Positions 1 to 64,000 of a stretch of 64,000 nucleotides of DNA are shown one piece after another. The stretch comes from a virus: the IMG/VR virus record IMGVR_UViG_3300046804_006785. The stretch is one strand, 5' to 3'. The notes beneath the pieces were generated by a model, which made no database searches, was not told the origin of the DNA, and worked only from the letters and a program-made list of their open reading frames with translations. Positions within the stretch are counted from its first letter, which is position 1. Every line of letters begins with the position of its first letter. The translations under genes and the position numbers were made by a program.

Positions 1-324
1 ATGCAACTAATAAGATACGAAGTTAAAAGCACTTCAGGTAAGTCTTATGGTATATGTACTGGTGGGCATGATTTAACCTTGATGGCTTCCAGATTAAACA
101 TTAGCTTTGATGCTGCTGAAAACCTATGGAAACAAAAACACAAGTGGTTGATTGATCCGGGTGTAGATGGGCAATATTTCTTCACTAAGGACGGTGATAT
201 TTTATTTAGTAAGGAATTATATATTTATGAAGCTGCTTTACATAAAGGATGGGCAATAGAAAGAACTACACTAGAAGCTGAAGACACACCCATTTATCAA
301 GATAAATATCAAGTAGTTTTTTAA
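1..324 (+). CDS. hypothetical protein
   Basis: 107-aa ORF followed by a bidirectional hairpin (aaataaagccagat...atctggctttattt, about 351-386). Confidence 0.6.
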   Translation: MQLIRYEVKSTSGKSYGICTGGHDLTLMASRLNISFDAAENLWKQKHKWLIDPGVDGQYFFTKDGDILFSKELYIYEAALHKGWAIERTTLEAEDTPIYQDKYQVVF

Positions 325-395
325 TATTATATAGGTTTTATCATATAAAAAAATAAAGCCAGATGTTATATAATCTGGCTTTATTTTAACTTAAA

Positions 396-587
396 TTATT
401 TAAACTTAATATCCGTTCGCTTGACCCACGCTGCATTTCTAGTATTTGGATCTCTGATAAAAGCTAAAATCTTGGAAACATCCTCAACATCCACAACCTT
501 ACCTTGAAAACATGGACAATAGCCAAGATACTCAGCTTTTGCAGGTAACACAATGTTAGTGCTGTTTTGTTGTTTGGTTTTACGCAT
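396..587 (-). CDS. small hypothetical protein
   Basis: 63-aa ORF downstream of a consensus promoter and a long structured leader. Confidence 0.5.
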   Translation of the reverse strand: MRKTKQQNSTNIVLPAKAEYLGYCPCFQGKVVDVEDVSKILAFIRDPNTRNAAWVKRTDIKFK

Positions 588-826
588 TGTTTTAATGAGG
601 TTTTAATTATTTAGGCTTTCGCCTACTTGTCTCTCCAAGTTGTCAAGCCACTAATTACCAAGCTTAACTAAACCAAGTAACCGTGCATAGTATCGTCCGA
701 TTTGCTTTGCATCGCTAAGTACAGCTACTACTGCCGTCTGAGTATATCCCTGTTTTCCTCAGAATTACTCGACCCTAATTTAGCCTTGTTGATTGGGCAA
801 GGATTCAGGATGTAAAGAATAATTTA

Positions 827-855
827 ATTATATCAAATCATTTTATCTATGTCAA
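827..855 (-). promoter_or_regulatory. sigma70-type promoter
   Basis: TTGACA (855-850), 17-nt spacer, TATAAT (832-827): perfect consensus. Confidence 0.8.
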
Positions 856-1216
856 GTATTTATTTTACTTGCAATCCAAATATTAAAATTCTCCCAATCA
901 CGTTGATCACAATCATCTCCTTTTGAGTAATCACTTTCCACAAATCTTTTAACATCTCTAGCAATACATTCCTTATCATTGGGCGTGAGTTTATCCCAAA
1001 AATGTTGTACCTAATCAATAATCAATCCAACAGCATAACTACGTCTACCCATAGCGTACCTAACTGCGGACAAAACTATAAAGCCTGTGTCGTGGTGATC
1101 TTCCATCTGTTTTACTCGTTGTTTCATTGTGTTCTGTTGATCAATACACTGTCTATTGTATTGCTATCTATAACATCTCACATATTTTATATTTTAATGC
1201 TACAATAATCACATTC

Positions 1217-1275
1217 ACCCATCAAACAGATGAGACGGTAGCACGCCTCAAATGTTTTATCAGATGGGAGTCACC
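1217..1275 (+). ncRNA. conserved hairpin leader upstream of KilA-N gene, copy 1
   Basis: Near-identical to 34515-34575; nested stems cccatc/gatggg, aaaca/tgttt, tgagacg/cgYctca. Confidence 0.6.
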
Positions 1276-1351
1276 TAACCAATTTAAGCAAAGTAGGCAA
1301 CTATGACAATTTTACAGCATAACTTTAATGATTCTCTAATTCAACATAGAT

Positions 1352-1514
1352 AAGAATTTCAGCCATTTTACTATTATAAGTATTCGCGCACCTTATACAG
1401 CAAAGGTTTCAGCTATTTCGCCCCTTGACACAATTCTTGAAATGGACTATTATAATACCATCCGCGCAACTGAACCTTGAAAACTAAATATAGTAAGGAC
1501 TCTGGAGTGCAGCA
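1352..1514 (+). promoter_or_regulatory. CRISPR leader with promoter
   Basis: TTGACA 1425-1430, N17, TATTAT 1448-1453; ccgcgcaactgaaccttgaaaactaaata resembles cyanobacterial CRISPR leaders. Confidence 0.7.
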
Positions 1515-1695
1515 GTATAAATACTCCCTTAATAGGGAGTTGGATTGAAACTTTTTGTCGCCCATAATTCAGTATTACTCATTCCGTATAAATACTCCCT
1601 TAATAGGGAGTTGGATTGAAACACAAGTGCGGTGATTGTGGTAAATCTTTCAATGTATGTATAAATACTCCCTTAATAGGGAGTTGGATTGAAAC
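1515..1695 (+). CRISPR. CRISPR mini-array, 3 identical 37-nt repeats and 2 spacers (34 and 36 nt)
   Basis: GTATAAATACTCCCTTAATAGGGAGTTGGATTGAAAC at 1515-1551, 1586-1622, 1659-1695; hairpin ACTCCC/GGGAGT; 3' end ATTGAAAC. Confidence 0.95.
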
Positions 1696-2357
1696 TAACT
1701 ACTGGAAGACACAAGGAGCAAAATCCTTTGCTAGTAAAGTCTCTACCGCCCTTCTGAATGGAAGCCCGGCTACAATTACTATAGAAGGTGGTAATGAAAA
1801 AGACATTCAAGGTACATGGGTTCATCCTAAAGTAGCCATGCACTTAGCTATGTCTATTTCTGATGATTTTGCACTTTGGGCAACTGATGTTTTATTAAGA
1901 GTTGTCAATGGTGAGTTTAAAGCGTTAACCGCCGATGCGGAACAGGCACTTAAAAAGCTAAACGAACTATGGGATCTTATTAGACAACATGGTAAAGCTA
2001 CTCGGAATGATTTAACCTACGCCATCAAACAGTATCTTCTAAAACATCCAGATAGTTCTGAGCAATATAAAAGATGGATTTATGCCAATGCTACCAACCT
2101 GATGTATAACGCTGTTTTTGGGATGACTGCACAGCAACTTGAAGAATTTTTAACCTGTGGACGTAATAAATCACGAGATAATCTTGATTCTAAGTGTCTA
2201 GATAAAATAGATCGCGTTGAAAGTGCTATTTGCGATCTGATTAACGATCAAGACATAGAACCTATGGAAGCCGTTGAACGCTATGTTAAGTTCATGAAAT
2301 TGAAACCTATGTTTCCAAATAAAAAGCTTGAATCCTACGACTTAAATTAATCAACCA

Positions 2358-2391
2358 TAAACCCTGATTACATAACATAATCAGGGTTTTT
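2358..2391 (+). terminator. intrinsic terminator
   Basis: aaaccctgatta...taatcagggttttt. Confidence 0.65.
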
Positions 2392-2444
2392 AATTTACTT
2401 AAAATAAGCTAAAATATCTTATACCTTTACATAAAATAATCCCA

Positions 2445-2984
2445 GTGCTGACTAAATTAGAAATTTTAGAAAAACTACCCACTGCCACTAAGGAAGAAAG
2501 ACGGAAATTGTTAAAACTCGCTAGGGAACTAGACAGCGATCCAATAGTTCAATTTAAGAATCAGATTATTCATGGGGACTGCTTTGAGATTTTAAAAAGT
2601 ATTCCTGATGGGTCTATTGATGCTGTAATTACAGATCCGCCTTACATGACAACTGATTTAAACTTTGACAAAGCCGGTTTTGATGTTGATTTATTCTTAA
2701 AATTATTATTACCAAAACTTAAAAATGATGGACAATTAGCTGTATTTGGGAGTATCGAACTACTTGCTAAATTTTCCACTATTTATCCAATTAGATGGTC
2801 TGGTATGTGGTTAAAACCTTTAAGTGTGATGCGAACTCATGATGCTAAAAAACCTATGAGAGAAGATTCTGACTATCCACAAATGTGGGCGAGACCATTA
2901 GATGAGTTTTTAGGAATAATTAGCTCATCTTATATTGAGGGTGTCGTGTGTAGCAATTACCCAAGATTTAATAGGGTTAGTTAA
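2445..2984 (+). pseudogene. truncated or chimeric N6A/N4C DNA methyltransferase
   Basis: IIHGDCFEILKSIPDGSIDAVITDPPY (beta-class catalytic motif); no SAM-binding FxGxG; tail MWARPLDEFL resembles DUF1653. Confidence 0.7.
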
Positions 2985-3043
2985 CACGCCCATATTACTA
3001 TCTATTTTATGTTATTGTAGTAACACACTTATGAAACAAAACA

Positions 3044-4198
3044 ATGACACGGCGTAAAATAGATAGTAAAATTAAAATTCTTTATCATCAAATTAAACCT
3101 GATGTTTATAAGGACGGTAAGAGAGTCCGCGCTGGGTTAGATTGTCCAGATGGTATTGCGGCTGCATGGGTAGCTTTGAGGAAATACCCTACTGCGGATC
3201 TAGTTGGCTGTACCTATCAGTCAGATTTACCAATAGTGAATGACGGCGACTTACTAATTATTGTTGACTTTAGTTTTGAGTTAGAGGTTCTTAACCAGTG
3301 GCGCGATCGCGGTTGCCAAATCATCCTAATTGATCATCATAAAACTTTAGTAGACAAAGTACATGAGCATACTATAGTTATGCTTAAACAGTTTTTAGTA
3401 GATTACTTAGAATCTTATCAAGAATCGTTAATAGTTGCTACGGATGCGCCTATATTAAGAGACTTTATAGCATTTGCTAAGTTAACAAATATCTGGACTG
3501 ATATTTTAAATAATCGGGATATTGATAATTATCTTGAAAGGTTTTGCAGTGTAACCAGTGTTAACCAACTGTTTAAATACTTCTCAGATGGTGAGTTAAA
3601 CTTTGATATTTCTAAATGTGGTGCAGTTTTAACTTGGGAATATTTCTTTCCTGATGAGCCAGTGCCAGCGTTTTTATTATATGTCCAGGATAGAGATTTA
3701 TGGCAGTGGTTACAACCTAAATCTAAGGAAATAAACGAAGCTTTTGGGCATATTCGGCATGGACTAACTAGGAATCAAATTATTAGTGAGATGACAAGAT
3801 TATCTGGTTTTTCTCAAAAAGATTTGATGTACCATTTTGAAACTTTGGGTCAAATGTTGTTAGCACCTAAGAGAGAAAGATCACAATTATTAGCTAATAA
3901 CGCACACTGGGTCAACGCTTGGGGATATAGGTTTTTAGCCGCTCCGTTAGATTCTCATGATGCTTTTTACTATAACGAAGTGATGGAAATTCTATATACT
4001 GAAAATCCAGAATCACCTTTTGTTTGTACTTATATAAATTTAGGAAATGAGTATAAATTAAGCTTTCGATCTCGACAAAAATACGACAATTTCGATGTTA
4101 GCAAATTAGCACGTAGTTTAGACGGTGGCGGACATGAAAATGCTGCTGGTGCAAAATTAAAAATGTTACCTTGGATAAAAGAAAAAGCTGTGGTATAA
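3044..4198 (+). CDS. DHH/DHHA1 family phosphoesterase
   Basis: DGIAAA, IVDFS, IDHHK, SFRS and GGGHENAAG motifs. Confidence 0.9.
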   Translation: MTRRKIDSKIKILYHQIKPDVYKDGKRVRAGLDCPDGIAAAWVALRKYPTADLVGCTYQSDLPIVNDGDLLIIVDFSFELEVLNQWRDRGCQIILIDHHKTLVDKVHEHTIVMLKQFLVDYLESYQESLIVATDAPILRDFIAFAKLTNIWTDILNNRDIDNYLERFCSVTSVNQLFKYFSDGELNFDISKCGAVLTWEYFFPDEPVPAFLLYVQDRDLWQWLQPKSKEINEAFGHIRHGLTRNQIISEMTRLSGFSQKDLMYHFETLGQMLLAPKRERSQLLANNAHWVNAWGYRFLAAPLDSHDAFYYNEVMEILYTENPESPFVCTYINLGNEYKLSFRSRQKYDNFDVSKLARSLDGGGHENAAGAKLKMLPWIKEKAVV

Positions 4199-4265
4199 TC
4201 ATTAAATAATATACCTTAACCAGAATAAACCCACTACCAAAACTCTACAGGTAGCGGGTTATTTT

Positions 4266-6587
4266 TTAATGTTCCCAACTAGCACTAATTAGTTTTCTAG
4301 GGTTTTTCATCATTTCAGGATATGGTATTTTACCATTACCCGTAAAGTGTTCTAAACCTTGCCTCATTGAATCTTGAGTTAAAGTTGCTACTTCTATATC
4401 CTGGTATTTTCGGCAAAATAGAACAACCTCATCATGACAAATAGAAGATAATCTTAAATCAAACTTTTCAGTAAATACTCCTTGCTGATATATAGTAGCT
4501 ATACCCACTTTGACGCTACTTGATTCACTTGCAAGCCAGCAATTTGCAATATCTCCTTTAGGGACATAGTGTTGATCTGCTTTGTTTGTCTTGCAGAACG
4601 AATAAATACGTCGTCTATAACCAGGTGTAGAGTACGTTCCATAGTCATCTTGAAAAGTACCATACCAATGACCGTCAATACAAATTTTATTATCGTTTGC
4701 CTTCTTCCACAGGGTTTCCCTAAGTTCTGCTATTTTAGGCAGAATAACAGGAAAAGCTTCTGTCATTGCTTCGCAAATAGGCAAAGCTACCTCTTCATTA
4801 CTATTAGTTTTTATAGTTGTTTGCAGTGTAGGAGCAGACCCAAAGTTAAGCCCAGAATAGACGACGTTCTTACACATAGACCTAATCTTTGTAAACTTTT
4901 TAAATAAGTTATGATCATCCTTCTTATTAATGGCTGTGATATCCTTAATTGATAGGTGTCTATGCTCCTTATAACTATCTACGGAGTCAAAAACGCATTT
5001 CATTGTAATAGCGTGACGATCTACACCCTCTTCTACATCTTGTTCGCCACTCATATAAGTAGCAATTGCTAAATGTGCAGCAGGTAAATCTACATCTACA
5101 ATCCTAAAGTCCATCAACCAAACTAAAGCGTGTGATTCATGTTGAGCTATGAGCCTCAGTTCTGTCTTTGCAATTAGTTCAATCTGTTTTGCCTTAAATA
5201 TATCCCTTACGCTAGGACATCCAGACGATTTTAAACGTTTATTAATACTCTTTTGGGCAGGAGGGTTCTGAATATTAACGCCTTGACACTTAACAGGTGC
5301 GTGTTTATTCCCTGAACAAGTCCTTCCTTGACCTTTACGGGTTAGCTGTCTTATACTCCCACTTACACGCGGTACTCCCTCAATCCAGACTATTTCTTGC
5401 TTCACTTGTTGGCAGTAGTTGAGATAGATTGAAACTGTTCTAAAGTCTACAACTAGCTGCACTACACGGTGATCATTGAGTAGTGCTAAATCAGATTTAC
5501 TACTACCTTTAGCTTTCACAGTTTGGATAGCATTAAATACTTCTGTTTCAACGCTGTCTAGCTGCAATTCAATCTCGTCATCATGTTCAGCATCCCTTTT
5601 ATTTAAAAGTGCAATAATACCTGCTATTTGCTGACTAGATCGGATATTTAAACCAGGATGGATTTGTTGAAACTCTTGATCAAGTTCCATTAGTTTTCTG
5701 TTATACCAATTAATTTGTCTATTTAGCTCACCTAAATCCACAGGCATCCCCCAATAATTAATCTCTACTAATGCCGGGGTAAATTCTGCCTCAATCTCTG
5801 TTACTTCTTCTAGTTCTGCTAGTTCAATTTCCTGTCTTAATCTTAAAAACAAGTCTCCAGTATTTACAATATCCGACGCTGCATAATTAATCTGCGCGTT
5901 CCTTAATGGCAAACTATTATCTGCCAGTTGCTCTGTTTTATCTACATAGATGCCTAAATATCTACCACAGCAATCTTTTAACCCGTGCTTATGCGTAAGG
6001 ATACCTGCTGATAGTAGTTGAGACATAATCATGGTATCATAAGCTTTCCATGTTTTAATACCATATTTAGCCCTTAGAAAACCTAAATCAAAACCTATAT
6101 TATGCCCAATAAATACACCTTTACGCTTGGCAAACTCTCTTATCTTTTCAATTAAATAATCAATAAATTCCTTATATTTTATAGATAGTTGCGATCTATC
6201 CCATTTAGTTTTAAAGTCCACAACTAAAACTCTATCACTACTTAATGATGCTAACTGGAGTAATCTAATATCACCATAAATAGGGGATAAAGCTAATTCT
6301 TGTAATCCTGATGTTTTGCCTTTTTTATATGATTGAGCATTAGTTTTTTTTCTTTTATATTCCCCATTTTCAGGCATTTCTACCCCATAAGTCTCTAAAT
6401 CCAGTACGAGTAGATTACTAGTAAATAAATTATCACAGTATTGATATAGTTCAGGCGTGATGTCTGCATCCTGACTAACAAACCATATATAATCTGCTAT
6501 TGGTTCTTGGTTGTCTATTTTAGCAACACCATTACTAACGTTTAGGCATGACAATAGGTCTAACTGTGTTCCAGATAATACAGACAT
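4266..6587 (-). CDS. polA: family A DNA polymerase with 3'-5' exonuclease domain
   Basis: ExoI DLETYG, ExoII HNIGFD, ExoIII YAASD; NIQNPP; motif A-like VDVDLPAAHL; motif B-like RSMCKNVVYSGLNFG; motif C HDE. Confidence 0.9.
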   Translation of the reverse strand: MSVLSGTQLDLLSCLNVSNGVAKIDNQEPIADYIWFVSQDADITPELYQYCDNLFTSNLLVLDLETYGVEMPENGEYKRKKTNAQSYKKGKTSGLQELALSPIYGDIRLLQLASLSSDRVLVVDFKTKWDRSQLSIKYKEFIDYLIEKIREFAKRKGVFIGHNIGFDLGFLRAKYGIKTWKAYDTMIMSQLLSAGILTHKHGLKDCCGRYLGIYVDKTEQLADNSLPLRNAQINYAASDIVNTGDLFLRLRQEIELAELEEVTEIEAEFTPALVEINYWGMPVDLGELNRQINWYNRKLMELDQEFQQIHPGLNIRSSQQIAGIIALLNKRDAEHDDEIELQLDSVETEVFNAIQTVKAKGSSKSDLALLNDHRVVQLVVDFRTVSIYLNYCQQVKQEIVWIEGVPRVSGSIRQLTRKGQGRTCSGNKHAPVKCQGVNIQNPPAQKSINKRLKSSGCPSVRDIFKAKQIELIAKTELRLIAQHESHALVWLMDFRIVDVDLPAAHLAIATYMSGEQDVEEGVDRHAITMKCVFDSVDSYKEHRHLSIKDITAINKKDDHNLFKKFTKIRSMCKNVVYSGLNFGSAPTLQTTIKTNSNEEVALPICEAMTEAFPVILPKIAELRETLWKKANDNKICIDGHWYGTFQDDYGTYSTPGYRRRIYSFCKTNKADQHYVPKGDIANCWLASESSSVKVGIATIYQQGVFTEKFDLRLSSICHDEVVLFCRKYQDIEVATLTQDSMRQGLEHFTGNGKIPYPEMMKNPRKLISASWEH

Positions 6588-6655
6588 ACTATTATTTTAC
6601 TTGACATTGTTTTATAACTGTACTATTATTTTAGAATAATGTCAAGCAAAAAGGT

Positions 6656-7039
6656 ATGGTAAACGTAAAACAATATACAGGCAAGCTTGCTGACTTGCTT
6701 AACTGGGAACTCGATCTAGAGTTCTGGAATGATGCTCAGGAAATCATTAGGGAGTCTTTACCCTATCCCTATGAATTAGAAACTACTAAAGTATATTTTG
6801 CTTATGCTGGTAGTAGAATAATAGGCTTTATCATCGGTGGTGATGATGGTGATGAGCGAGATGAGTGCTGGCGTATCGCTGTTGATCCTGACTATCGGGG
6901 TCAGGGTATAGCTACTGAATTAGTGAATGTTTCAGGATTAGATAATCCTAGAGACATTGAGAACACAACAGAAGCTAAAGGTTTTTGGGCAAGTTTTGGT
7001 TATAAATCCCCACGACGTAGTTTATTGGTAACTGTATGA
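6656..7039 (+). CDS. GNAT family acetyltransferase
   Basis: IAVDPDYRGQGIATELV acetyl-CoA motif and AKGFWASFGY. Confidence 0.85.
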   Translation: MVNVKQYTGKLADLLNWELDLEFWNDAQEIIRESLPYPYELETTKVYFAYAGSRIIGFIIGGDDGDERDECWRIAVDPDYRGQGIATELVNVSGLDNPRDIENTTEAKGFWASFGYKSPRRSLLVTV

Positions 7040-7290
7040 TGTACTTAGTTAATGGTCGGGTAAAACAGCTAAAAGAACGTATGATAGATATCTATAAATA
7101 CGATTCTAGTGGCTGTTGTATTATGGAGTATTTATGCTTTAAAGATGGTTCTATAATGTTTGCTGAAGAATGTATAGAACTGTCATTTAAAGGATTGCGA
7201 GAATACTTTTTGATGCAAGTTACTAAGCTGATGATGAGGTTTCATTATTGGAATAAGGAACTTGGTCTATGGCTGAAAAAAGAACTTTAA
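7036..7290 (+). CDS. hypothetical protein
   Basis: ATGA overlap with the GNAT gene. Confidence 0.55.
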   Translation: MMYLVNGRVKQLKERMIDIYKYDSSGCCIMEYLCFKDGSIMFAEECIELSFKGLREYFLMQVTKLMMRFHYWNKELGLWLKKEL

Positions 7291-7568
7291 CTTTAGGAGA
7301 AAACATCATGGATTTAGAAGACATTGAAATAAGAATCGAAGTCTTGGAAGCTGGCATAGTAGAACAAGAGGACTTAATTAAAAGGCTTAAAGATGATGAG
7401 GAATCTAACAATACAGATCATTCTTCAAACATCAAACAAGCTAGAGAGGAAATAAGACAGCTAGAAATGGAGATTGAATATCTAAAGTCTAGGGTAAACT
7501 TTGAAGATCATTATGAGATTGACGATTTAAAGTCTGGCATTAATTCTTACGATTACTACGAGGACTAA
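7269..7568 (+). CDS. acidic coiled-coil protein, tandem paralog 1
   Basis: Shares DHxSNIxQA and C-terminal YDYYED with 7572-7805. Confidence 0.7.
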   Translation: MAEKRTLTLGENIMDLEDIEIRIEVLEAGIVEQEDLIKRLKDDEESNNTDHSSNIKQAREEIRQLEMEIEYLKSRVNFEDHYEIDDLKSGINSYDYYED

Positions 7569-7571
7569 ACC

Positions 7572-7805
7572 ATGAACACTATGACCTTGGAAGAAATTCA
7601 AAACCTGATTGAAGACCTTGAGGCTGAAATTGAGGAAAAGCAAAGACTAATTAAGCAGTTTGAAAATGATGATTATGATTATGGACTAGATCATTTTTCA
7701 AATATCAATCAAGCTAAAAGCTTAGTCCAACAACTGAAAATGGAAGTAGATCAACTTCAGATCAAAATTGATACTGAAGATTATTACGACTATTATGAAG
7801 ATTAA
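7572..7805 (+). CDS. acidic coiled-coil protein, tandem paralog 2
   Basis: Paralog of the preceding ORF. Confidence 0.7.
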   Translation: MNTMTLEEIQNLIEDLEAEIEEKQRLIKQFENDDYDYGLDHFSNINQAKSLVQQLKMEVDQLQIKIDTEDYYDYYED

Positions 7806-8124
7806 CACTATCTATAAATCTTCAGATTATACCCATCTATCACAGTGTCAAACTATTTGGTGGGTATGTTTTCTTCTCCAGTCAGGAGACACTTACCAGT
7901 CTAAAATACAAGCTGATTTAAAACAGTATCTTACTTTAAAATTATCAGCTTGCGTTTTAAATAATGCTTTAAAGTTTATGCTTGCTGAAAAGTTAATTAT
8001 TAGCTATCAGCAACCAATCAAAGGTAGAGGACAAGCACGGAAAATGTATCAGGTTAATCCTGATAGTCAAGCGATTGTTAAAGACTTTGCAAACCTATGG
8101 AGACAAATCAATGAAACAGTATAG
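7795..8124 (+). CDS. pex: Pex-like PadR-family winged-helix regulator (circadian period-extender homolog)
   Basis: LSACVLNNALKFM...KGRGQARKMYQV...ANLW matches the recalled cyanobacterial Pex pattern LSDTVLYxALKFL...GRGRPRRMYQ...AQLW; ATG at 7795 preferred. Confidence 0.75.
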   Translation: MKINTIYKSSDYTHLSQCQTIWWVCFLLQSGDTYQSKIQADLKQYLTLKLSACVLNNALKFMLAEKLIISYQQPIKGRGQARKMYQVNPDSQAIVKDFANLWRQINETV

Positions 8125-8329
8125 ATTAGCTATCATGCCTTATGATGATGATGCTAGTAGGAAAATTTGTGGTAGATTGAACGCTATTTGGGGTTATGGC
8201 GTTTTCCGTGAGTGTAGAAATGATGATATCAAACATCTTGGGCATTTAAAATGGGATGACTGGGAAAGTGATATCGCCGCTATCCAAAAAGATTTTCCTA
8301 ATGTCAAGATCCAGGTAAAGATTGATTAG
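8111..8329 (+). CDS. hypothetical protein
   Basis: ORF (MKQYRLAIMP...) overlapping the pex stop, followed by terminator 8339-8360. Confidence 0.55.
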   Translation: MKQYRLAIMPYDDDASRKICGRLNAIWGYGVFRECRNDDIKHLGHLKWDDWESDIAAIQKDFPNVKIQVKID

Positions 8330-8383
8330 TTTAAATAGTCCCCTAAAGAGGGGATTTTTTATTTATTAAGAGGGTTTTTAATC

Positions 8384-9472
8384 ATGTCTCTAGTTCAAAA
8401 ATACCGTCCCCAAACTTTAAAGGAAGTAGTTGGTCAACGTCTTACCACTACAACTTTAATCAATTCCATTAATAAGCAACAATTACATTCTGCCTATTTA
8501 TTTTCAGGTGCGCGCGGTACTGGCAAAACATCAACAGCACGGGCTTTGGCTAAATCCCTAAACTGTCAAACTGGTATCACTTCAGATCCTTGTGGAACTT
8601 GTAGAACTTGTTTAGATATCCAAGCAGGTATTAGCTTTGGTATCTATGAGATAGATTGTGCAACTAACAATGGCGTTGATCATGCCCGTGAACTAGTTTC
8701 TAAGGTCTGCTATACAGGTTATTCTCGCTATAAGGTCTATATTTTAGATGAGGCTCATAATTTAACTAAACAAGCTTTTGATGCCCTGTTAAAGACTTTA
8801 GAAGAACCCGGTCAAAAGGTTGTGTTTATCTTGGTTACAACTGAGTTATCAAAAGTTCCTAAAACTATTCAGTCTAGGTGTCAAGCCTTTAACTTTACAC
8901 CAATTAAAGATTATGAACTGCGATCATACTGCCAAAAAATTTTAGAAGAGGAAGATTATAGTATTGCACCGGATTTACTCAAGATTCTAGTCAGTCATGG
9001 TGACGGTATTCTTAGAGATACTTTGACGCTTTTGGATAAAGTTATTCTGTCAGAAGCTAAAACTGAGGAAGATATCTATGAACTTTTGGGCGTTGTACCT
9101 GCCGTGAATATGATAACTTTACTGGATGCCTGTATTAACCAAGATTACACGGCAATCTATAAACAGTTAAAGGAACTTTTTAAGTCCGGTAGTGATCCAA
9201 TTGTGTTGTTGGGTGAGATTAGTAATTTTGTGAGGAATGCGATCGCTTCACAATCCACACCCATCGACTACACCATTATGACCTGTGACTCAAAAACCTA
9301 TAATGCTGCTAGGGCTTGGGGTAGTAAATTACCAATTAATAAACTGGTAGACGCGTCAATTTTACTTAGAGAATCCGAGACTGAGTTCAATAATTCCAAG
9401 TTCCCAAAGTTGACTCTAGAGTCAAATCTCCTAAAATTATCACAGATGTTTGCAATTAATAAAAATCTGTGA
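8384..9472 (+). CDS. dnaX: DNA polymerase III gamma/tau clamp-loader subunit
   Basis: KYRPQT, GARGTGKT, CxxCxxC zinc site, DEAH, ALLKTLEEP, SRC motif. Confidence 0.95.
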   Translation: MSLVQKYRPQTLKEVVGQRLTTTTLINSINKQQLHSAYLFSGARGTGKTSTARALAKSLNCQTGITSDPCGTCRTCLDIQAGISFGIYEIDCATNNGVDHARELVSKVCYTGYSRYKVYILDEAHNLTKQAFDALLKTLEEPGQKVVFILVTTELSKVPKTIQSRCQAFNFTPIKDYELRSYCQKILEEEDYSIAPDLLKILVSHGDGILRDTLTLLDKVILSEAKTEEDIYELLGVVPAVNMITLLDACINQDYTAIYKQLKELFKSGSDPIVLLGEISNFVRNAIASQSTPIDYTIMTCDSKTYNAARAWGSKLPINKLVDASILLRESETEFNNSKFPKLTLESNLLKLSQMFAINKNL

Positions 9473-9623
9473 TATAAGATAGATCAAGTGTCCTTGTGAA
9501 AGTACATCTTGTTTTACCTTTGTTTTATTCTATCATCCTTACTACTGTGGTAATTGTAGTAAGGATTTTTTGTATATATGAACTTTTGTATGTTAACTTA
9601 GTAGTAATTATGTATACGTAGGT

Positions 9624-9908
9624 ATGGGGATATTAAAGGGGGTGAATATGAGCATAGAAGAGGAAGAATCTAAAGATCCGGGTAACATGAAACTATCATC
9701 TTGGATAGTCATGTTGGTTACTGGGATAATTTCTACAAGCGCAATCAGCGTTGTCAATACTTTATCCCAGAACTATTCTGAAATAGTAAGGATGCGGGTA
9801 GAACTGTCAACTTTAAATGAAAATAACAAGACTATCTTAGCTGCATTGGCTAGTCAGGATGAGAGGATCAGAGCATTGGAAATTAAAAATAGTGCAGGGA
9901 AAAATTAA
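9624..9908 (+). CDS. small membrane protein (one TM helix plus coiled coil)
   Basis: Hydrophobic WIVMLVTGIISTSAISVV followed by heptad tail ERIRALE. Confidence 0.6.
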   Translation: MGILKGVNMSIEEEESKDPGNMKLSSWIVMLVTGIISTSAISVVNTLSQNYSEIVRMRVELSTLNENNKTILAALASQDERIRALEIKNSAGKN

Positions 9909-9975
9909 ATATATTTTAATAAATTTAACCCGGATCTTATCTTTAGATGTGGGTTTTTTAGTACCTAAAATAAAT

Positions 9976-10000
9976 AAAAAACCCGCCATTAGTGACGGGT
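9976..10000 (-). terminator. repeated terminator CCCGTCAnnnATGGCGGG-Un
   Basis: Same hairpin family recurs at about 20528-20552, 23930-23951 and 39451-39475. Confidence 0.7.
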
Positions 10001-10010
10001 AAAGCTTGTC

Positions 10011-10430
10011 TTATAATCTGCTTCTTTCCAAATGCTTATCCTCAATAGTAGGACTTGCACCCGCCCATTGCTCAGTCACAACCTCTATGCTTAGAATACG
10101 CAGTAAACCAGCATAGTTAAATAGCACTTGACCGTCCTCTGTGGTTTCCCGTTTATTTTGTGGTGCGAGAAACACCGCAATCCCAGCCTTCAGCCATTGC
10201 TCTTGTATTGGTAGTGGTGCAACGGCCACTACTATAGAGTCTTTGGGGATACTATGAGCAACCGCTTCAGTCTCACCCAATGGAATCTCTAAGAACTTGA
10301 TATTATCACCATCTTTAGAAAGATTAGAAATTGTTCCCCTAAATTGTTGGGTGATCGTATTACCTAAATCAGCAACCATTTGAGGTTGTGCATCATGGCG
10401 AGAAAAGAAATATACGTTCATGTTGTCCAC
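10011..10430 (-). CDS. hypothetical protein
   Basis: 139-aa ORF in a minus-strand operon. Confidence 0.65.
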   Translation of the reverse strand: MDNMNVYFFSRHDAQPQMVADLGNTITQQFRGTISNLSKDGDNIKFLEIPLGETEAVAHSIPKDSIVVAVAPLPIQEQWLKAGIAVFLAPQNKRETTEDGQVLFNYAGLLRILSIEVVTEQWAGASPTIEDKHLERSRL

Positions 10431-10783
10431 TCCAGAAATTCAATTTTAAACTTATATGCACTTACGATTATCTGAGAATCAAATTCTGATGCAAGCATAC
10501 TATTTGATTCATAGGGTTTAACACCTTCACACCAGCTAATGCTGATATGTGGTGTTTCAATCTGGCAGGGAATACTTTTAGGTAATCTTAAAGCTACCGC
10601 TTGTATTTTACCGTTCCAAGCCTCATACAGTGTTGAAGCTATGAATACTTTACCTTCCCAGTCTATCCAGTCCTCACGTTCTACTCCAAACTGGAGTGTT
10701 ACGTGGTGTGGCGTTCCATAGGGATAACGCTTAGGGATGGTTAGGGGTGACTGGATAACACCCCATAGAATACCCTTAGTCAT
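10418..10783 (-). CDS. 2H phosphoesterase family protein
   Basis: Two HxT/S motifs (PHHVTLQF, TPHISISW); ATG 10783 overlaps the upstream stop (ATGACTAA). Confidence 0.75.
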   Translation of the reverse strand: MTKGILWGVIQSPLTIPKRYPYGTPHHVTLQFGVEREDWIDWEGKVFIASTLYEAWNGKIQAVALRLPKSIPCQIETPHISISWCEGVKPYESNSMLASEFDSQIIVSAYKFKIEFLEWTT

Positions 10784-11072
10784 CGTCACCATAATCACCC
10801 CATTCGCGGGGTTCACCACTTGGCTTATAGGTTGGGGATGTACTACCCGGATCTGGTACTCTAAACCTGTCTCTAAACTCTTTTGGAACAGAGTCCAGAA
10901 TAGCGTTAGAGTGTGCGTGGGAGATACCACTAAAATTCTTAATATTCCAAGTGTTGTCTATTTCTTGGCGTTTTTCACCTTCAAAAGTTAGGCGACGGCT
11001 TTTACCATTTAGGACTTGGAAAAGGTCATCTTTTCCAGAGAAGTTGGAATTGTCAACAAAGTATCCTTTCAT
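10776..11072 (-). CDS. hypothetical protein
   Basis: ORF with AAAGGA RBS downstream of hammerhead 1. Confidence 0.65.
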   Translation of the reverse strand: MKGYFVDNSNFSGKDDLFQVLNGKSRRLTFEGEKRQEIDNTWNIKNFSGISHAHSNAILDSVPKEFRDRFRVPDPGSTSPTYKPSGEPREWGDYGDDD

Positions 11073-11099
11073 CTTATTTCCTTTGTGGGTGTGAATTTA

Positions 11100-11162
11100 T
11101 AGCTTCCCACTACTACCAAGATGGTAGTTTCGAGAGGTAGCTAACCTTTCTCATCAGGTGGG
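11100..11162 (-). ncRNA. type I hammerhead ribozyme 1 (GUA cleavage triplet)
   Basis: cccac-CUGAUGA-gaaagg[uuagcua]ccucuc-GAAA-cuacc[aucuu]gguag-UA-guggg-aagcua. Confidence 0.9.
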
Positions 11163-11165
11163 TTA

Positions 11166-11528
11166 TTAGTAGCTAGATACTAACGAATAAACTAACTCCG
11201 CTTGCCGTTTTTTTGTCTTTTTCTCAGGTGGTAACTCTACTACCTGATACTCGACTAATGAGACTTTAACGCCCATCTTCAGAAGATGGAGTACTGTTTG
11301 ACCTTCCATAGAATCTGCTAAAACTATATCACCTGAAACCAGGTGAATAGTTTGACTTTTAACTATGGAAACAGAGCCATAATTATCGGTTTCTTCTTGT
11401 TCACCAACAAGAAGAGATCCATTTTCTAATGAGAATACAAATCTATTGTATTCTTCCTTAGTAAATGTAATGTCAGCAGTTACATTTAATTTTTTAGAAA
11501 CTTCTTTGTTTAAAAAAGAGTAAATCAT
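11166..11528 (-). CDS. hypothetical protein
   Basis: 120-aa ORF with AAGGAG RBS. Confidence 0.65.
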   Translation of the reverse strand: MIYSFLNKEVSKKLNVTADITFTKEEYNRFVFSLENGSLLVGEQEETDNYGSVSIVKSQTIHLVSGDIVLADSMEGQTVLHLLKMGVKVSLVEYQVVELPPEKKTKKRQAELVYSLVSSY

Positions 11529-11557
11529 AAAGTAGTCTCCTTGTGGGTTTGAAACTT

Positions 11558-11619
11558 TAGCTTCCCACTATTGTTTAAAAACAATTTCGGGAGGTAGCCA
11601 GCCTCCCTCATCAGGCGGG
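11558..11619 (-). ncRNA. type I hammerhead ribozyme 2 (AUA cleavage triplet)
   Basis: cccgc-CUGAUGA-gggagg[cuggcua]ccuccc-GAAA-uuguu[uuua]aacaa-UA-guggg-aagcua. Confidence 0.9.
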
Positions 11620-11621
11620 TA

Positions 11622-11855
11622 TTAGAAATGTTTAATACCTCTCTTTTTTTTCATTTCTTCAATTGTAGAATAATAGTATTCTCCGTTAAAGTCCCCACCA
11701 GATTCAGAAGCAAATTTAATTGCTTCTTTCTTGTCTGTAAAAATATGACAACTTAAAACTTCGCTACCATCTTGATATCTATAAGTCCATACATCCCAGA
11801 ACTTCTGTTCTTGGGGTTTTGTTAAATAGTTAGGTCTTTCTAATGCTTTACTCAT
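11622..11855 (-). CDS. hypothetical protein
   Basis: 77-aa ORF with GAGGA RBS and its own promoter. Confidence 0.65.
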   Translation of the reverse strand: MSKALERPNYLTKPQEQKFWDVWTYRYQDGSEVLSCHIFTDKKEAIKFASESGGDFNGEYYYSTIEEMKKKRGIKHF

Positions 11856-11880
11856 TTGTTTTATTCCTCTTTCGGTTTCT

Positions 11881-11920
11881 TATTTATAACTGTATATCAG
11901 TTATTTTGAATTGTCAATAC
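11881..11920 (-). promoter_or_regulatory. repeated promoter with AATAACTGATAT box
   Basis: TTGACA-N17-TACAGT; near-identical 40-mers at 12986-13025 and 13888-13927. Confidence 0.8.
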
Positions 11921-11951
11921 CTAAATTAAATTTATTTTGTGGGTATAATTA

Positions 11952-12014
11952 TGACTTCCCACCACTACCAAGATGGTAGTTTCGTCCGGTAGTCAGCCGG
12001 ACTCATCAGGTGGG
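11952..12014 (-). ncRNA. type I hammerhead ribozyme 3 (non-canonical GUG triplet)
   Basis: cccac-CUGAUGA-guccgg[cugacua]ccggac-GAAA-cuacc[aucuu]gguag-UG-guggg-aaguca. Confidence 0.85.
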
Positions 12015-12938
12015 TTAGGCTACAGTTTGCAGCCATTTTTCTAAAGGCTTAATGATGCCACCTTTGGCTTTTTGAGCCTTCTTATAGGCTTCGTAGGCAG
12101 CTTCACGTTGCTGTTGTGCTTTTTTAGCTTCTTCCTTAACAAAAGCTTCTGCTGTTCTAGCGTCGGCATAAACTTTAAAAGCTTTTGCTCTCTCAAGAGC
12201 TTCTTTTGCTGGTATAGCGATTGCATCTACCTTTTTATCTTCATCAAACTTGTAAATATATTTAGTTACTTCCTCTGGTAACTGCTCATGAGAAACAGCA
12301 CCTTTTCTGCACTCAAAAACTGCATTGGCTACAGGCCACATACAGATGTTTATATAGTTTTCATACTCTTGCAACTCAGGATACAAGCTATAAAAATACT
12401 TTTTCAGTTCTGGATACTGGGCTTTTTTAGAAGCCATTGGATGTTTTGCTGCTACTGGCTTAGTTTTAGCTTCCCAGTGTTTTACCCAGTTTTCAAACAC
12501 TTTCTGATCACGGTTGATCAGTTGTTGTGTTTTCTTCCATTCATTTGCAATTTCTACACCACGCAATTTTAACTGCTCCCGTTCACCATAAACGGGGTGT
12601 CTCCAAAAAGAAATGGTTTCTGTAGCTGTACCTGTTTGAGCTACAAATACTTCTTGAAAAACCTGTCTCCATTCATCAGAGGTAAACGAAACTTCAATGG
12701 CTTTTTGAGCCTCTAACCGAGTAGCATACTCAGTTTTTTGTGCTGCTGTCAAAGCAGGTAGCTGTATATTGAAAGGGAACTCATTCCCTTCTTTGTCTAG
12801 AAGAATCACACCTTCTGAATCATAGGAGTTTTCAATCTGAAAGTGTGTTCCTTCAATTAAAAGCTTGCCGTTTTTATAAACACCTGGTTCTTTGTCAGAA
12901 TCAATTTCAACTAATTCATAATTTTTGTAAATAGTCAT
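12015..12938 (-). CDS. hypothetical protein
   Basis: 307-aa ORF with RBS and promoter. Confidence 0.7.
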   Translation of the reverse strand: MTIYKNYELVEIDSDKEPGVYKNGKLLIEGTHFQIENSYDSEGVILLDKEGNEFPFNIQLPALTAAQKTEYATRLEAQKAIEVSFTSDEWRQVFQEVFVAQTGTATETISFWRHPVYGEREQLKLRGVEIANEWKKTQQLINRDQKVFENWVKHWEAKTKPVAAKHPMASKKAQYPELKKYFYSLYPELQEYENYINICMWPVANAVFECRKGAVSHEQLPEEVTKYIYKFDEDKKVDAIAIPAKEALERAKAFKVYADARTAEAFVKEEAKKAQQQREAAYEAYKKAQKAKGGIIKPLEKWLQTVA

Positions 12939-12985
12939 TTTGTTTTCTTCCTTTGTTAAGTCTTGTGAGTGGTTTTTGCTCTCTA

Positions 12986-13025
12986 TATTTATAACTGTAT
13001 ATCAGTTATTTTATTTTGTCAATAC
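12986..13025 (-). promoter_or_regulatory. repeated promoter, copy 2
   Basis: TTGACA-N17-TACAGT with AATAACTGATAT. Confidence 0.8.
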
Positions 13026-13120
13026 TCAAATTAAAATTTTTTTTGTGATACAAGATTGTGATTTTTTATGACAATTAGAGTAGTTTTGCCCGGTAGTTAG
13101 CCGGACTATTTAGACAATCT

Positions 13121-13843
13121 TTACATAGAGTCTCTGACACTCCGATCTGTAGTGTACCAAACTTTATTCTTGTTTTCATTATGAAGACGCTGTTCTTGAT
13201 CTTTGATGCGTCTTAATTTTCCTGATGCTAAAATTTCGTTCCCTCTTGTTTCAAAAGGTATATAGTTTTCAGCCAGCACAGATTCTATAAAATCTGTGGA
13301 TATTTTGCGAGGGTTTGTAATTAAAATGGTTACAACGTCAGAATTTCTTGGCATTATATGAACAGCCTCCCAAGGAAATCCTAAAGATTTTATGAGAGCG
13401 TGTAACTTTTCAGAGTTCATGTTGTTAATTTCTCTGATTTTTTTCTCTATATTTTTTTCTTCTTCAGTCTTTATTTTACCTTCAAACTCAAAGAAATCTC
13501 TGAGTGAACAATAAGTATCGTCAAAATTTATTTGTTTACTTACTGCTTTTAATTTTTTAAATTCCCAGGCTTTAACTTCTGCAAATTGTTCCGCAGTTAA
13601 TAATAATGCTGATTTTTTAAACTGGCATTTAAGGATACTTGCCAATTGTTTAATCTGGTCTTGATCCATCTCACACCAAATAACATGATCAAAGTTTAAA
13701 GTTTCCATTTGCTGCTTTACTTCTTCTAGTTTTACGTCAATCTTTAACAATTCATCCATCCATTTCTGGATGTTTTGGCGACCACCCACACGAGTGATTA
13801 AATTGATTAAAGTTTGTTGTCTAGCTTGTAAATCTTTCATCAA
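13121..13843 (-). CDS. hypothetical protein
   Basis: 240-aa ORF. Confidence 0.65.
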   Translation of the reverse strand: MMKDLQARQQTLINLITRVGGRQNIQKWMDELLKIDVKLEEVKQQMETLNFDHVIWCEMDQDQIKQLASILKCQFKKSALLLTAEQFAEVKAWEFKKLKAVSKQINFDDTYCSLRDFFEFEGKIKTEEEKNIEKKIREINNMNSEKLHALIKSLGFPWEAVHIMPRNSDVVTILITNPRKISTDFIESVLAENYIPFETRGNEILASGKLRRIKDQEQRLHNENKNKVWYTTDRSVRDSM

Positions 13844-13887
13844 CTTAACCAGGGTGTGAGTGGTTTTTTGTTTTTCCCTGTCTCCTA

Positions 13888-13927
13888 TGTTTATAACTGT
13901 ATATCAGTTATTTCTGATTGTCAATAC
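13888..13927 (-). promoter_or_regulatory. repeated promoter, copy 3
   Basis: TTGACA-N17-TACAGT with AATAACTGATAT. Confidence 0.8.
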
Positions 13928-14123
13928 TTAAATCTAAAATTCTTTTGTGGTGTAATATTTTACCATCTACTACATCTTCCAGATACTTACCAATGCTAGG
14001 AAGCAATACACCATCCCTAGTGTAGTAGTATCCTAGTTCGATGATCTGTTCCTCTAGTTGCTGACGTTTATCAGCGTCCATTCGGACTATGAAGGTGGCT
14101 TTGTTTTGTTTTTTCCTGCCCAT
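13908..14123 (-). CDS. ribbon-helix-helix-like DNA-binding protein
   Basis: N-terminal TFIVRMDADKRQQLE resembles an RHH strand plus helix; AAGGA RBS. Confidence 0.5.
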   Translation of the reverse strand: MGRKKQNKATFIVRMDADKRQQLEEQIIELGYYYTRDGVLLPSIGKYLEDVVDGKILHHKRILDLSIDNQK

Positions 14124-14226
14124 GATGATTGTCCTTGCATATCAGTTATTTAAGATTAGCAGAATTATGGGGTTTAGGTTAGATTTTTAGTTAGCTTGTT
14201 GTTTTAGAGAATTTTAAAATAAAGAC

Positions 14227-14255
14227 TTGACACAATCAGAAATATTTGATATATT
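14227..14255 (+). promoter_or_regulatory. promoter of the structured ncRNA
   Basis: TTGACA 14227-14232, N17, TATATT 14250-14255. Confidence 0.75.
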
Positions 14256-14261
14256 AGATAT

Positions 14262-14399
14262 GTGCTTGTAGCACTGCGCGTCAGACTTCAATTTTTAGAT
14301 TGTTGTCGTTTGACTTCTAACGCTGGGAAAAATAAGAAGTCAGGGTTGCAACCTGGGTTAAGGAGACGAAGCAAAAGCTTCAAGGTACTTCCCTCAAAA
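14262..14399 (+). ncRNA. structured RNA (tracr/scaffold-like) joined to a solo CRISPR repeat
   Basis: Hairpins gtgct/agcac, tgacttct/agaagtca, cagg-ttg/caacctg, gaagc/gcttc; no ORF; ends directly at the repeat. Confidence 0.6.
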
Positions 14400-14436
14400 G
14401 CTAAAATACTCCCTTAACAAGGAGTTGGATTGAAAC
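14400..14436 (+). CRISPR. solo CRISPR repeat (32/37 identical to the array repeat)
   Basis: GCTAAAATACTCCCTTAACAAGGAGTTGGATTGAAAC. Confidence 0.85.
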
Positions 14437-15126
14437 GGATAAGTCCCCTAAATCAGATAAAACAGCACTTTGATAGCTTTACTCACCTTTCTCAAGTGAC
14501 ACAGATTGTTTAAGGTGACTGTGTTAGGCAATCATGATGAATAGTTCACTAGAACATTTTATTTTTTTACTCAAAATGTTCAGTCATTTGTCCTGCAAAT
14601 TTTTAAGATTTAAGCGTATATTAATAGATTAATCTGTACAATTTTCAAAAATTAGTATAAATAGGAACTCTCTATTTTTGACTAAAGCTAAAAAGTATAT
14701 TACTAACTAGCAACTAGCATACTATTTAAGTTATTGCTTAGGCACTTTTCGCGCCTCAATTCTAAGGGTACAGTCTGGAAGCCTTATTCTATATAGATTG
14801 GTGATCCAAACTTTGAAATAATAGAAATAATATTACAGAACTTGGATCACTCTTTTTGTATCAATTTTTTAAAAATCCTTATATAGTAATAGTCTTAGCT
14901 ATTATTTTGCGTAAGTATTTATTTTATACTTTAGACTTTAAGTAAGAAAGGTGTCGGAAGATTGCTTAAAATACCTGAACGTTAATCATAAATGGTCTGA
15001 AAATCATATAAAGTGTTCAGGCTGTGAAATTACTTATAAAATTTCTATAGTTATTTTAACTAAGTAGTAAAATAAATCTAAGTATGTCTGAATATTTTAC
15101 TATTTTATTGATTTTTTCAGACATAT

Positions 15127-15507
15127 ATGCTATGTTATGAGGGTAAACATAAAATAAAGGAAATGGCTAAACGCGATCGCTCTAACTTAGTAGCTGTGGA
15201 AGTTAGTCTAAGCATGGCTAACTATCTCAAGCAAAGATACGGCGTTAAAACTCCAACTGAGGCAGTGAGAAAAGCCCTAGATGATTTTAGTCAAATACCC
15301 GATCTAGCTGAAGCGCAAAAATATGATCATGATAAATGCCTAGCTGTGTCTGATGAAACAAAAGTGAGGCTGATGCAAGCTATGAATTATCCTGATTGGC
15401 GTTTTGCTGCTTTACATATCATCAGTGATTATTTATATGATCACAATGCAAGGCAGTCCCGTAAAACAGAAGACAACACAGATTTAAAGGCAGAAGAAAA
15501 TGTATAA
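15127..15507 (+). CDS. hypothetical protein, possibly DNA-binding
   Basis: ORF; true start may be MAKRDRS (ATG about 15163, after an AAGGA RBS). Confidence 0.55.
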   Translation: MLCYEGKHKIKEMAKRDRSNLVAVEVSLSMANYLKQRYGVKTPTEAVRKALDDFSQIPDLAEAQKYDHDKCLAVSDETKVRLMQAMNYPDWRFAALHIISDYLYDHNARQSRKTEDNTDLKAEENV

Positions 15508-16192
15508 CCATCTTTGCGACGGATTGATCAAATTAGAACCCATAGACAACAAGCCGGGCTATCGTAGGATGATGCTAGACCCTACTGTAAGAGGCTGCCA
15601 TTATCTCATTGAGGATAAGGACTATTACCTTAAAGAAGTCCCCTTAATGGATATTGCGCCAAAATACCATAACAGTCTACTCAGAATCGCTCTAAAATCA
15701 GCAATTCTGGTAGATAAGGGCTATTGGATTATTGACTACGTTTACCACGCCACTGAGTTTGAAGTTTGGGCATTAAAATCTAAATATTCACAGTCCCAAA
15801 TAACCGATATTTGTGAAAAGCTACTATCTGCCTCAGTTGAAAGTATCTTGGATGAGAATTATCAGAGGAAATACGGCGATGAAGATGGCTTTGGCATGAT
15901 GAGCATTATCTTTGAAGATAAGATAGCTCCTGGACTAAAGGTATCTGAGTGTGGTGAATTACCTAACGGTATAGAAGCATCATTTCTTATCTGTGATCCT
16001 GATGCAATCCTTGAAGAGTTATATGGACTAAATATCAGTCATGTCCACAAATCACAGTTGATAAATGAAGCTAAAAAGTTGTTAGCTAAGGTCAAACCTG
16101 CTGAACCAAAACCAGTATCCGCCAAAATGAAGGCTAAACAGGAAAAACGCCTAAAAAATTGGAATCAGTCTAAAAAGAAGACTGACTCCTAA
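15500..16192 (+). CDS. hypothetical protein
   Basis: 230-aa ORF overlapping the previous stop. Confidence 0.65.
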   Translation: MYNHLCDGLIKLEPIDNKPGYRRMMLDPTVRGCHYLIEDKDYYLKEVPLMDIAPKYHNSLLRIALKSAILVDKGYWIIDYVYHATEFEVWALKSKYSQSQITDICEKLLSASVESILDENYQRKYGDEDGFGMMSIIFEDKIAPGLKVSECGELPNGIEASFLICDPDAILEELYGLNISHVHKSQLINEAKKLLAKVKPAEPKPVSAKMKAKQEKRLKNWNQSKKKTDS

Positions 16193-16396
16193 AATTCTGG
16201 AAAAACACAAACACAAAAAAAATAATAAAAATAGGGACTGTTATCAGCAGTCCTTTTTATTTTAATTCATTTCTTCGAGATGTCAAATAAAGAAACCCGA
16301 CTAACCTAATAGCCTGGTTTTTCTATTCAAGACTAATTGTTTTTAACAGCTTAAGCAGTTCAACTACACACATCCATAGATCCTGAAAGAAAATCA

Positions 16397-16663
16397 TTAA
16401 ATTATGATGCTTGGAAAAAAGCGGAACTTCCCCAGATTCTCAACCTCTAGCCACTGCCAACCATACTGTTTAATTAGTTTACTCGCTCTGACATTCATAG
16501 AATAATCCTGATTGCAAACGGCTTCTAATCTTTGAGCAAAGCCAAGATGTTTGTTTTCCCAAATCTCACCATCCCGAAAGGGGACATAAGTCTTGGGAAG
16601 TCCAGATAATAGTTGCTCAATAGTTGCCTCTATCTGGATTGTTTGTTGATCAATATGTGACAT
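16397..16663 (-). CDS. hypothetical protein or gene fragment
   Basis: 88-aa ORF. Confidence 0.4.
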   Translation of the reverse strand: MSHIDQQTIQIEATIEQLLSGLPKTYVPFRDGEIWENKHLGFAQRLEAVCNQDYSMNVRASKLIKQYGWQWLEVENLGKFRFFPSIII

Positions 16664-17037
16664 AAGGATAGTTTGATTATTTTAGGAGATATTTTACCAG
16701 AAATCCCACTAAAACCCTACTTTTTAGCCATTAAAAATTTATCAGTTTTTATATTCTGAGTAGAATATAAAAAGATAGAATCGCTGTAACCTGTACTGGT
16801 TATGACTTCCAGTTATTTTATTATGCAATTTTTTCAATTGTGTTTGAGTGCAAAACATGACAAAACACACCAATAGTATGGTGCAAAACAGGATTTTAAG
16901 TATAAATGCCTATGCAAAATATACTATTATTAGCCTGATAGTATGGTGCAGAATAGGTCAGCACTTTTTGGCAATGTTATTTGATTAGCTGGAAGCATAG
17001 AAAAACCTCAAATATTCATATCTGAGGTTTTTTATAA

Positions 17038-17355
17038 TTACTGATTAATCATTAAGTTAAACCCTTTGGGTGGTTTAAAGTCTCTTAATTCCTTCTTAGG
17101 GGCTTTCAGCACTCGACTTAGATTTTTGCTAATAAAGACAGCTAGATTTATTTCCCAAGCTAAAATCTCAGCTTCTTTAGGATCAGCACCAATATAGAAA
17201 TCATCATGATGTACTATGCTGATTTCTCCAGTCGCTTTATGAATAGTCACGTCATCATTACCATCTGCTGTTAAATCACTTTTTAGCTTCCAAGGATTAT
17301 AGATAGTAATATGCTTTTCACTGTATCTCCCTGAAAAATCAATTACTAAATTCAT
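17038..17355 (-). CDS. hypothetical protein
   Basis: 105-aa ORF followed by terminator about 17000-17033. Confidence 0.6.
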   Translation of the reverse strand: MNLVIDFSGRYSEKHITIYNPWKLKSDLTADGNDDVTIHKATGEISIVHHDDFYIGADPKEAEILAWEINLAVFISKNLSRVLKAPKKELRDFKPPKGFNLMINQ

Positions 17356-17376
17356 GTGTTTTAGTCTCTACATTTT

Positions 17377-17613
17377 TCAACTGTAAACAATCACCTGTTT
17401 AATAATCTCTAGGGGATATCTAATCAAAACCCTAACTCCCGTTCTATCTGATAGATAATCTACTTTGTTTTCCTCAAGGGTCTTGTAGAATCTTTCTATT
17501 GCTTGTTCAAAGTTGTCAGAGCTTCGATCCGCGTTGACACTTTTTATGAAAGACGCAACCATGCGTCTAATTTTACTTGGGAACTTAGTCAATTTGACAT
17601 TTAAGTACAACAT
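17377..17613 (-). CDS. hypothetical protein
   Basis: 78-aa ORF with AAGGA RBS. Confidence 0.55.
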   Translation of the reverse strand: MLYLNVKLTKFPSKIRRMVASFIKSVNADRSSDNFEQAIERFYKTLEENKVDYLSDRTGVRVLIRYPLEIIKQVIVYS

Positions 17614-17798
17614 ATTTTAGTCCTTACAATTACCAAACTGTAAACAATCACCCGTTTGATCATCTCTAGCTGATATAGAGTGATCATCTCTAGCTGCTAA
17701 ACTATTACAAAACATTAAGCTACTTAATAAAGCAGCCAAAATAAGATAAACTGTTTTCATTCTTTTTTACTTCCTTGAGTAAAAGATTTAACAGGTAG
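17611..17798. repeat. 188-bp direct repeat, copy 1
   Basis: Matches 18217-18404 with one mismatch seen by eye. Confidence 0.9.
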
Positions 17799-17830
17799 GT
17801 TTGCTTCCCGGCGTTCTACCTGTTTTGTTG

Positions 17831-18019
17831 TTAAAGGTCAAAAGTTTCCAGTTCGTAGTCATCAGAGACTACTTTAAAGAATGTTTCACTTTCTTCCGTT
17901 CTATAAGTTTTATTAAGGTAGGCCGCCACTTTATCAGCACAGTCTTGGCAAATACCTTCAATAATTATATCTTCCTGAAAATAGTCTTGATCAAGACTAT
18001 CTGCAATGATTATTTTCAT
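17831..18019 (-). CDS. hypothetical protein
   Basis: 62-aa ORF with GGAG RBS and an upstream promoter. Confidence 0.6.
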   Translation of the reverse strand: MKIIIADSLDQDYFQEDIIIEGICQDCADKVAAYLNKTYRTEESETFFKVVSDDYELETFDL

Positions 18020-18216
18020 GATTTAAAACTCCATTTTCTCTAGTTATAGCTACTATATAAAATAATGTCAAGCATTTTATGTACTTAAATTTATTTTATA
18101 CAGCAACAGCATCACCGTAATAACGACTATGCCACCCGTTAGCTTTGCGTCGTTCCACATATTCTTTCCATTTGTCCGATCTATGGAAAGGTCGTTTATA
18201 TTGATTCTGAATACAG

Positions 18217-18404
18217 CATATTTTAGTCCCTACAATTACCAAACTGTAAACAATCACCCGTTTGATCATCTCTAGCTGATATAGAGTGATCATCTCTAGC
18301 TGCTAAACTATTACAAAACATTAAGCTACTTAATAAAGCAGCCAAAATAAGATAAACTGTTTTCATTCTTTTTTACTTCCTTGAGTAAAAGATTTAACAG
18401 GTAG
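18217..18404. repeat. 188-bp direct repeat, copy 2
   Basis: Matches 17611-17798; truncates tnsB. Confidence 0.9.
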
Positions 18405-18742
18405 AGTTTGCTACCCTTATTTCCTTCTTTATATGTATTGATAATGAACTTTTGCCACTGAGAATCTATACGGTGTTTGCCTTTGTCAGCGCGTTGAGTG
18501 GTTTGCAGTGCAGCTAAACCCTGTTCCTCCCATTTTTTAACCAGTCTGCGTACTGTTCGCACTGATTTACCTAGTTTGGCTGCTACTTCCCTTTGTCTTT
18601 CTCCGTAGGTTATGCGATCGCATGGTTCAAGTAGTTTTTGAATTAGTTCCAATAGTTCTTTATCACCTGCGGATAGTTCGGTGATAATGTCACTACCTTC
18701 TACTTCATCGTCATTGGGTTGATCATTTTGTGTTTCTAGCAT
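18405..18742 (-). pseudogene. tnsB: N-terminal fragment of Tn7-like/type V-K CAST transposase TnsB
   Basis: IQKLLEPCDRITYG...SVRTVRRLVKKWE...RADKGKHRI...TYKEGNKGSK matches the recalled cyanobacterial V-K TnsB N-terminus; DDE domain absent. Confidence 0.9.
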
Positions 18743-19008
18743 ATATGTTTATTAAAAACATAGTTGAATTATACTCTATCGGAGGACAATTAATTTGTCA
18801 AGTCTTGTGAAAACTTGGAAAATAGGGATTTTAAATACAGGACAACTAATTTGTCAAATGTTGAAACTCGGACAGCTATTTTGTCAATTAGTGTCTAGGA
18901 AACTAAAGATAGGGTAAAATAACAAAACCCTTGCTATGTAAGGGTTTAAGGGTTAATATTTTTGCGAACATTAATTTGGCAAGTGGTCAAATAATTTGGC
19001 AAACGACA
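18405..19008 (-). mobile_element. remnant end of a Tn7-like/CAST transposon
   Basis: Terminal TGTCGTTTGCCAAATTATTTG starting at 19008; TnsB-site-like TTGACAAAwTArnTGTCC at 18784-18801, 18840-18857, 18870-18887. Confidence 0.8.
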
Positions 19009-19237
19009 CCTGTGCGGAAATAATTTGATCTGCTAATTCTAACTCTCCTGCAACTTGTCCCATTTCTTTCTCCAGTCTAATTACTTGTTGTGCCGATATC
19101 TCTGTCGGCAATGCCATATTCTTTTTGACTCGCACCATTGAATTGCCCAAGTTACCGATAGCTGTTGGATTTTGTCCACTACCAACTAATTTGCTATCTT
19201 TACCTGCAAGCGTTCCCCCGAATAAATTGTCCATCAT
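19009..19237 (-). pseudogene. gene interrupted by the transposon end
   Basis: ORF 18971-19237 runs into the TGT terminus at 19008. Confidence 0.55.
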
Positions 19238-19553
19238 AATTTATATTTCCTTGATTTTGATTGCTGTTGAATGATAAGAAGAAGCAAGCGATGACGACTA
19301 ATAAAGATGTTCCTAAAAAGCCTAGAGTCATCAAATTAATCATCTTTGATTGTTCATCAATTCGCCTATCTGCTTCTGATTTGATTCTGCGATTTTGATC
19401 TTGATGATAGTCGTTGGCTTGTATTAGCTGTTGAACTATATCAGAACTGGGTGAGCCTTTAACGATAAGCTCACCACTGGGTTTGACGGTAAACTCTACC
19501 GGGTTCTTGATAGTCGTTTCCTCCCACTGGTCTGGGAGGCTGTGATGCTGCAT
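19200..19553 (-). CDS. membrane protein
   Basis: Coiled coil plus hydrophobic LMTLGFLGTSLLVVIACFFL. Confidence 0.6.
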   Translation of the reverse strand: MQHHSLPDQWEETTIKNPVEFTVKPSGELIVKGSPSSDIVQQLIQANDYHQDQNRRIKSEADRRIDEQSKMINLMTLGFLGTSLLVVIACFFLSFNSNQNQGNINYDGQFIRGNACR

Positions 19554-19618
19554 AGAATAATGCTCCTGTTAATACAAAACACTGAATAAATACGGCAGCA
19601 ACCATCCAGTTCGATGGC

Positions 19619-19987
19619 TTAATTATTGACGATATCTGCAAAAGCTTCGTCGAAGATTGATCCAATTTGTCCACGAAACGTCGCGGATTCATTAGCATAT
19701 TCTTGAAGACCAGCAGATACTTTGGAAACGATGTTCGGTGAAATTTGTTTGTAACGATTTACAATTCTCGCTGCGGCTGCATTTTCAACTTCAGTTGATT
19801 TTCTGTCCGACATCTCGTACATTGCGTCGGATTCATTGGCAACCGCAGCGCGGAGATTTTGGACTGCAATTTTTAAGTTTTCAACGCCTTGATTATTATT
19901 AGTTGTCGCTGGTGTACTTTTCTTGCCTTTCTTGCCAGGCTCAACAGTAGCCAGTCCGCCGCCTCCATTATTTTGAGGGACAGCCAA
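19619..19987 (-). CDS. hypothetical protein
   Basis: 122-aa ORF, probably 5'-truncated. Confidence 0.5.
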   Translation of the reverse strand: MAVPQNNGGGGLATVEPGKKGKKSTPATTNNNQGVENLKIAVQNLRAAVANESDAMYEMSDRKSTEVENAAAARIVNRYKQISPNIVSKVSAGLQEYANESATFRGQIGSIFDEAFADIVNN

Positions 19988-20885
19988 ACCAGCATTTGCA
20001 GCAGCATCAATTTCACCTGCTATGAACTGGGCGTTTGCCTGTAATCGTCGAAGGAATCAAAGGTGCTGACGTACCATCGTGGTTAAATCGGCAAATTGGC
20101 AAGTCTCCCACAATAGCTACGTTAAGGCGATGGGCAAAAAAACATAATCTGGAGTTTTCTACTCACCTACCCGTACCCGCCAAGACGCTAGATACGTTTT
20201 TGAGAATAGCGTGATCTTCCCAAATCGTGCCAATTATTAATTCCCATTAATTTCGATATGATTTTAATGGGTTTATTTATACCTAATATTGATTGTATAG
20301 TTAAAGAATTATGCCGATATTTGCGATAATGCTTAACGATAAGCTTGGAAATGATTATAAAATAAGATTCTAGACAGTTACACCACAACGGCACAATTTA
20401 TTTATGAATGACAAACAAGAACAATATCGCCAAATTCTGGATAGATACAAGAAGCTGGGATGGATGCCCATGAGGGATATAGATTGGATTTTGGCAACGC
20501 TGGCGGAACTACTGGAAAATAGACAATAAAAAACCCGCCATCGCTGACGGGTTAAAATTATTATTTTTTGTCTTTCTCCTCCTTGTCTTTCTTTCTCTTG
20601 GGAGGGAGAAAAGTCTTGAACATTAATTGCTGCATTTTTTCTTCATCTTGTTTATTCGCCATTTTTCTACTCTTTTTTTCTGATCTGGATTTTGGTGTCT
20701 GTGTTCCCTGCAATACCCTGTCCGATTTTGGGGAGACAGGTGCTTGCAGCACACCGTGTATGGGTTTTTTAGACCCCTACAGATATTTACTCCTTCCTGA
20801 ACACGCGCCACCGACAGCACGTATTCAAGAAGATTTGATGTTAGTTTTCTGGCTGGTTCTAGGGAGTAACAGCCAGAAACCTTGA

Positions 20886-21296
20886 TTACTTTCCCCGCAG
20901 TGCCTCTAAGTCTGCGGGGTCATCGTCGAAACAATACTCTCTCTCGGATATTTGGAGTAAAGTTTTTAAATGCTTCTCTGCTGGTTCAAAGCAGAGGGGA
21001 ATACAGAATTCTATTGCTTTTTCAAATTCCCAATGTCCAGCGCGAGGCAGTCTGCCATCGGGATACTGAATCGTTATGGCAAGCCCGTTAAGACTTGCCG
21101 TTTCATTTAATCCTTCGTCTCCGGCTAATGCCCAAGAGCAAAGATGCTCCCTCATTGAGGGTCCACCATAACCTCCGCTCCAGCCGGAGCAAAGGTAAGC
21201 TACAGAATTAGCGAAAGCCGCTTTATGGCTCATGCTTGCGTCAGGCTTATTGGCACCAGCCCAGCCCATCGCTTTTTTCAGAAATTCGTCATTCAT
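20886..21296 (-). CDS. hypothetical protein
   Basis: 136-aa ORF in the GC-richer island. Confidence 0.6.
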   Translation of the reverse strand: MNDEFLKKAMGWAGANKPDASMSHKAAFANSVAYLCSGWSGGYGGPSMREHLCSWALAGDEGLNETASLNGLAITIQYPDGRLPRAGHWEFEKAIEFCIPLCFEPAEKHLKTLLQISEREYCFDDDPADLEALRGK

Positions 21297-21656
21297 TGTT
21301 CATTTGTCAAAATAAGTTTTTAGCTATTTCTCAATCCTTAACGATTCAACGCAAGGATCTGCTTTTAGGCTTTGCACCTGTGGCTGGGGTATATGGCATA
21401 TCAAAAGATAATTTCCAATACCAGCCTTTCTAGTCAGGCAAGGATGGTTGTCAAGGTTGAAACCATCCTTTGTCTTTAAGATCGCGAGGGGCATTTTTCT
21501 ACAGGAAACCTCGAATTAAATCCCACTGGAGTGGGAATTCAAAATTTTCCGGATGGGAGAGCAGCATTGAATCGCCCTCTTTTAGCTCGGTTCGCATCTT
21601 TGCACCCATCTCTGTAGATGAGTTTTTGACGCAGTACAGGAATTTTTACTCCTTGC

Positions 21657-21720
21657 TTCAATAATCTATTTATATCAGAAGTGAAAGCACTTGTCAAGCA
21701 CTTCTGAGATAAAATTTTTA
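21657..21720 (-). repeat. 64-bp promoter/operator direct repeat (second copy 23849-23912)
   Basis: Identical 64-mers; inverted repeat TCAGAAGTG...CACTTCTGA surrounds a minus-strand TTGACA. Confidence 0.85.
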
Positions 21721-21904
21721 TCTCTTAAATTCACCCCACAAGATAGAGTGAGGATACTAACCAAGCAGTTAAAATTCCAAGAGCCGCACCAGCGGCACAT
21801 TCCATTAAAATCTCAAACATAATTAACTCTGCGGTGTGAAAGTGGTTTACCGCTACACTCAAGGGAGTGTTTCGGGGAGTTACCATCTCCCCTCGTCAGG
21901 CGGC

Positions 21905-23749
21905 TCAATTGATGAGCTTGGCTTGCTGGAACATATTCAGGACTACGGAGCGATCGCTCTCACTAGGGTGAGAGTTTCTAAACCCGTAGAACTGATTGCA
22001 ACGGTAGGCGCGATCGCCTTTTACGAACTCAAGGGTGTACTTGAGAATGCCGTTGTGGTAAACCGCAACAATTACGCTACTTCCTTGGTTGACGGCAGCA
22101 CCATAGCCGCCAACGCAGTGAGATAGGATCTCACCGTAACGTTTTAGTTGGTGCTGGTGCTTGGGGATTTCTAGTTCCCAAGACATATCTAAGGAGGATA
22201 AGCCGTCAAGGGGAGCAAAATCGGAGTTAACTTTTAACTCAAAATCAGGAAGGATTTTGACATACTCTTTCGCTAACACTTCATGAGTGCTAAACCAGCA
22301 GCGGACGCGCCCCAAATCGGGGGACACACCACTGTTTTGTAACTGGTTGAAGAGATATCCAGTGTCCCGGACATAATCGCCGGTGACATCTTGTGTTTTA
22401 CCACGCAGGGTCATCTTGGTGGTTTGCACCATCCTCAGCGCGGGCTTTTCGCCCAGGAATTTGAGGAATGGTACGGCATCCTCTTTGTAGGGAACACATT
22501 CAGAAGCGAGATACTTCTGAACTAAATCTTCCTTACCGTAAGCGAGTGCGATCGCCCATTTTCTTTGATCAGGTGTAGAGGATTTGAACAACTTCTGGAC
22601 TTGTTTGCCGCCACATCCAAATAGAATGCGGCATACGCCACTTAGTCCATCGCTGTATTTAGCGAGAAGTTTAATGGCGAACTCCTCCTCGATTATCCTG
22701 TGTTTTTCGCTGATTTCAGTATTTAAGAATTTATGAGGAAGCCCCCACAAAACTTCTAATGCTCGATTTCTAATGTAAGCACCGACGCGAGGATCATAAC
22801 TACAAGAATCGCAGTCGTTAAACAACAAGAATTTGACGGCTTCGCCAGGATTCTTACAAAGCTGGTTGAACTTACTCCAAAACTCATTCTTGTTTTGCTT
22901 ACACATTGACCATGTGATCGCGCCCAAGGCACGATACTTGGGCGCCATTTCACCTAGCCGCTTGGCGAATCTCTTGGGAATGGAACTATCCCACTTCCAT
23001 GCCTTCAAGGCAGGCATTAAAGTGCGCCAAACATCGCCGGGACGGCTAGAGGCGTGGTTGCCTTTAATGATTTGAACTTTTGCCCACAAGGGCAAGTTGC
23101 GATAGTTCGGATTTGTCGCCACTAGGGCGACTTGATCAAGGCTTGCTTGATATGGGCTATTTAACCCCCTCTTTTTCACCCATACGTGGGGAATTAATTC
23201 GTAAACCTTGATGGCATCTTCTACCCAACGGATGCCATAACTCCAGAGGGTGTCAGCCTCATTTTTAAACTCTGTGCCGTCATGCCAATAACCGCAGTCC
23301 ATCAAGGGCTGCGAAACTCTGAAATCATCGTTGTTGGCATCGTTGGCTTGCCATAACACCAACTTCTTCCTGAAGTGGTACTTGGCAACGTAATCCGTCA
23401 ACGGTTTCCTCTTCCTGAAGTGGTACTTGGCAAGGTAATCCGTCAACGGTTTCCCGTTGTAGTCGCGGACTGCTTCATGAAGCAGATTTTCACCCCCATG
23501 AGTCAGAGAAAGGGAAGAAATTTCTTTTTTCAAGTCCTGACCCCGGATGCCTTCATTCCAGAAGATTTCACGCAGATAGCTTAAATCTCCCTCAGTAGCA
23601 GGACGAGCAGGGGCAGAAATTTCGATTTCTTCTAAAAAATTACCATCATAAACATAGCCCTCTTCAAAGAGGGCTTCCTCTAAAGAGAGGATGGCTGCAT
23701 ACTCAGAAGAACTGAAAGCGCGAGAAAAACGGGTTGCTGTCAGAGACAT
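21905..23749 (-). CDS. PcfJ-like domain protein
   Basis: C-terminal WELEIPK...LKRYGEILSHCVGGY...YTLEF...QFYGFRN fits PcfJ; 15-aa internal duplication. Confidence 0.7.
   Translation of the reverse strand: MSLTATRFSRAFSSSEYAAILSLEEALFEEGYVYDGNFLEEIEISAPARPATEGDLSYLREIFWNEGIRGQDLKKEISSLSLTHGGENLLHEAVRDYNGKPLTDYLAKYHFRKRKPLTDYVAKYHFRKKLVLWQANDANNDDFRVSQPLMDCGYWHDGTEFKNEADTLWSYGIRWVEDAIKVYELIPHVWVKKRGLNSPYQASLDQVALVATNPNYRNLPLWAKVQIIKGNHASSRPGDVWRTLMPALKAWKWDSSIPKRFAKRLGEMAPKYRALGAITWSMCKQNKNEFWSKFNQLCKNPGEAVKFLLFNDCDSCSYDPRVGAYIRNRALEVLWGLPHKFLNTEISEKHRIIEEEFAIKLLAKYSDGLSGVCRILFGCGGKQVQKLFKSSTPDQRKWAIALAYGKEDLVQKYLASECVPYKEDAVPFLKFLGEKPALRMVQTTKMTLRGKTQDVTGDYVRDTGYLFNQLQNSGVSPDLGRVRCWFSTHEVLAKEYVKILPDFELKVNSDFAPLDGLSSLDMSWELEIPKHQHQLKRYGEILSHCVGGYGAAVNQGSSVIVAVYHNGILKYTLEFVKGDRAYRCNQFYGFRNSHPSESDRSVVLNMFQQAKLIN
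23366..23454. repeat. 45-bp in-frame tandem duplication
   Basis: Encodes KPLTDYLAKYHFRKR / KPLTDYVAKYHFRKK. Confidence 0.85.
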
Positions 23750-24185
23750 GATGCTATACTCCAGTTAAGTTTATTTTTATGAACTTGAGGCAGGGTGTTA
23801 GTTTCTTCAGGACGCATCCTGCCTCTTAATTTGATTATTGCTCTTCGATTCAATAATCTATTTATATCAGAAGTGAAAGCACTTGTCAAGCACTTCTGAG
23901 ATAAAATTTTTAGAGCATACACAATAAAGAAAATCCGCCATTGCTGACGGATTAAATTATTTAGACAAGAATTGGAAAATCTACAACTGGAAAAGCATTT
24001 CCAGAAATAAGAGCAACATAGAGAGAGCAATCTCCCGCTCTCACTTTGTACCAATCATCTTTGGGATCTATCTTTTGAGGCTTGGTGTCGTCCATTACGT
24101 CGAATGGATCTCTGTAATATCATTTACTCGGTGTATTTTAATTTTCCGAGTTCACGTATTTTTATTGAACTCGGAAAATTAAAAT

Positions 24186-24434
24186 TTAAATCATTCCTAG
24201 TGCTTTTTTAATTTCACACTGTTTTGCCAATTTCCCTACTTTTATACCGCTTTCAAACGCTTCAAGTCGGACTTTGATAATGTCCGGGATAAATTCTGTT
24301 TGTATCCCTTCACGAATCGTAAAAAGTACATCTCCGTCTTCGTCATAGATATAAATTTCGCCGTCTCTTAATACGGCGGCGTAAGTACACCCCTTTACTT
24401 CCCCTTCCCAGAATTTAGAATTCTTTTTTTCCAT
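24186..24434 (-). CDS. hypothetical protein
   Basis: MEKKNSKFW... start preferred; C-terminal EIKKALG is common in small phage proteins. Confidence 0.55.
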   Translation of the reverse strand: MEKKNSKFWEGEVKGCTYAAVLRDGEIYIYDEDGDVLFTIREGIQTEFIPDIIKVRLEAFESGIKVGKLAKQCEIKKALGMI

Positions 24435-25025
24435 GATTTTGTGTTTTGTGTTTTTTTGCTCACATTTATATAATATTACAACTAACAAAAATATTCAACC
24501 CATAATCTCAACTATTTATTCATCTTGAATTACGTTGTAAAATGTGCGACATATTTCTACCAATTTAAATCGTCTGTTTTTATTTTCTCTGGTCTAATTA
24601 TTTTTGCCATTGGTCTTTTTAGCACTTCAGACTCTATTATTTTTGCTAAATCATTGCAGTAGCTTTCTAGAAATTCTGTGTACCGAATAATTGCTATTAT
24701 TTTTGTAAAAATTGTGTACGTTTTGTTTAATTCTTGCAGCCTTACATCTAATGTTGCTGCTAAACTGTCAATATTTTTAACAGTCTCTCGCAATTCTTTT
24801 ATTTCGTTGTCTTGGAGTTTGTTGGTGCTAACTATATCAAGTTTTATATTAGAAACTGCTTGATTTAGCTGATTTTCTAATTCCTCAGCCCCCTTAATTT
24901 TTGTATTTTTAGCTGTTTGTGACCAACTCCAGAATATTATTGATAGAGGATTTGAATTTAAGTCAAAAATAAACAGGTAGAGATTGCATCTTGGTGTTCT
25001 ACCTGTTTATTTTTTTTTGATTGAT

Positions 25026-25526
25026 TTAATTTGTTCCTAGTTTTTCATAGTATGTCCTAGCATAAATCTCGTCACTACAACGGGCTTTTTCAACATCATG
25101 TTTTAGTGAGTAGGCATTAAAGTGGTACATCTTGTCACCACCACTAAGTACATACATTATTTTTACTGAGATGTAATGGGTATCCCAGTATTGTGTTACT
25201 TTCCTTTCATCTTCCTTATTGTAGGAAGATACACCATAGAAGTTACCGGACTGACGGATTTCTTTATAGGGTCTATTAGCAATATGGTACTGTTCTATTA
25301 CCTGGTCAGCATCGCTTCTTGAAACGATACCTAATATTAGCCCTTTACACTCCTGGTTCAGGATATCCCAAGCAAAATGATCCATTGTATATGAATCCCG
25401 TTCAGCTTCTTTCTGTATTAGTTGAGATATCAAATCATCTCCACTAATAGATTGCTGTTCTAATAAAGTCATCATTTTACCTTTGTTAATTTCCATTACT
25501 ATAACGACTATATAAAATAATGTCAA
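25026..25526 (-). CDS. hypothetical protein
   Basis: ORF; true start probably later (MTLLEQQ). Confidence 0.55.
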   Translation of the reverse strand: MTLFYIVVIVMEINKGKMMTLLEQQSISGDDLISQLIQKEAERDSYTMDHFAWDILNQECKGLILGIVSRSDADQVIEQYHIANRPYKEIRQSGNFYGVSSYNKEDERKVTQYWDTHYISVKIMYVLSGGDKMYHFNAYSLKHDVEKARCSDEIYARTYYEKLGTN

Positions 25527-25559
25527 GCATTTTATATACTTAAATATACAACAATTATT

Positions 25560-26615
25560 TTATACAGCGACAGCATCACCGTAATAACGACTATGCCAAC
25601 CGTTAGCTTTGCGGCGTGCCACATATTCTTGCCATTTGTCCGATCTATGGAAAGGTCTTTTATAACGCTGTTCCTTAGATTTTACTGCTTTAGATAATCT
25701 TGCTATTTCTTCTGTGATGCCAATACCATCATCAAAACTAGCACAACTATTTAAAACAACTTGGAACAATTGAGCGTTTTTATCCTTGCACACATCGGGG
25801 TGAACTACTGCTGATAATTTACGTCTGCCTGATTTACCATATTTTTTGATAAACCGTAGGCATACTAGTTTCATTTTATCCTCAGTAGTGTAACCAGTTA
25901 AATCTCGTTTGATGGACGCGATCGCTCTCTTTAATTTCTCATCCTCACCTAAGCTATCCTTACTCATAATCGGTATGACTTTGATATCAAGTTCCACAGA
26001 TTCTAAAACTTGGATAGCTGCTTTTAAGTGCCGTGATCGCTGTACTAATTCCTGTGAGAAGCTAGTTAGTCCCCATGATAATTTATGTACTTTGTTATAT
26101 TCCGCTTGCAGTACACCATTAATGGTTGCACCTGATAGACAGGAATAATCATATTTTTGGGTGATTTTCTGATTATTCTCTTTTAGATATGCTCTAACTT
26201 TTCTCTGTAAAGTGGTTTGAGAATAACGTTTTAGACCACAACCAACCATAGCATCTGCTAAGAACTTTAGATCGCGGACTTCAGTATCAGGTAATTTAAT
26301 TTTTTTGATATTTTCAATATTACCTAATAGCTGATTAGTGTAGCTAATAAAATCCTGTAAATCTTTACTCACAAGCTTTTCAGCTACTATATCTATATTT
26401 TGTTGTGGGAATAATTGGCTTGCTACTGTTCTTACTAAAATTTGTGCAACTTGATAATTATTAAAAAATTGCTGTCCGATCTTATCCCGGACTTTAGAAT
26501 AAAGCAGCTTCATTTGTCTTTCTGAATATGCTTTACCTCTAATACCGAGTATAAAATTTTCTATATCTTTTCTACTATATTGTTGTGTCATTGTCTGTAC
26601 CTCGCTTGTTTTCAT
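25560..26615 (-). CDS. hypothetical protein with a J-domain-like HPD segment
   Basis: RRKLSAVVHPDVCKDKNAQLFQVV. Confidence 0.6.
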   Translation of the reverse strand: MKTSEVQTMTQQYSRKDIENFILGIRGKAYSERQMKLLYSKVRDKIGQQFFNNYQVAQILVRTVASQLFPQQNIDIVAEKLVSKDLQDFISYTNQLLGNIENIKKIKLPDTEVRDLKFLADAMVGCGLKRYSQTTLQRKVRAYLKENNQKITQKYDYSCLSGATINGVLQAEYNKVHKLSWGLTSFSQELVQRSRHLKAAIQVLESVELDIKVIPIMSKDSLGEDEKLKRAIASIKRDLTGYTTEDKMKLVCLRFIKKYGKSGRRKLSAVVHPDVCKDKNAQLFQVVLNSCASFDDGIGITEEIARLSKAVKSKEQRYKRPFHRSDKWQEYVARRKANGWHSRYYGDAVAV

Positions 26616-26707
26616 TGTTTTAACTTATTTTATAATTCAGTGTTGCATTTTAAAATAAGTCTGCTATTATTATAAACATAGCACACAAAATAACAAAGGA
26701 AAACATC

Positions 26708-27379
26708 ATGGCAGACTTAGCAGTGTTTAGTTCAAATATGGAAGACAACGGAGCGATTACCACACCTATTACACCAACTAAAAGAGGTAGACCCCGTAAA
26801 GGTGGCGACCTTTCTACCGTTGGTAAAGGTCAAGTGACTGGAATCACTTCCCTAAATTTTGATGAAGCTTCAATAAAAAGTATTAGCTTGATTAGTGAAA
26901 CCCTTGGGGCTGATTTCCTGCCTCAATTGTATCAACGTCTTCAGGCTAAAGCCGCTAGTATGGCTATTGAATTTCAACAAACTAAGGAAAGTGAAGAAGC
27001 CCTGACTATTGCCTCTCAACTTAACATTGAACGCGCTCAAAACATAGGACGTGAAGCGGGTTCTAGACAAATGGAACTGCGTCAACTAACAAAACTGAAA
27101 GACGACGCTGATAAGTGGATGGATGAGCAGTTTGAAAACATGGTGCTGAATTATGCAACCATTGGCATTTCTTATGCTCAAATTGTGACCATGATGAAAA
27201 ATCATGCGTCCAAGCTGCACATTGATCTTGCTGATTTTCAAATTAGCAAAACAGGACAATGGGATTTTCCAGATTACCAGTTTATCCATGAGGATAAAAT
27301 TGAGTTTTGCAAAGCTAGACTCGCCGAGCTTGGCGTGGAAATAGATAAACTAAAAGCACTAGGAATTGAGGTTGAGTAA
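26708..27379 (+). CDS. coiled-coil protein with AT-hook-like motif
   Basis: KRGRPRK near the N-terminus; first gene of a plus-strand operon. Confidence 0.6.
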   Translation: MADLAVFSSNMEDNGAITTPITPTKRGRPRKGGDLSTVGKGQVTGITSLNFDEASIKSISLISETLGADFLPQLYQRLQAKAASMAIEFQQTKESEEALTIASQLNIERAQNIGREAGSRQMELRQLTKLKDDADKWMDEQFENMVLNYATIGISYAQIVTMMKNHASKLHIDLADFQISKTGQWDFPDYQFIHEDKIEFCKARLAELGVEIDKLKALGIEVE

Positions 27380-27573
27380 TGGATAAACTATCCAAAATCA
27401 GAACACACACTGAAACACTAAAAGCTAATGGTGTTGATCCTAAATTGGCCAAACAAGCAGCCGTAGTAATTGCAAATGATGATCTTTTTGGTTTGCTTCG
27501 GACTCCTAGAGGCCAGCGAATTGTTCGGAAAGCAAACGCACAAGTTAATGTTGAGAAAGAAGACGACGGGTAA
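27379..27573 (+). CDS. hypothetical protein
   Basis: TAATG coupling to the previous gene. Confidence 0.55.
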   Translation: MDKLSKIRTHTETLKANGVDPKLAKQAAVVIANDDLFGLLRTPRGQRIVRKANAQVNVEKEDDG

Positions 27574-27584
27574 AAGCAAGAATC

Positions 27585-27929
27585 ATGAAAAAAAGAGATC
27601 CCACTAGACAATTACCTCAAGTTCCTAAATCTTCCCTAGAAGATATGGAACTTACCAACTACGAGCTAGAAGCAATAAAATCAGAGAGGGAAAAATCCTA
27701 TATCTACCGTCTAGCTCTGTTAGAAAATACTCAAGATTTGATTGGACTATTACTGTTAGCGAAGGACAAAAAAATGTCAGAATTTATCAGTCAATTTGTA
27801 GATGGTAGTCTAGCAACTGGAGCAGCTTTATTTTTTGGAGCTGGTCTATTGGGAATAGCATTATCACCTGCTGTAATCGGAATCGGATTTATCGGCGGCG
27901 GTTTAATTAATTGTTTTGGGAGGGATTAA
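27585..27929 (+). CDS. membrane protein
   Basis: Two C-terminal Gly-rich hydrophobic helices. Confidence 0.6.
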   Translation: MKKRDPTRQLPQVPKSSLEDMELTNYELEAIKSEREKSYIYRLALLENTQDLIGLLLLAKDKKMSEFISQFVDGSLATGAALFFGAGLLGIALSPAVIGIGFIGGGLINCFGRD

Positions 27930-28132
27930 TGTCAGAAAAATATAATGTTTACGAAAAAAACGATAGCGGGTCTTTTGGTTTGAGGAAAATGAATATGTCC
28001 CCGATGACTAAAGATGCTGCTTTTAAACTGGCTAATTACTTGGTAGAACGTGCATACAATAACCAAAAGTATATTGTTTTGCAACATAAATCAGGTAAGG
28101 GTTATGAAGTAAATAGTGTGAGGTCGTACTGA
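27929..28132 (+). CDS. hypothetical protein
   Basis: MSEKYNVY..., TAATG coupled. Confidence 0.55.
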   Translation: MSEKYNVYEKNDSGSFGLRKMNMSPMTKDAAFKLANYLVERAYNNQKYIVLQHKSGKGYEVNSVRSY

Positions 28133-28295
28133 TGTTATATCATATTACTTACACTGAAAAAGGTTCAAAAAGAGTCGTCACGCCACACCCTATAAAGTTC
28201 TTACAAGCTATTAGAACAGTGAGAGGGTTATCTGATTATAAAGTAAACACACAGGGTGACTACTCAATTGAACCCGCACCGGGAACAGCAGGACA

Positions 28296-28715
28296 ATGTT
28301 AGTCACCACAGAAAAACCCTCTAGTTTTCAGATCCCTAAACTAGAGGGTAAAGTCAAAACAAAAACAATAATCTTAGGATCATCTTTAGTTTTAGGATTA
28401 TTGTTTTATTCCCAGTCAATAAAGCCTGTTAAGGTAGTTGAACTCTCAACTAATACACAATCTTCTGATTACACAAAAAGGGTTGAAAGTCTAGCTAAAC
28501 ATTATCAACTATTAGCTGAACAGCAAATTAAAACACCTGGAAATAGTTGCTATAAAACAACAATTAAAGATTGCCTAGAGCAACTGAAACCTGATAAACC
28601 TAAGCAGTTTGAATCTTTAGAACCTGCTAAAGCAATAAATTCTGATTTAAAACAGTTAGGATATCAAGTAAGACTGGATGCCATTAACTTTGCACAAGAG
28701 AAAATAAAAGAGTAG
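28296..28715 (+). CDS. membrane-anchored protein
   Basis: IILGSSLVLGLLFY TM segment. Confidence 0.6.
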   Translation: MLVTTEKPSSFQIPKLEGKVKTKTIILGSSLVLGLLFYSQSIKPVKVVELSTNTQSSDYTKRVESLAKHYQLLAEQQIKTPGNSCYKTTIKDCLEQLKPDKPKQFESLEPAKAINSDLKQLGYQVRLDAINFAQEKIKE

Positions 28716-28726
28716 GAGGTCTGGTA

Positions 28727-29359
28727 ATGGGTAGCTTTAAACTGGAGGCTAAAACAATTTATTCCGGTATTCATTCAATGACGGGTATTAGTGAGGGTAC
28801 GCTTAATGCAGCTTTAAATGGTGATCTAAGTGCGGCGGATCAAATTCTTAAATACAATGAAAATATTGTTCGCCAAGCAGCAATTGCTGATACCGTGATC
28901 ACTGCTATGAATGATGGTATGGAAGCGCATGGCAGATTAATTGAAGCACAAGCTTCTTTCTTAAAACAAGCTAGTAGCACAATTACAACTGCAACTAAGG
29001 CTGTGACCGGAGTTAATCAAGCTAATCTAAAACTAGGTCATGCTACTACAGAAATTCTCCAAGAGGACAAACTAAAACAGAACCAGCTAATCCAGAATCA
29101 CAAGCGCAAAATATGTTTGTTGCCTCAAGAATATGCTACCCAAGAAACCGTAGCTGATATCAATTTTAGACAAAAACGATATCAGCTAACACAGCAAGTA
29201 AACGAAGCTAAAGAAGCAGCAAATAATGATAAGAAACAACTAACCCCTAGACAGCAAAGTATGGAAAACTTGAGAGAAGTAACAGGTAATGCTGGTAAGG
29301 TTGGATCTGGTGTAGGTAGTTGGTTAGGCGGGATCTTTAACGGTTTATTTGGTGCTTGA
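28727..29359 (+). CDS. coiled-coil protein with amphipathic C-terminus
   Basis: AGGAGG RBS; tail SWLGGIFNGLFGA. Confidence 0.65.
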   Translation: MGSFKLEAKTIYSGIHSMTGISEGTLNAALNGDLSAADQILKYNENIVRQAAIADTVITAMNDGMEAHGRLIEAQASFLKQASSTITTATKAVTGVNQANLKLGHATTEILQEDKLKQNQLIQNHKRKICLLPQEYATQETVADINFRQKRYQLTQQVNEAKEAANNDKKQLTPRQQSMENLREVTGNAGKVGSGVGSWLGGIFNGLFGA

Positions 29360-29432
29360 TGGTCTATACTAAAGTCAAAAGAAATTGCTGATAGCCTTAC
29401 TGATAGTCAAACAGCGTATGACTCATGACGTG

Positions 29433-29468
29433 ATATAAATACTTCCTGAAAAGGAGTTGGATTGAAAC
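29433..29468 (+). CRISPR. solo degenerate CRISPR repeat
   Basis: ATATAAATACTTCCTGAAAAGGAGTTGGATTGAAAC; last 16 nt identical to the array repeat. Confidence 0.75.
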
Positions 29469-29566
29469 TCATTTACATGATTAATAAACTAAAACATCTT
29501 AAAATATTTTAAGATGTTTTTTATTTTGTATTATAATAGTGATATTATTTTAAGGAGTAGGGTAAC

Positions 29567-29827
29567 GTGAAAAAAAGATCAAAACTTGGTGCTAATTTTG
29601 CAGCGTGTAAGGTAGCTTGTGGTATTTGTGCTACTAATGATTTTAGACTCCCCTATAGATTAGGTGTGGCTCTGTTTAATTTGGAAGAATCACCAGAAAG
29701 CAATAATACTCTCGAATCTATTTCTAAACAGTTCAAAAATATTAGTCTCCAGGAAATAGACAAGCTACACGTCAAAGTTCAGGAAATCATCAAGATATAT
29801 AAAGAGGTAGGACAAAATGTTAGCTAA
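29567..29827 (+). CDS. hypothetical protein
   Basis: AAGGAG RBS; GTG start. Confidence 0.5.
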   Translation: MKKRSKLGANFAACKVACGICATNDFRLPYRLGVALFNLEESPESNNTLESISKQFKNISLQEIDKLHVKVQEIIKIYKEVGQNVS

Positions 29828-30356
29828 TTATCAAACACAACAAGAGGACAACGGTGATCCATACTTATATGAAAAGTATGATAGCCAACAAGTACAAAGC
29901 AGAATAGAACAGTCAGACGCTACACTTCAAACTGGCATTGGACTAGCCCAAGGTTTATTACTGGCTGGTGTGCAATCAGTATCAGTACAATCACTCTATG
30001 CAATGGGTGTTGTGGGAATGTTCCCTGTAGTAGTTGCTAGTATTCCCGTATCACTAGCTTTTGGCGTAGCTTTGAATACAGTCACTATTGATAATGGTTT
30101 TAGTATTTCCGATCTAGGGAAATTTGGCGCAGGTTTATCTCGTTGTGGGATCTTGGTTTTAAGTACCTGGAAACTACACTCAGATAATGAGAGGGTTAAT
30201 GAAGTCGCTAAAACAGGTATCAGCACAATAGAATATCAACTAAGAACCTATGAGAAAAGACCAGAAAAACCAGGTGAGAGCGACGGATGGTTGATGTTAG
30301 CTGCTTTAAGCGTGGTGATTGCGATCGCTGCTGTAATTAAAAATAGAAGAAAATAA
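29817..30356 (+). CDS. multi-pass membrane protein
   Basis: Several hydrophobic segments and a C-terminal TM followed by KNRRK. Confidence 0.65.
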   Translation: MLANYQTQQEDNGDPYLYEKYDSQQVQSRIEQSDATLQTGIGLAQGLLLAGVQSVSVQSLYAMGVVGMFPVVVASIPVSLAFGVALNTVTIDNGFSISDLGKFGAGLSRCGILVLSTWKLHSDNERVNEVAKTGISTIEYQLRTYEKRPEKPGESDGWLMLAALSVVIAIAAVIKNRRK

Positions 30357-30437
30357 ATAAAACCCTCTAACTTTATTAGCTAGAGGGTTTTATTTTACTT
30401 GTTTATTTTGACACCATTGCTTAATAACAACATTTTA

Positions 30438-30977
30438 TTAGTAACCAAAGTCCACTTTCACATAAGTTCCCCATAGATTATCTATAGGCTTGTTTTTATA
30501 TGCAGCATACTTTATGCAGTTAGACGTGCCACCTGCCTGACTACCATCATAAAGTGCCACTACTCGACTACATTGATCAACCATCCACTTATTTCTAAGC
30601 ATCATCTTTTTAGCTTCATAGCTACCATCACAAATTATTACTGAGTTTGTTGCCTGTTGTAGCATCCGATAGTACAAATACTTATCTTCTGCACTCCATA
30701 GTTTTTCTTGACCTTTAAACGGTATAGCAGCTATCAATGGTATTTCTAACTTGACAGCCGCTACTGCTAAGGCAATATCCCAACCTAACGCCATTCCTGA
30801 AATTACTTTGTCTGGAAGTTTTTGTTGTAAATACCAAATAGCTAAGTCTGTTAGGCGTTCCCTTAGAATCGGATGATAAGGGTCAATCTTACCTAAAGCC
30901 AATTTATCTGGTCTGTGTCCAGTGCCAGCTACTATATCTAGGTTAGGCGTTAATAGGTTGAGTTGCATAAGGTTCAA
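30438..30977 (-). CDS. YspA-like SLOG family protein (DUF1273)
   Basis: AGTGHRP, ISGMALGWD, RNKWMVD, GGTSNC motifs. Confidence 0.85.
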   Translation of the reverse strand: MNLMQLNLLTPNLDIVAGTGHRPDKLALGKIDPYHPILRERLTDLAIWYLQQKLPDKVISGMALGWDIALAVAAVKLEIPLIAAIPFKGQEKLWSAEDKYLYYRMLQQATNSVIICDGSYEAKKMMLRNKWMVDQCSRVVALYDGSQAGGTSNCIKYAAYKNKPIDNLWGTYVKVDFGY

Positions 30978-30993
30978 CGGTTGAAGTGGTAAG

Positions 30994-31389
30994 CTATCCT
31001 ATCATTCTTCTTTGCTGTAATTTCTTGTAATTTTGTTGCAACATTCTGGTAAATTCGGCTGTATTGTGGTTTTTCCAAATTGGATCTACAGGATGGATTA
31101 TCCAGTTTTTTGGTTGGTGGCAAATATGTCTATGGCAGCTTAGGCAAACAGGAAACTCATTAATACCCCTACGGTTGCCTGACTTACGATAGCTTGTATG
31201 GTGAACTTCATCAGACGGTCGAGCCATACAAACACAGCATATACCACCTGTACCTTGATGCACTTTAGCACAATGTTTTCTGTAACTGGGAATATTCCCA
31301 TAACGATCATCATATTTATCTTTAATCAATGGTTTTGATTTAAGAATTACAAATCTTGTGAAGTCTCTGAGCCTATGTGTGCGTGACAT
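30994..31389 (-). CDS. HNH endonuclease
   Basis: CCVC...EVHHTSY...N...PVCLSCH. Confidence 0.75.
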   Translation of the reverse strand: MSRTHRLRDFTRFVILKSKPLIKDKYDDRYGNIPSYRKHCAKVHQGTGGICCVCMARPSDEVHHTSYRKSGNRRGINEFPVCLSCHRHICHQPKNWIIHPVDPIWKNHNTAEFTRMLQQNYKKLQQRRMIG

Positions 31390-31490
31390 TTCATTATTTC
31401 TCCTAGTCTGTTATGTCATACTTGCAATAAAATAATAACACTATTATAATAAAATGCAAAGGTAAAACAAAGTAATACAGAGGTGGCAAC

Positions 31491-33644
31491 ATGGACTCAC
31501 AATTTGACTTAAACACACCTACTTACAGTATCCCCAAGCTAAATATGCTTAGTTGGGGATTAGTGGCGGCGGCGTTAGGATCTGCTATTGCTTCCCATTA
31601 TGGGAGTTATCCCCAATCGGCTGATATGTGCTTTTATCCTGTAGCAGCACAGGAAAAAGATAATAAAATAAGGGAGCAGCAAACAGAAAATAGCTTGACA
31701 AATGTTTCAACTAACAGCCAAAAAAACCTAAATAAAAAATTATTATTTGGTAGTAGGTTTTGTAATATCCGTCGTGGGGATATTGGGACTATTCCAAAAA
31801 GTTATCTTGTTAAAGCAGAACAAAGCAGTGTTAATGATCAAGCTTCTAACTTGGCTGTAATCAGTCAAGGATTAAAGGAAGGTTGGCTTTACCAATTACA
31901 AGAATTTCCAGCAGAAAATCCTTATAAACTGGTTTTTGGTTGGGCAACTATTGGTTTTTCTGGACTAGCTTTATGGAGTCTTAATTTTCAACGCGATCAA
32001 ATGTCATTGATGCGTCCTAAGTACCGTGCTACTCATCGTCAAGCTAGTATTCAAGCTGGCTATAGTTTAGCTTTTGTTGAAGCTGACTTAGAAATGACTG
32101 CTAAAGCTTTATTAGAAAAACTTCGTGGACTTCGTGAAGCTGAATCTCAAGAAGCATTTTTAGCAAGTCTTACACAAAAGCAAGCTAATCGTCTTTTAAG
32201 CGTTCTGAGTTATGAAGATTACGAAAAGTTTGGACATCTTATTGATGGTGGTGCTAGTTTTAATAAGTTTATCTCAGCTAGTGTGTCAGAAGAAGCTCAA
32301 CTAGAAGATAATGCGGAATATGAACCCGTAGTTCAAACTAGTACAGACGTGGTACAGGATAAACCACAGCAACAATATACTAGGACTGACAATATCCCTA
32401 GAGAAGATAAGTATGCGCCATTTAGACAAGCTGGTTTAGACATTATTAAACAAGCGGGTTCACCTGGTAAATCTAAGGCGTTGATAGCTCCTAGTCGTAC
32501 AGGTAAGACTACCGTAGTTTATTTCATGCTTGAGGAAACTATTAAATTAGTGGGAGAAGAAAACCTGACTTGTTATGTATGGCACGGTAAAGGTATCGAG
32601 CCTGTACATCCTAGTGTTCCTAGAGAAAACCACTTTAAACTGGATTCTAATAGCTACGGTTTAGAGTCCTTAGATCAAGTTTGGGCAGAATATAAACTGC
32701 GTGGTGAATTATTGGAACAAGGTCATCGTAATTTTGCACCAATAATTCTCATTATTACTGATTGGCAATCTATCAAAGATGAGTTGTCTGATGTAGATAA
32801 AAAGAAGTTTGATACAGCTAAAACTAGAATTAGAACTTTAGCAAATAACGGTGCAGCGTTGGGTACTACAGTGTGGCTAGATACACAATCGGCTGTTGTG
32901 GAAGATTGGGGACTAGGATCATCCGGTATCCGTGACAACTTTGATATTTTTGCTTTAGCTAGAATAGGTGTAGATAATGGTGGACAACCTATAGGCGATA
33001 CAAAATGTATTACTAAGGTTATCAGCAATAATTATCTAGTTCCCAGTGAGCGCGATCGCACTAAAGCCACAGAAGATTATCATTTCCTCTTAGATGGTTT
33101 AGACTCTGGTAAAATCAAATCTTCTGTAATTATGTCTACTGCGGGTAAAGTTCGGTTAGGTATTACACCTATGTTTGAACGTAAAGCTTTACAGTTTGCT
33201 AATACGGCTAAACCTGAATCTAAACCTACAGATATTTGGGATGAACCTGAAGATCCTCAACCTGTGGAACAGCCTAAGAAAGTCGAGTTTGTCAACAACG
33301 AACCAAAGGAAATTTCGCTTAAACAGAAAGTAGAATTACTGGTTAAATCTGGTAAAAACTATAAAGATATTTGCGCTACTTTATGGGGTAACAGACCACT
33401 AGAAGAAATTGCGCCAATGTTAGGTGGTGTCTGCCGCTTAGATAATATTAATATTTTATCTGAGTGTGCAAGTTATCTACTGGGTGTTTTACGCGGTCTA
33501 GGCTGGGTAGACGTTACCAGCTATAATTTTTATCATCTTATTGATAAGGAATTAGCTGATTTCCAGATTAGCGAAGGACTAGAAGAGTTAAGATTGCTTG
33601 AATTTATCCAAGTAGATGGCACTAATGTTAGGGCGTTATATTAA
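31491..33644 (+). CDS. membrane-anchored FtsK/TraB-like P-loop ATPase
   Basis: N-terminal TM segments; Walker A APSRTGKT; Walker B-like IILIITDW; LDTQS and GIRDNF resemble FtsK/SpoIIIE-HerA motifs. Confidence 0.65.
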   Translation: MDSQFDLNTPTYSIPKLNMLSWGLVAAALGSAIASHYGSYPQSADMCFYPVAAQEKDNKIREQQTENSLTNVSTNSQKNLNKKLLFGSRFCNIRRGDIGTIPKSYLVKAEQSSVNDQASNLAVISQGLKEGWLYQLQEFPAENPYKLVFGWATIGFSGLALWSLNFQRDQMSLMRPKYRATHRQASIQAGYSLAFVEADLEMTAKALLEKLRGLREAESQEAFLASLTQKQANRLLSVLSYEDYEKFGHLIDGGASFNKFISASVSEEAQLEDNAEYEPVVQTSTDVVQDKPQQQYTRTDNIPREDKYAPFRQAGLDIIKQAGSPGKSKALIAPSRTGKTTVVYFMLEETIKLVGEENLTCYVWHGKGIEPVHPSVPRENHFKLDSNSYGLESLDQVWAEYKLRGELLEQGHRNFAPIILIITDWQSIKDELSDVDKKKFDTAKTRIRTLANNGAALGTTVWLDTQSAVVEDWGLGSSGIRDNFDIFALARIGVDNGGQPIGDTKCITKVISNNYLVPSERDRTKATEDYHFLLDGLDSGKIKSSVIMSTAGKVRLGITPMFERKALQFANTAKPESKPTDIWDEPEDPQPVEQPKKVEFVNNEPKEISLKQKVELLVKSGKNYKDICATLWGNRPLEEIAPMLGGVCRLDNINILSECASYLLGVLRGLGWVDVTSYNFYHLIDKELADFQISEGLEELRLLEFIQVDGTNVRALY

Positions 33645-33729
33645 CATAGTGTTATACTCATAATGTTTGAATTGATTTCTGTTCACGCCTCTAATACTGA
33701 TGATGTAGCATATCAGTATTAGAGGTTTT

Positions 33730-34284
33730 TTAATGTTCTGTTAAATACTGTTTAATTAGCTTAGTTAACTCTAAGAAGGCATCGCCTGATAACTGTTCCC
33801 TACTAGATAAATCCATCAAGATTTTTCCTAAAGTTTCCACAGTGATCGCGGATAAATCCACAATAATCGGGTATTGATTTTTTAAAATTAACTGTTCTGT
33901 TTTAGCGTTAAACTTCCAAAAAGCTGATAAATCCATAATGATTTGATGTTTGTTAAATATCTTTATATCCCGATTAAGCAAACTTGGTTTTTGTATTTTA
34001 TGGCAGATGCTAAAACTATCATCAGGTTCTTTGTGTACTAATGTTTCTAGTACAGAGAATAAATTACTGCGAGTAACTTTGATTTTATGCTTTTGTGCTA
34101 TGAGTCCATAGATTTCTCGCGCTACACTACCAATATGCCCGTCTTCATAGCCTAGAATTTCTGCTATTTCCGAGTAAGTCTTACCCTCTTCTAAGTGCTT
34201 TAGTATTTGTTTATCTAAGGTAGAAAGAATTTTACCGCGTATATTGTGGGATAAGGTATCTAGTAGTTTTATGTGTTTGTCCAT
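33730..34284 (-). CDS. HTH-domain regulator
   Basis: LSTLDKQIL...GKTYSEIAEILGY. Confidence 0.7.
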   Translation of the reverse strand: MDKHIKLLDTLSHNIRGKILSTLDKQILKHLEEGKTYSEIAEILGYEDGHIGSVAREIYGLIAQKHKIKVTRSNLFSVLETLVHKEPDDSFSICHKIQKPSLLNRDIKIFNKHQIIMDLSAFWKFNAKTEQLILKNQYPIIVDLSAITVETLGKILMDLSSREQLSGDAFLELTKLIKQYLTEH

Positions 34285-34514
34285 CTGTCAGCACTGAATT
34301 AGTAAAAATATTTTACTGTATTTTGTATTATTTCATGTCTTAAAAACTACTTATAAATTGCATACTTTATATAGACTCCTAAACCTACTAGGAGTCTTTT
34401 TTATTCCCAATTCCCTATACTAACACCGTCCTTATAATACAGCCTAAAATATGTCAAGCGTATTTTTATATATCATTTGTATAAACTAAAATATTGTGCT
34501 AGATTAATAGCATG

Positions 34515-34575
34515 ACCCATCAAACAGATGAGACGGTAGCACGTCTCAAATGTTTTATATCGGATGGGAGTCACC
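34515..34575 (+). ncRNA. conserved hairpin leader upstream of KilA-N gene, copy 2
   Basis: Near-identical to 1217-1275. Confidence 0.6.
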
Positions 34576-34602
34576 TTAACTTATTAAATCCACAAGGTAA
34601 CT

Positions 34603-35415
34603 ATGCCAATTGTACAACATGATTTTAACGGAACACCAATCTCTCAGACAGCCGATGATACTTTGATAGGTAATACATTAGTACCTAAAGGCTATACAAA
34701 CCTAACTGAAATGTGTAAAACTAAGAACAAAAAATTAGGACATTATTTGAGTTTAAAAACTACGCAAGAATATATTACAGCCCTTGAGAAAAACCTGAAA
34801 GTGGATATCGCTATTCCGGTATCCCCTATGGTTATTATCATTCAGGGTTCTTTTGCGGGTATAAGCACTTTTCAGGGAACTTGGGGACATATCGAAGTAG
34901 CTATGGATTTAGCCAAGTGGATTGATGTTGAATGTCGCATTTGGGCTAACCGAGTTTTGGTGAAAGTTGTTCAAGGTGATGTTAAAGCCTTAACACCTGA
35001 AGCAGAATTAGCCATGAAAAAGTTGACCGATCTATGGGAACAGATTCGGCAACATGGGAAAGAAACCCGTCGGACTCTAACCGACGCTATTGCTGCTTAC
35101 TTCAAAAGACATCCTGAATTAACTGAAACTTACAAAAGCGATGTTTGGTGGATGGCTACTAACGCAATGTATAACATTGTATTCGGTTTAGACGCAATGG
35201 AGTTAGAAAAGTTCTTAAATTGTGCGCGTCATAAATCTAGAGATTTTCTAGATCAAAAATGTCTTATGGCAATTGATCGGGCTGAAGCGGGAATTTGCCA
35301 ATTAATAGACAACCGGGATATAGAACCATGTGACGCTGTTTTTCAGTATCGGGATTTCTTTGGCGTAACACAGATGTTCCCAAATAAAAAATTAGTTCCC
35401 GTTGATTTTAATTAA
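34603..35415 (+). CDS. KilA-N domain protein (antirepressor-like)
   Basis: GYTNLTEMCK...HYLSLKTTQEY...QGTWGHIEVAMDLAKW. Confidence 0.9.
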   Translation: MPIVQHDFNGTPISQTADDTLIGNTLVPKGYTNLTEMCKTKNKKLGHYLSLKTTQEYITALEKNLKVDIAIPVSPMVIIIQGSFAGISTFQGTWGHIEVAMDLAKWIDVECRIWANRVLVKVVQGDVKALTPEAELAMKKLTDLWEQIRQHGKETRRTLTDAIAAYFKRHPELTETYKSDVWWMATNAMYNIVFGLDAMELEKFLNCARHKSRDFLDQKCLMAIDRAEAGICQLIDNRDIEPCDAVFQYRDFFGVTQMFPNKKLVPVDFN

Positions 35416-35460
35416 ATAACAACAAACCCCTAGCAGCAAGTGTTAGGGGTTTTTAGGATG

Positions 35461-35636
35461 TTATAAGCACTTAGCTAGGAACAATTTATCAGTTTCAATC
35501 CGTTTCAATCCGTTTCAATCCAACTCACACGAAAGTGAGTATTTACTGTGATCAACGCTTACAAGCATTTAGCTAGGAATAGCTTATCAGATCGTTCTAG
35601 TTTCAATCCAACTCCCTATTAAGGGAGTATTTATAT
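35461..35636 (-). CRISPR. mini-array: 2 repeats, a GGATTGAAAC stutter, and 2 spacer-like units copying the adjacent gene's 3' end
   Basis: Repeat A 35636-35600 (36/37 to consensus); repeat B 35548-35512 with compensatory stem ACTCAC/GTGAGT; two extra 10-mers 35511-35492. Confidence 0.9.
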
Positions 35637-35649
35637 TTGTCTCAGTCTC

Positions 35650-36321
35650 TTATAAGCACTTAGACAAAAACAATTTATCAGATCGTTCTAGTCCGCAGCT
35701 ATACGCATCAAGCATCACACTTTCTAGCAGTTCTGCCGCATAGATTAGTTTCTGCTTCCAATCGTCCCTAAAAACTATGTCTTTAGGAATATTCATGGTT
35801 ATTTTACCATGTGCTACTATTTTATCAAATGAAGATAGCACACAAGATATATTTTCAGCAACATCAAAGTATCCGTTATGTTGTTGTGGTATTGTTCCGG
35901 CGGCAGTTGATCTAGTAGGTTGAGGGTCATCATGAAATAAGTAGTCATCTATAGGGATGTCTTCTACTTGAGCCTCCATATATTCAATCAGTTCAGCCTG
36001 TGCTTGTTGTGGCACATCTGAAATCTGATATCCCTGGAGATTACAAAACCGTTCAGCCTGTGCGTAAGTGGCTGTTCTGTGGATTAACACCCCTTTAACC
36101 ACGATGATGTATGGTTGAGTTAACCCATCTAGGCTGTCATCATCGTAGTCAATAATGGCAACTTCTTTTTCAACTTGCTTAGGTTGTGGCTGATGAGCCA
36201 GAATTTCTGTAATGCAATCGGCTTTACTACGACGTTTAGCACAACCGATTTGATCACAGATTTTCCATAGTTGATTACGGGTTTTGTGGGATAGTTGCTT
36301 TTCAGAGTAGAAGTATGTCAT
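35650..36321 (-). CDS. hypothetical protein with N-terminal Rho_N/HEH-like motif
   Basis: KTRNQLWKICDQIG..RRSKADCITEIL; ends LERSDKLFLSKCL. Confidence 0.65.
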   Translation of the reverse strand: MTYFYSEKQLSHKTRNQLWKICDQIGCAKRRSKADCITEILAHQPQPKQVEKEVAIIDYDDDSLDGLTQPYIIVVKGVLIHRTATYAQAERFCNLQGYQISDVPQQAQAELIEYMEAQVEDIPIDDYLFHDDPQPTRSTAAGTIPQQHNGYFDVAENISCVLSSFDKIVAHGKITMNIPKDIVFRDDWKQKLIYAAELLESVMLDAYSCGLERSDKLFLSKCL

Positions 36322-36473
36322 TATTAATTAAACCTTTAATAGAGGTCTTAGGAAGTCGCTTGTTTTCCAGACGTGGCGACTTCCTTTGTATGATTAAAAT
36401 ATAAACTATATAGTTTACAGTTGTCAAGTAATAAGCTAAGATTTTAATAAATTTAATTTGGAGTCACTTACTG

Positions 36474-36719
36474 ATGCCCGTGAAAGTTAGAAAAATCACA
36501 AAAACAGAAATAGATGTACCTAATCTACCTGAGCAAATAGCACAAGCAAGATTACAGTCTGGTAAGTCTGTTAAAGAGGTTTGTGAAGCAACTGAAATCA
36601 GTAGAACCTTTTGGAATAGGCTGATATCCGGCAAAGAAGAAGCAATAGCCTACCCTACAATCCAAAAATTTGAAAGATTTTTTGGCATTGACTTTGGTAT
36701 TAGATTTGAGGAAGACTAA
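36474..36719 (+). CDS. XRE-family HTH regulator
   Basis: IAQARLQSGKSVKEVCEATEISRTFWNRLISG; divergent promoter region. Confidence 0.85.
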   Translation: MPVKVRKITKTEIDVPNLPEQIAQARLQSGKSVKEVCEATEISRTFWNRLISGKEEAIAYPTIQKFERFFGIDFGIRFEED

Positions 36720-36793
36720 GTATAATCACAGTGGCAAATAAAGCAAAAAAGCCAGGATTAATAATAGTCCTGGCTTTTTAATATTTATTTTTT

Positions 36794-37510
36794 TTAACGC
36801 CAAACAAACACAGTCGTTTTGTCTGCCTGGACTTCCCTGAACTCTTCCTGCCAATACTCAACAGGGAAGTAAGCTAGGAAATCGTAAAACTCATACCGAG
36901 TCAATAACCCTGGATAAGACGGACTTTCTAGCTCATCATGATCAATGCAGTCAAAGTGTATGGGAGTCATTGACTGAGCATTTTCACTCATCCCTAGTTC
37001 TTCCCTTAACGCTCTTTCAGCCGCAATAGCGGGATCTTCATCAATGGTCATTTTCTCTGACAATCTATCGAACCCTCGTTTACGGATGCGACCGTCTTTA
37101 AACTCCTGACGGTCTTCATAAAGTGTCAGTTCCTTATCTAGGCAGATCACCTTAACCCTTGCTACTTTTAAGCAGCGTATAGGCTTATTATCTTCCCATA
37201 TTATTTGGGATTCGCCATTGCTTATCTCATTCCGTAGCGACTGGTAACTTTTAGCTTGACCATGCCCATATTTTTCTAAAGGCAAAACGTTTTTTAAGTC
37301 CTTCACTTTTTTGATCTCAACTTTATAGCCCAAACAATTCAAAGTCTGGTTAATTTTTACCCATGTTTCAGGGTCTTTTTTCATCCACTTTGATAAACGG
37401 TGGTGAACCGTGTCCAGACTTTCTTTTGTCTGGAGTGCTATTTTTTGAGCAGCATCATAGGTGCTGTTGTAGCTGCTCAATATCTTTTTAAGAGTGTGGG
37501 ATAGGGTCAT
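36794..37510 (-). CDS. HTH-like plus NUDIX domain protein
   Basis: EDPAIAAERALREELG NUDIX box. Confidence 0.75.
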   Translation of the reverse strand: MTLSHTLKKILSSYNSTYDAAQKIALQTKESLDTVHHRLSKWMKKDPETWVKINQTLNCLGYKVEIKKVKDLKNVLPLEKYGHGQAKSYQSLRNEISNGESQIIWEDNKPIRCLKVARVKVICLDKELTLYEDRQEFKDGRIRKRGFDRLSEKMTIDEDPAIAAERALREELGMSENAQSMTPIHFDCIDHDELESPSYPGLLTRYEFYDFLAYFPVEYWQEEFREVQADKTTVFVWR

Positions 37511-38022
37511 TAAATTACCCCATACTCTAAGGCTGCTTTGATCACGTTAAAAGAATCAGCAGGTGCTAACTGTTTTAACTTCCCACCACTACGGGGGATG
37601 AGTAGCGCGGTAGGCTGGGAATAGATATGGCATAACGCCTTGATAGGCTGCCATTCTTTACCAGTGGAGTCTTCTAGACTCCAGAAATATTCCCCTGTTT
37701 CACCTTGGGCAATGTCTAATTTTTCGGACTTCACCCATTTAAAACCGTTCTGTCTAAGGACTTCGTTCATATCAGAACGAGTCTCTTTTTGTTTTCTATA
37801 TCCGTTCTTAGCGGATAAACCCGATCCGCGAACCACATTAGCCGCGAATTTAGCTAATACGTCCTCAACTTGATTGATCATTTTACTTTCCAATTTTTCT
37901 AGTTTTCCTTCTAAGATGATAAGAGAGTCAATGAAATACTTTACACCTTTTGCAATCTCGCGCAAACAGGCAGCTATTTGGTTTTTGATAGTGCGAATTT
38001 TGTAAGATAATGTAGTAGTCAT
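37510..38022 (-). CDS. hypothetical protein
   Basis: 170-aa ORF, TAATG coupled. Confidence 0.65.
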   Translation of the reverse strand: MTTTLSYKIRTIKNQIAACLREIAKGVKYFIDSLIILEGKLEKLESKMINQVEDVLAKFAANVVRGSGLSAKNGYRKQKETRSDMNEVLRQNGFKWVKSEKLDIAQGETGEYFWSLEDSTGKEWQPIKALCHIYSQPTALLIPRSGGKLKQLAPADSFNVIKAALEYGVI

Positions 38023-38052
38023 TGTTTTATCTCTTGCTCTCTTATGTAATCC

Positions 38053-38081
38053 ACTATAGATAATTTTCTCTATAATGTCAA
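38053..38081 (-). promoter_or_regulatory. second repeated promoter family
   Basis: TTGACA-N17 (ttatRgagaaa..)-TATAGT; copies at 38874-38902 and 39395-39423. Confidence 0.8.
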
Positions 38082-38147
38082 GTAGTTTTATAAAATAATT
38101 TTTACAAAAAAAAATCCCTAGTTGTTAGCTAGGGAATTTTATTAGTC

Positions 38148-38843
38148 TTAAAAATATCCTTTATCACTCCAAGAACCTATACCAACATCCCCAACGGAAC
38201 CACTGCGTTTAGGAAGAATCTCATCTACATATTCTTGTTCCCAAACTTCTAGTCTGTCAGGAAATATCCGATAGATTTCTTGCTTGTAATGCTTCCTGGT
38301 GACAAGGATTTTTCCATCCTCACCTAAGTCTCGCCAAAATGACTCAACTTTTAGAACTTTTTCAAAGAAAGTATAGGATGCAGTGTAGAAGTTCTCAGGT
38401 TCTACCTTCTTCCCGTTTTCCCAATAATGATCATTAAGATCATAAGCTTGTCCATCCCATTTGGGCTGAACTTTTTTTAACTCTTTATAGGCAGCCAGCC
38501 TATTAAAGATTTTTACTTCTGGTTTTGGTGGCAGTTCTTGTAGCTCAAGCAGTTGAGTTACTTGAATTACTTTTTTTTCTACTACGAAATTTTTTATTTC
38601 TGCAATACCCTCTGCGGGTAATGCAGAAATATCTAGACCTAAAACCCTCGCTTGGAAGGCATTATATATTATATGTGTATCTGAAATTCCCCAATGGAAA
38701 ACTTCTTTAGCTTCCCACCCATCAATTTCTATATATTTTTGGTTAGTTTTTGCGCTTTCATTTAGCGCATTAATTCTCCGACATTTTTGCTCCCAAGCAG
38801 TGAGAGCGTCAAAATCTAATTTAATCGTTTTGGTTAGTTTCAT
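38148..38843 (-). CDS. hypothetical protein
   Basis: 231-aa ORF with its own promoter and terminator. Confidence 0.65.
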   Translation of the reverse strand: MKLTKTIKLDFDALTAWEQKCRRINALNESAKTNQKYIEIDGWEAKEVFHWGISDTHIIYNAFQARVLGLDISALPAEGIAEIKNFVVEKKVIQVTQLLELQELPPKPEVKIFNRLAAYKELKKVQPKWDGQAYDLNDHYWENGKKVEPENFYTASYTFFEKVLKVESFWRDLGEDGKILVTRKHYKQEIYRIFPDRLEVWEQEYVDEILPKRSGSVGDVGIGSWSDKGYF

Positions 38844-38964
38844 TTTGTTTTTTTTTGTTTCTTAACTTCTTATACTATAGAGTAATTTCTCCATAATGTC
38901 AACTACTTTTATAAAATAATTTTAAAGATAAAAAAATCCCTAGTTGTTAGCTAGGGATTCTCAA

Positions 38965-39174
38965 TTATAGATACATAATGCCGTCTTTGAAAAAGATTTC
39001 AGTTACCTGGAGGGTATATCGGGTAAAGTTTTTATCCGCGTACGCATCATTTCCATCTAAAAAGCCCTGATCCACGCCTTTTTGATAAGCGTGTTTTTCA
39101 GATTTAGCAAGCACAATGCATTTGCATTCATGCTTGCCATGATAATCCTGTTTTTCAACTAAGTAATATTGCAT
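38965..39174 (-). CDS. hypothetical protein
   Basis: AAGGAG RBS. Confidence 0.6.
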   Translation of the reverse strand: MQYYLVEKQDYHGKHECKCIVLAKSEKHAYQKGVDQGFLDGNDAYADKNFTRYTLQVTEIFFKDGIMYL

Positions 39175-39185
39175 TTTTTTCTCCT

Positions 39186-39362
39186 TTATAGGTATTCAAA
39201 GCTCACGACACCTTGCCCACCGTGTGCTTCACGAAAAGAAATCTTTTCCGAGATGTTTAATTCCTTTTCAACAATCTTTTCGGCAACAACATGATTGCCA
39301 ATGTGTAGATATACTTTGATTTTTTTGTTGTTGTTGCTTAAATTCCAGTTTAAGTAATTCAT
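39186..39362 (-). CDS. small hypothetical protein (58 aa, not in the ORF track)
   Basis: MNYLNWNL...SFEYL; GAGG RBS; downstream of promoter 39395-39423. Confidence 0.5.
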   Translation of the reverse strand: MNYLNWNLSNNNKKIKVYLHIGNHVVAEKIVEKELNISEKISFREAHGGQGVVSFEYL

Positions 39363-39490
39363 TTTTGGTTTCCTCTGTTTCCTTAACTCTCTATACTATA
39401 GATTAATTTCTCTATAATGTCAATACCTAAAATAAAAATATTTTTTATACAAAAAAACCCGCCATTGCTGACGGGCTACTCTTAGCTTAA

Positions 39491-39799
39491 CTACACGCTG
39501 TAATTGAACGTGTTCTCATCATAAGTATCTACTTGCTGCCACTCGATCATTTGGAAACAGTTAGCGCGGCGTTCTGCAAGTATCAAAGCCTTTCTAATGT
39601 CTTTGTGCCTTAGTTTTGGATTATGCACATTTGATCCATTAATTAGAACTTGGTACTTGCCATTTTCCCAAATAACCCCGGCTGTACCATTAAATAGTCG
39701 CGCTTCAAAAGCGTGATTGTCATGTTGATGAAATGTAGTATTTTCATCATTGAAAATACCTAGAGATAAAACTTGGTTTTGAAATTCTTGTAGTGTCAT
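39491..39799 (-). CDS. hypothetical protein
   Basis: AAGGAG RBS. Confidence 0.6.
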   Translation of the reverse strand: MTLQEFQNQVLSLGIFNDENTTFHQHDNHAFEARLFNGTAGVIWENGKYQVLINGSNVHNPKLRHKDIRKALILAERRANCFQMIEWQQVDTYDENTFNYSV

Positions 39800-39979
39800 A
39801 AGTTACTCCTTTATGATGTTTTCCCCTTCGTAGGGGATAAATGCGGTCGCTAGGTATATAATCATGCGGCTTATTTCTTACTAAAATCTATGCGTGTTTG
39901 TTGTCAACCGCTAGAGTACAAGTAACTTTTGCTGCTTATACTCTAGCGGATGCGGAACTCTTTAGTTCCGCGATTGTGA

Positions 39980-40771
39980 CTACTCATCTTTTATGTAAGA
40001 GATTAAGTCGTTTGAAAACACGACTTGATAATCTATGTCAAACGACAGATATTCCTCACCTTCGTCTTCACCCCAAAAATTTAACTGTGATTTCCAGTAC
40101 CACTTAGAATGGTGATCTAACTTGTAAGCTAATAACTCAGGCGGCTCTTCTTGCATAAGAGCATAAGGAAATGGTGTATCTGTAGTTATTTCATGAGCAA
40201 CGTAACGATTTACTTCCCCCCATGAAAGGGAATAAACATATTTATACTCATTTGAAGTTATAACTTCAAATGAGATATTATCTTTTTTAAACGATTTATT
40301 AATTTTTTCAAGCATATTTTCTCTAACTGGAAATGCTTGAACTACGGACAATTTTTCATTAGTAGCTGAATAGAAATACATATTACGTCTTGTATTAGCT
40401 AAAGACATATAACCTTTAGCTCTAACAAAAACTAAAGGAGAATCGTTTAATTTTTCAGATTCTTGCTGTTGTGCAAGAAAATTATCATTGTCAAATTTTT
40501 CTTCAGCCTCTCTATATTCTCTTTCAATATTAGTTTCCCAATACCCTGTTTGTTTTTCATTCAAAAGACGTTCATACCAAGTGTTGTCCGGTAACACTTC
40601 AGAAGTTACCAATTCTTTTTTAATGTCTTTAATCATTAATTTCGCTTTTTTAAAACCTGTTTTCATATTATTCTTCCTTTTCTTAACTTGCCTCATCAGT
40701 ACCCAAGTGGTAATCTTGGATATACGGGATTGCTCCCGTTTCGGCTTAATCTCTACCACGTTGGTAGTCAT
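39980..40771 (-). CDS. hypothetical protein
   Basis: 263-aa ORF. Confidence 0.6.
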   Translation of the reverse strand: MTTNVVEIKPKREQSRISKITTWVLMRQVKKRKNNMKTGFKKAKLMIKDIKKELVTSEVLPDNTWYERLLNEKQTGYWETNIEREYREAEEKFDNDNFLAQQQESEKLNDSPLVFVRAKGYMSLANTRRNMYFYSATNEKLSVVQAFPVRENMLEKINKSFKKDNISFEVITSNEYKYVYSLSWGEVNRYVAHEITTDTPFPYALMQEEPPELLAYKLDHHSKWYWKSQLNFWGEDEGEEYLSFDIDYQVVFSNDLISYIKDE

Positions 40772-41108
40772 TTGAACTACCTAGTGATGGTGTAGACCTT
40801 CCTGACATTCTTGGGTTGTATCTAGCTAAGGCTGAAAGTAGTGAATATAGAAATTCATCAGATTCAGATTGATCTGAGTTTCCTAACTCATTTACTTCAT
40901 AATTCATAGACATATAAAGTGAATCTTCGCCATTTTCTTGAATTTTTGCTTCATGACCTAGTTGTTCTGGTTCAAACCATGTTTTATCAATTGTGCAGTT
41001 ATTCCACTGCACGTTTAATGACAAATATCTTTCATTGCATACTGGATATTTAGTTAAATCAGCAATAACTTGATTAAAGTGTTTAGATGGAATTTGTACT
41101 AATGTCAT
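40746..41108 (-). CDS. hypothetical protein
   Basis: AAGGAG RBS and upstream promoter. Confidence 0.6.
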   Translation of the reverse strand: MTLVQIPSKHFNQVIADLTKYPVCNERYLSLNVQWNNCTIDKTWFEPEQLGHEAKIQENGEDSLYMSMNYEVNELGNSDQSESDEFLYSLLSALARYNPRMSGRSTPSLGSSNDYQRGRD

Positions 41109-41432
41109 AACCTTTGTCTCCTTGTGGTTTTTCTTGTTTACCTTATGTTTATAACTATAACAGCTATTAAAATTAATGTCAAGCGTTTTTTAAAATAAAT
41201 TTTTGACTTCCTTAAAATAGCTGTCAGACACCCAGCACAGATTTAATATATTCGGTAAAATAGCGTCAAGCAATACCCTCTCATGCGAATGAGGAAAAAT
41301 AAGCAAATAAAAAACCACACCTATAGCCAATGTGGTTTTTAATACAGTCTATAATCCTTCCGTCATGATATCAGCAATGTCTTGTGCTATATCTGCTAAG
41401 TCTACTTCGGCAACCTGGTAAGCGATCAAACT

Positions 41433-41834
41433 TTAAAAAATCTTAATTAGTGCCTTTTTAGCGTTTTTAGTATGTTTTGATATTCGCTCCATTATTTGAC
41501 GTGCATCAGTTTGAGGTTCATAACTTTCACACTTAAGATAATTCTTAGGCAAAATTATATACATTAGAGGAAAAGCATATACCATTGCAGGTATATGGTG
41601 AAAGATCGTCTCCTTTCCTAGATGTTCACTGAAATTTGTTTCTACGAACAAGTTAATATCTTCTAAAATATTAAATGTCTGTTTCTTTTCAATTTTTGTT
41701 ATAGATTCGGAAGAGTTTATAAACTCCACAGCGATAACGTCTATTAGGTAGTCTCCTCTGATTATGGAGACATGAGCATTAGTTAAGTTAATGATTTCTT
41801 GATGAAACTCTTTAAGATATTGTTCTATTTTCAT
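41433..41834 (-). CDS. hypothetical protein
   Basis: 133-aa ORF. Confidence 0.55.
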   Translation of the reverse strand: MKIEQYLKEFHQEIINLTNAHVSIIRGDYLIDVIAVEFINSSESITKIEKKQTFNILEDINLFVETNFSEHLGKETIFHHIPAMVYAFPLMYIILPKNYLKCESYEPQTDARQIMERISKHTKNAKKALIKIF

Positions 41835-41947
41835 GTTAAGCCTTTGTTTTTTTTAAATATAACAGATATTAAAACTAATGTCAGGTATTCTATAAAGTAA
41901 GTTTAATATATATCTAAATCGCTCACCGGATTGGCAAGCGATCACAC

Positions 41948-42901
41948 CTAAGAATTTTCTAAATATTCCCCTAACTTTGCAAAACAAATTTTGCCCAACC
42001 GTCTTAATGTGCATAACTTAAACTCTTGGTTGGTTGCTTTTGCGATTAAGATAGCACAACAACCAAATAGTTGATAAAACTTGACTTCTGAAATTATTGT
42101 AGCCTCTTCAGGTATCTGTACATTAGCTTTTAGTGCATCTAAAGTTGATTGTCCTGGATATTCTAAAACTGCTAAGATTTCCAGGACTAAATAATCAACC
42201 GCCCAAGCATAAGTAGCTTTATGGCTGCTTTCAAAGTCTAATATAAATGCAGCAACAGAATAATTATGATCCTGAATAGTTGTCTCTGATGTGATTTTAG
42301 GATTAGTTGCTAAAAAGTTTTCAAACTTAGTTATGATCTCATTGTTAATATTAAGTTTGTCTTCTTTAGGTACTGGTAACTTACCACCCCTATTATAAAT
42401 CTCACCATATTTCTCATCTAAGTAATCAGCTATCATAAAAAAACATTCCTCACCTAGTGTGGTAATCATGTTTAATTTAGCTTTTTTGTTGATATCAAAT
42501 TTATGGGAAATGTTACCGTAAATATTCCCATAAATAAAAAATCCGACTACACTGAAAAACTTTTTTAGACTTACTGTAGACTCTAAGATATTTCCAGTGT
42601 AAAGACTCTCACCTGTGATAGCTTCCCACAGTGTGATTTTTTCATGCTTTTGTTGGGTGGCGTGGGGATGACCAAACCATCTAAGTAACTGCTCTAAAAA
42701 GTAAGAACATTCCAGGCGTTGCACTTGTCTATTATCATCAGGAAATGCAAACTTAAATAAATCATACTCAAAATAAGTTGATGATTTGACTCTATAAGTA
42801 TGCCTAATAATTATAAAATTATCACAGGGTTTATGTTTAAGCATACTTTGGATGTGTGCAACGCCTAACTGTAATTCCGCTTTTTCTAAGTTGATGTTCA
42901 T
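41948..42901 (-). CDS. hypothetical protein
   Basis: 317-aa ORF coupled to the RuvC-like gene. Confidence 0.6.
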   Translation of the reverse strand: MNINLEKAELQLGVAHIQSMLKHKPCDNFIIIRHTYRVKSSTYFEYDLFKFAFPDDNRQVQRLECSYFLEQLLRWFGHPHATQQKHEKITLWEAITGESLYTGNILESTVSLKKFFSVVGFFIYGNIYGNISHKFDINKKAKLNMITTLGEECFFMIADYLDEKYGEIYNRGGKLPVPKEDKLNINNEIITKFENFLATNPKITSETTIQDHNYSVAAFILDFESSHKATYAWAVDYLVLEILAVLEYPGQSTLDALKANVQIPEEATIISEVKFYQLFGCCAILIAKATNQEFKLCTLRRLGKICFAKLGEYLENS

Positions 42902-43446
42902 TATTTTTTCTTAGTAGTTTTTGTTGGTTTTGCAGTCATAGCTAATCTGGCAAATTGAGCCAGCATATAACTTTCAGCTAAGTTATCCGAAGCTTCTTTT
43001 GTTCCATCACGTTTGTTAGTCCAGGCATTATCAGGAATTACTAAACCCATGTTTAGGGCTGTAATAACGGACTTCTTTTTATTGGCATCAAGTCCAAAAG
43101 GTTTTTTCCAAACTTGTACATCAATACTTGCTATTTCTATTGTTGGTTCAGCTTGGATTTGGGCTATTAAATTTAGACAAGATCCGAAAGTCTGTATACC
43201 TTTCGCGCCTTTGTAAGTGTTGTTGGTTGCACTACTTGAACTTCTAACTTTTTCGGCAACCATGATAATTTTAGGAAACTTTCTTAACTCATCCATGACT
43301 GCACAAATGTTAATCATGGAGTTGCCATAATCCTTAAGTTTGATTAGTGGTAACTTAAATAATAATTCTGTGCCACCATCTTTATTTAAAATTACGATCC
43401 AACTATCTTGTACCTGTGAATCAAAGCCACCATAAAATGTGTCCAT
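42901..43446 (-). CDS. RuvC-like Holliday junction resolvase
   Basis: YGGFD, MVAEKV, VWKKPFGL, DNLAESYMLA. Confidence 0.75.
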   Translation of the reverse strand: MDTFYGGFDSQVQDSWIVILNKDGGTELLFKLPLIKLKDYGNSMINICAVMDELRKFPKIIMVAEKVRSSSSATNNTYKGAKGIQTFGSCLNLIAQIQAEPTIEIASIDVQVWKKPFGLDANKKKSVITALNMGLVIPDNAWTNKRDGTKEASDNLAESYMLAQFARLAMTAKPTKTTKKK

Positions 43447-43562
43447 GTTGTTTTATATGAAAAGATAAAATAATAGTAGCATTATTATATTGATTGTACA
43501 AATACAAAAAAAAACCGCAAGTATTAAAACTTACGGTTAGAAAGACTAATTGGAAGATTTTG

Positions 43563-44633
43563 TTAAAAAGCGGATGCTAATTGCTTAACGTCAATTGTTG
43601 CGGAGTCTGCTGCTAATAACTGTGGCAGTCTAAAGTTTATGTACTTTTGACCTGCATCAAGGTTGGTGAAAACTCTACCTTTAGGACTGTAGCCATTGGC
43701 TACTTTTTCTATTGCTTCTAAGGTCATTAACGCTTTTCCGCCCATACCTTTGCCAGCAATGGCTAATAGTGGACTTGCACCATCACCCATGTTAATAATA
43801 GCTTTACCAAAGAATGACCCTTTAGAAGCGGTCACGAAATATACGGATTTATCCGTCAAGGATACTGCACGGAATTTCCAGTTTTGGATTCTGGCTTTTT
43901 CTCCCGAATCTTTTTTGGTTATTTCCTTGTCTTCCCATTCTATCTGAGAGATTTCGTAAGCACCCAAGGGTAACTCTTTCAGTTGAGCATATTGGAACGC
44001 TTCACCAACTTTGCCCACGTAAGGTGAAGACACTATAGCTTTATAAAGGTCTTCTAGTTCGCCATTGGAACTATTGAAAATTTCAACAAGCTTTTGCTGC
44101 GCGTTTTCATGATCGCGGCTGTAAGATAAAATGAATGACAACATTTTGCTGTTGTCTTTAGCTCGGACAATCTTAGTTGGGTCTTTTTCGCTGGGTTTAG
44201 CGGAATTAAGGTTAAATGTGAATCCTGCAAAGTGTTTAACGGACTTATCCGCTTGTTGAACCTCAAAGACTGAATCTTCTATAGAACAGCTTACGCTTTC
44301 CATGACTTCATACACAGAAGCTAAATCTAGTTTCCAATCTCCCAAAATGAAATATAGCTGATTGTTTCCATCAGCATCTTTGTCTACTTTAAAGCTAGGA
44401 GAAAGTGCATACTTGACCTGCATCTCCTTATCTAAGGCAAATTTCAGGACTTCTACATCGTCTTGAATTTTGAAAATGTCTGCTAAAGCTACAATACTAG
44501 CTGCACCTAAACCGGGTGCTGTTTTTAAATCAGCTAATTTCAACCCATAAATGCCAGGCTTAAAACTATTGTAATCAAAATTGTCAAAAAGAATAGTGTC
44601 GTAGTCGCGGAATGTTTCAGAAGAGAGTAACAT
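43563..44633 (-). CDS. hypothetical protein in the replication/recombination cluster
   Basis: 356-aa ORF between the resolvase and helicase genes. Confidence 0.65.
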   Translation of the reverse strand: MLLSSETFRDYDTILFDNFDYNSFKPGIYGLKLADLKTAPGLGAASIVALADIFKIQDDVEVLKFALDKEMQVKYALSPSFKVDKDADGNNQLYFILGDWKLDLASVYEVMESVSCSIEDSVFEVQQADKSVKHFAGFTFNLNSAKPSEKDPTKIVRAKDNSKMLSFILSYSRDHENAQQKLVEIFNSSNGELEDLYKAIVSSPYVGKVGEAFQYAQLKELPLGAYEISQIEWEDKEITKKDSGEKARIQNWKFRAVSLTDKSVYFVTASKGSFFGKAIINMGDGASPLLAIAGKGMGGKALMTLEAIEKVANGYSPKGRVFTNLDAGQKYINFRLPQLLAADSATIDVKQLASAF

Positions 44634-44783
44634 AGTTTTTGGCTTTGATTTTAGGAAATGATTAATGATTTGGGAAAAAGGTTTTTGATTTAATATGTGG
44701 ATAATTGTTTTATCCCATATTTTTATAATAGCCGCCTTATTTTATAATGTCAAGTAAAATACTCGACTTTCTATAAAATATTT

Positions 44784-46988
44784 TTAGGCTACTTGACGGA
44801 TTTTGGTGTTCTCTTTCATGTATCTATCGTTAAACTCTATACACAGTATACCAAACTCAGCACTTAGTTCTCTAAATACATCTTTATTAGATCCTTCTTT
44901 TTTGGTATACTTTGACCATAGGAAATGGCGATATTTTAAATAGTTGCCATACGTAGGATTTTCCCCAAAAATTGCGTGTTTTTTCCAATCCTTACCTATT
45001 TCTACATCCTCATACATTTTACGCATCTGCATATATGCCCAGCCTGGAGCATATTCCTTCACTAACACACCAATTTTAAGCAGATTGCGGTAGATATCCC
45101 GTTGACTTAAACCACCACTGCTAGATATCTCTAAGAATTTAATACCCTCGGTTGATTGGTTTTCTGCCATTTCTCGCAGTTTTTTCAATGCACGATCCGC
45201 AGCTTTGATTGTTTCACCATCCCGTAAGAATTTACTGGCTACGCCTTCAAAATGTTGGATCTGGGAATACACTACGTGATTATGTAAATTAAGCGTTTCA
45301 GCTAGTTCTACCAGTTTGTATGTTTGCAGTTGTAGTTTTTCTATGGGTAACGGGTCATTTTTAAATACAAAACCACTGATTGCGCTTTTAAGCGATACTA
45401 AACATCTGTTTAAATCTAATTTTTGGGTTTGATCCTTAATTGGTAATTTATTGCACTGGTCTGTTATTTGTTGATGATGCGCTTGTAACTCTTTTAAAAG
45501 TTCATCATCAATGTTAAAATATCCTTCACTATTCGCCCAAGCTAATAGGCGTTGTGTTAATTCGTCTAATTCCTCTTCTGCTGTTTTTTCCTTAGCTTTT
45601 GGTAATTCCTCGCCACAAATGTAGCAATTTTTCATTGCACGTCCGTTTACTGTTCCGCAATGCTCACAGATTTTGCCATCTTTAGGTGTTGGAATAATAC
45701 ATTTAGGATCTGTTAGATCCCATGTTGTGATCATGTCTGGTAAGGCATCAGCAAAGTACGGATTTGAGCATAAGTCAAATACATTACAATGCGTCTTACC
45801 AGTTTTAGTAGATGGTCTTAAACCACGTCCAAATATTTGTATGAACAGAGCGTACCCTGCCATACTAAATGTTCTTAATAGAACGATATTTTCAACACTT
45901 GGTTCATCGAATCCAATGGCTAGACAGGTGACTGTAAACAGAATTGCTTTCCGTTCTCTAAACTTGCTAAAAGCAGCTACTCTATCCTCTAAAGATGTTT
46001 TGTCACAAACTAGGATAAGCTCTCTATTTATGCCAACTTCTTGCATTTTATCCCTAAAATAATCCATATACTTTAAGGCTATTTTTTGCTTACTAAAAAA
46101 GAAAATAGTCTGCTCATCAAATACAGATTTTATCTGCTTACCACTATCTAAATGTGCAGTCGGATTATGCAAATATTCCCAAGAATCACTAGGACTAAAC
46201 ATTTTATCCAGGATAGCTAATTCTTCAGCCTCACTAAAGTCTGTTGATCTTAATGCTTGTTTCCTTTCTAATACTCCCAACGGATAATAAAAATAAGGAC
46301 AATTAAAACCCGTTTCTATTAATTCCTTAGTCGTCACTACTTGATAGTGTTTGACCCCTTGGGGATATTCTGCACCATCACCTCGCCAAGGTGTCGCTGT
46401 TAGCAATACTTCGTTAGCTTCTTTATTGTGCTTATACTCAGATAGTTTTGATTGTAATTCCCGTCTGAAATAGGACAGATGGGACTCATCAAAAAAGATA
46501 ATCTTAAATGGTAAATCTGGGAATCCTCTAAACTCTATTGTTTGCGCCATAGCTACAACTACCTTGATGTTTGAGTAGTCTTTAGTGGTAGGTTTACCAC
46601 CAGCGTAGTAAGCTATTTCAGATTTAGGAAAATGTTTTAATTTGCAATACTGCTCATATTGTTCTTTAACTGATTGAATGTATGGGTTTTTACCTTCGGG
46701 GTCTTGAGCAATGACCATTTCATACATTTTTTTAGTCCCTTTAAATCCTTTACAGATCAAGGTAGTCACAAATTGATCTAGTAAAGATGTATAAGGAACT
46801 ATGATCAAACTTTTGTAATCATTTTGGTGGAGTAGCCAGCTAATTTGTGCTGCGATCACAGTCTTACCTGCACCGCACCCAGCGATTAAACTTGCTCTTT
46901 TATGTGGTGTTTGTCCCCAAAATACTTCTGAACAATGATCAATAGCTTGATCTTGATAGCCTCTTGTTTGTAGTGTTAATTGTGTCAT
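44784..46988 (-). CDS. SF2 DEAD/DEAH-box helicase with zinc ribbon
   Basis: AGCGAGKT, FDESH, TATP, QIFGRGLR, CxxC...CxxC. Confidence 0.9.
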   Translation of the reverse strand: MTQLTLQTRGYQDQAIDHCSEVFWGQTPHKRASLIAGCGAGKTVIAAQISWLLHQNDYKSLIIVPYTSLLDQFVTTLICKGFKGTKKMYEMVIAQDPEGKNPYIQSVKEQYEQYCKLKHFPKSEIAYYAGGKPTTKDYSNIKVVVAMAQTIEFRGFPDLPFKIIFFDESHLSYFRRELQSKLSEYKHNKEANEVLLTATPWRGDGAEYPQGVKHYQVVTTKELIETGFNCPYFYYPLGVLERKQALRSTDFSEAEELAILDKMFSPSDSWEYLHNPTAHLDSGKQIKSVFDEQTIFFFSKQKIALKYMDYFRDKMQEVGINRELILVCDKTSLEDRVAAFSKFRERKAILFTVTCLAIGFDEPSVENIVLLRTFSMAGYALFIQIFGRGLRPSTKTGKTHCNVFDLCSNPYFADALPDMITTWDLTDPKCIIPTPKDGKICEHCGTVNGRAMKNCYICGEELPKAKEKTAEEELDELTQRLLAWANSEGYFNIDDELLKELQAHHQQITDQCNKLPIKDQTQKLDLNRCLVSLKSAISGFVFKNDPLPIEKLQLQTYKLVELAETLNLHNHVVYSQIQHFEGVASKFLRDGETIKAADRALKKLREMAENQSTEGIKFLEISSSGGLSQRDIYRNLLKIGVLVKEYAPGWAYMQMRKMYEDVEIGKDWKKHAIFGENPTYGNYLKYRHFLWSKYTKKEGSNKDVFRELSAEFGILCIEFNDRYMKENTKIRQVA

Positions 46989-47007
46989 TTTATCTTTTTA
47001 TCCTTTA

Positions 47008-47994
47008 TTAGTCTGTACATGAACATGAATCTTGAATTTCAGTAGCTTGTAGTTCTCTTTTATTTGTTGAAAATCTTTCATAGATGGGTATATCACTAAA
47101 TGTCCTATTTAACTCAATCTCTTTCCAATGCCACCAAAAAAACCTAGCTGGGTTTTCTTTAAACTGCTTTTCTAATTCTTCTGCACGGTGAAAAAAACAG
47201 TAGTCGCAATTACTAATTTCCGGAAAACAAAATTCAGGATGTTTTTGCCAATAATCTAAAATATCTTGTTTTACAATCCTATCTGTGTAAAGTGGAAACT
47301 GTTTGAACCGCCAATCAGCAGATTTTAACCATCTATGTTTACCTTTGAAACGTCCCTCAATATCACATCTGTGAGAAAATTCTATAGGTTCACAACCACC
47401 AGAATTAGACCAATCCAATCCTTTAGTTTCTTTACTGTACTTTGCTCCTAAATTTTTAAAAACTCGTTGACTCTCATCAAACCTAAAACCTATATTCATC
47501 TCTACGGGAGTTCTAATAGAGAGAGAGTTATCAGAGTTTAGTACAGGATTTAACAGGTTAAAGTAGCAGTATTCAAATATAGGTTTTAGCTTCATTTCTA
47601 CTGTACAGAACCTAGTTCTTCTATTTGGTAAGGCAGGATAGCTGTCTATTATTTGATCAAAAGTTTTATTAGATGCTACAAATTTTATTTCTTTACCTAA
47701 CTTTTGCTCTAGGAGTAGTACAGATTTTAAAGTATTATCTAACTCTCTAGATGCTACAAAATGTGGTATCCGGTTTTGCATCTCTCTGATTAATCCTTTA
47801 TCTTTGGGAACGGCAAAAGGATCATCGGTAAGAACCACAGCAAATAAGTTTATATCGGTTGGGTAGTGCAAAGCCATATAAGCTGATGTCCTGCCACCAC
47901 TAATACTAGAAACAGTTTGATTTGCTAAACCTTTAGTGTTAGATAGTATTTGATCTGCCTGTTGTTCATTAGTTTGTAATGTTAATTGCGTCAT
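47008..47994 (-). CDS. phage PAPS-reductase-like (PP-loop) protein with Cys cluster
   Basis: SISGGRTSAYM, RFCTVEMK, IGFRFDE, NCDYCFF, CSCTD. Confidence 0.8.
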   Translation of the reverse strand: MTQLTLQTNEQQADQILSNTKGLANQTVSSISGGRTSAYMALHYPTDINLFAVVLTDDPFAVPKDKGLIREMQNRIPHFVASRELDNTLKSVLLLEQKLGKEIKFVASNKTFDQIIDSYPALPNRRTRFCTVEMKLKPIFEYCYFNLLNPVLNSDNSLSIRTPVEMNIGFRFDESQRVFKNLGAKYSKETKGLDWSNSGGCEPIEFSHRCDIEGRFKGKHRWLKSADWRFKQFPLYTDRIVKQDILDYWQKHPEFCFPEISNCDYCFFHRAEELEKQFKENPARFFWWHWKEIELNRTFSDIPIYERFSTNKRELQATEIQDSCSCTD

Positions 47995-47995
47995 T

Positions 47996-48271
47996 TTATT
48001 TCATTCCTAAGATTACATAATCTTTATCTAATCCAAACTGACCACCTTCTAAAATGTAGGTGATCTTTGCTGTGTGTGTTCTGCCTGTTGTTAGATAATG
48101 TTTTGTCTGATTAATAGGATCTAACTCAAAATTAATCTCATCAACTTCAATCAAATTAAGCGTGTCGCCTACTTTATAATCACGATCATTCTTACGAAGT
48201 TCAAAAGTTTTATTACCTGCTAATACTTCTATGAAATAGCAAAACCAGGTTTTTAAATTATGTGTTGTCAT
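47996..48271 (-). CDS. DUF3850 / ASCH-PUA domain protein
   Basis: HNLKT..YF..V..GNKTFELRKNDRDYKVGDTL...YVILG. Confidence 0.85.
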   Translation of the reverse strand: MTTHNLKTWFCYFIEVLAGNKTFELRKNDRDYKVGDTLNLIEVDEINFELDPINQTKHYLTTGRTHTAKITYILEGGQFGLDKDYVILGMK

Positions 48272-48510
48272 TAATTACCTCTTAAAATTTCTATTGCTTC
48301 TAACATTGTTATCTTGTCTGCTTTTAATTTGTCCCTAACTTTATTAGCTAGGGATCTATTTGTAGTTGAACCTAAACATTTTCCGTAGTGTTCGCCAGGC
48401 TCAACTACAAAAATATTTATTCTGTTATCGTAGCCTTGGGACTGTGTTGTAACTCTCATTTTAGGTTTTGTGGTAGTCAAACTCATCTTTAATTGCTTCA
48501 TAAATGTCAA
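48271..48510 (-). CDS. hypothetical protein
   Basis: Operonic ORF. Confidence 0.5.
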   Translation of the reverse strand: MTFMKQLKMSLTTTKPKMRVTTQSQGYDNRINIFVVEPGEHYGKCLGSTTNRSLANKVRDKLKADKITMLEAIEILRGN

Positions 48511-48742
48511 AATATTCCTGTGTCGTTAGTTCCCTTTGCAAATTATTTCTACAATCTGAAAAGCATATTGATAAGAAAAACAGAAAAAATTCTTTATTCC
48601 AAACTTTTGTATGATTCAATGATGAAAAACTTGGGACTAGCGTGGTAAGCATCACGAAGTCATAAAAAGACAATTTATTATCTAAATCCAAGTCACTGTT
48701 TAGATAATATTGGTAAATAGGCATAAAAGGATTATCTTGCAT
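48461..48742 (-). CDS. hypothetical protein
   Basis: Operonic ORF. Confidence 0.5.
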   Translation of the reverse strand: MQDNPFMPIYQYYLNSDLDLDNKLSFYDFVMLTTLVPSFSSLNHTKVWNKEFFLFFLSICFSDCRNNLQRELTTQEYFDIYEAIKDEFDYHKT

Positions 48743-48757
48743 TGTTTTTTTTCCTAA

Positions 48758-50167
48758 TTAAAAAACGTTGATTCTAAATCTTGCACGACTTACAGCTACA
48801 AAATTCGTTCTAGTCCTATCATCATAGTTAAAATGTTTTGAAATATTAGTCCAATTCTCGTAAGCTGTATCCACTGATTGTCCTTGAGAACCATAACCTG
48901 TAATAGCGTAACAGTACCTTACAGGGTCTATTATTTGCTCAAACTTAGTTAGTCTAGTCAAAGCCTTAAACCACTCAGTTGATCTATAGCCATAAGTTTC
49001 ACTAGCTTCTTTTATAGATCCTTTTAATCTATCCTGCTTATCTTTAAAAGCTATCCTGCAGTCCTTGTCAATTAGATTAATAGAATTTTTTAATCTACTA
49101 TCATCATCAGGATCAGAAACTATAGTTTCCCATATTTTCCACTCTATACCATCATCGTCTTCTCTTATTTGGAACTTTGATGAATGAACAACTAACTGTG
49201 TGGCAGTAGGGTAAATAATCATATCTTTACCTTTACCATCTAATCTTTTAACTGATCCTGTTGTTATTAATAATTCCCCAGGTGTTGCTGATTCATACTC
49301 ACCATAGGGAATAACCAAATTACGGACAATATTATTTATACGATCAACTTCTGGATTAGTCCAACAAACACAACGGGTATAGTCCCATTTTTGAGTTTGT
49401 ATCATCCGATCTACTTGACGGGCAAAACTCTCTATTCCTTCTTTTTGAGAGTAGACAAAATAACCATGACCATAATTATTTTCAGGTACAGATTTAGGAA
49501 ATAAAGTCAATGGATTAAAAGCTTTATCTTTATTTTTTACTGCGGCTAAACTTGCAGATATTACTTTATAGATATAACTATCTTCTGAATATCTTTCAGT
49601 TTTAGTTAGCTCTTTAAAATTATTACCTACCAATGATAATGCGTGAATTGCTTTTTCCCCTACAGGTGCTAGTTGCCATTGATCCATTAGAATCAAAATT
49701 TTAGCTGTGGTTTTGATTTCATCATCTAATGCTTTCCAATTAGATGAGGACACCATTGACCCCTCATCTACAATAACTAGATCATAAGTATGTAATGGTT
49801 TCTCTTTTTCACCATCATTGGAAAACAGATCATCCCCACTAGTTACAAACTGCTGATTACCATTAGCATCTACTATAGGTGCTAAACCTAAAGCACTTGC
49901 AATAGTTTGTATATTGCTTTGTCCATCAAAGGCTTTTTTTAATGTCTTACAAGCAGAGTTCGTTGGAGCTAATACACCAATATTCTTAGCAAGCCTCGCA
50001 CGTTTTATACTTTCTACTGCATACTTAGCCGTGAATGTTTTCCCCGTTCCTGCTGTACCGTAACAGCCAATGTAGCGATTACGTTGATTCATTGCGTTTA
50101 CAATAAACTCTACCATCTCCTCCTGTTGCCAGTTGAGACGGATGCCTTGATCTAATGCAGCTACCAT
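48758..50167 (-). CDS. SF1B Dda/RecD-like helicase
   Basis: GTAGTGKT, APTN, VDEGSM, QLAPV, YAIT..SQGQS, VAVSRAR. Confidence 0.9.
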   Translation of the reverse strand: MVAALDQGIRLNWQQEEMVEFIVNAMNQRNRYIGCYGTAGTGKTFTAKYAVESIKRARLAKNIGVLAPTNSACKTLKKAFDGQSNIQTIASALGLAPIVDANGNQQFVTSGDDLFSNDGEKEKPLHTYDLVIVDEGSMVSSSNWKALDDEIKTTAKILILMDQWQLAPVGEKAIHALSLVGNNFKELTKTERYSEDSYIYKVISASLAAVKNKDKAFNPLTLFPKSVPENNYGHGYFVYSQKEGIESFARQVDRMIQTQKWDYTRCVCWTNPEVDRINNIVRNLVIPYGEYESATPGELLITTGSVKRLDGKGKDMIIYPTATQLVVHSSKFQIREDDDGIEWKIWETIVSDPDDDSRLKNSINLIDKDCRIAFKDKQDRLKGSIKEASETYGYRSTEWFKALTRLTKFEQIIDPVRYCYAITGYGSQGQSVDTAYENWTNISKHFNYDDRTRTNFVAVSRARFRINVF

Positions 50168-50264
50168 CAGTTTACTCCTAAAATATTTAATCTATTTTAC
50201 TTGACATTTTATTATAATACTACTATTATTTTAAAGTCAACATCAAACAAGGACATATTTTATC

Positions 50265-52490
50265 ATGGCTTTCCAAGACTTTATTTCTGGTAAAGTTTCA
50301 GAAAAAGCAGCACTTGAGGCTGCTTTAGTTCGTGTAATCACTGAGTTACAAGCAGCCAATAACGCTGCACCTGCTGTGGATGACGCGGTAAATAAAATAA
50401 AAGGACTAATATCTGTTTTACAATCTAGTCCGGCGTCGGTTGTGGACGCTGCTAAAGAAGCGATCCGCGATGCTTGTGGGGATATTTCCCTACTGCCACA
50501 AAATAAGGAAGTTTCTACTCTAGTAGTGCCTCGGTTTGTAGTTGAAACTAACTCACCTGTTTTATCTGACTTGCTAGGTGAAACAGAAAGCAATACAGAT
50601 ACCCGTGTTACAGTAGATGTAACTACTACTACATCTGCTAATGAGATTTTACCTTCTTCCTTCACATCTACAAGTAATGATAAGGATACAACAGAAGAAA
50701 GTAGTAAACCAAAACGACGGACACAAGCGGGATTTAACCGCAAGGTTGAAGAGTGGACTAAAAAACTAAATAACTTGACCACAGATAACTATGAATCTGT
50801 GATTGCTACTGTTGATGATGAGTTTAAATACTGGACTAATGGGACTAAGTTTGAATCTGAATTAATAAGTGAAAAACTGCAAGATTCTATTGCTTATTGG
50901 GCATCCTTAGATCAACCCGAATCTGAATCTAAAGAGATTATAGAAGATGACGTACCTGTAACAGCTAGTAGTGATGTTGTAGAAACTGATACAAACGAAA
51001 CTACTGTAGATTTGTCTAGCTTTAATGTAGAAGAAACTACAGAAGATATTCAAATTGTAGAAGAAATAACCGAAAATACTACTATTTCTTCAACTGAAGA
51101 ATTAACTAACGAAAATCCAGTTTTAGAATCAGTCGCGACTACAACAGACACCACACAAAAGTTTTTAGATAGACTAAACTCAGATAATTTAAGTGAAGCT
51201 GGTTTAAGCGACTTACAAGAGGAAATAAGAACTTTTTACGGTTCTGGACACATACCCCAGCCTTTACTTGATGCCCAGATCACAGCTTGGGAACGCTTAA
51301 ACAATGATGATGATTTAGATGACGATGACGCTGTGTATTCTGAAGAATTTGAAATTGATAACACACCTGATGAAGAACCAGAACTAACAGAAGTTTATGA
51401 CGCTAACGATGATGATGACGATGATGATATCTATGATGGTGATATTCCTGACGATGAGGAATTAACCGCTACAGATCAACCAACTGAAAATCCTGAAGAT
51501 ATTGCACAAAATAAAATAGTTACTGATAATTTATCTTGGCAAAATTCAATCTTAACCAATTGTGAAACATGGGAAGAATTAAAAGAATGGGATAAATTTA
51601 TAGCTAACGCTGTTAATAAAAACCCTGATTCTGTCTTACCAGAAACGTTCACAGCCTTGGATACTACCCGATCTAAGTTAGAAGCTAGAGATGCACAACA
51701 AGCTAAAACTGTGGACGTAGATTCTTTAACACAAGCTTGGGTAAACCGTGCTGAATTAGCTTTTGATCTAGAGGAAATTCAAATTATTTACAATGAAATC
51801 AAAGATGAAATAAAAGCTTCAGGGATTAATCCTAGTATGGCTTTAATTAAAGCTTTAGATGCGGCTAATGCTAGATTGACTCCAGTAGCTCCAGTAACCA
51901 CAGTAGTGACAACAAAACCGGAAATCAGTGATGAAGACATCGCGGATGCCAAAGCCTGTATTGATAATCAGTGGTCTACACCATCTGAACCAATAGAAGT
52001 TTCAAGTACCGCTACTAAGAAAAACCCATTTGCAGGTAGAAAATCTAGCGGAGGTAAGATTACCGTAGAGGTTGAATTAACTAGTTCAGAACAGACCCAA
52101 AACACTTCGGATTCAATAACAATAAATAGCATCAATACATCTGGTGTTTTTGAGTTCCAGTCTCTAGACGGAAAACCTGAAAAACATCACAGATTTGATT
52201 CTCGTTACATACTAGATCCTGGTACTAAGCTATTTGAGCCTGGCACGAAGTATGTGTTTGAAGTGGCTACATGGGAAGAGGTAATCAGCCTTAATCCTCT
52301 CATTGCTGAAAATCCAAACAAACTACCTTTAAAATCTTTACATAATCCTAAACGGAGCTATAGCAAGGATGCGGACAAGACTGATGTTTTTGTGATTGTC
52401 AGTGATAAACAAGCGAACCAATTAGTACAAGAATACAGAGCTGCTCTTGTACAAATGGAAAGCAATCCTAATTTTGAAATTGGTAGCTAA
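50265..52490 (+). CDS. large acidic low-complexity protein
   Basis: 741 aa, D/E/T-rich, with repeated Trp-containing helical units. Confidence 0.7.
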   Translation: MAFQDFISGKVSEKAALEAALVRVITELQAANNAAPAVDDAVNKIKGLISVLQSSPASVVDAAKEAIRDACGDISLLPQNKEVSTLVVPRFVVETNSPVLSDLLGETESNTDTRVTVDVTTTTSANEILPSSFTSTSNDKDTTEESSKPKRRTQAGFNRKVEEWTKKLNNLTTDNYESVIATVDDEFKYWTNGTKFESELISEKLQDSIAYWASLDQPESESKEIIEDDVPVTASSDVVETDTNETTVDLSSFNVEETTEDIQIVEEITENTTISSTEELTNENPVLESVATTTDTTQKFLDRLNSDNLSEAGLSDLQEEIRTFYGSGHIPQPLLDAQITAWERLNNDDDLDDDDAVYSEEFEIDNTPDEEPELTEVYDANDDDDDDDIYDGDIPDDEELTATDQPTENPEDIAQNKIVTDNLSWQNSILTNCETWEELKEWDKFIANAVNKNPDSVLPETFTALDTTRSKLEARDAQQAKTVDVDSLTQAWVNRAELAFDLEEIQIIYNEIKDEIKASGINPSMALIKALDAANARLTPVAPVTTVVTTKPEISDEDIADAKACIDNQWSTPSEPIEVSSTATKKNPFAGRKSSGGKITVEVELTSSEQTQNTSDSITINSINTSGVFEFQSLDGKPEKHHRFDSRYILDPGTKLFEPGTKYVFEVATWEEVISLNPLIAENPNKLPLKSLHNPKRSYSKDADKTDVFVIVSDKQANQLVQEYRAALVQMESNPNFEIGS

Positions 52491-52539
52491 TCTAACGGGA
52501 GTTCCTAATAACTCCCATTTTTAATAAACATTTTTTAAA

Positions 52540-52722
52540 TTGACTTTAAGTGAGATGAGAATAGATCAAATTTTAGGCAGTGATAAGCTAACACAATCAG
52601 AACGGGAATTTTTGCACTCCATTTTATATAAGACTTGGAGTATGGCAGAATCTAATAGGGTACAACAAATTGGCAGACAAATATTAAGAAGAGAGAAGAG
52701 AAATGCAAGCATTACAGGGTAA
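52540..52722 (+). CDS. small hypothetical protein
   Basis: Operonic ORF overlapping the macro gene. Confidence 0.5.
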   Translation: MTLSEMRIDQILGSDKLTQSEREFLHSILYKTWSMAESNRVQQIGRQILRREKRNASITG

Positions 52723-53152
52723 TATTTTAGATATTACTGACGGCGTAATTTGCCACCAAGTGAACTGTAAAGGTGTCTTTAATGCTGGGTTAGCTAGACA
52801 GATTAGAGACAAATATCCTTTGGCTTATCGGCATTATATTGAGGTGCATAACAAAACAGGTTTACATCTTGGTAAACCTTTTTATGGTTGGGTATCTGAT
52901 AAAATTATTATTTATCACCTACCAGCACAATACAGCTTTGGTAGAACAGGACTGCATACAGACTATAACGCTTTAAGAGAATGTTTAGAAACCGTTGCCT
53001 TAAAGTTAATTGATTTACCAGAAATGCCTATTTACATACCCTATAATATGGGTTGTGGTTTAGGTGGTGGTGATTGGGAAATAGTATCTGGAATTATTGA
53101 GGAAACTTTGCCAGATGCAATTATAGTTAAACTTGAGAAGGACACTGATTAA
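52703..53152 (+). CDS. macro domain (Appr-1-p/ADP-ribose processing) protein
   Basis: GNILD, ICHQVNCKGVFNAGLARQI, PYNMGCGLGGGDW. Confidence 0.9.
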   Translation: MQALQGNILDITDGVICHQVNCKGVFNAGLARQIRDKYPLAYRHYIEVHNKTGLHLGKPFYGWVSDKIIIYHLPAQYSFGRTGLHTDYNALRECLETVALKLIDLPEMPIYIPYNMGCGLGGGDWEIVSGIIEETLPDAIIVKLEKDTD

Positions 53153-53154
53153 AA

Positions 53155-53667
53155 ATGAAACATTACGGAATACCCCAAACAAGAGACAAAAGTTATGGCG
53201 TTGCTGCCTGTTTAACCTATTGGGTTTTTAAGTGTAGAGATAGAAAGAAAAGCCCAGCAATGGGAACTAAAACCTGGACTTATCTAGAGTCCAGTATTAG
53301 AAATTCAGCCGAAATTTCTACTAATTTAGAGGACTATTTACAGCGACTTTGTGATAAATTATGCTCACAATTAAGACCTGTTGAATTAACAAAAATTATT
53401 CAACCAACACAGCGCATCCTTAGAGTAAATGAAGATGCTACTGAGATTAAAGAACTTCCCATAGATCAAAATTTAGTATTCATGGGATGGTTAGATTTAC
53501 TTGCAGATATTTCACCTGAAGGATTCACAGAATGGGATATTTTAGAACTGCTTAGAACTAAAGCAGGAATTATTCAGGTTTTATGCCGACTAAGATTTGA
53601 GGAAGACCGCGCTTTAGGACTTGATGAGCCAGAAGAATTTATTGATGTTGAGGTAGCAAATGTTTGA
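53155..53667 (+). CDS. csf4: type IV-B small subunit (Cas11-like)
   Basis: Helical 170-aa protein directly upstream of csf2; WTYLESSIRNSA...LEDYLQRLCDKL pattern; call rests partly on position. Confidence 0.65.
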   Translation: MKHYGIPQTRDKSYGVAACLTYWVFKCRDRKKSPAMGTKTWTYLESSIRNSAEISTNLEDYLQRLCDKLCSQLRPVELTKIIQPTQRILRVNEDATEIKELPIDQNLVFMGWLDLLADISPEGFTEWDILELLRTKAGIIQVLCRLRFEEDRALGLDEPEEFIDVEVANV

Positions 53668-54790
53668 TAATTACGATGTTTTTAACAGAGAAAAATTGAC
53701 TTTACATTGTGTGATTACAACACAAACCCCACTAAGCCATATTGGTGAAGTATCTGGTAATGTCAGCAACTTAAAAACGCTTAAACTATTGGATTTTGAA
53801 GGCAATCCTAGAAGTATTTTTACTTATTCTGGTAATGCCTTAAGAAACGGTATTTTAAGACGGGTTGGAGTAGCGGCGGCATTAACAGAGTTAGGATTAC
53901 AGGTTAATCCTGACACTCACCACACAATGTTCGCTGGTGGTAGAATTGACGCGGGTACAGCTTCAGATATGGAGTTAGATAAGAAGATCCGAGTTTTGAT
54001 GCCTTGGTTGTCTGTTCTAGGCACGGCTAAACCTGCTAAAGTTTTTGGATCTAAAGATGCCCAAATGGTGCAAGGTCGGATCAATGTTGGTTCTGCTTAT
54101 CTGCAGTGTTACGAGTCAGCAGAATATATTTACAACCAAATCCCGTCTGCTTTACCACCAAGGGTACAGCCAATCATTGAACAGTTGTTACAAGCTAAAA
54201 ATAAGTTATCTTCAGATCCATTTGTTCCTACAAAATTAGAAGATGCTGATTTTTGGGAAAGTTCTAAATCTAAATATCTTCCGTTACTTCAAAAACATTT
54301 GAAGACATGGACTGAGTATTTAACTATTGATCAAACTACTCGCAGAGATAGCACTTTAGACCCTAATTTACTCAAGTTTTTACCATCAGGAGCACAAGCG
54401 CAATTGAAAGGCGACGGCACTACTAAAGAGAAAAAATCAGATCAAATGATTGCTTCTGATAGGTTAATTATGCCTGGTGCTAAATTATATTCACGCTGGG
54501 ATCTAAATTGTACTCAAGTGGAACAAGGTTGGATTTTTGATACTTTATTAAAGTTTGCTGAATCGCCCTATATTGGTGGTAAGGGCAACCGAGGTAACGG
54601 TCGAGTAAGCCTTAATTTTTGGTTTAGTTCTACCACTGAGCGCGGTTTATTGTGGAGTTCTGAAAGCGGTATTGAGAGTAAGAAATTTGAACTTGCTCAT
54701 GCTAAATACAGGGAATATATCAATCAATATCAGCAATTTTTAAGCGAAGCAAAAACATCAACCGAGTTGAAAAACTTATTAGGTAGTTAG
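53660..54790 (+). CDS. csf2: type IV Cas7-like backbone subunit
   Basis: TPLSHI, YSGNALRNGILRR, MFAGG, SVLG, GRINVG, glycine loop IGGKGNRGNG. Confidence 0.9.
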   Translation: MFDNYDVFNREKLTLHCVITTQTPLSHIGEVSGNVSNLKTLKLLDFEGNPRSIFTYSGNALRNGILRRVGVAAALTELGLQVNPDTHHTMFAGGRIDAGTASDMELDKKIRVLMPWLSVLGTAKPAKVFGSKDAQMVQGRINVGSAYLQCYESAEYIYNQIPSALPPRVQPIIEQLLQAKNKLSSDPFVPTKLEDADFWESSKSKYLPLLQKHLKTWTEYLTIDQTTRRDSTLDPNLLKFLPSGAQAQLKGDGTTKEKKSDQMIASDRLIMPGAKLYSRWDLNCTQVEQGWIFDTLLKFAESPYIGGKGNRGNGRVSLNFWFSSTTERGLLWSSESGIESKKFELAHAKYREYINQYQQFLSEAKTSTELKNLLGS

Positions 54791-54838
54791 CAGTCAACAA
54801 GCCTGGTTTTCCAGGCTTTTCGTCTTTAATATTAATTT

Positions 54839-55546
54839 ATGCAGAATCTAAAAATTACAGCGCACCTATCAACAGCTATCGGCACTTATGATAATTGGAG
54901 TCCATCACTAGAGGGCATCCTAGTCTATCAATTGCTTGAAAATAACAATTTGCTTAGTCCTAACCCCACACCTCAACAAATGGCAGACGTTCAGGAATTT
55001 TTACGAGATAATCTACCGTTAAAACAAGCTACTCTGAAAAATGAATCACACTGGTGCGTTAGTGCGCCTTGTTATGTAATCAAAGGCGAAACTACAGATA
55101 AATACCGTAAACGCTGGGATAATCATGAAAATAACCTAAATTGGGGTAAAAGAAAACCACAATTTAAAACTGGTGAAGGGGCAGAAAAATCTTATGATCT
55201 TCCTTTATTTACTCGTTCTGTGACTAACATTAGCTGGTTTGTAGTTGGTAATAAAACGGGAATTAAAGATTTATTATCCACAGTTACTCACATTCAGAAA
55301 AAACGCAGTTATGGTAATGGTGAAATTAGAGAATGGGAAATAGGTATAACGCATGATGACTATCATCTATGGCGAGATGATAAACTAATGAAACCTATTC
55401 CTGTTAGGTTAGTTGATGATAAATTAGACAATCCTCAAATGGTGTGGGGATGGAGAAGCCCAGCTTGGTTAGCTACTAATAAAGAACTTTGTTATATGCC
55501 CAAGGATAATGTGATTTATGGAACTAGAAGAAAGATTAATGTTTGA
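54839..55546 (+). CDS. csf3: type IV Cas5-like subunit
   Basis: LKITAHL, LEGIL, LPL, SWFVVGN, THIQKKRSYGNGEI, KPIP. Confidence 0.85.
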   Translation: MQNLKITAHLSTAIGTYDNWSPSLEGILVYQLLENNNLLSPNPTPQQMADVQEFLRDNLPLKQATLKNESHWCVSAPCYVIKGETTDKYRKRWDNHENNLNWGKRKPQFKTGEGAEKSYDLPLFTRSVTNISWFVVGNKTGIKDLLSTVTHIQKKRSYGNGEIREWEIGITHDDYHLWRDDKLMKPIPVRLVDDKLDNPQMVWGWRSPAWLATNKELCYMPKDNVIYGTRRKINV

Positions 55547-56222
55547 AGGTTGGGCAAATCTACCACAGTTTAAGAAGAAGGTAGATCAAGCTAAGTCAAT
55601 TATCAAACAAGCTTTGGAGATTGCACCTGCTTATGTGGCTGTAAGTTGGGGTAAAGATAGTGTAGTTATGCTGCATTTATGTCAACAAGTACAGCCGGAT
55701 ATTGTTGCTATATTTTTAACAGATAGTGAACAAGAAAACTTTGGTAACTATTCTGATGTCATCAAACAATACTTAGACAAATATCAGACAAATTATCTAG
55801 AACTTGATCTTATTGGTGATAGGATACCTCACAAGTTTGAAGCGGCTGAACTGTGGAAAACATACCCAGTAGCTTTTCAAGGATTACGATTAGAAGAAGG
55901 CGGAAAAAGGAAATTTAGTTTGAATAAATATGGGCATACCTATCAATTAGCCAATGGTAGTTACAGAGTATGTCCGTTGATTTATTGGGGATGGAAGGAT
56001 ATTTGGGCATACATTGTCATCAACAATTTACCCTACTTGGATGTTTACGATCACTCAATTAACAGTGATAGATCAAAGTCAAGATCCTGTAATCTGTTAG
56101 CTAAAGAACAAGGCAATACAAAAGCAGTAGAAACGGGTAGAATAGCTAGATTAAGACTTTTAAATCCTGAATACTATAACTATCTTCAGGAAAATTATCC
56201 ACACTTAGCGTCAGCAACTTAA
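55518..56222 (+). CDS. cysH: CysH/PAPS-reductase-like type IV-B accessory protein
   Basis: VAVSWGKDSVVMLHL PP-loop, GLRLEE, CPLIYWGWKDIWAYI. Confidence 0.85.
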   Translation: MELEERLMFEGWANLPQFKKKVDQAKSIIKQALEIAPAYVAVSWGKDSVVMLHLCQQVQPDIVAIFLTDSEQENFGNYSDVIKQYLDKYQTNYLELDLIGDRIPHKFEAAELWKTYPVAFQGLRLEEGGKRKFSLNKYGHTYQLANGSYRVCPLIYWGWKDIWAYIVINNLPYLDVYDHSINSDRSKSRSCNLLAKEQGNTKAVETGRIARLRLLNPEYYNYLQENYPHLASAT

Positions 56223-56223
56223 T

Positions 56224-56592
56224 ATGATTCAGATGAAATATTACAAAGATGCAAACATTGATGAATGGTTAAGCATGGCAGGCTCTCAAGCCAAGGGGTT
56301 ACCTTTAGTCAAATCTGGTAACTTTGCGGCTGATATGCTCAAGTTTGACCGATGGGAACAAACAACTTTACACACTCACCCCGGTGATCATATTTTATTT
56401 GTGGTTGAGGGTGATGGATGGTTAGATTATGGTGATAAAACTTATGATCTAGCTATAGGTAGTTGCTATTTTGTGGTAGGTCGTATACCTCACAGAGTAC
56501 GGGCTTCCAGTGCAGGAATGTTTCTACTCGCTATTGCTAATAATCATTACTCCGTTGATAATCCTGACAGGTTAGAGGTGATCCGTGAGTAA
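56224..56592 (+). CDS. cupin domain protein
   Basis: LHTHPGDHILFVVEG...GRIPHRV cupin motifs. Confidence 0.9.
   Translation: MIQMKYYKDANIDEWLSMAGSQAKGLPLVKSGNFAADMLKFDRWEQTTLHTHPGDHILFVVEGDGWLDYGDKTYDLAIGSCYFVVGRIPHRVRASSAGMFLLAIANNHYSVDNPDRLEVIRE

Positions 56593-64000: not shown

Follow-up and report, generated by a model that had tools for sequence, protein, structure and literature searches.

A CRISPR leader and mini-array inside a KilA-N gene of a cyanophage: probable origin by spacer-protospacer recombination

The stretch of viral DNA analysed here (64,000 nt, IMG/VR record IMGVR_UViG_3300046804_006785; called the window in the following) contains a KilA-N gene which breaks off after a few codons and resumes only behind a CRISPR leader and three repeats. 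How did a CRISPR array get into this gene, and can it still act from there? A sequence-only reading of the window had described the gene start with 16 codons, the leader and the three perfect repeats, the intact terminal repeat leading directly into the rest of the gene, and the absence of a GYxNxTxMCK segment that a paralog keeps. This description was borne out by the analysis (Table 1). The same reading had offered two explanations, namely active homing of the array by means of a guide taken from the adjoining gene, and integration by spacer-protospacer recombination. We favour the latter, which predicts the same facts as the former and needs no new mechanism; both are discussed below, together with two further possibilities.

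Homology of the KilA-N stub to intact alleles ends at about position 1345, and the frame that opens directly behind the third repeat reads NYWKTQGAKSF.... The Pfam match of this remainder to KilA-N (PF04383) covers positions 35-103 of the 107 profile positions; the first 34 are missing, and thus the domain is incomplete. The missing part is present in the proteins P0019 and P0006. Peptide-pattern searches for close relatives of the KilA-N protein in IMG/VR gave Nodularia phages only, and the phage context of the window follows from synteny with IMG/VR records and from a Nodularia phage gene.

Table 1. Positions of the features at the interrupted KilA-N gene and of its intact paralog in the window
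Feature	Position	Strand	Remarks
Conserved element of about 60 nt upstream of the KilA-N start	1217-1275	+	Common to the paralog (34515-34575) and the intact alleles
KilA-N 5' stub	1303-1353	+	ATG at 1303, 16 codons MTILQHNFNDSLIQHR; stop 1351-1353 created by the insertion
Right arm of terminator hairpin, then leader	1346-1514	+	Homology to relatives, in which the hairpin follows cas7
Promoter-like site in the leader	1425-1453	+	TTGACA-17-TATTAT, 11/12; also conserved in the leaders of G001 and L036
Repeat 1	1515-1551	+	GTATAAATACTCCCTTAATAGGGAGTTGGATTGAAAC, 0 mismatches; 7-bp stem, 4-nt loop, 11 nt UGGAUUGAAAC (predicted)
Spacer 1, 34 nt	1552-1585	+	
Repeat 2	1586-1622	+	GTATAAATACTCCCTTAATAGGGAGTTGGATTGAAAC, 0 mismatches
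Spacer 2, 36 nt	1623-1658	+	
Repeat 3, intact	1659-1695	+	GTATAAATACTCCCTTAATAGGGAGTTGGATTGAAAC, 0 mismatches; its last base forms the right junction
Former protospacer ("pseudo-spacer"), KilA-N sequence directly behind repeat 3	1696-1730	+	Identical in L025, L029 and L036
KilA-N remainder (rest of the domain and C-terminal domain)	1696-2350	+	Open to the stop at 2348-2350
First terminator-like hairpin downstream	2359-2389	+	
Intact KilA-N paralog, 270 aa	34603-35415	+	Keeps KGYTNLTEMCK

The patch between the two parts of the gene occupies positions 1346-1695 and consists of a promoter-bearing leader, three identical 37-nt repeats and two spacers. A CRISPR array is characterised by at least three near-identical direct repeats of 23-47 nt and by unique spacers of similar length, as seen here with repeats of 37 nt and spacers of 34 and 36 nt; in shuffled sequence, 0 matches to the repeat are expected. 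The 169 nt of leader upstream of repeat 1 are AT-rich, contain a promoter and lie on the 5' side, as in other CRISPR arrays. For the repeat, a stem of 7 bp with a loop of 4 nt is predicted, followed by exactly 11 unpaired nt (-10.7 kcal/mol, z -2.95), and repeat 3 is predicted to fold like repeats 1 and 2. No Rfam family was matched at gathering score. As detailed below, the patch is a genuine leader plus mini-array of three repeats and two spacers, which belongs to the CRISPR system of a family of freshwater cyanophages. Because there is no terminator before the hairpin at 2359-2389, transcripts starting at the leader promoter would run through repeat 3 into KilA-N. Judged from its sequence, the putative promoter can still express two ordinary guides and, in addition, a run-on RNA which joins the repeat handle to KilA-N sequence. 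Two metatranscriptome runs contained less than 5% of the sampled sequence words.

Uninterrupted alleles were found by a protein search with the KilA-N remainder and were then compared as DNA. The Logan contig L025 is collinear with the window and 93.5% identical to positions 1-1349 and 1695-2644; where the window has 1350-1694, it contains 89 nt of KilA-N, which encode QSSSDVTLAGHLIPKGWTNATAMCKANNKTWS. The GenBank metagenome contig L029 matches window 1695-1950 at 100% identity and has no interruption at the site of the array; L036, L026 and the Nodularia phage 2AV2 are uninterrupted there, too. Stub and remainder align with uninterrupted alleles from five other samples. The event was a replacement of about 90 nt, and no clean insertion. 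Its right junction is exact (1695/1696): with respect to every intact allele, homology sets in with the final base of repeat 3. The left junction (1345/1346, ±3 nt) displays microhomology of only 1-3 nt and lies in the loop of the terminator palindrome of cas7, of which the window retains the right arm only. The interrupted allele was seen in a single sample (X1/X2), the intact one in at least five other contigs and in runs from three other studies. Run X1 may be the source sample. Independent Logan contigs of this run cover 300-1375 and 1668-2700 with 0 differences, each extending just 25-30 nt beyond its junction, and the shared part of the leader begins exactly at 1346. In X1, the depth of the leader stretch is about three times that of its flanks; therefore, the leader also occurs in other contexts there.

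Such other contexts are found in related phages. The repeat GTATAAATACTCCCTTAATAGGGAGTTGGATTGAAAC occurs in G001 and G002, two IMG/VR phage records of 118.5 and 111.7 kb, respectively, that are 90-94% identical to the window over about 14 kb. G001 also has a leader like that of the window: blastn gave 88% identity over window 1346-1696 (leader, repeats, and spacers), the corresponding match of L036 is 84% over 1352-1695, and in an alignment of the leaders of window, G001, and L036 only few positions differ. In G001 and L036, this leader sits between cas7 and the main array of 31 and 34 repeats, respectively. More precisely, in G001/G002 the leader and the 31-repeat array lie directly downstream of genes for Cas7/Csd2 (Pfam 1.6e-87), Csd1/Cas8c (9.4e-61) and Cas5d (2.8e-26); the locus further comprises a divergent Cas3 (HD and helicase) and a second, inverted array of 22 repeats. 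The layout is the same in L036 (34-repeat array) and L039 (arrays of 10 and 29 repeats). The operon of the relatives (cas3, then cas5d-cas8c-cas7) is type I-C-like and stands beside arrays of 10-34 repeats with the repeat and the leader of the window. Spacer 2 of the window is a near reverse complement (24/25) of a spacer in array 1 of G001/G002.

Type I-C systems comprise cas3, cas5d, cas8c, cas7, cas4, cas1 and cas2, and their Cas5d leaves an 11-nt 5' handle (PMC5965381). In agreement with this type, G001, L036, and L039 encode Cas3, Cas5d, Csd1/Cas8c and Csd2/Cas7 beside their arrays, and the repeat has a stable predicted hairpin followed by exactly 11 nt, which end with GGATTGAAAC. In contrast to type I-C, cas7 is followed directly by the leader and not by the adaptation genes cas4-cas1-cas2: neither G001 (93% complete) nor G002 (91% complete) gave a match to Cas1 (PF01867). 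Moreover, two inverted arrays flank the operon, the repeat measures 37 nt, and the presumed PAM is GTN instead of TTC. Within the 64-kb window, tblastn detected no type I-C cas gene. In close relatives, the effector genes and the main array are located about 1.4 kb to the left of KilA-N, because the main array of L036 ends there, 45 nt before the homolog of the first ORF of the window. L025 begins inside a terminal repeat that corresponds to the end of the L036 main array, and in both L036 and L025 the distance from the array end to window position 1 is 45 nt. The Logan contig of X1 stops 64 nt to the left of window position 1, which fits an array at this place as in L025 and L036.

Among cellular Cas7 proteins, those of Dolichospermum and Sphaerospermopsis come closest (69-70% identity), and this similarity alone suggests a possible host. 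A type I-C locus of Dolichospermum has the gene order of the relatives and no adaptation genes next to it; its repeat is 37 nt long and agrees with the phage repeat in the last 10 nt. Searching 185,579 species-representative genomes with two patterns of the phage repeat gave no match.

Whether the KilA-N sequence behind repeat 3 could be a target of this system depends on the flanking motif, which was deduced in two independent ways. For the first one, a terminal or solo repeat was compared with a relative that does not have the repeat, and the native bases just before the junction were read. These empty sites gave GGTC for KilA-N, GGTA for a 63-aa gene (window 544-547), GGTA for window 7027-7030 as well as for 7059-7062, and GGTT for G001 27367-27370; they represent 5 of 7 comparisons, as window 14436 and L039 18585 gave no clear reading and were left out. 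The second way relied on real spacers from different arrays that overlap on opposite strands, and the two pairs found have the flanks GTT, GTC, GTT and GTC. Hence, 9/9 flanks are GTN, at a background frequency of GT in these genomes of 0.054 (P about 4e-12). From these sequences we infer that the PAM of the phage family is 5'-GTN and not TTC; TTC is ruled out by the nine flanks. The idea that GGT merely reflects microhomology with the 3' end of the repeat was dropped, since the flanks of the real spacers show GTN without any junction.

The sequence-only reading had suggested looking for a PAM just 5' of TAACTACTGG in intact alleles. These read CTTGGTC immediately before TAACTACTGG, and the GGTC, which contains the putative PAM GTC, was seen in L025, L026, L029, L036, and 2AV2. 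In the interrupted copy, the position of the PAM is taken by AAC, which stems from the end of the repeat. On account of the GTN flanks, the KilA-N site can be considered a bona fide PAM-adjacent target for the CRISPR system of these phages. The sister phages do carry spacers against each other, because a spacer of L036 matches G001 72715-72750 at 36/36 positions. The flanking bases of this pair, which is the one perfect spacer-target pair found, are GAT and not GTN.

The architecture of the KilA-N site, a repeat end abutting native sequence at GGTN, was found at four further loci in relatives, where the repeats are terminal or solo ones. Array 1 of G001 ends with a repeat that runs directly into the start of a truncated copy of the 63-aa gene; the gene is whole in the window (396-587, minus strand), and the G001 junction corresponds to position 548 onwards, directly behind the GGTA at 544-547. 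In G001/G002 and in L039, the greater part of a GNAT gene (window 6656-7039) has given way to a solo repeat. The replacement spans window 6730-7030 or 6730-7062, which is a loss of 300-330 nt; the left junction is identical in G001/G002 and L039, and the right junctions are 32 nt apart, each behind GGTA. The left junctions of the solo repeats are not spacer-like, as no GTN is found one spacer length upstream. In L029, a repeat is joined to KilA-N at the equivalent of window position 1950. The window itself has repeats on the minus strand at 35512 and 35600, and a variant copy of the 3' end of the gene 35650-36321 stands behind each of them.

A junction at the repeat end beside a PAM site is accounted for by spacer-target recombination, because this process yields exactly such a product, and at KilA-N the junction coincides with the boundary of repeat and spacer (1695/1696) and the parental allele has the PAM. 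As the left junction lacks a homology that would explain it, a second, illegitimate event has to be assumed. Most probably, then, a spacer of an array recombined with the PAM-flanked KilA-N protospacer, and an illegitimate joining at the hairpin apex closed the other end. The setting would have been a mixed infection, in which a cas-bearing relative attacked the KilA-N allele of the window phage, and the broken KilA-N DNA would have been repaired with the array of the attacker as template. Through recombination between spacer and protospacer, the right junction would come to lie exactly at a repeat end, and the PAM would change from GTC to AAC; the left end would be joined illegitimately at the apex of the terminator hairpin preceding the leader, where copying during repair would stop. 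About 90 nt would have been lost on the PAM side of the KilA-N target, which would fit a Cas3-type attack, given the direction of Cas3 resection in type I systems. The asymmetry of the events, with a precise right end, an imprecise left end and a PAM-side loss of about 90 nt at KilA-N and 300-330 nt at the GNAT locus, fits a Cas3-type attack followed by repair from the attacker's array. In this respect, the interrupted KilA-N gene has the appearance of a scar left by a conflict of related phages. We infer the order of events, the role of Cas3 damage, the path of repair and any present function, and likewise that the interrupted allele cannot be hit by the KilA-N spacer from which it originated.

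An origin by recombination explains the anatomy of the locus without a present function, and it also accounts for the lack of precision at the left junction and for the roughly 90 nt that are missing. Recombination between phages and CRISPR loci via a spacer and its target is known from Varble 2019 and Watson 2018, as summarised in PMC8616872. According to this summary, homology over the length of one spacer joins phage DNA to the array at the boundary of repeat and spacer, just as in the window. The cases summarised there differ in that they concern host CRISPR loci in transducing particles under laboratory conditions, whereas the window represents a viable-looking natural phage genome, its donor was probably itself a phage, and several loci record such an event. 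Donor arrays with a KilA-N spacer between two repeats were sought with degenerate patterns. None was found in IMG/VR, and the sole match among metagenome contigs was L029, which is an intact KilA-N allele; none of 121 unique spacers from relatives matches KilA-N. Since neither IMG/VR nor the metagenome collection yielded a donor array, the key donor intermediate is a postulated one.

An active homing of the array appears unlikely. In this scheme, the last repeat would turn the adjoining native sequence into a guide against every allele bearing GTN: the run-on RNA of repeat 3 would be processed to a guide with the 11-nt handle, a type I-C effector borrowed from a co-infecting relative or from the host would cut intact alleles, and repair would copy the repeat or the array into the cut genome. 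The array would thus spread as a protein-free selfish unit, whatever its first origin. In favour of this scheme, repeat 3 is intact and has the same predicted fold as the others, the promoter is near consensus, and no terminator precedes 2359. The intact alleles of L025, L029, and L036 present an identical target of 35 nt with GGTC, whereas the self copy has AAC, and L036 carries an intact allele and encodes the effector itself. Furthermore, full and undecayed repeats are followed by native PAM-adjacent sequence at at least five loci, and in the region 35461-35700 displaced copies of the 3' end of a gene stand behind each repeat. However, the interrupted allele is confined to one sample and the intact one is found in five other contigs and in the runs of three other studies, the 64-kb window has no I-C cas gene, and the insertion destroys KilA-N and brings no rescue copy. 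In addition, the run-on RNA would lack the 3' hairpin, which type I-C crRNAs normally retain from the next repeat (PMC5965381). Of the three refuting conditions named by the sequence-only reading, two were checked, and the homing proposal withstood both, as PAM-bearing intact alleles exist and an assembly chimera is improbable; but the same facts are predicted exactly, and all observations equally well, by a single past event of recombination. It is similarly doubtful that the repeats and mini-arrays of the family are, in general, protein-free homing elements and hence a natural CRISPR gene drive between viruses.

The omega RNAs of TnpB and IscB and the atypical homing crRNAs of CRISPR-associated transposons have guides that read into flanking DNA. 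In a similar manner, the guide considered here would come from the adjoining DNA, and the self copy would be protected, as its motif is destroyed. In contrast to TnpB/IscB elements and CRISPR-associated transposons, there is no transposase or TnpB-type nuclease at the locus, and the run-on guide is a putative one. No ORF lies between the KilA-N stub and the array, and the combination of RuvC nuclease and omega RNA typical of TnpB/IscB is absent from this site. Among the neighbouring ORFs, Pfam matches were obtained for KilA-N, a DHH/DHHA1 protein and a family A polymerase, none of them to an OrfB/TnpB or RuvC family; a methylase-like ORF (2445-2984) and two small ORFs had no Pfam match. The comparison with TnpB drawn earlier is therefore no more than an analogy.

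Alternatively, the locus might be an ordinary mini-array, in which spacers 1 and 2 serve superinfection exclusion via a borrowed effector, or a source of RNA decoys for Cas5d/Cascade of the host; we regard both as quite improbable. The position in KilA-N and the run-on sequence would then have no function. Virus-borne mini-arrays with leaders are known; they target relatives, and their targets are close to the array (Medvedeva et al. 2019, PMC6858448; Faure et al. 2019, the latter as summarised in PMC8616872). The array of the window resembles them in having a leader with a promoter, one or two spacers, the repeats of full arrays, and no adjacent cas genes in a virus genome (the known cases in PMC6858448 likewise have a leader, one or two spacers and no cas). 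In both cases, related viruses have spacers directed at one another, with the presumed targets near the array. It differs from them in its location inside a gene and in the fusion of its last repeat to a PAM-adjacent target; moreover, full arrays and effector genes exist in sister phages, and not only in the host. Processing of the repeats by a host enzyme is conceivable, as the 37-nt repeat of the Dolichospermum I-C locus shares the last 10 nt. This KilA-N paralog seems to be dispensable by its sequence: it is decaying within the lineage, as L025 carries a nonsense codon in it, L036 has a deletion of 2 nt, and G001 and L039 do not possess the paralog at all. Against an ordinary mini-array, a target of spacer 1 or 2 was found neither in GenBank phages nor in IMG/VR nor among the relatives compared, and in IMG/VR the exact cores of both spacers occur in the arrays themselves only; the run-on sequence behind repeat 3 matches relatives perfectly. 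The 31-repeat array of G001 also matched no target in GenBank phages. This alternative further leaves unexplained why the junctions at KilA-N and at four other loci fall at a repeat end beside a PAM.

With respect to decoys, Camara-Wilpert et al. reportedly described RNA anti-CRISPRs in phages in 2023. Solitary repeat units of phages have been proposed as inhibitors, as summarised in PMC8616872. The repeats considered here are likewise phage-borne and without cas genes, and solo repeats are found in the window, too (14400, 29432, 35512, and 35600). Unlike a solitary repeat unit, the KilA-N locus has a leader and two ordinary spacers and is thus an array.

Finally, a mis-joining of leader and repeats to KilA-N during the assembly of a sample with several related phages is highly improbable: the threefold leader depth in X1 signals several contexts, which favour such errors, but the independent Logan assembly of X1 covers the junctions without a difference, and the part shared with other contexts has its start precisely at 1346. 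Moreover, the two junctions are clean and keep the register of the intact alleles, and the uninterrupted form is present in three runs of other studies.

Virus-borne mini-arrays and spacer-target recombination have both been known separately. In the literature searched, we found no natural collection in which filled and empty alleles occur together with a defined PAM, no sister phages with an adaptation-less I-C-like effector and a GTN motif, and no repeated capture of native sequence behind a terminal repeat. It is unusual that both processes can be read here directly from natural empty and filled alleles, in a series that is united by one repeat sequence and a defined PAM and comprises five or more independent junctions. 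The allele series indicates that competing phages have their genomes reshaped by phage-borne CRISPR arrays. In addition, a guide RNA directed at relatives with intact KilA-N may still be produced from the array. The idea that a repeat makes a guide of its neighbour is directly testable, as the effector (G001, L036), the array (window) and the targets (L025, L029, L036) have been sequenced; if such a guide works, it would be the simplest selfish CRISPR element described.

The comparison also documents a lineage of cyanophages with an I-C-like effector that is free of adaptation genes and has an unexpected GTN motif. As a separate observation on cas-like genes, positions 53660-57250 of the window gave weak matches to type IV csf2 and csf3, to a cysH-like gene and to csf1.

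The KilA-N allele that carries the mini-array in the window is uninterrupted at 1350/1695 in L029 (JACCEB012119773.1), a GenBank metagenome contig from another sample. There, the 5' end of a CRISPR repeat is fused to KilA-N (L029 reverse complement 1098-1135) at the position aligned with window 1950, and the contig stops at this junction. In two relatives, a single repeat stands in place of the GNAT acetyltransferase gene (window 6656-7039); the left junction is the same in both, whereas the right junctions are 32 nt apart, about one spacer length. Four further solo copies are found in the window, all of which retain the hairpin and GAGTTGGATTGAAAC. The stem changes of the copy at 35512 are compensatory, with GGATTGAAAC in three tandem units, and each of the repeats at 35512 and 35600 is followed by a variant form of the 3'-terminal part of gene 35650-36321.

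Coordinates of repeats, arrays and cas loci in the window and in related phages
Feature	Source	Coordinates
Solo repeat	window	14400-14436
Solo repeat	window	29432-29468
Solo repeat	window	35512-35548 (-)
Solo repeat	window	35600-35636 (-)
Solo repeat replacing GNAT gene	G001	C1:7160-7196
Solo repeat replacing GNAT gene	L039	L039:20664-20700
cas3 and cas5d-cas8c-cas7 with arrays	G001	L004:9512-14092
cas3 and cas5d-cas8c-cas7 with arrays	L036	L036:3-7474
cas3 and cas5d-cas8c-cas7 with arrays	L039	L039:5565-11793
Array bearing on GTN PAM	G001	L004:7073-9283
Array bearing on GTN PAM	G001	L022:5838-7390
Array bearing on GTN PAM	L036	L036:5053-7474

In sister phages, cas3 and cas5d-cas8c-cas7, with no cas1 among them, have a long array of 10-34 repeats on one side or on both; two inverted arrays occur in G001/G002 and L039. 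The same adaptation-less layout is encountered on a Dolichospermum chromosome. For this I-C-like system we infer the PAM 5'-GTN, often GGTN, and not TTC. Between different arrays (G001, L036), several spacers share about 30 nt in opposite orientation; it looks as though fragments with GTN flanks on both strands had been captured twice. One L036 spacer (L036:5384-5419) is identical at 36/36 positions to the sister phage G001 (C1:72715-72750), where the target is flanked by GAT, possibly a PAM escape.

Uninterrupted KilA-N alleles of other relatives are broken: that of the Logan contig L025 (L025:1632-2430) by a nonsense codon at residue 173, that of L036 (L036:9078-9870) by a 2-nt deletion after the equivalent of window 1877. 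Upstream of both window paralogs lies a nearly identical element of about 60 nt (1217-1275; 34515-34575), which L025 and L026 also conserve and Nodularia phage 2AV2 retains in part; it had no match in Rfam.

The stretch 53155-57250 of the window has NCBIfam matches to type IV csf2, csf3, a cysH-like gene and csf1 that are consistent but weak, each scoring below the curated cut-off; no array adjoins them. The methyltransferase-like ORF at 2445-2984 is short (179 aa). Its counterpart region in L036 encodes a 331-aa N6_N4 methylase and holds about 1.3 kb extra between the equivalents of 2644 and 2860, a comparison that suggests a deletion in the window at this place.

Follow-up and report, generated by a model that had tools for sequence, protein, structure and literature searches.

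The 64,000-nucleotide stretch of viral DNA analysed here (IMG/VR record IMGVR_UViG_3300046804_006785, called the window below) raises a question that is easily put: what is a single CRISPR repeat doing immediately behind a promoter and a leader of its own in a phage genome, and how did it get there? The origin and the role of viral solitary repeat units are a matter of debate, in which such units figure as decoys, as guides or as handles for recombination. A preliminary description had read positions 14227-14480 as a natural single-guide-like unit and had offered four options for it, i.e., a tracr-crRNA for a compact type V effector, the RNA partner of a type IV-B complex, a CreTA-like unit, or an RNA anti-CRISPR of the solitary-repeat kind. 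The features on which the discussion turns, and the haplotypes of the locus in related phages, are collected in Table 1.

Table 1. Features of the window and arrangement of the 14.4-kb locus in the window phage and its relatives
Feature or haplotype	Coordinates	Strand	Basis or arrangement
Three-repeat array, same repeat family	1515..1695	+	leader at 1338-1514
71-aa ORF, no known family	13908..14123	-	divergently transcribed, always adjoins the unit; context only
Putative sigma-70-type promoter	14227..14255	+	TTGACA, 17 nt, TATATT; TG-extended -10
5' leader (the 'scaffold' of the preliminary description), native, non-coding, 138 nt	14262..14399	+	haplotype comparison
Leader segment A	14262-14307	+	
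Leader segment B	14308-14355	+	
Leader segment C	14356-14399	+	
Degenerate type I-C repeat, 37 nt	14400..14436	+	similarity to the three-repeat array of the window
Native flank, would-be guide (the 'spacer' of the preliminary description)	14437..14472	+	predicted unstructured in RNA
Weak terminator-like hairpin (14536-14563), then T run	14536..14570	+	not called by a simple terminator scan
Second lone repeat of the family	29432..29468	+	22 nt, then strong terminator hairpin
Two further repeat units of the family	35491..35636	-	one followed by tandem copies of the 10-nt handle
Haplotype of the window, L202, L203			A-B-C, repeat, flank
Haplotype of G001			A-B-C, repeat, 44-nt spacer, second repeat, 134 nt, then the flank of the window
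Haplotype of L186			A-B-C, repeat, then units of 13 nt + repeat
Haplotype of L193			A, 12 nt + canonical-type repeat, B-C, repeat; flank shortened by 9 nt
Haplotype of L211			A, 12 nt + canonical-type repeat, B-C, repeat (3' end altered), duplicated 10-nt handle, long native sequence
Haplotype of L172			as L193, with B deleted and another flank
Haplotype of L204			repeat joined inside the 134-nt stretch
Haplotype of L205			A-B-C, repeat, duplicated handle, about 300 nt of native sequence, then the flank of the window
Haplotypes of L206, L207, L210			different leader; repeats at other points

Identity of the repeat and of its effector

The 37-nt repeat that was said to follow the leader directly is indeed there, at 14400-14436, and its resemblance to other sequences of the window is far beyond chance. 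It is 84% identical to the three-repeat array at 1515-1695, the last 16 nt being identical, and this 3' 16-mer has seven matches in the window if up to one mismatch is allowed and eight if up to three are, the latter compared to 0.6 expected in shuffles. No second repeat was found within 100 nt of it. A repeat that stands alone in an intergenic region, more than 100 bp from any other and behind a promoter of its own, is a solitary repeat unit, which is thus the correct class among the four options listed.

The layout is that of type I-C repeats, with a hairpin (14408-14425; 5 bp and an 8-nt loop) followed by an 11-nt handle (14426-14436) that ends in GGATTGAAAC, and Cas5c is predicted to cut between 14425 and 14426, because this is how I-C repeats are known to be processed (bioRxiv 10.1101/2024.12.27.630466). 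The hairpin of this copy is weakened (-5.5 vs -10.7 kcal/mol). Across 22 distinct variants of the repeat, conservation reaches 99% in the handle, against 80-86% in the stem arms, 72% in the eight 5' bases and 69% in the loop, and a hairpin with at least 4-5 bp persists beside the cut site, in one case (at 35512) through a two-sided change. Since the handle is both a part of the downstream product and the best conserved element of the repeat, this distribution argues that the RNA starting at the handle matters.

The assignment to type I-C comes from a sister phage. Scanning IMG/VR with the 3' 16-mer of the repeat led to G001 (a 118,553-bp record) and to a shorter copy of the same phage. G001 is collinear with positions 829-14496 of the window at 90-94% identity, and it carries two arrays of this very repeat, with 30 and 21 copies. 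Between the two arrays stand genes for Cas7/Csd2 (281 bits, cut-off 182), Cas5c (131 bits, cut-off 85), Cas8c/Csd1 (174 bits, which is below its cut-off) and a Cas3 with HD and helicase parts, and it is because cas3, cas5c, cas8c and cas7 lie between arrays of the same repeat that we take the repeat to be type I-C. In I-C systems processing is carried out by Cas5c and there is no tracrRNA (bioRxiv 10.1101/2024.12.27.630466; PMC10651486), so that a repeat of this type needs none. The module in G001 (16803-22097, i.e., L048:16803-20000 and L049:19-2097) has the layout cas3 | cas5c-cas8c-cas7 and comes without cas1, cas2 and cas4; a search of G001 for Cas1 and for type IV-B genes found neither. 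It documents a type I-C interference module without adaptation genes in probable cyanophages. Arrays next to these cas genes are found in G001 and not in the window, where a search of the 64 kb for I-C cas genes gave none.

As to the host, the Cas7 of G001 is 70% identical to that of Dolichospermum sp. BR01, with close homologues also from Sphaerospermopsis. The BR01 chromosome has the same order of cas3 | cas5c-cas8c-cas7 (L200 5355-11782) and is likewise adaptation-less, and its array repeat has a different hairpin and the same final 10 nt, i.e., the handle, as the phage repeat. The window phage is probably a cyanophage. A scan of species genomes for the 16-mer gave single matches and no array among the 80 of 112 stretches listed; blastn of the unit and of both long G001 arrays against the phage collection gave no match, and IMG/VR scans with a motif from the scaffold and one from the flank returned G001 and chance matches only.

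The repeat family has other members that deserve description in their own right. The homologue in G001 of the small array of the window is the beginning of the 30-repeat array, i.e., its leader and first repeats. Its spacer 2 (1623-1658) is, over 24 of 25 nt, the reverse complement of a spacer in the long array of G001 (L048 at about 15775-15811); judging by this match, it is one target sampled on both strands. Behind the second lone repeat of the window, in the stretch 29432-29530, the terminator hairpin (z of -3.1) places its loop some 37-40 nt after the repeat, the spacing that type I-C crRNA-like RNAs are reported to have at their 3' ends; in L184, the counterpart of this unit has another repeat copy 23 nt upstream, joined behind a GTC site. 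On the minus strand at 35491-35527, and also in L188, L205 and L211, one repeat is followed by two extra tandem copies of its own 10-nt handle. Such a flank, if made into a guide, would match all repeats of the family at their 3' ends, each behind a PAM-like GTT; at the 14427 site the match extends to 14 nt. Self-regulation of the repeat loci or slippage could account for such a flank. About 300 nt of the window (6730-7030, most of a 127-aa ORF) are replaced in G001 by a single repeat behind a GTA site (7160-7196). L188 (3525-3630) has a head-to-head fusion of two of the family's arrays, 33 nt apart, from which the leaders and cas genes have been lost. Finally, just beyond the long array of G001 (L048:14273-14309), and in L183 near the start of its minus strand, stands a single repeat that belongs to another family and ends in GGGATTGAAAG. 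The window lacks it; it may be a mimic of a further host system.

Promoter, leader and flank

The consensus promoter named in the preliminary description holds up as a prediction: it matches the consensus at 11 of 12 positions, TG precedes its -10 element, it lies 145 nt upstream of the repeat with a predicted transcription start at about 14262, and it is kept in sister haplotypes. The structured scaffold that was thought to follow it fares less well. Hairpins are predicted in the leader, as claimed, but its fold is no better than that of dinucleotide shuffles (z = -0.79 without the repeat and -0.91 with it), which takes the weight from the 'at least four hairpins', and in the minimum-energy fold of the whole leader the 5' arm of the repeat pairs with the start of segment C and the repeat's own hairpin is not formed. 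The comparison with covariance models of known RNA families gave nothing for the unit: Rfam has no match in the window at gathering thresholds, and permissive thresholds on 14150-14700 returned noise only. The proposed anti-repeat, 8 nt with two G-U pairs (14287-14294 against the 3' end of the repeat), is likewise at the level of chance, as 87% of leaders, once shuffled, still form an ungapped run of at least 8 pairs with the repeat (G-U allowed), and the real leader reaches 11 nt at most (P = 0.11). Compared by eye, the leader has no alignable similarity to that of the long arrays beyond the -35 region.

We do not take a 51-aa ORF (14262-14417) for a gene, since no ribosome-binding site precedes its start, which coincides with the predicted start of transcription, and since the ORF is interrupted in relatives, by an insertion of 49 nt in L193 and L211 and by a deletion of 48 nt in L172. 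PHROGs and Pfam had nothing for the genes neighbouring the unit. About 140 nt after the repeat lies an inverted-repeat motif (AAATGTTCAG.CATTTG; 14573-14600 of the window and about 11500 of L184), which is conserved and common to both diverged families of the unit described below; it may be a protein-binding site.

What the leader and the flank are was settled by comparing relatives, which came from G001, one metagenome scan and the contigs encoding the exact 71-aa protein; the last, 14 contigs, supplied the haplotypes. Identical units recur in several metagenome samples, and the identical locus is found also on a 131-kb metagenome contig. Relatives reached through the neighbouring 240-aa protein have only 13725-13924 in common with the window and are without the unit, and for the downstream 230-aa protein no relatives were found. 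Alignment of the roughly ten haplotypes shows that the leader and the supposed spacer are both native sequence of a fast-changing (hypervariable) non-coding locus, in which the repeat abuts many different points of one native sequence. The claim of a conserved scaffold does not survive this comparison, as the leader is split by a repeat in L193 and L211, has lost B in L172, and is replaced altogether in L206, L207 and L210; a scaffold of the tracr kind would not withstand having a repeat inserted into it or a third of it removed. Nor was the 'spacer' acquired: the flank at 14437-14472 is ordinary downstream DNA in five other haplotypes (G001, L204, L205, L206 and L207), where it stands without a repeat, behind CTC, and at least 215 nt away from the repeat.

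L204-L207 represent longer native versions of the locus, and the window the most deleted one. Relative to G001, the window lacks the 215 nt directly after the repeat, and relative to the longest haplotype it has lost several hundred nt (in an unrooted comparison), the lost part being the one found as guides in the mini-arrays of its sisters. In a second, diverged family of the unit (L184 and the minus strand of L172), the leader is unrelated and the flank homologous, and the repeat enters this flank at points 12 and 33 nt upstream of the one used in the window. The native sequence of L205, L206 and L207 contains a repeat-like hairpin without the handle, the first dozen bases of which are the unusual 5' ends of the repeats in the unit; this identity suggests that left junctions were formed there by microhomology.

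Junctions and the position of the PAM

For each junction between a repeat and its flank, a repeat-free allele was sought and the three bases preceding the junction point were read in it. Such an allele was available for 21 junctions, 13 of which follow GTN and six CTN, leaving two others; with a GT background of 0.0545, the 13 GTN junctions have P = 5e-12. For the KilA-N junction at 1696 no clear repeat-free context was found. These alignments show that the junctions sit almost always directly after a GTN or CTN triplet, i.e., in the position of a PAM. Two genuine array spacers from a sister strain agree in this respect: one matches G001 1639-1680 over 42 of 42 nt with GTG in front, and the other matches L183 over 35 of 36 nt with GTC in front. 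The 44-nt spacer of G001 is itself the native sequence that the L205 and L207 alleles carry behind GTT, and G001's own allele differs from it in the first 8 nt. At the left junctions there are short microhomologies or stretches of 12-13 foreign nt; the right ones are exact.

The usual PAM of type I-C systems is TTC. The data above point to GTN, or more weakly CTN, as the PAM of this I-C variant. The junction of the window belongs to the CTN ones, the flank being preceded by CTC in five haplotypes, and since this is not the GTN found at the two real protospacers, targeting by the guide that this flank would supply is uncertain.

Origin and role of the unit

Taken together, the reading that we prefer, and to which we would give an even chance, is that 14227-14480 is a promoter-driven, one-repeat type I-C mini-array, or solitary repeat unit, left behind by CRISPR conflict between sister phages, with a Cas5c-cut guide taken from the flank. 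The unit may be the remnant or the seed of a phage-borne type I-C mini-array. The junctions could go back to recombination of a spacer or guide with the target that it matches, or to the use of an array as template in repairing a cut target; the end of the repeat would take the place of the PAM, the DNA on the PAM side would be deleted, and the site would become immune. A transcript from about 14262 would be cut by Cas5c at the predicted site, and the 3' product, i.e., the 11-nt handle plus the flank from 14437 on, would load into the I-C Cascade as a crRNA-like guide and act against sister genomes that still carry the flank sequence behind CTC. Either a co-infecting sister phage or the I-C system of the Nostocales host itself, the repeats of which have the same 10-nt handle, would provide Cas5c and Cascade, and the leader would have no tracr-like role. 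From I-C units with one repeat, Cascade-bound RNAs of 48-50 nt are made that carry an 11-nt handle (bioRxiv 10.1101/2024.12.27.630466), and virus mini-arrays target neighbouring loci of close relatives (PMC6858448). Behind 14437 there is neither a downstream repeat nor a well-placed 3' hairpin to define the 3' end of such a guide.

A wider version of this scheme is possible, if on the doubtful side: lone repeats may be born at CRISPR-targeted sites, where repair or recombination puts a repeat at the PAM and immunises the site, the flank becoming a new guide against genomes that are still free of the repeat. If this is true, the 14.4-kb locus records successive rounds of the process, with repeat positions stepping along one sequence in some ten haplotypes; viral solitary repeat units would have an origin and would be a protein-free, drive-like element; and the window phage, with no I-C genes of its own, would be borrowing Cascade from its host or from rival phages.

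Other readings have to be weighed against the preferred one. The unit could be an RNA anti-CRISPR (Racr), in which a strongly transcribed lone repeat titrates the I-C Cas5c and Cas7 of a rival phage or of the host away from real crRNAs and so shields a phage without I-C genes. Viral solitary repeat units with their own promoter are a described Racr class, of which the type I-C RacrIC1 has been validated (PMC10651486); the window has the repeat and no I-C cas genes, sister phages aim I-C spacers at this lineage, and RacrIF1 owes its inhibition to the RNA that precedes the cut site, so that the 138-nt leader with the hairpin could act likewise. However, a sister phage carries the unit together with I-C genes of its own, where a pure inhibitor would be self-defeating, and conservation is highest in the handle, an element of the downstream product, whereas RacrIF1 tolerated changes in its handle; nor would a decoy explain why junctions take the position of a PAM, and we regard it as unlikely. 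We find it improbable, too, that the repeat is an inert scar, i.e., the footprint of a recombination or deletion that escaped CRISPR targeting, behind a native promoter and in an RNA without present CRISPR function. Such a scar would fit the haplotype of the window being the most deleted one, its degenerate hairpin, the lack of cognate cas genes in the window and the head-to-head fusion of two arrays in one strain, without leaders and cas genes, as a sign of decay in the lineage; it fits badly with a handle that is nearly invariant in 22 variants while other positions drift, and with identical units recurring in several metagenome samples.

The type IV-B genes of the window phage (53155-57250), which have no array, suggest another partner, in that the Csf2/Csf3 backbone of their complex might assemble on handle-bearing RNAs. 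The gene contents of the two phages lend themselves to this idea, the window phage having IV-B genes and dispersed repeats without I-C, and the sister phage I-C without IV-B; moreover, IV-B systems are not known to have an array or a processing enzyme of their own. Yet the repeat demonstrably belongs to an I-C system, the same units are found in the sister phage that is free of IV-B, the nuclease that would process the repeat is absent from the window, and nothing ties the Csf proteins to this handle, all of which makes the partnership very unlikely. Hardly credible is a natural fusion of tracrRNA and crRNA, i.e., a single guide that would serve a type V or TnpB-like nuclease in trans. Its evidence is the 8-nt complementarity between 14287-14294 and the 3' end of the repeat; against it, pairing and fold are both at chance level, Rfam has no match, the repeat is type I-C, and the leader is interrupted, truncated or replaced in relatives. 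That the window holds no Cas12 or TnpB gene had been noted correctly, a search of its ORFs of at least 300 aa for Cas9, Cas12 and TnpB domains having found none. The single-guide reading is thus contradicted on every feature that defines it (anti-repeat, scaffold, effector and repeat class), and what it has in common with the tracrRNA-crRNA or single-guide RNAs of types II and V is the linear order only, of promoter, structured-looking RNA, repeat and unique sequence; the unit differs from them in that its anti-repeat is not significant, its scaffold is not conserved, no effector gene was found in the window and its repeat is that of a class 1 system.

The closest of the known systems are of other kinds. 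With the solitary repeat units and Racrs (Faure et al. 2019; Camara-Wilpert et al. 2023, PMC10651486, RacrIC1) the unit shares a single intergenic phage repeat with its own promoter, no cas genes nearby, and a repeat subtype that matches a system in the likely host group; it differs from them in that the cognate I-C effector is encoded by sister phages and not by the host only, that the handle rather than the hairpin is most conserved, and that the unit belongs to an allelic series with the repeat at different PAM sites along one sequence. Virus mini-CRISPR arrays (Medvedeva et al. 2019, PMC6858448; Iranzo et al. 2020, PMC7099407) likewise have a promoter-containing leader, as here, and one or two spacers, as in sister haplotypes (e.g., G001), which match the neighbouring locus of relatives, the carrier's own copy being mutated or deleted, and they have no adjacent cas genes. 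Unlike them, the copy of the window has no spacer between repeats, its guide would be native flank, its leader is unrelated to that of the long arrays, and some members of the lineage carry interference genes of their own.

The CreTA-like option can be kept in part. A lone I-C repeat can give a crRNA-like RNA, and in I-C crRNA-like RNAs, including the CreA of CreTA (bioRxiv 10.1101/2024.12.27.630466), one degenerate I-C repeat is likewise followed by spacer-like sequence, with Cas5c expected to cut 3' of the hairpin and to leave an 11-nt handle. The unit differs from CreA in that the window contains neither a partially complementary promoter target with a PAM (the best non-self match of the guide in the window is 10 nt, at 44250 behind AGC) nor an associated toxin or defence gene, and in that the 14.4-kb unit has no 3' hairpin at the expected distance, though the unit at 29432 does. 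Spacer-mediated recombination between phages and CRISPR loci (Varble et al. 2019, as cited in PMC8616872) would produce repeat-to-target junctions of the kind seen here; the difference is that in these phages the products are fixed in the genome as lone repeats, at many sites, and that we infer the process.

What the analysis contributes is the cognate type I-C genes, a GTN/CTN rule that draws on 21 junctions together with two protospacers, and the allelic series at 14.4 kb. The locus is a well-resolved natural series of alleles in which lone repeats arise and move at PAM-adjacent positions and DNA targeted by rivals is deleted, and since the cognate I-C effector is known from a sister phage, the role of such repeats can be tested with a few constructs.

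Follow-up and report, generated by a model that had tools for sequence, protein, structure and literature searches.

Nested type I-C CRISPR repeats joined to rival alleles behind a cyanophage gene form a candidate RNA-guided homing or allele-exclusion cassette

The 223-aa gene designated gene X, located in a 64-kb stretch of DNA (the window) that is part of a large phage-like element with a contig of 171,851 bp, is followed by a stack of recombination junctions and not by a normal CRISPR array. In each junction unit a gene end is followed by a linker and a type I-C repeat, which leads into the continuation of another allele. Comparison of the alleles of this locus, all of them from metagenomic assemblies, indicates that a repeat-bearing left arm has been joined to the right arm of a rival allele, usually exactly at a PAM, and that this has occurred repeatedly and in nested fashion. 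The reading toward which we lean is that the cassette is a protein-free element for RNA-guided homing or allele exclusion, acting in trans with a type I-C Cascade-Cas3. Features of the window are listed in Table 1.

Table 1. Gene X, its downstream repeat stack, and other repeat-bearing sites in the window
Feature	Position	Strand	Remarks
Leader and three repeats	1515..1695	+	Take the place of part of a KilA-N gene, into which the last repeat reads
Solitary repeat	14400..14436	+	Preceded by a promoter and some 140 nt of non-coding DNA
Solitary repeat	29432..29468	+	Repeat-less L121 has GTG immediately 5' of the junction, with 5/30 mismatches
Native terminator hairpin of gene X	35420..35453	-	Adjoins the stop in repeat-less alleles
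Oldest displaced gene end, 31 nt	35461..35491	-	Continuous with native terminator
Two additional 10-nt repeat-handle copies	35492..35511	-	Present in L014 too
Repeat B	35512..35548	-	Variant whose stem differs by a compensatory C-G to A-U change
Linker B, 10 nt	35549..35558	-	Always joined to repeat B
Displaced end of B-cassette allele, 41 nt	35559..35599	-	Predicted guide of repeat A
Repeat A, 37-nt type I-C repeat	35600..35636	-	7-bp stem, 11-nt handle
Linker A, 13 nt	35637..35649	-	Always joined to repeat A
Gene X	35650..36321	-	223 aa; function unknown; N-terminus weakly Rho-N-like; sequence highly mosaic across related phages
Gene X 3' tract travelling with cassette A	35650..35754	-	105 nt identical in window, L007, L121, and L154
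Sigma70-like promoter, 11/12, 5' of gene X	36398..36427	-	Consensus match only

The transcript order at the locus is gene end, linker A, repeat A, 41-nt end, linker B, repeat B, the two handle copies, 31-nt end, and terminator; both repeat hairpins and the terminator fold, and the 190-nt insert behind gene X contains no ORF. The promoter 5' of gene X would co-transcribe repeats A and B. An earlier, sequence-only reading described the locus as a mini-array with spacers that are recoded versions of the gene X 3' end, and its measurements are reproduced here: repeat A begins 13 nt after the gene X stop; the 41-nt copy differs from the gene X end at nine of 41 positions, eight of them synonymous and one an S>A change by codon comparison, with the first 16 nt identical; and the 31-nt copy differs at four of 31. 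The repeats are also true CRISPR repeats, but the arrangement departs from one or two normal-length spacers between repeats. Linker B and the 41-nt copy together make a 51-nt first insert, the repeats are non-identical, there are extra handles, and the second displaced copy has no closing repeat and reads directly into the native terminator of gene X. The handle copies preceding it would displace the following guide by 20 nt from its register; in all, the window has seven exact 13-nt handle matches. Gene X itself has about 30 close homologues, none with a known function; no Pfam family was found for it, and its Atlas match to Rho-N (0.79) is a lead only. Close relatives of gene X were not found in IMG/VR or in 389 Nostocales-family genomes, and there were no relatives among INPHARED phages.

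The repeats belong to the CRISPR system of the phage lineage. Identical or near-identical repeats form arrays of 22 to 31 units flanking cas3/cas5c/cas8c/cas7c in G001 and G002 (two records of a related phage), and repeat A is 1 nt apart from the consensus of the phage arrays. A stem-loop, an 11-nt 3' handle, and association with cas5c/cas8c/cas7c/cas3 identify them as type I-C, and over 11 repeat variants the stem is paired at 93% with compensatory changes (1/500 shuffles, a test that is inflated by relatedness of the variants). The window is about 90% identical to the IMG/VR record G001 in long blocks, and Cas7c, Cas8c, and Cas3 (with HD and helicase motifs) that are 94 to 99% identical to the G001/G002 proteins are coded for by a 171,851-bp contig. 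As this contig and the gene X contig have exactly the same length, the window's own phage very probably encodes the cognate I-C effector. The effector is very probably this phage type I-C system rather than a host I-D system; a Cas10d search gave no match anywhere. Two candidates were rejected as the effector. An array-less type IV-B-like operon (53155-57250), with weak csf2, csf3, and csf1 matches and a cysH-like PAPS reductase, is not needed, since the repeat flanks the I-C operon; and the TnpB behind gene X in L035-37 is of an ordinary IS605 type that has no repeat, and the sequence beyond its end is unlike gene X. In L035 (positions 1679-2900) this TnpB lacks tnpA, lies directly behind gene X, and is followed by a Rep_1 gene; it is a second RNA-guided element at the gene X hot spot.

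The window repeat has no exact match in the GTDB representatives scanned, and a shorter repeat pattern gave only chance matches in IMG/VR outside this phage lineage. The nearest host I-C systems have 63 to 70% Cas7 identity and related but different repeats of the same stem-plus-handle design. The locus therefore does not have the host-identical repeat in a cas-free virus that is typical of a mini-array: the host I-C repeats differ, the GTDB representatives have no exact match, and a contig of equal length bears cas3/8c/7c. One I-C spacer of Cuspidothrix issatschenkoi matches window positions 55813-55848 with three mismatches and a GTT PAM, and a second matches a 176- to 179-aa YpsA-like gene in L059/L119, pointing to a bloom-forming Nostocales host. 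There is no cas1 in G001/G002, and two candidate hosts carry cas1 elsewhere. Nostocales and phage I-C loci (L061-L064, L074, L075, and L001) have no adjoining cas1 and a GTN/RTN PAM, not TTC, and are probably fed in trans by another adaptation module.

The sequence-only reading also proposed that successive insertions of a new gene end plus repeat turned each displaced end into a guide, and this is borne out by L025, L014, and L154. In the repeat-less alleles (L008, L009, L027-29, L038, L039, L053-55, L057-58, and L119-120) the stop leads directly into the terminator. L025 and L026 have linker B, repeat B, a 147-nt old gene end, and the terminator, with the old end being 95% like L038 and 71% like their own gene end. 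L014 carries cassette B and then A, the reverse of the window order, and the window stack is present unchanged in L007, L059, L121, and L122, all from independent samples. In L154, cassette A meets a point that lies 1,917 bp past the end of gene X in L119 coordinates; two genes are deleted, and the next 1.1 kb shares 98.8% identity with L119. A 335-aa gene with a precomputed AcrVA2-like match (L119:6624-7631), which adjoins gene X in L119/L120, is lost at the L154 junction; L119 and G001 are from one sample, and L119 may fill a G001 assembly gap. From this allele series it follows that the left arm carries the linker and repeat, and the right arm is whichever genome was joined. Where the junction lies within gene X, the gene end is present in duplicate (window, L014, and L025), and where it lies farther downstream, the intervening genes are lost (L154). 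Occupied and empty alleles thus both occur at the homologous site, as is characteristic of homing elements.

Cassette A is found on four gene X backgrounds, with left breakpoints 105, 161, and 255 nt before the stop, and the 5' parts of gene X in the window, L007, L121, and L154 are 84 to 88% identical where measured. The window and L121 share a 1.47-kb identical block, but the cassette-free pair L027/L054 shares 1.65 kb, and because cassette-free pairs share equally long blocks, spread over several backgrounds is no proof of drive. Haplotype sharing is compatible with biased inheritance but is equalled by these cassette-free controls. All but one of the 15 repeat loci examined (the exception being L008) follow a same-strand promoter or ORF.

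The PAM was derived from array spacers, independently of the junctions. The protospacers of 15 array spacers are flanked by GTT (five), GTC (four), ATT (two), ATC, GTG, GAA, and AAT, giving a GTN/RTN motif (RTN in 13/15, of which 10 are GTN). The canonical type I-C PAM is TTC, whereas the phage lineage and its Nostocales I-C relatives use GTN/RTN. A GTN PAM is also set by the I-D Cas4 of Synechocystis (PMC5896167). At the junctions, the flanks in repeat-less alleles are GTT (L025), CTT (L014), ATC (terminal guide), GCT (window guide A), GTC (L154), GTA at each of two G001 sites, and GTG at 29469. GTN is thus present at five of eight junctions against a background of 0.053 (binomial p about 2e-5, rough) and RTN at six of eight against 0.144 (p about 2e-4, rough). 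These counts exclude the junction at 14437, which has a CTC flank and might be accounted for by a 4-nt microhomology; with it, GTN would be present in 5/9. The PAM had already been fixed when L154 was obtained, and the L154 guide matches L119/L120/L008 at 35/35 positions with a GTC flank. The recognition site is lost on insertion and intact in the empty allele at six of the eight junctions (RTN), the exceptions being window guide A and L014. For three junctions (window position 1696, L008, and L033) the search yielded no repeat-less allele. The PAM bias at the junctions is explicable by spacer acquisition alone.

The inserts are the ends of genuine gene X alleles, as had been supposed, and repeat-less natural alleles fit the guides better than the self allele does. 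Guide A has 2/35 mismatches to L057 (flank GCT) versus 8/35 to self (flank GAC), and the terminal guide has 1/35 to L038 and 7/35 to self, both with an ATC PAM. Across the four gene X guides there are 0 to 4/35 mismatches to some repeat-less allele and 7 to 10/35 to their own carrier, such that the guides fit related viruses better than the carrier, as mini-array guides do. The PAM predictions of the earlier reading are not supported. A rival allele with GGT-TTA codons and a GTT PAM is absent among about 15 loci, guide A being flanked everywhere by GCT, GAC, or GAT, none of them in the GTN/RTN consensus; and the PAM of the terminal guide is not exclusive to rivals, as the self allele also has a valid ATC, together with a perfect 12-nt seed. 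The 20-nt shift of the terminal guide in the window and L014 is interpreted as silencing, and the window copy may be partly spent, as the PAM flanking its first guide departs from the consensus and its second guide is displaced. At window positions 35703-35705, a synonymous Ala codon change in the A-cassette carriers turns the CTT flank of the L014 guide into CGT, and these carriers have three further seed mismatches to that guide, a possible escape from the rival cassette.

The mechanism we favor is built on a single repeat that lies after the gene X stop in sense orientation and before the terminator, with its 3' end abutting another phage allele and usually joined at the first base after a GTN/RTN PAM. 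Cas5c would cleave at the repeat hairpin, converting the flanking DNA into a guide that would target repeat-less alleles still having the PAM; the carrier would be spared because the repeat replaces the PAM and the upstream gene end is a mismatched allele. In a co-infection, Cas3 would damage the naive genome, and repair from the carrier would copy the gene end and repeat into it, the left crossover falling in gene X and the right one in the displaced sequence. New junctions would most likely form by recombination through a spacer that a host Cas1-Cas2-Cas4 had acquired from a co-infecting relative; an origin by one-ended integration at the repeat is equally plausible and would give the same sequence. 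Repeated events stack cassettes in either order, and the junction products are those expected of such repair once a spacer has been acquired from a rival. Cas3 degrades DNA and does not make a clean break, so the main outcome may be loss of the rival and not copying. Biased inheritance (drive) is an inference and not an observation.

A broader version of this mechanism is plausible but is advanced tentatively: single repeats may be minimal, re-programmable homing elements for which the flank is both guide and right homology arm and Cascade-Cas3 is borrowed, and the whole phage I-C locus may home likewise via its terminal repeat (the G001 junction with PAM GTA). Rival cassettes would then invade in turn, and array-like stacks would arise by inter-genome recombination and not by spacer integration. 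At G001:14364, the terminal I-C repeat of G001 is joined to the sequence that follows GTA at window position 548, so that the whole cas locus shares the junction design. At G001:7160, the final 300 nt of a GNAT gene have given way to a single repeat; window 6730-7030 is the empty allele, with GTA at the joint. The persistence of gene-destroying junctions (GNAT and KilA-N) is as expected of selfish elements. The leader and three repeats at window 1303-1740 are 87% like the start of the G001 array, and the second spacer there is the reverse complement of a G001 spacer with few mismatches. At the site of the solitary repeat near window position 14400, G001 has two repeats with nested self-similar inserts. 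Two further regions of G001 (26798-26900 and 60-312) have more stacks of degenerate repeats with additional handles and self-similar inserts, and nesting is therefore not unique to gene X.

The cassettes could also be inter-phage mini-array weapons without drive, with expressed guides destroying relatives, junctions forming as recombination by-products, and spread resulting from genome-wide advantage and mosaicism. Viral mini-array spacers often target adjacent genes of relatives (PMC6858448), mosaicism is high even where cassettes are absent, and the guide, PAM, and expression data are explained equally well. We nonetheless consider this unlikely, as the junction products are carrier/target recombinants at the protospacer (L154, L014, and L025) with neither a closing repeat nor a fixed spacer length. 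It is less likely still that the junctions are escape scars from an attacked phage that recombined with a CRISPR array via a spacer, the repeat removing the PAM and guiding nothing useful. The exact junctions and PAM loss would be expected of such scars, relatives hold long arrays of the window repeat, and host I-C arrays do target the phage, as the Cuspidothrix spacer matches illustrate. However, the linker-repeat units A and B are found joined to several right-hand partners, which identifies the donor as a phage already carrying the repeat at the gene X locus, and the repeats are co-oriented with transcription with their stems kept.

Solitary repeat units or Racrs, such as RacrIC1, are lone repeats in intergenic phage DNA that are transcribed behind genes (PMC10651486), and the repeats and extra handles could similarly be RNA anti-CRISPR decoys that sequester host I-C Cas proteins, their flanks being incidental. 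SRUFinder defines a solitary repeat as having no partial repeat within 100 bp, which describes L025 and L154 but not the window, where two repeats are 51 nt apart. The AcrVA2-like match beside gene X in L119/L120 and the stem-plus-handle design shared with host I-C repeats would suit a decoy, but such a role predicts neither PAM-exact junctions nor rival-fitting guides. Here, in contrast to Racrs, what follows the repeat matches rival alleles with a PAM as anchor, and the cognate effector is encoded by the phage lineage and very probably by this phage; a decoy function is therefore improbable. Partial-match, crlRNA-like self-regulation of gene X would suit the perfect self matches (16 nt for guide A and 12 nt for the terminal guide with its ATC PAM). 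It deserves hardly any credence, as the targets are at the gene X 3' end whereas described crlRNAs bind promoters (10.1101/2024.10.29.618823), the guides vary between haplotypes, and the L154 guide has no gene X match.

The homing or allele-exclusion cassette favored here has partial counterparts in known systems. Virus-borne mini-arrays have one or two guides against close relatives and not self, with targets near the array (PMC6858448; Faure 2019, as summarized in PMC6858448, PMC11656645, and PMC7099407), and Medvedeva 2019 left the origin and consequence of this proximity unclear (PMC6858448). The gene X guides similarly fit nearby sequences of related viruses, but there are no repeat-spacer-repeat units, the inserts are 31 to 147 nt or unbounded recipient DNA continuous with the terminator, the target is the insertion site itself, and the repeat matches the I-C arrays of the phage lineage. 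In T4 intronless homing, the free-standing endonucleases SegE/F/G and MobE cut the rival allele of a neighboring gene, with a resistant allele carried and flanks co-converted (PMC2988022). Cutting of the rival, a resistant allele, and flank co-conversion are likewise proposed here, but homing elements encode their own nuclease, whereas the gene X cassette has no nuclease gene and would take an RNA guide from its flank and Cascade-Cas3 in trans. TnpB and IscB guides derive from the DNA flanking the element. In omega-RNA homing of IS200/IS605 elements, the guide targets the empty site and biases inheritance, as outlined in Meers 2023 (10.1101/2023.03.14.532601; PMC10690162). The gene X cassette differs in having a 37-nt class 1 repeat and no transposase, TnpB, or IS ends, and its junctions duplicate or delete genes and stack.

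A literature search of incomplete coverage found no report of natural CRISPR gene drive, mini-array homing, or flank-guided single-repeat homing. The gene X locus supplies a six-state allele series, an independently derived PAM, and, very probably, a cognate effector on the same replicon, and the natural alleles (empty, A, B, AB, BA, and deletion) are ready-made test substrates. The locus suggests a specific mechanism, open to testing, by which the spacers of viral mini-arrays would come to target sites beside the array (PMC6858448), and a second possible function for many solitary phage repeats, which are currently read mainly as decoys. If drive is true, the cassette would be a natural class 1 CRISPR counterpart of homing endonucleases of only about 50 to 150 nt, a tiny, protein-free selfish element moving between viruses, and a force reshuffling, duplicating, and deleting genes in phages of bloom-forming cyanobacteria.
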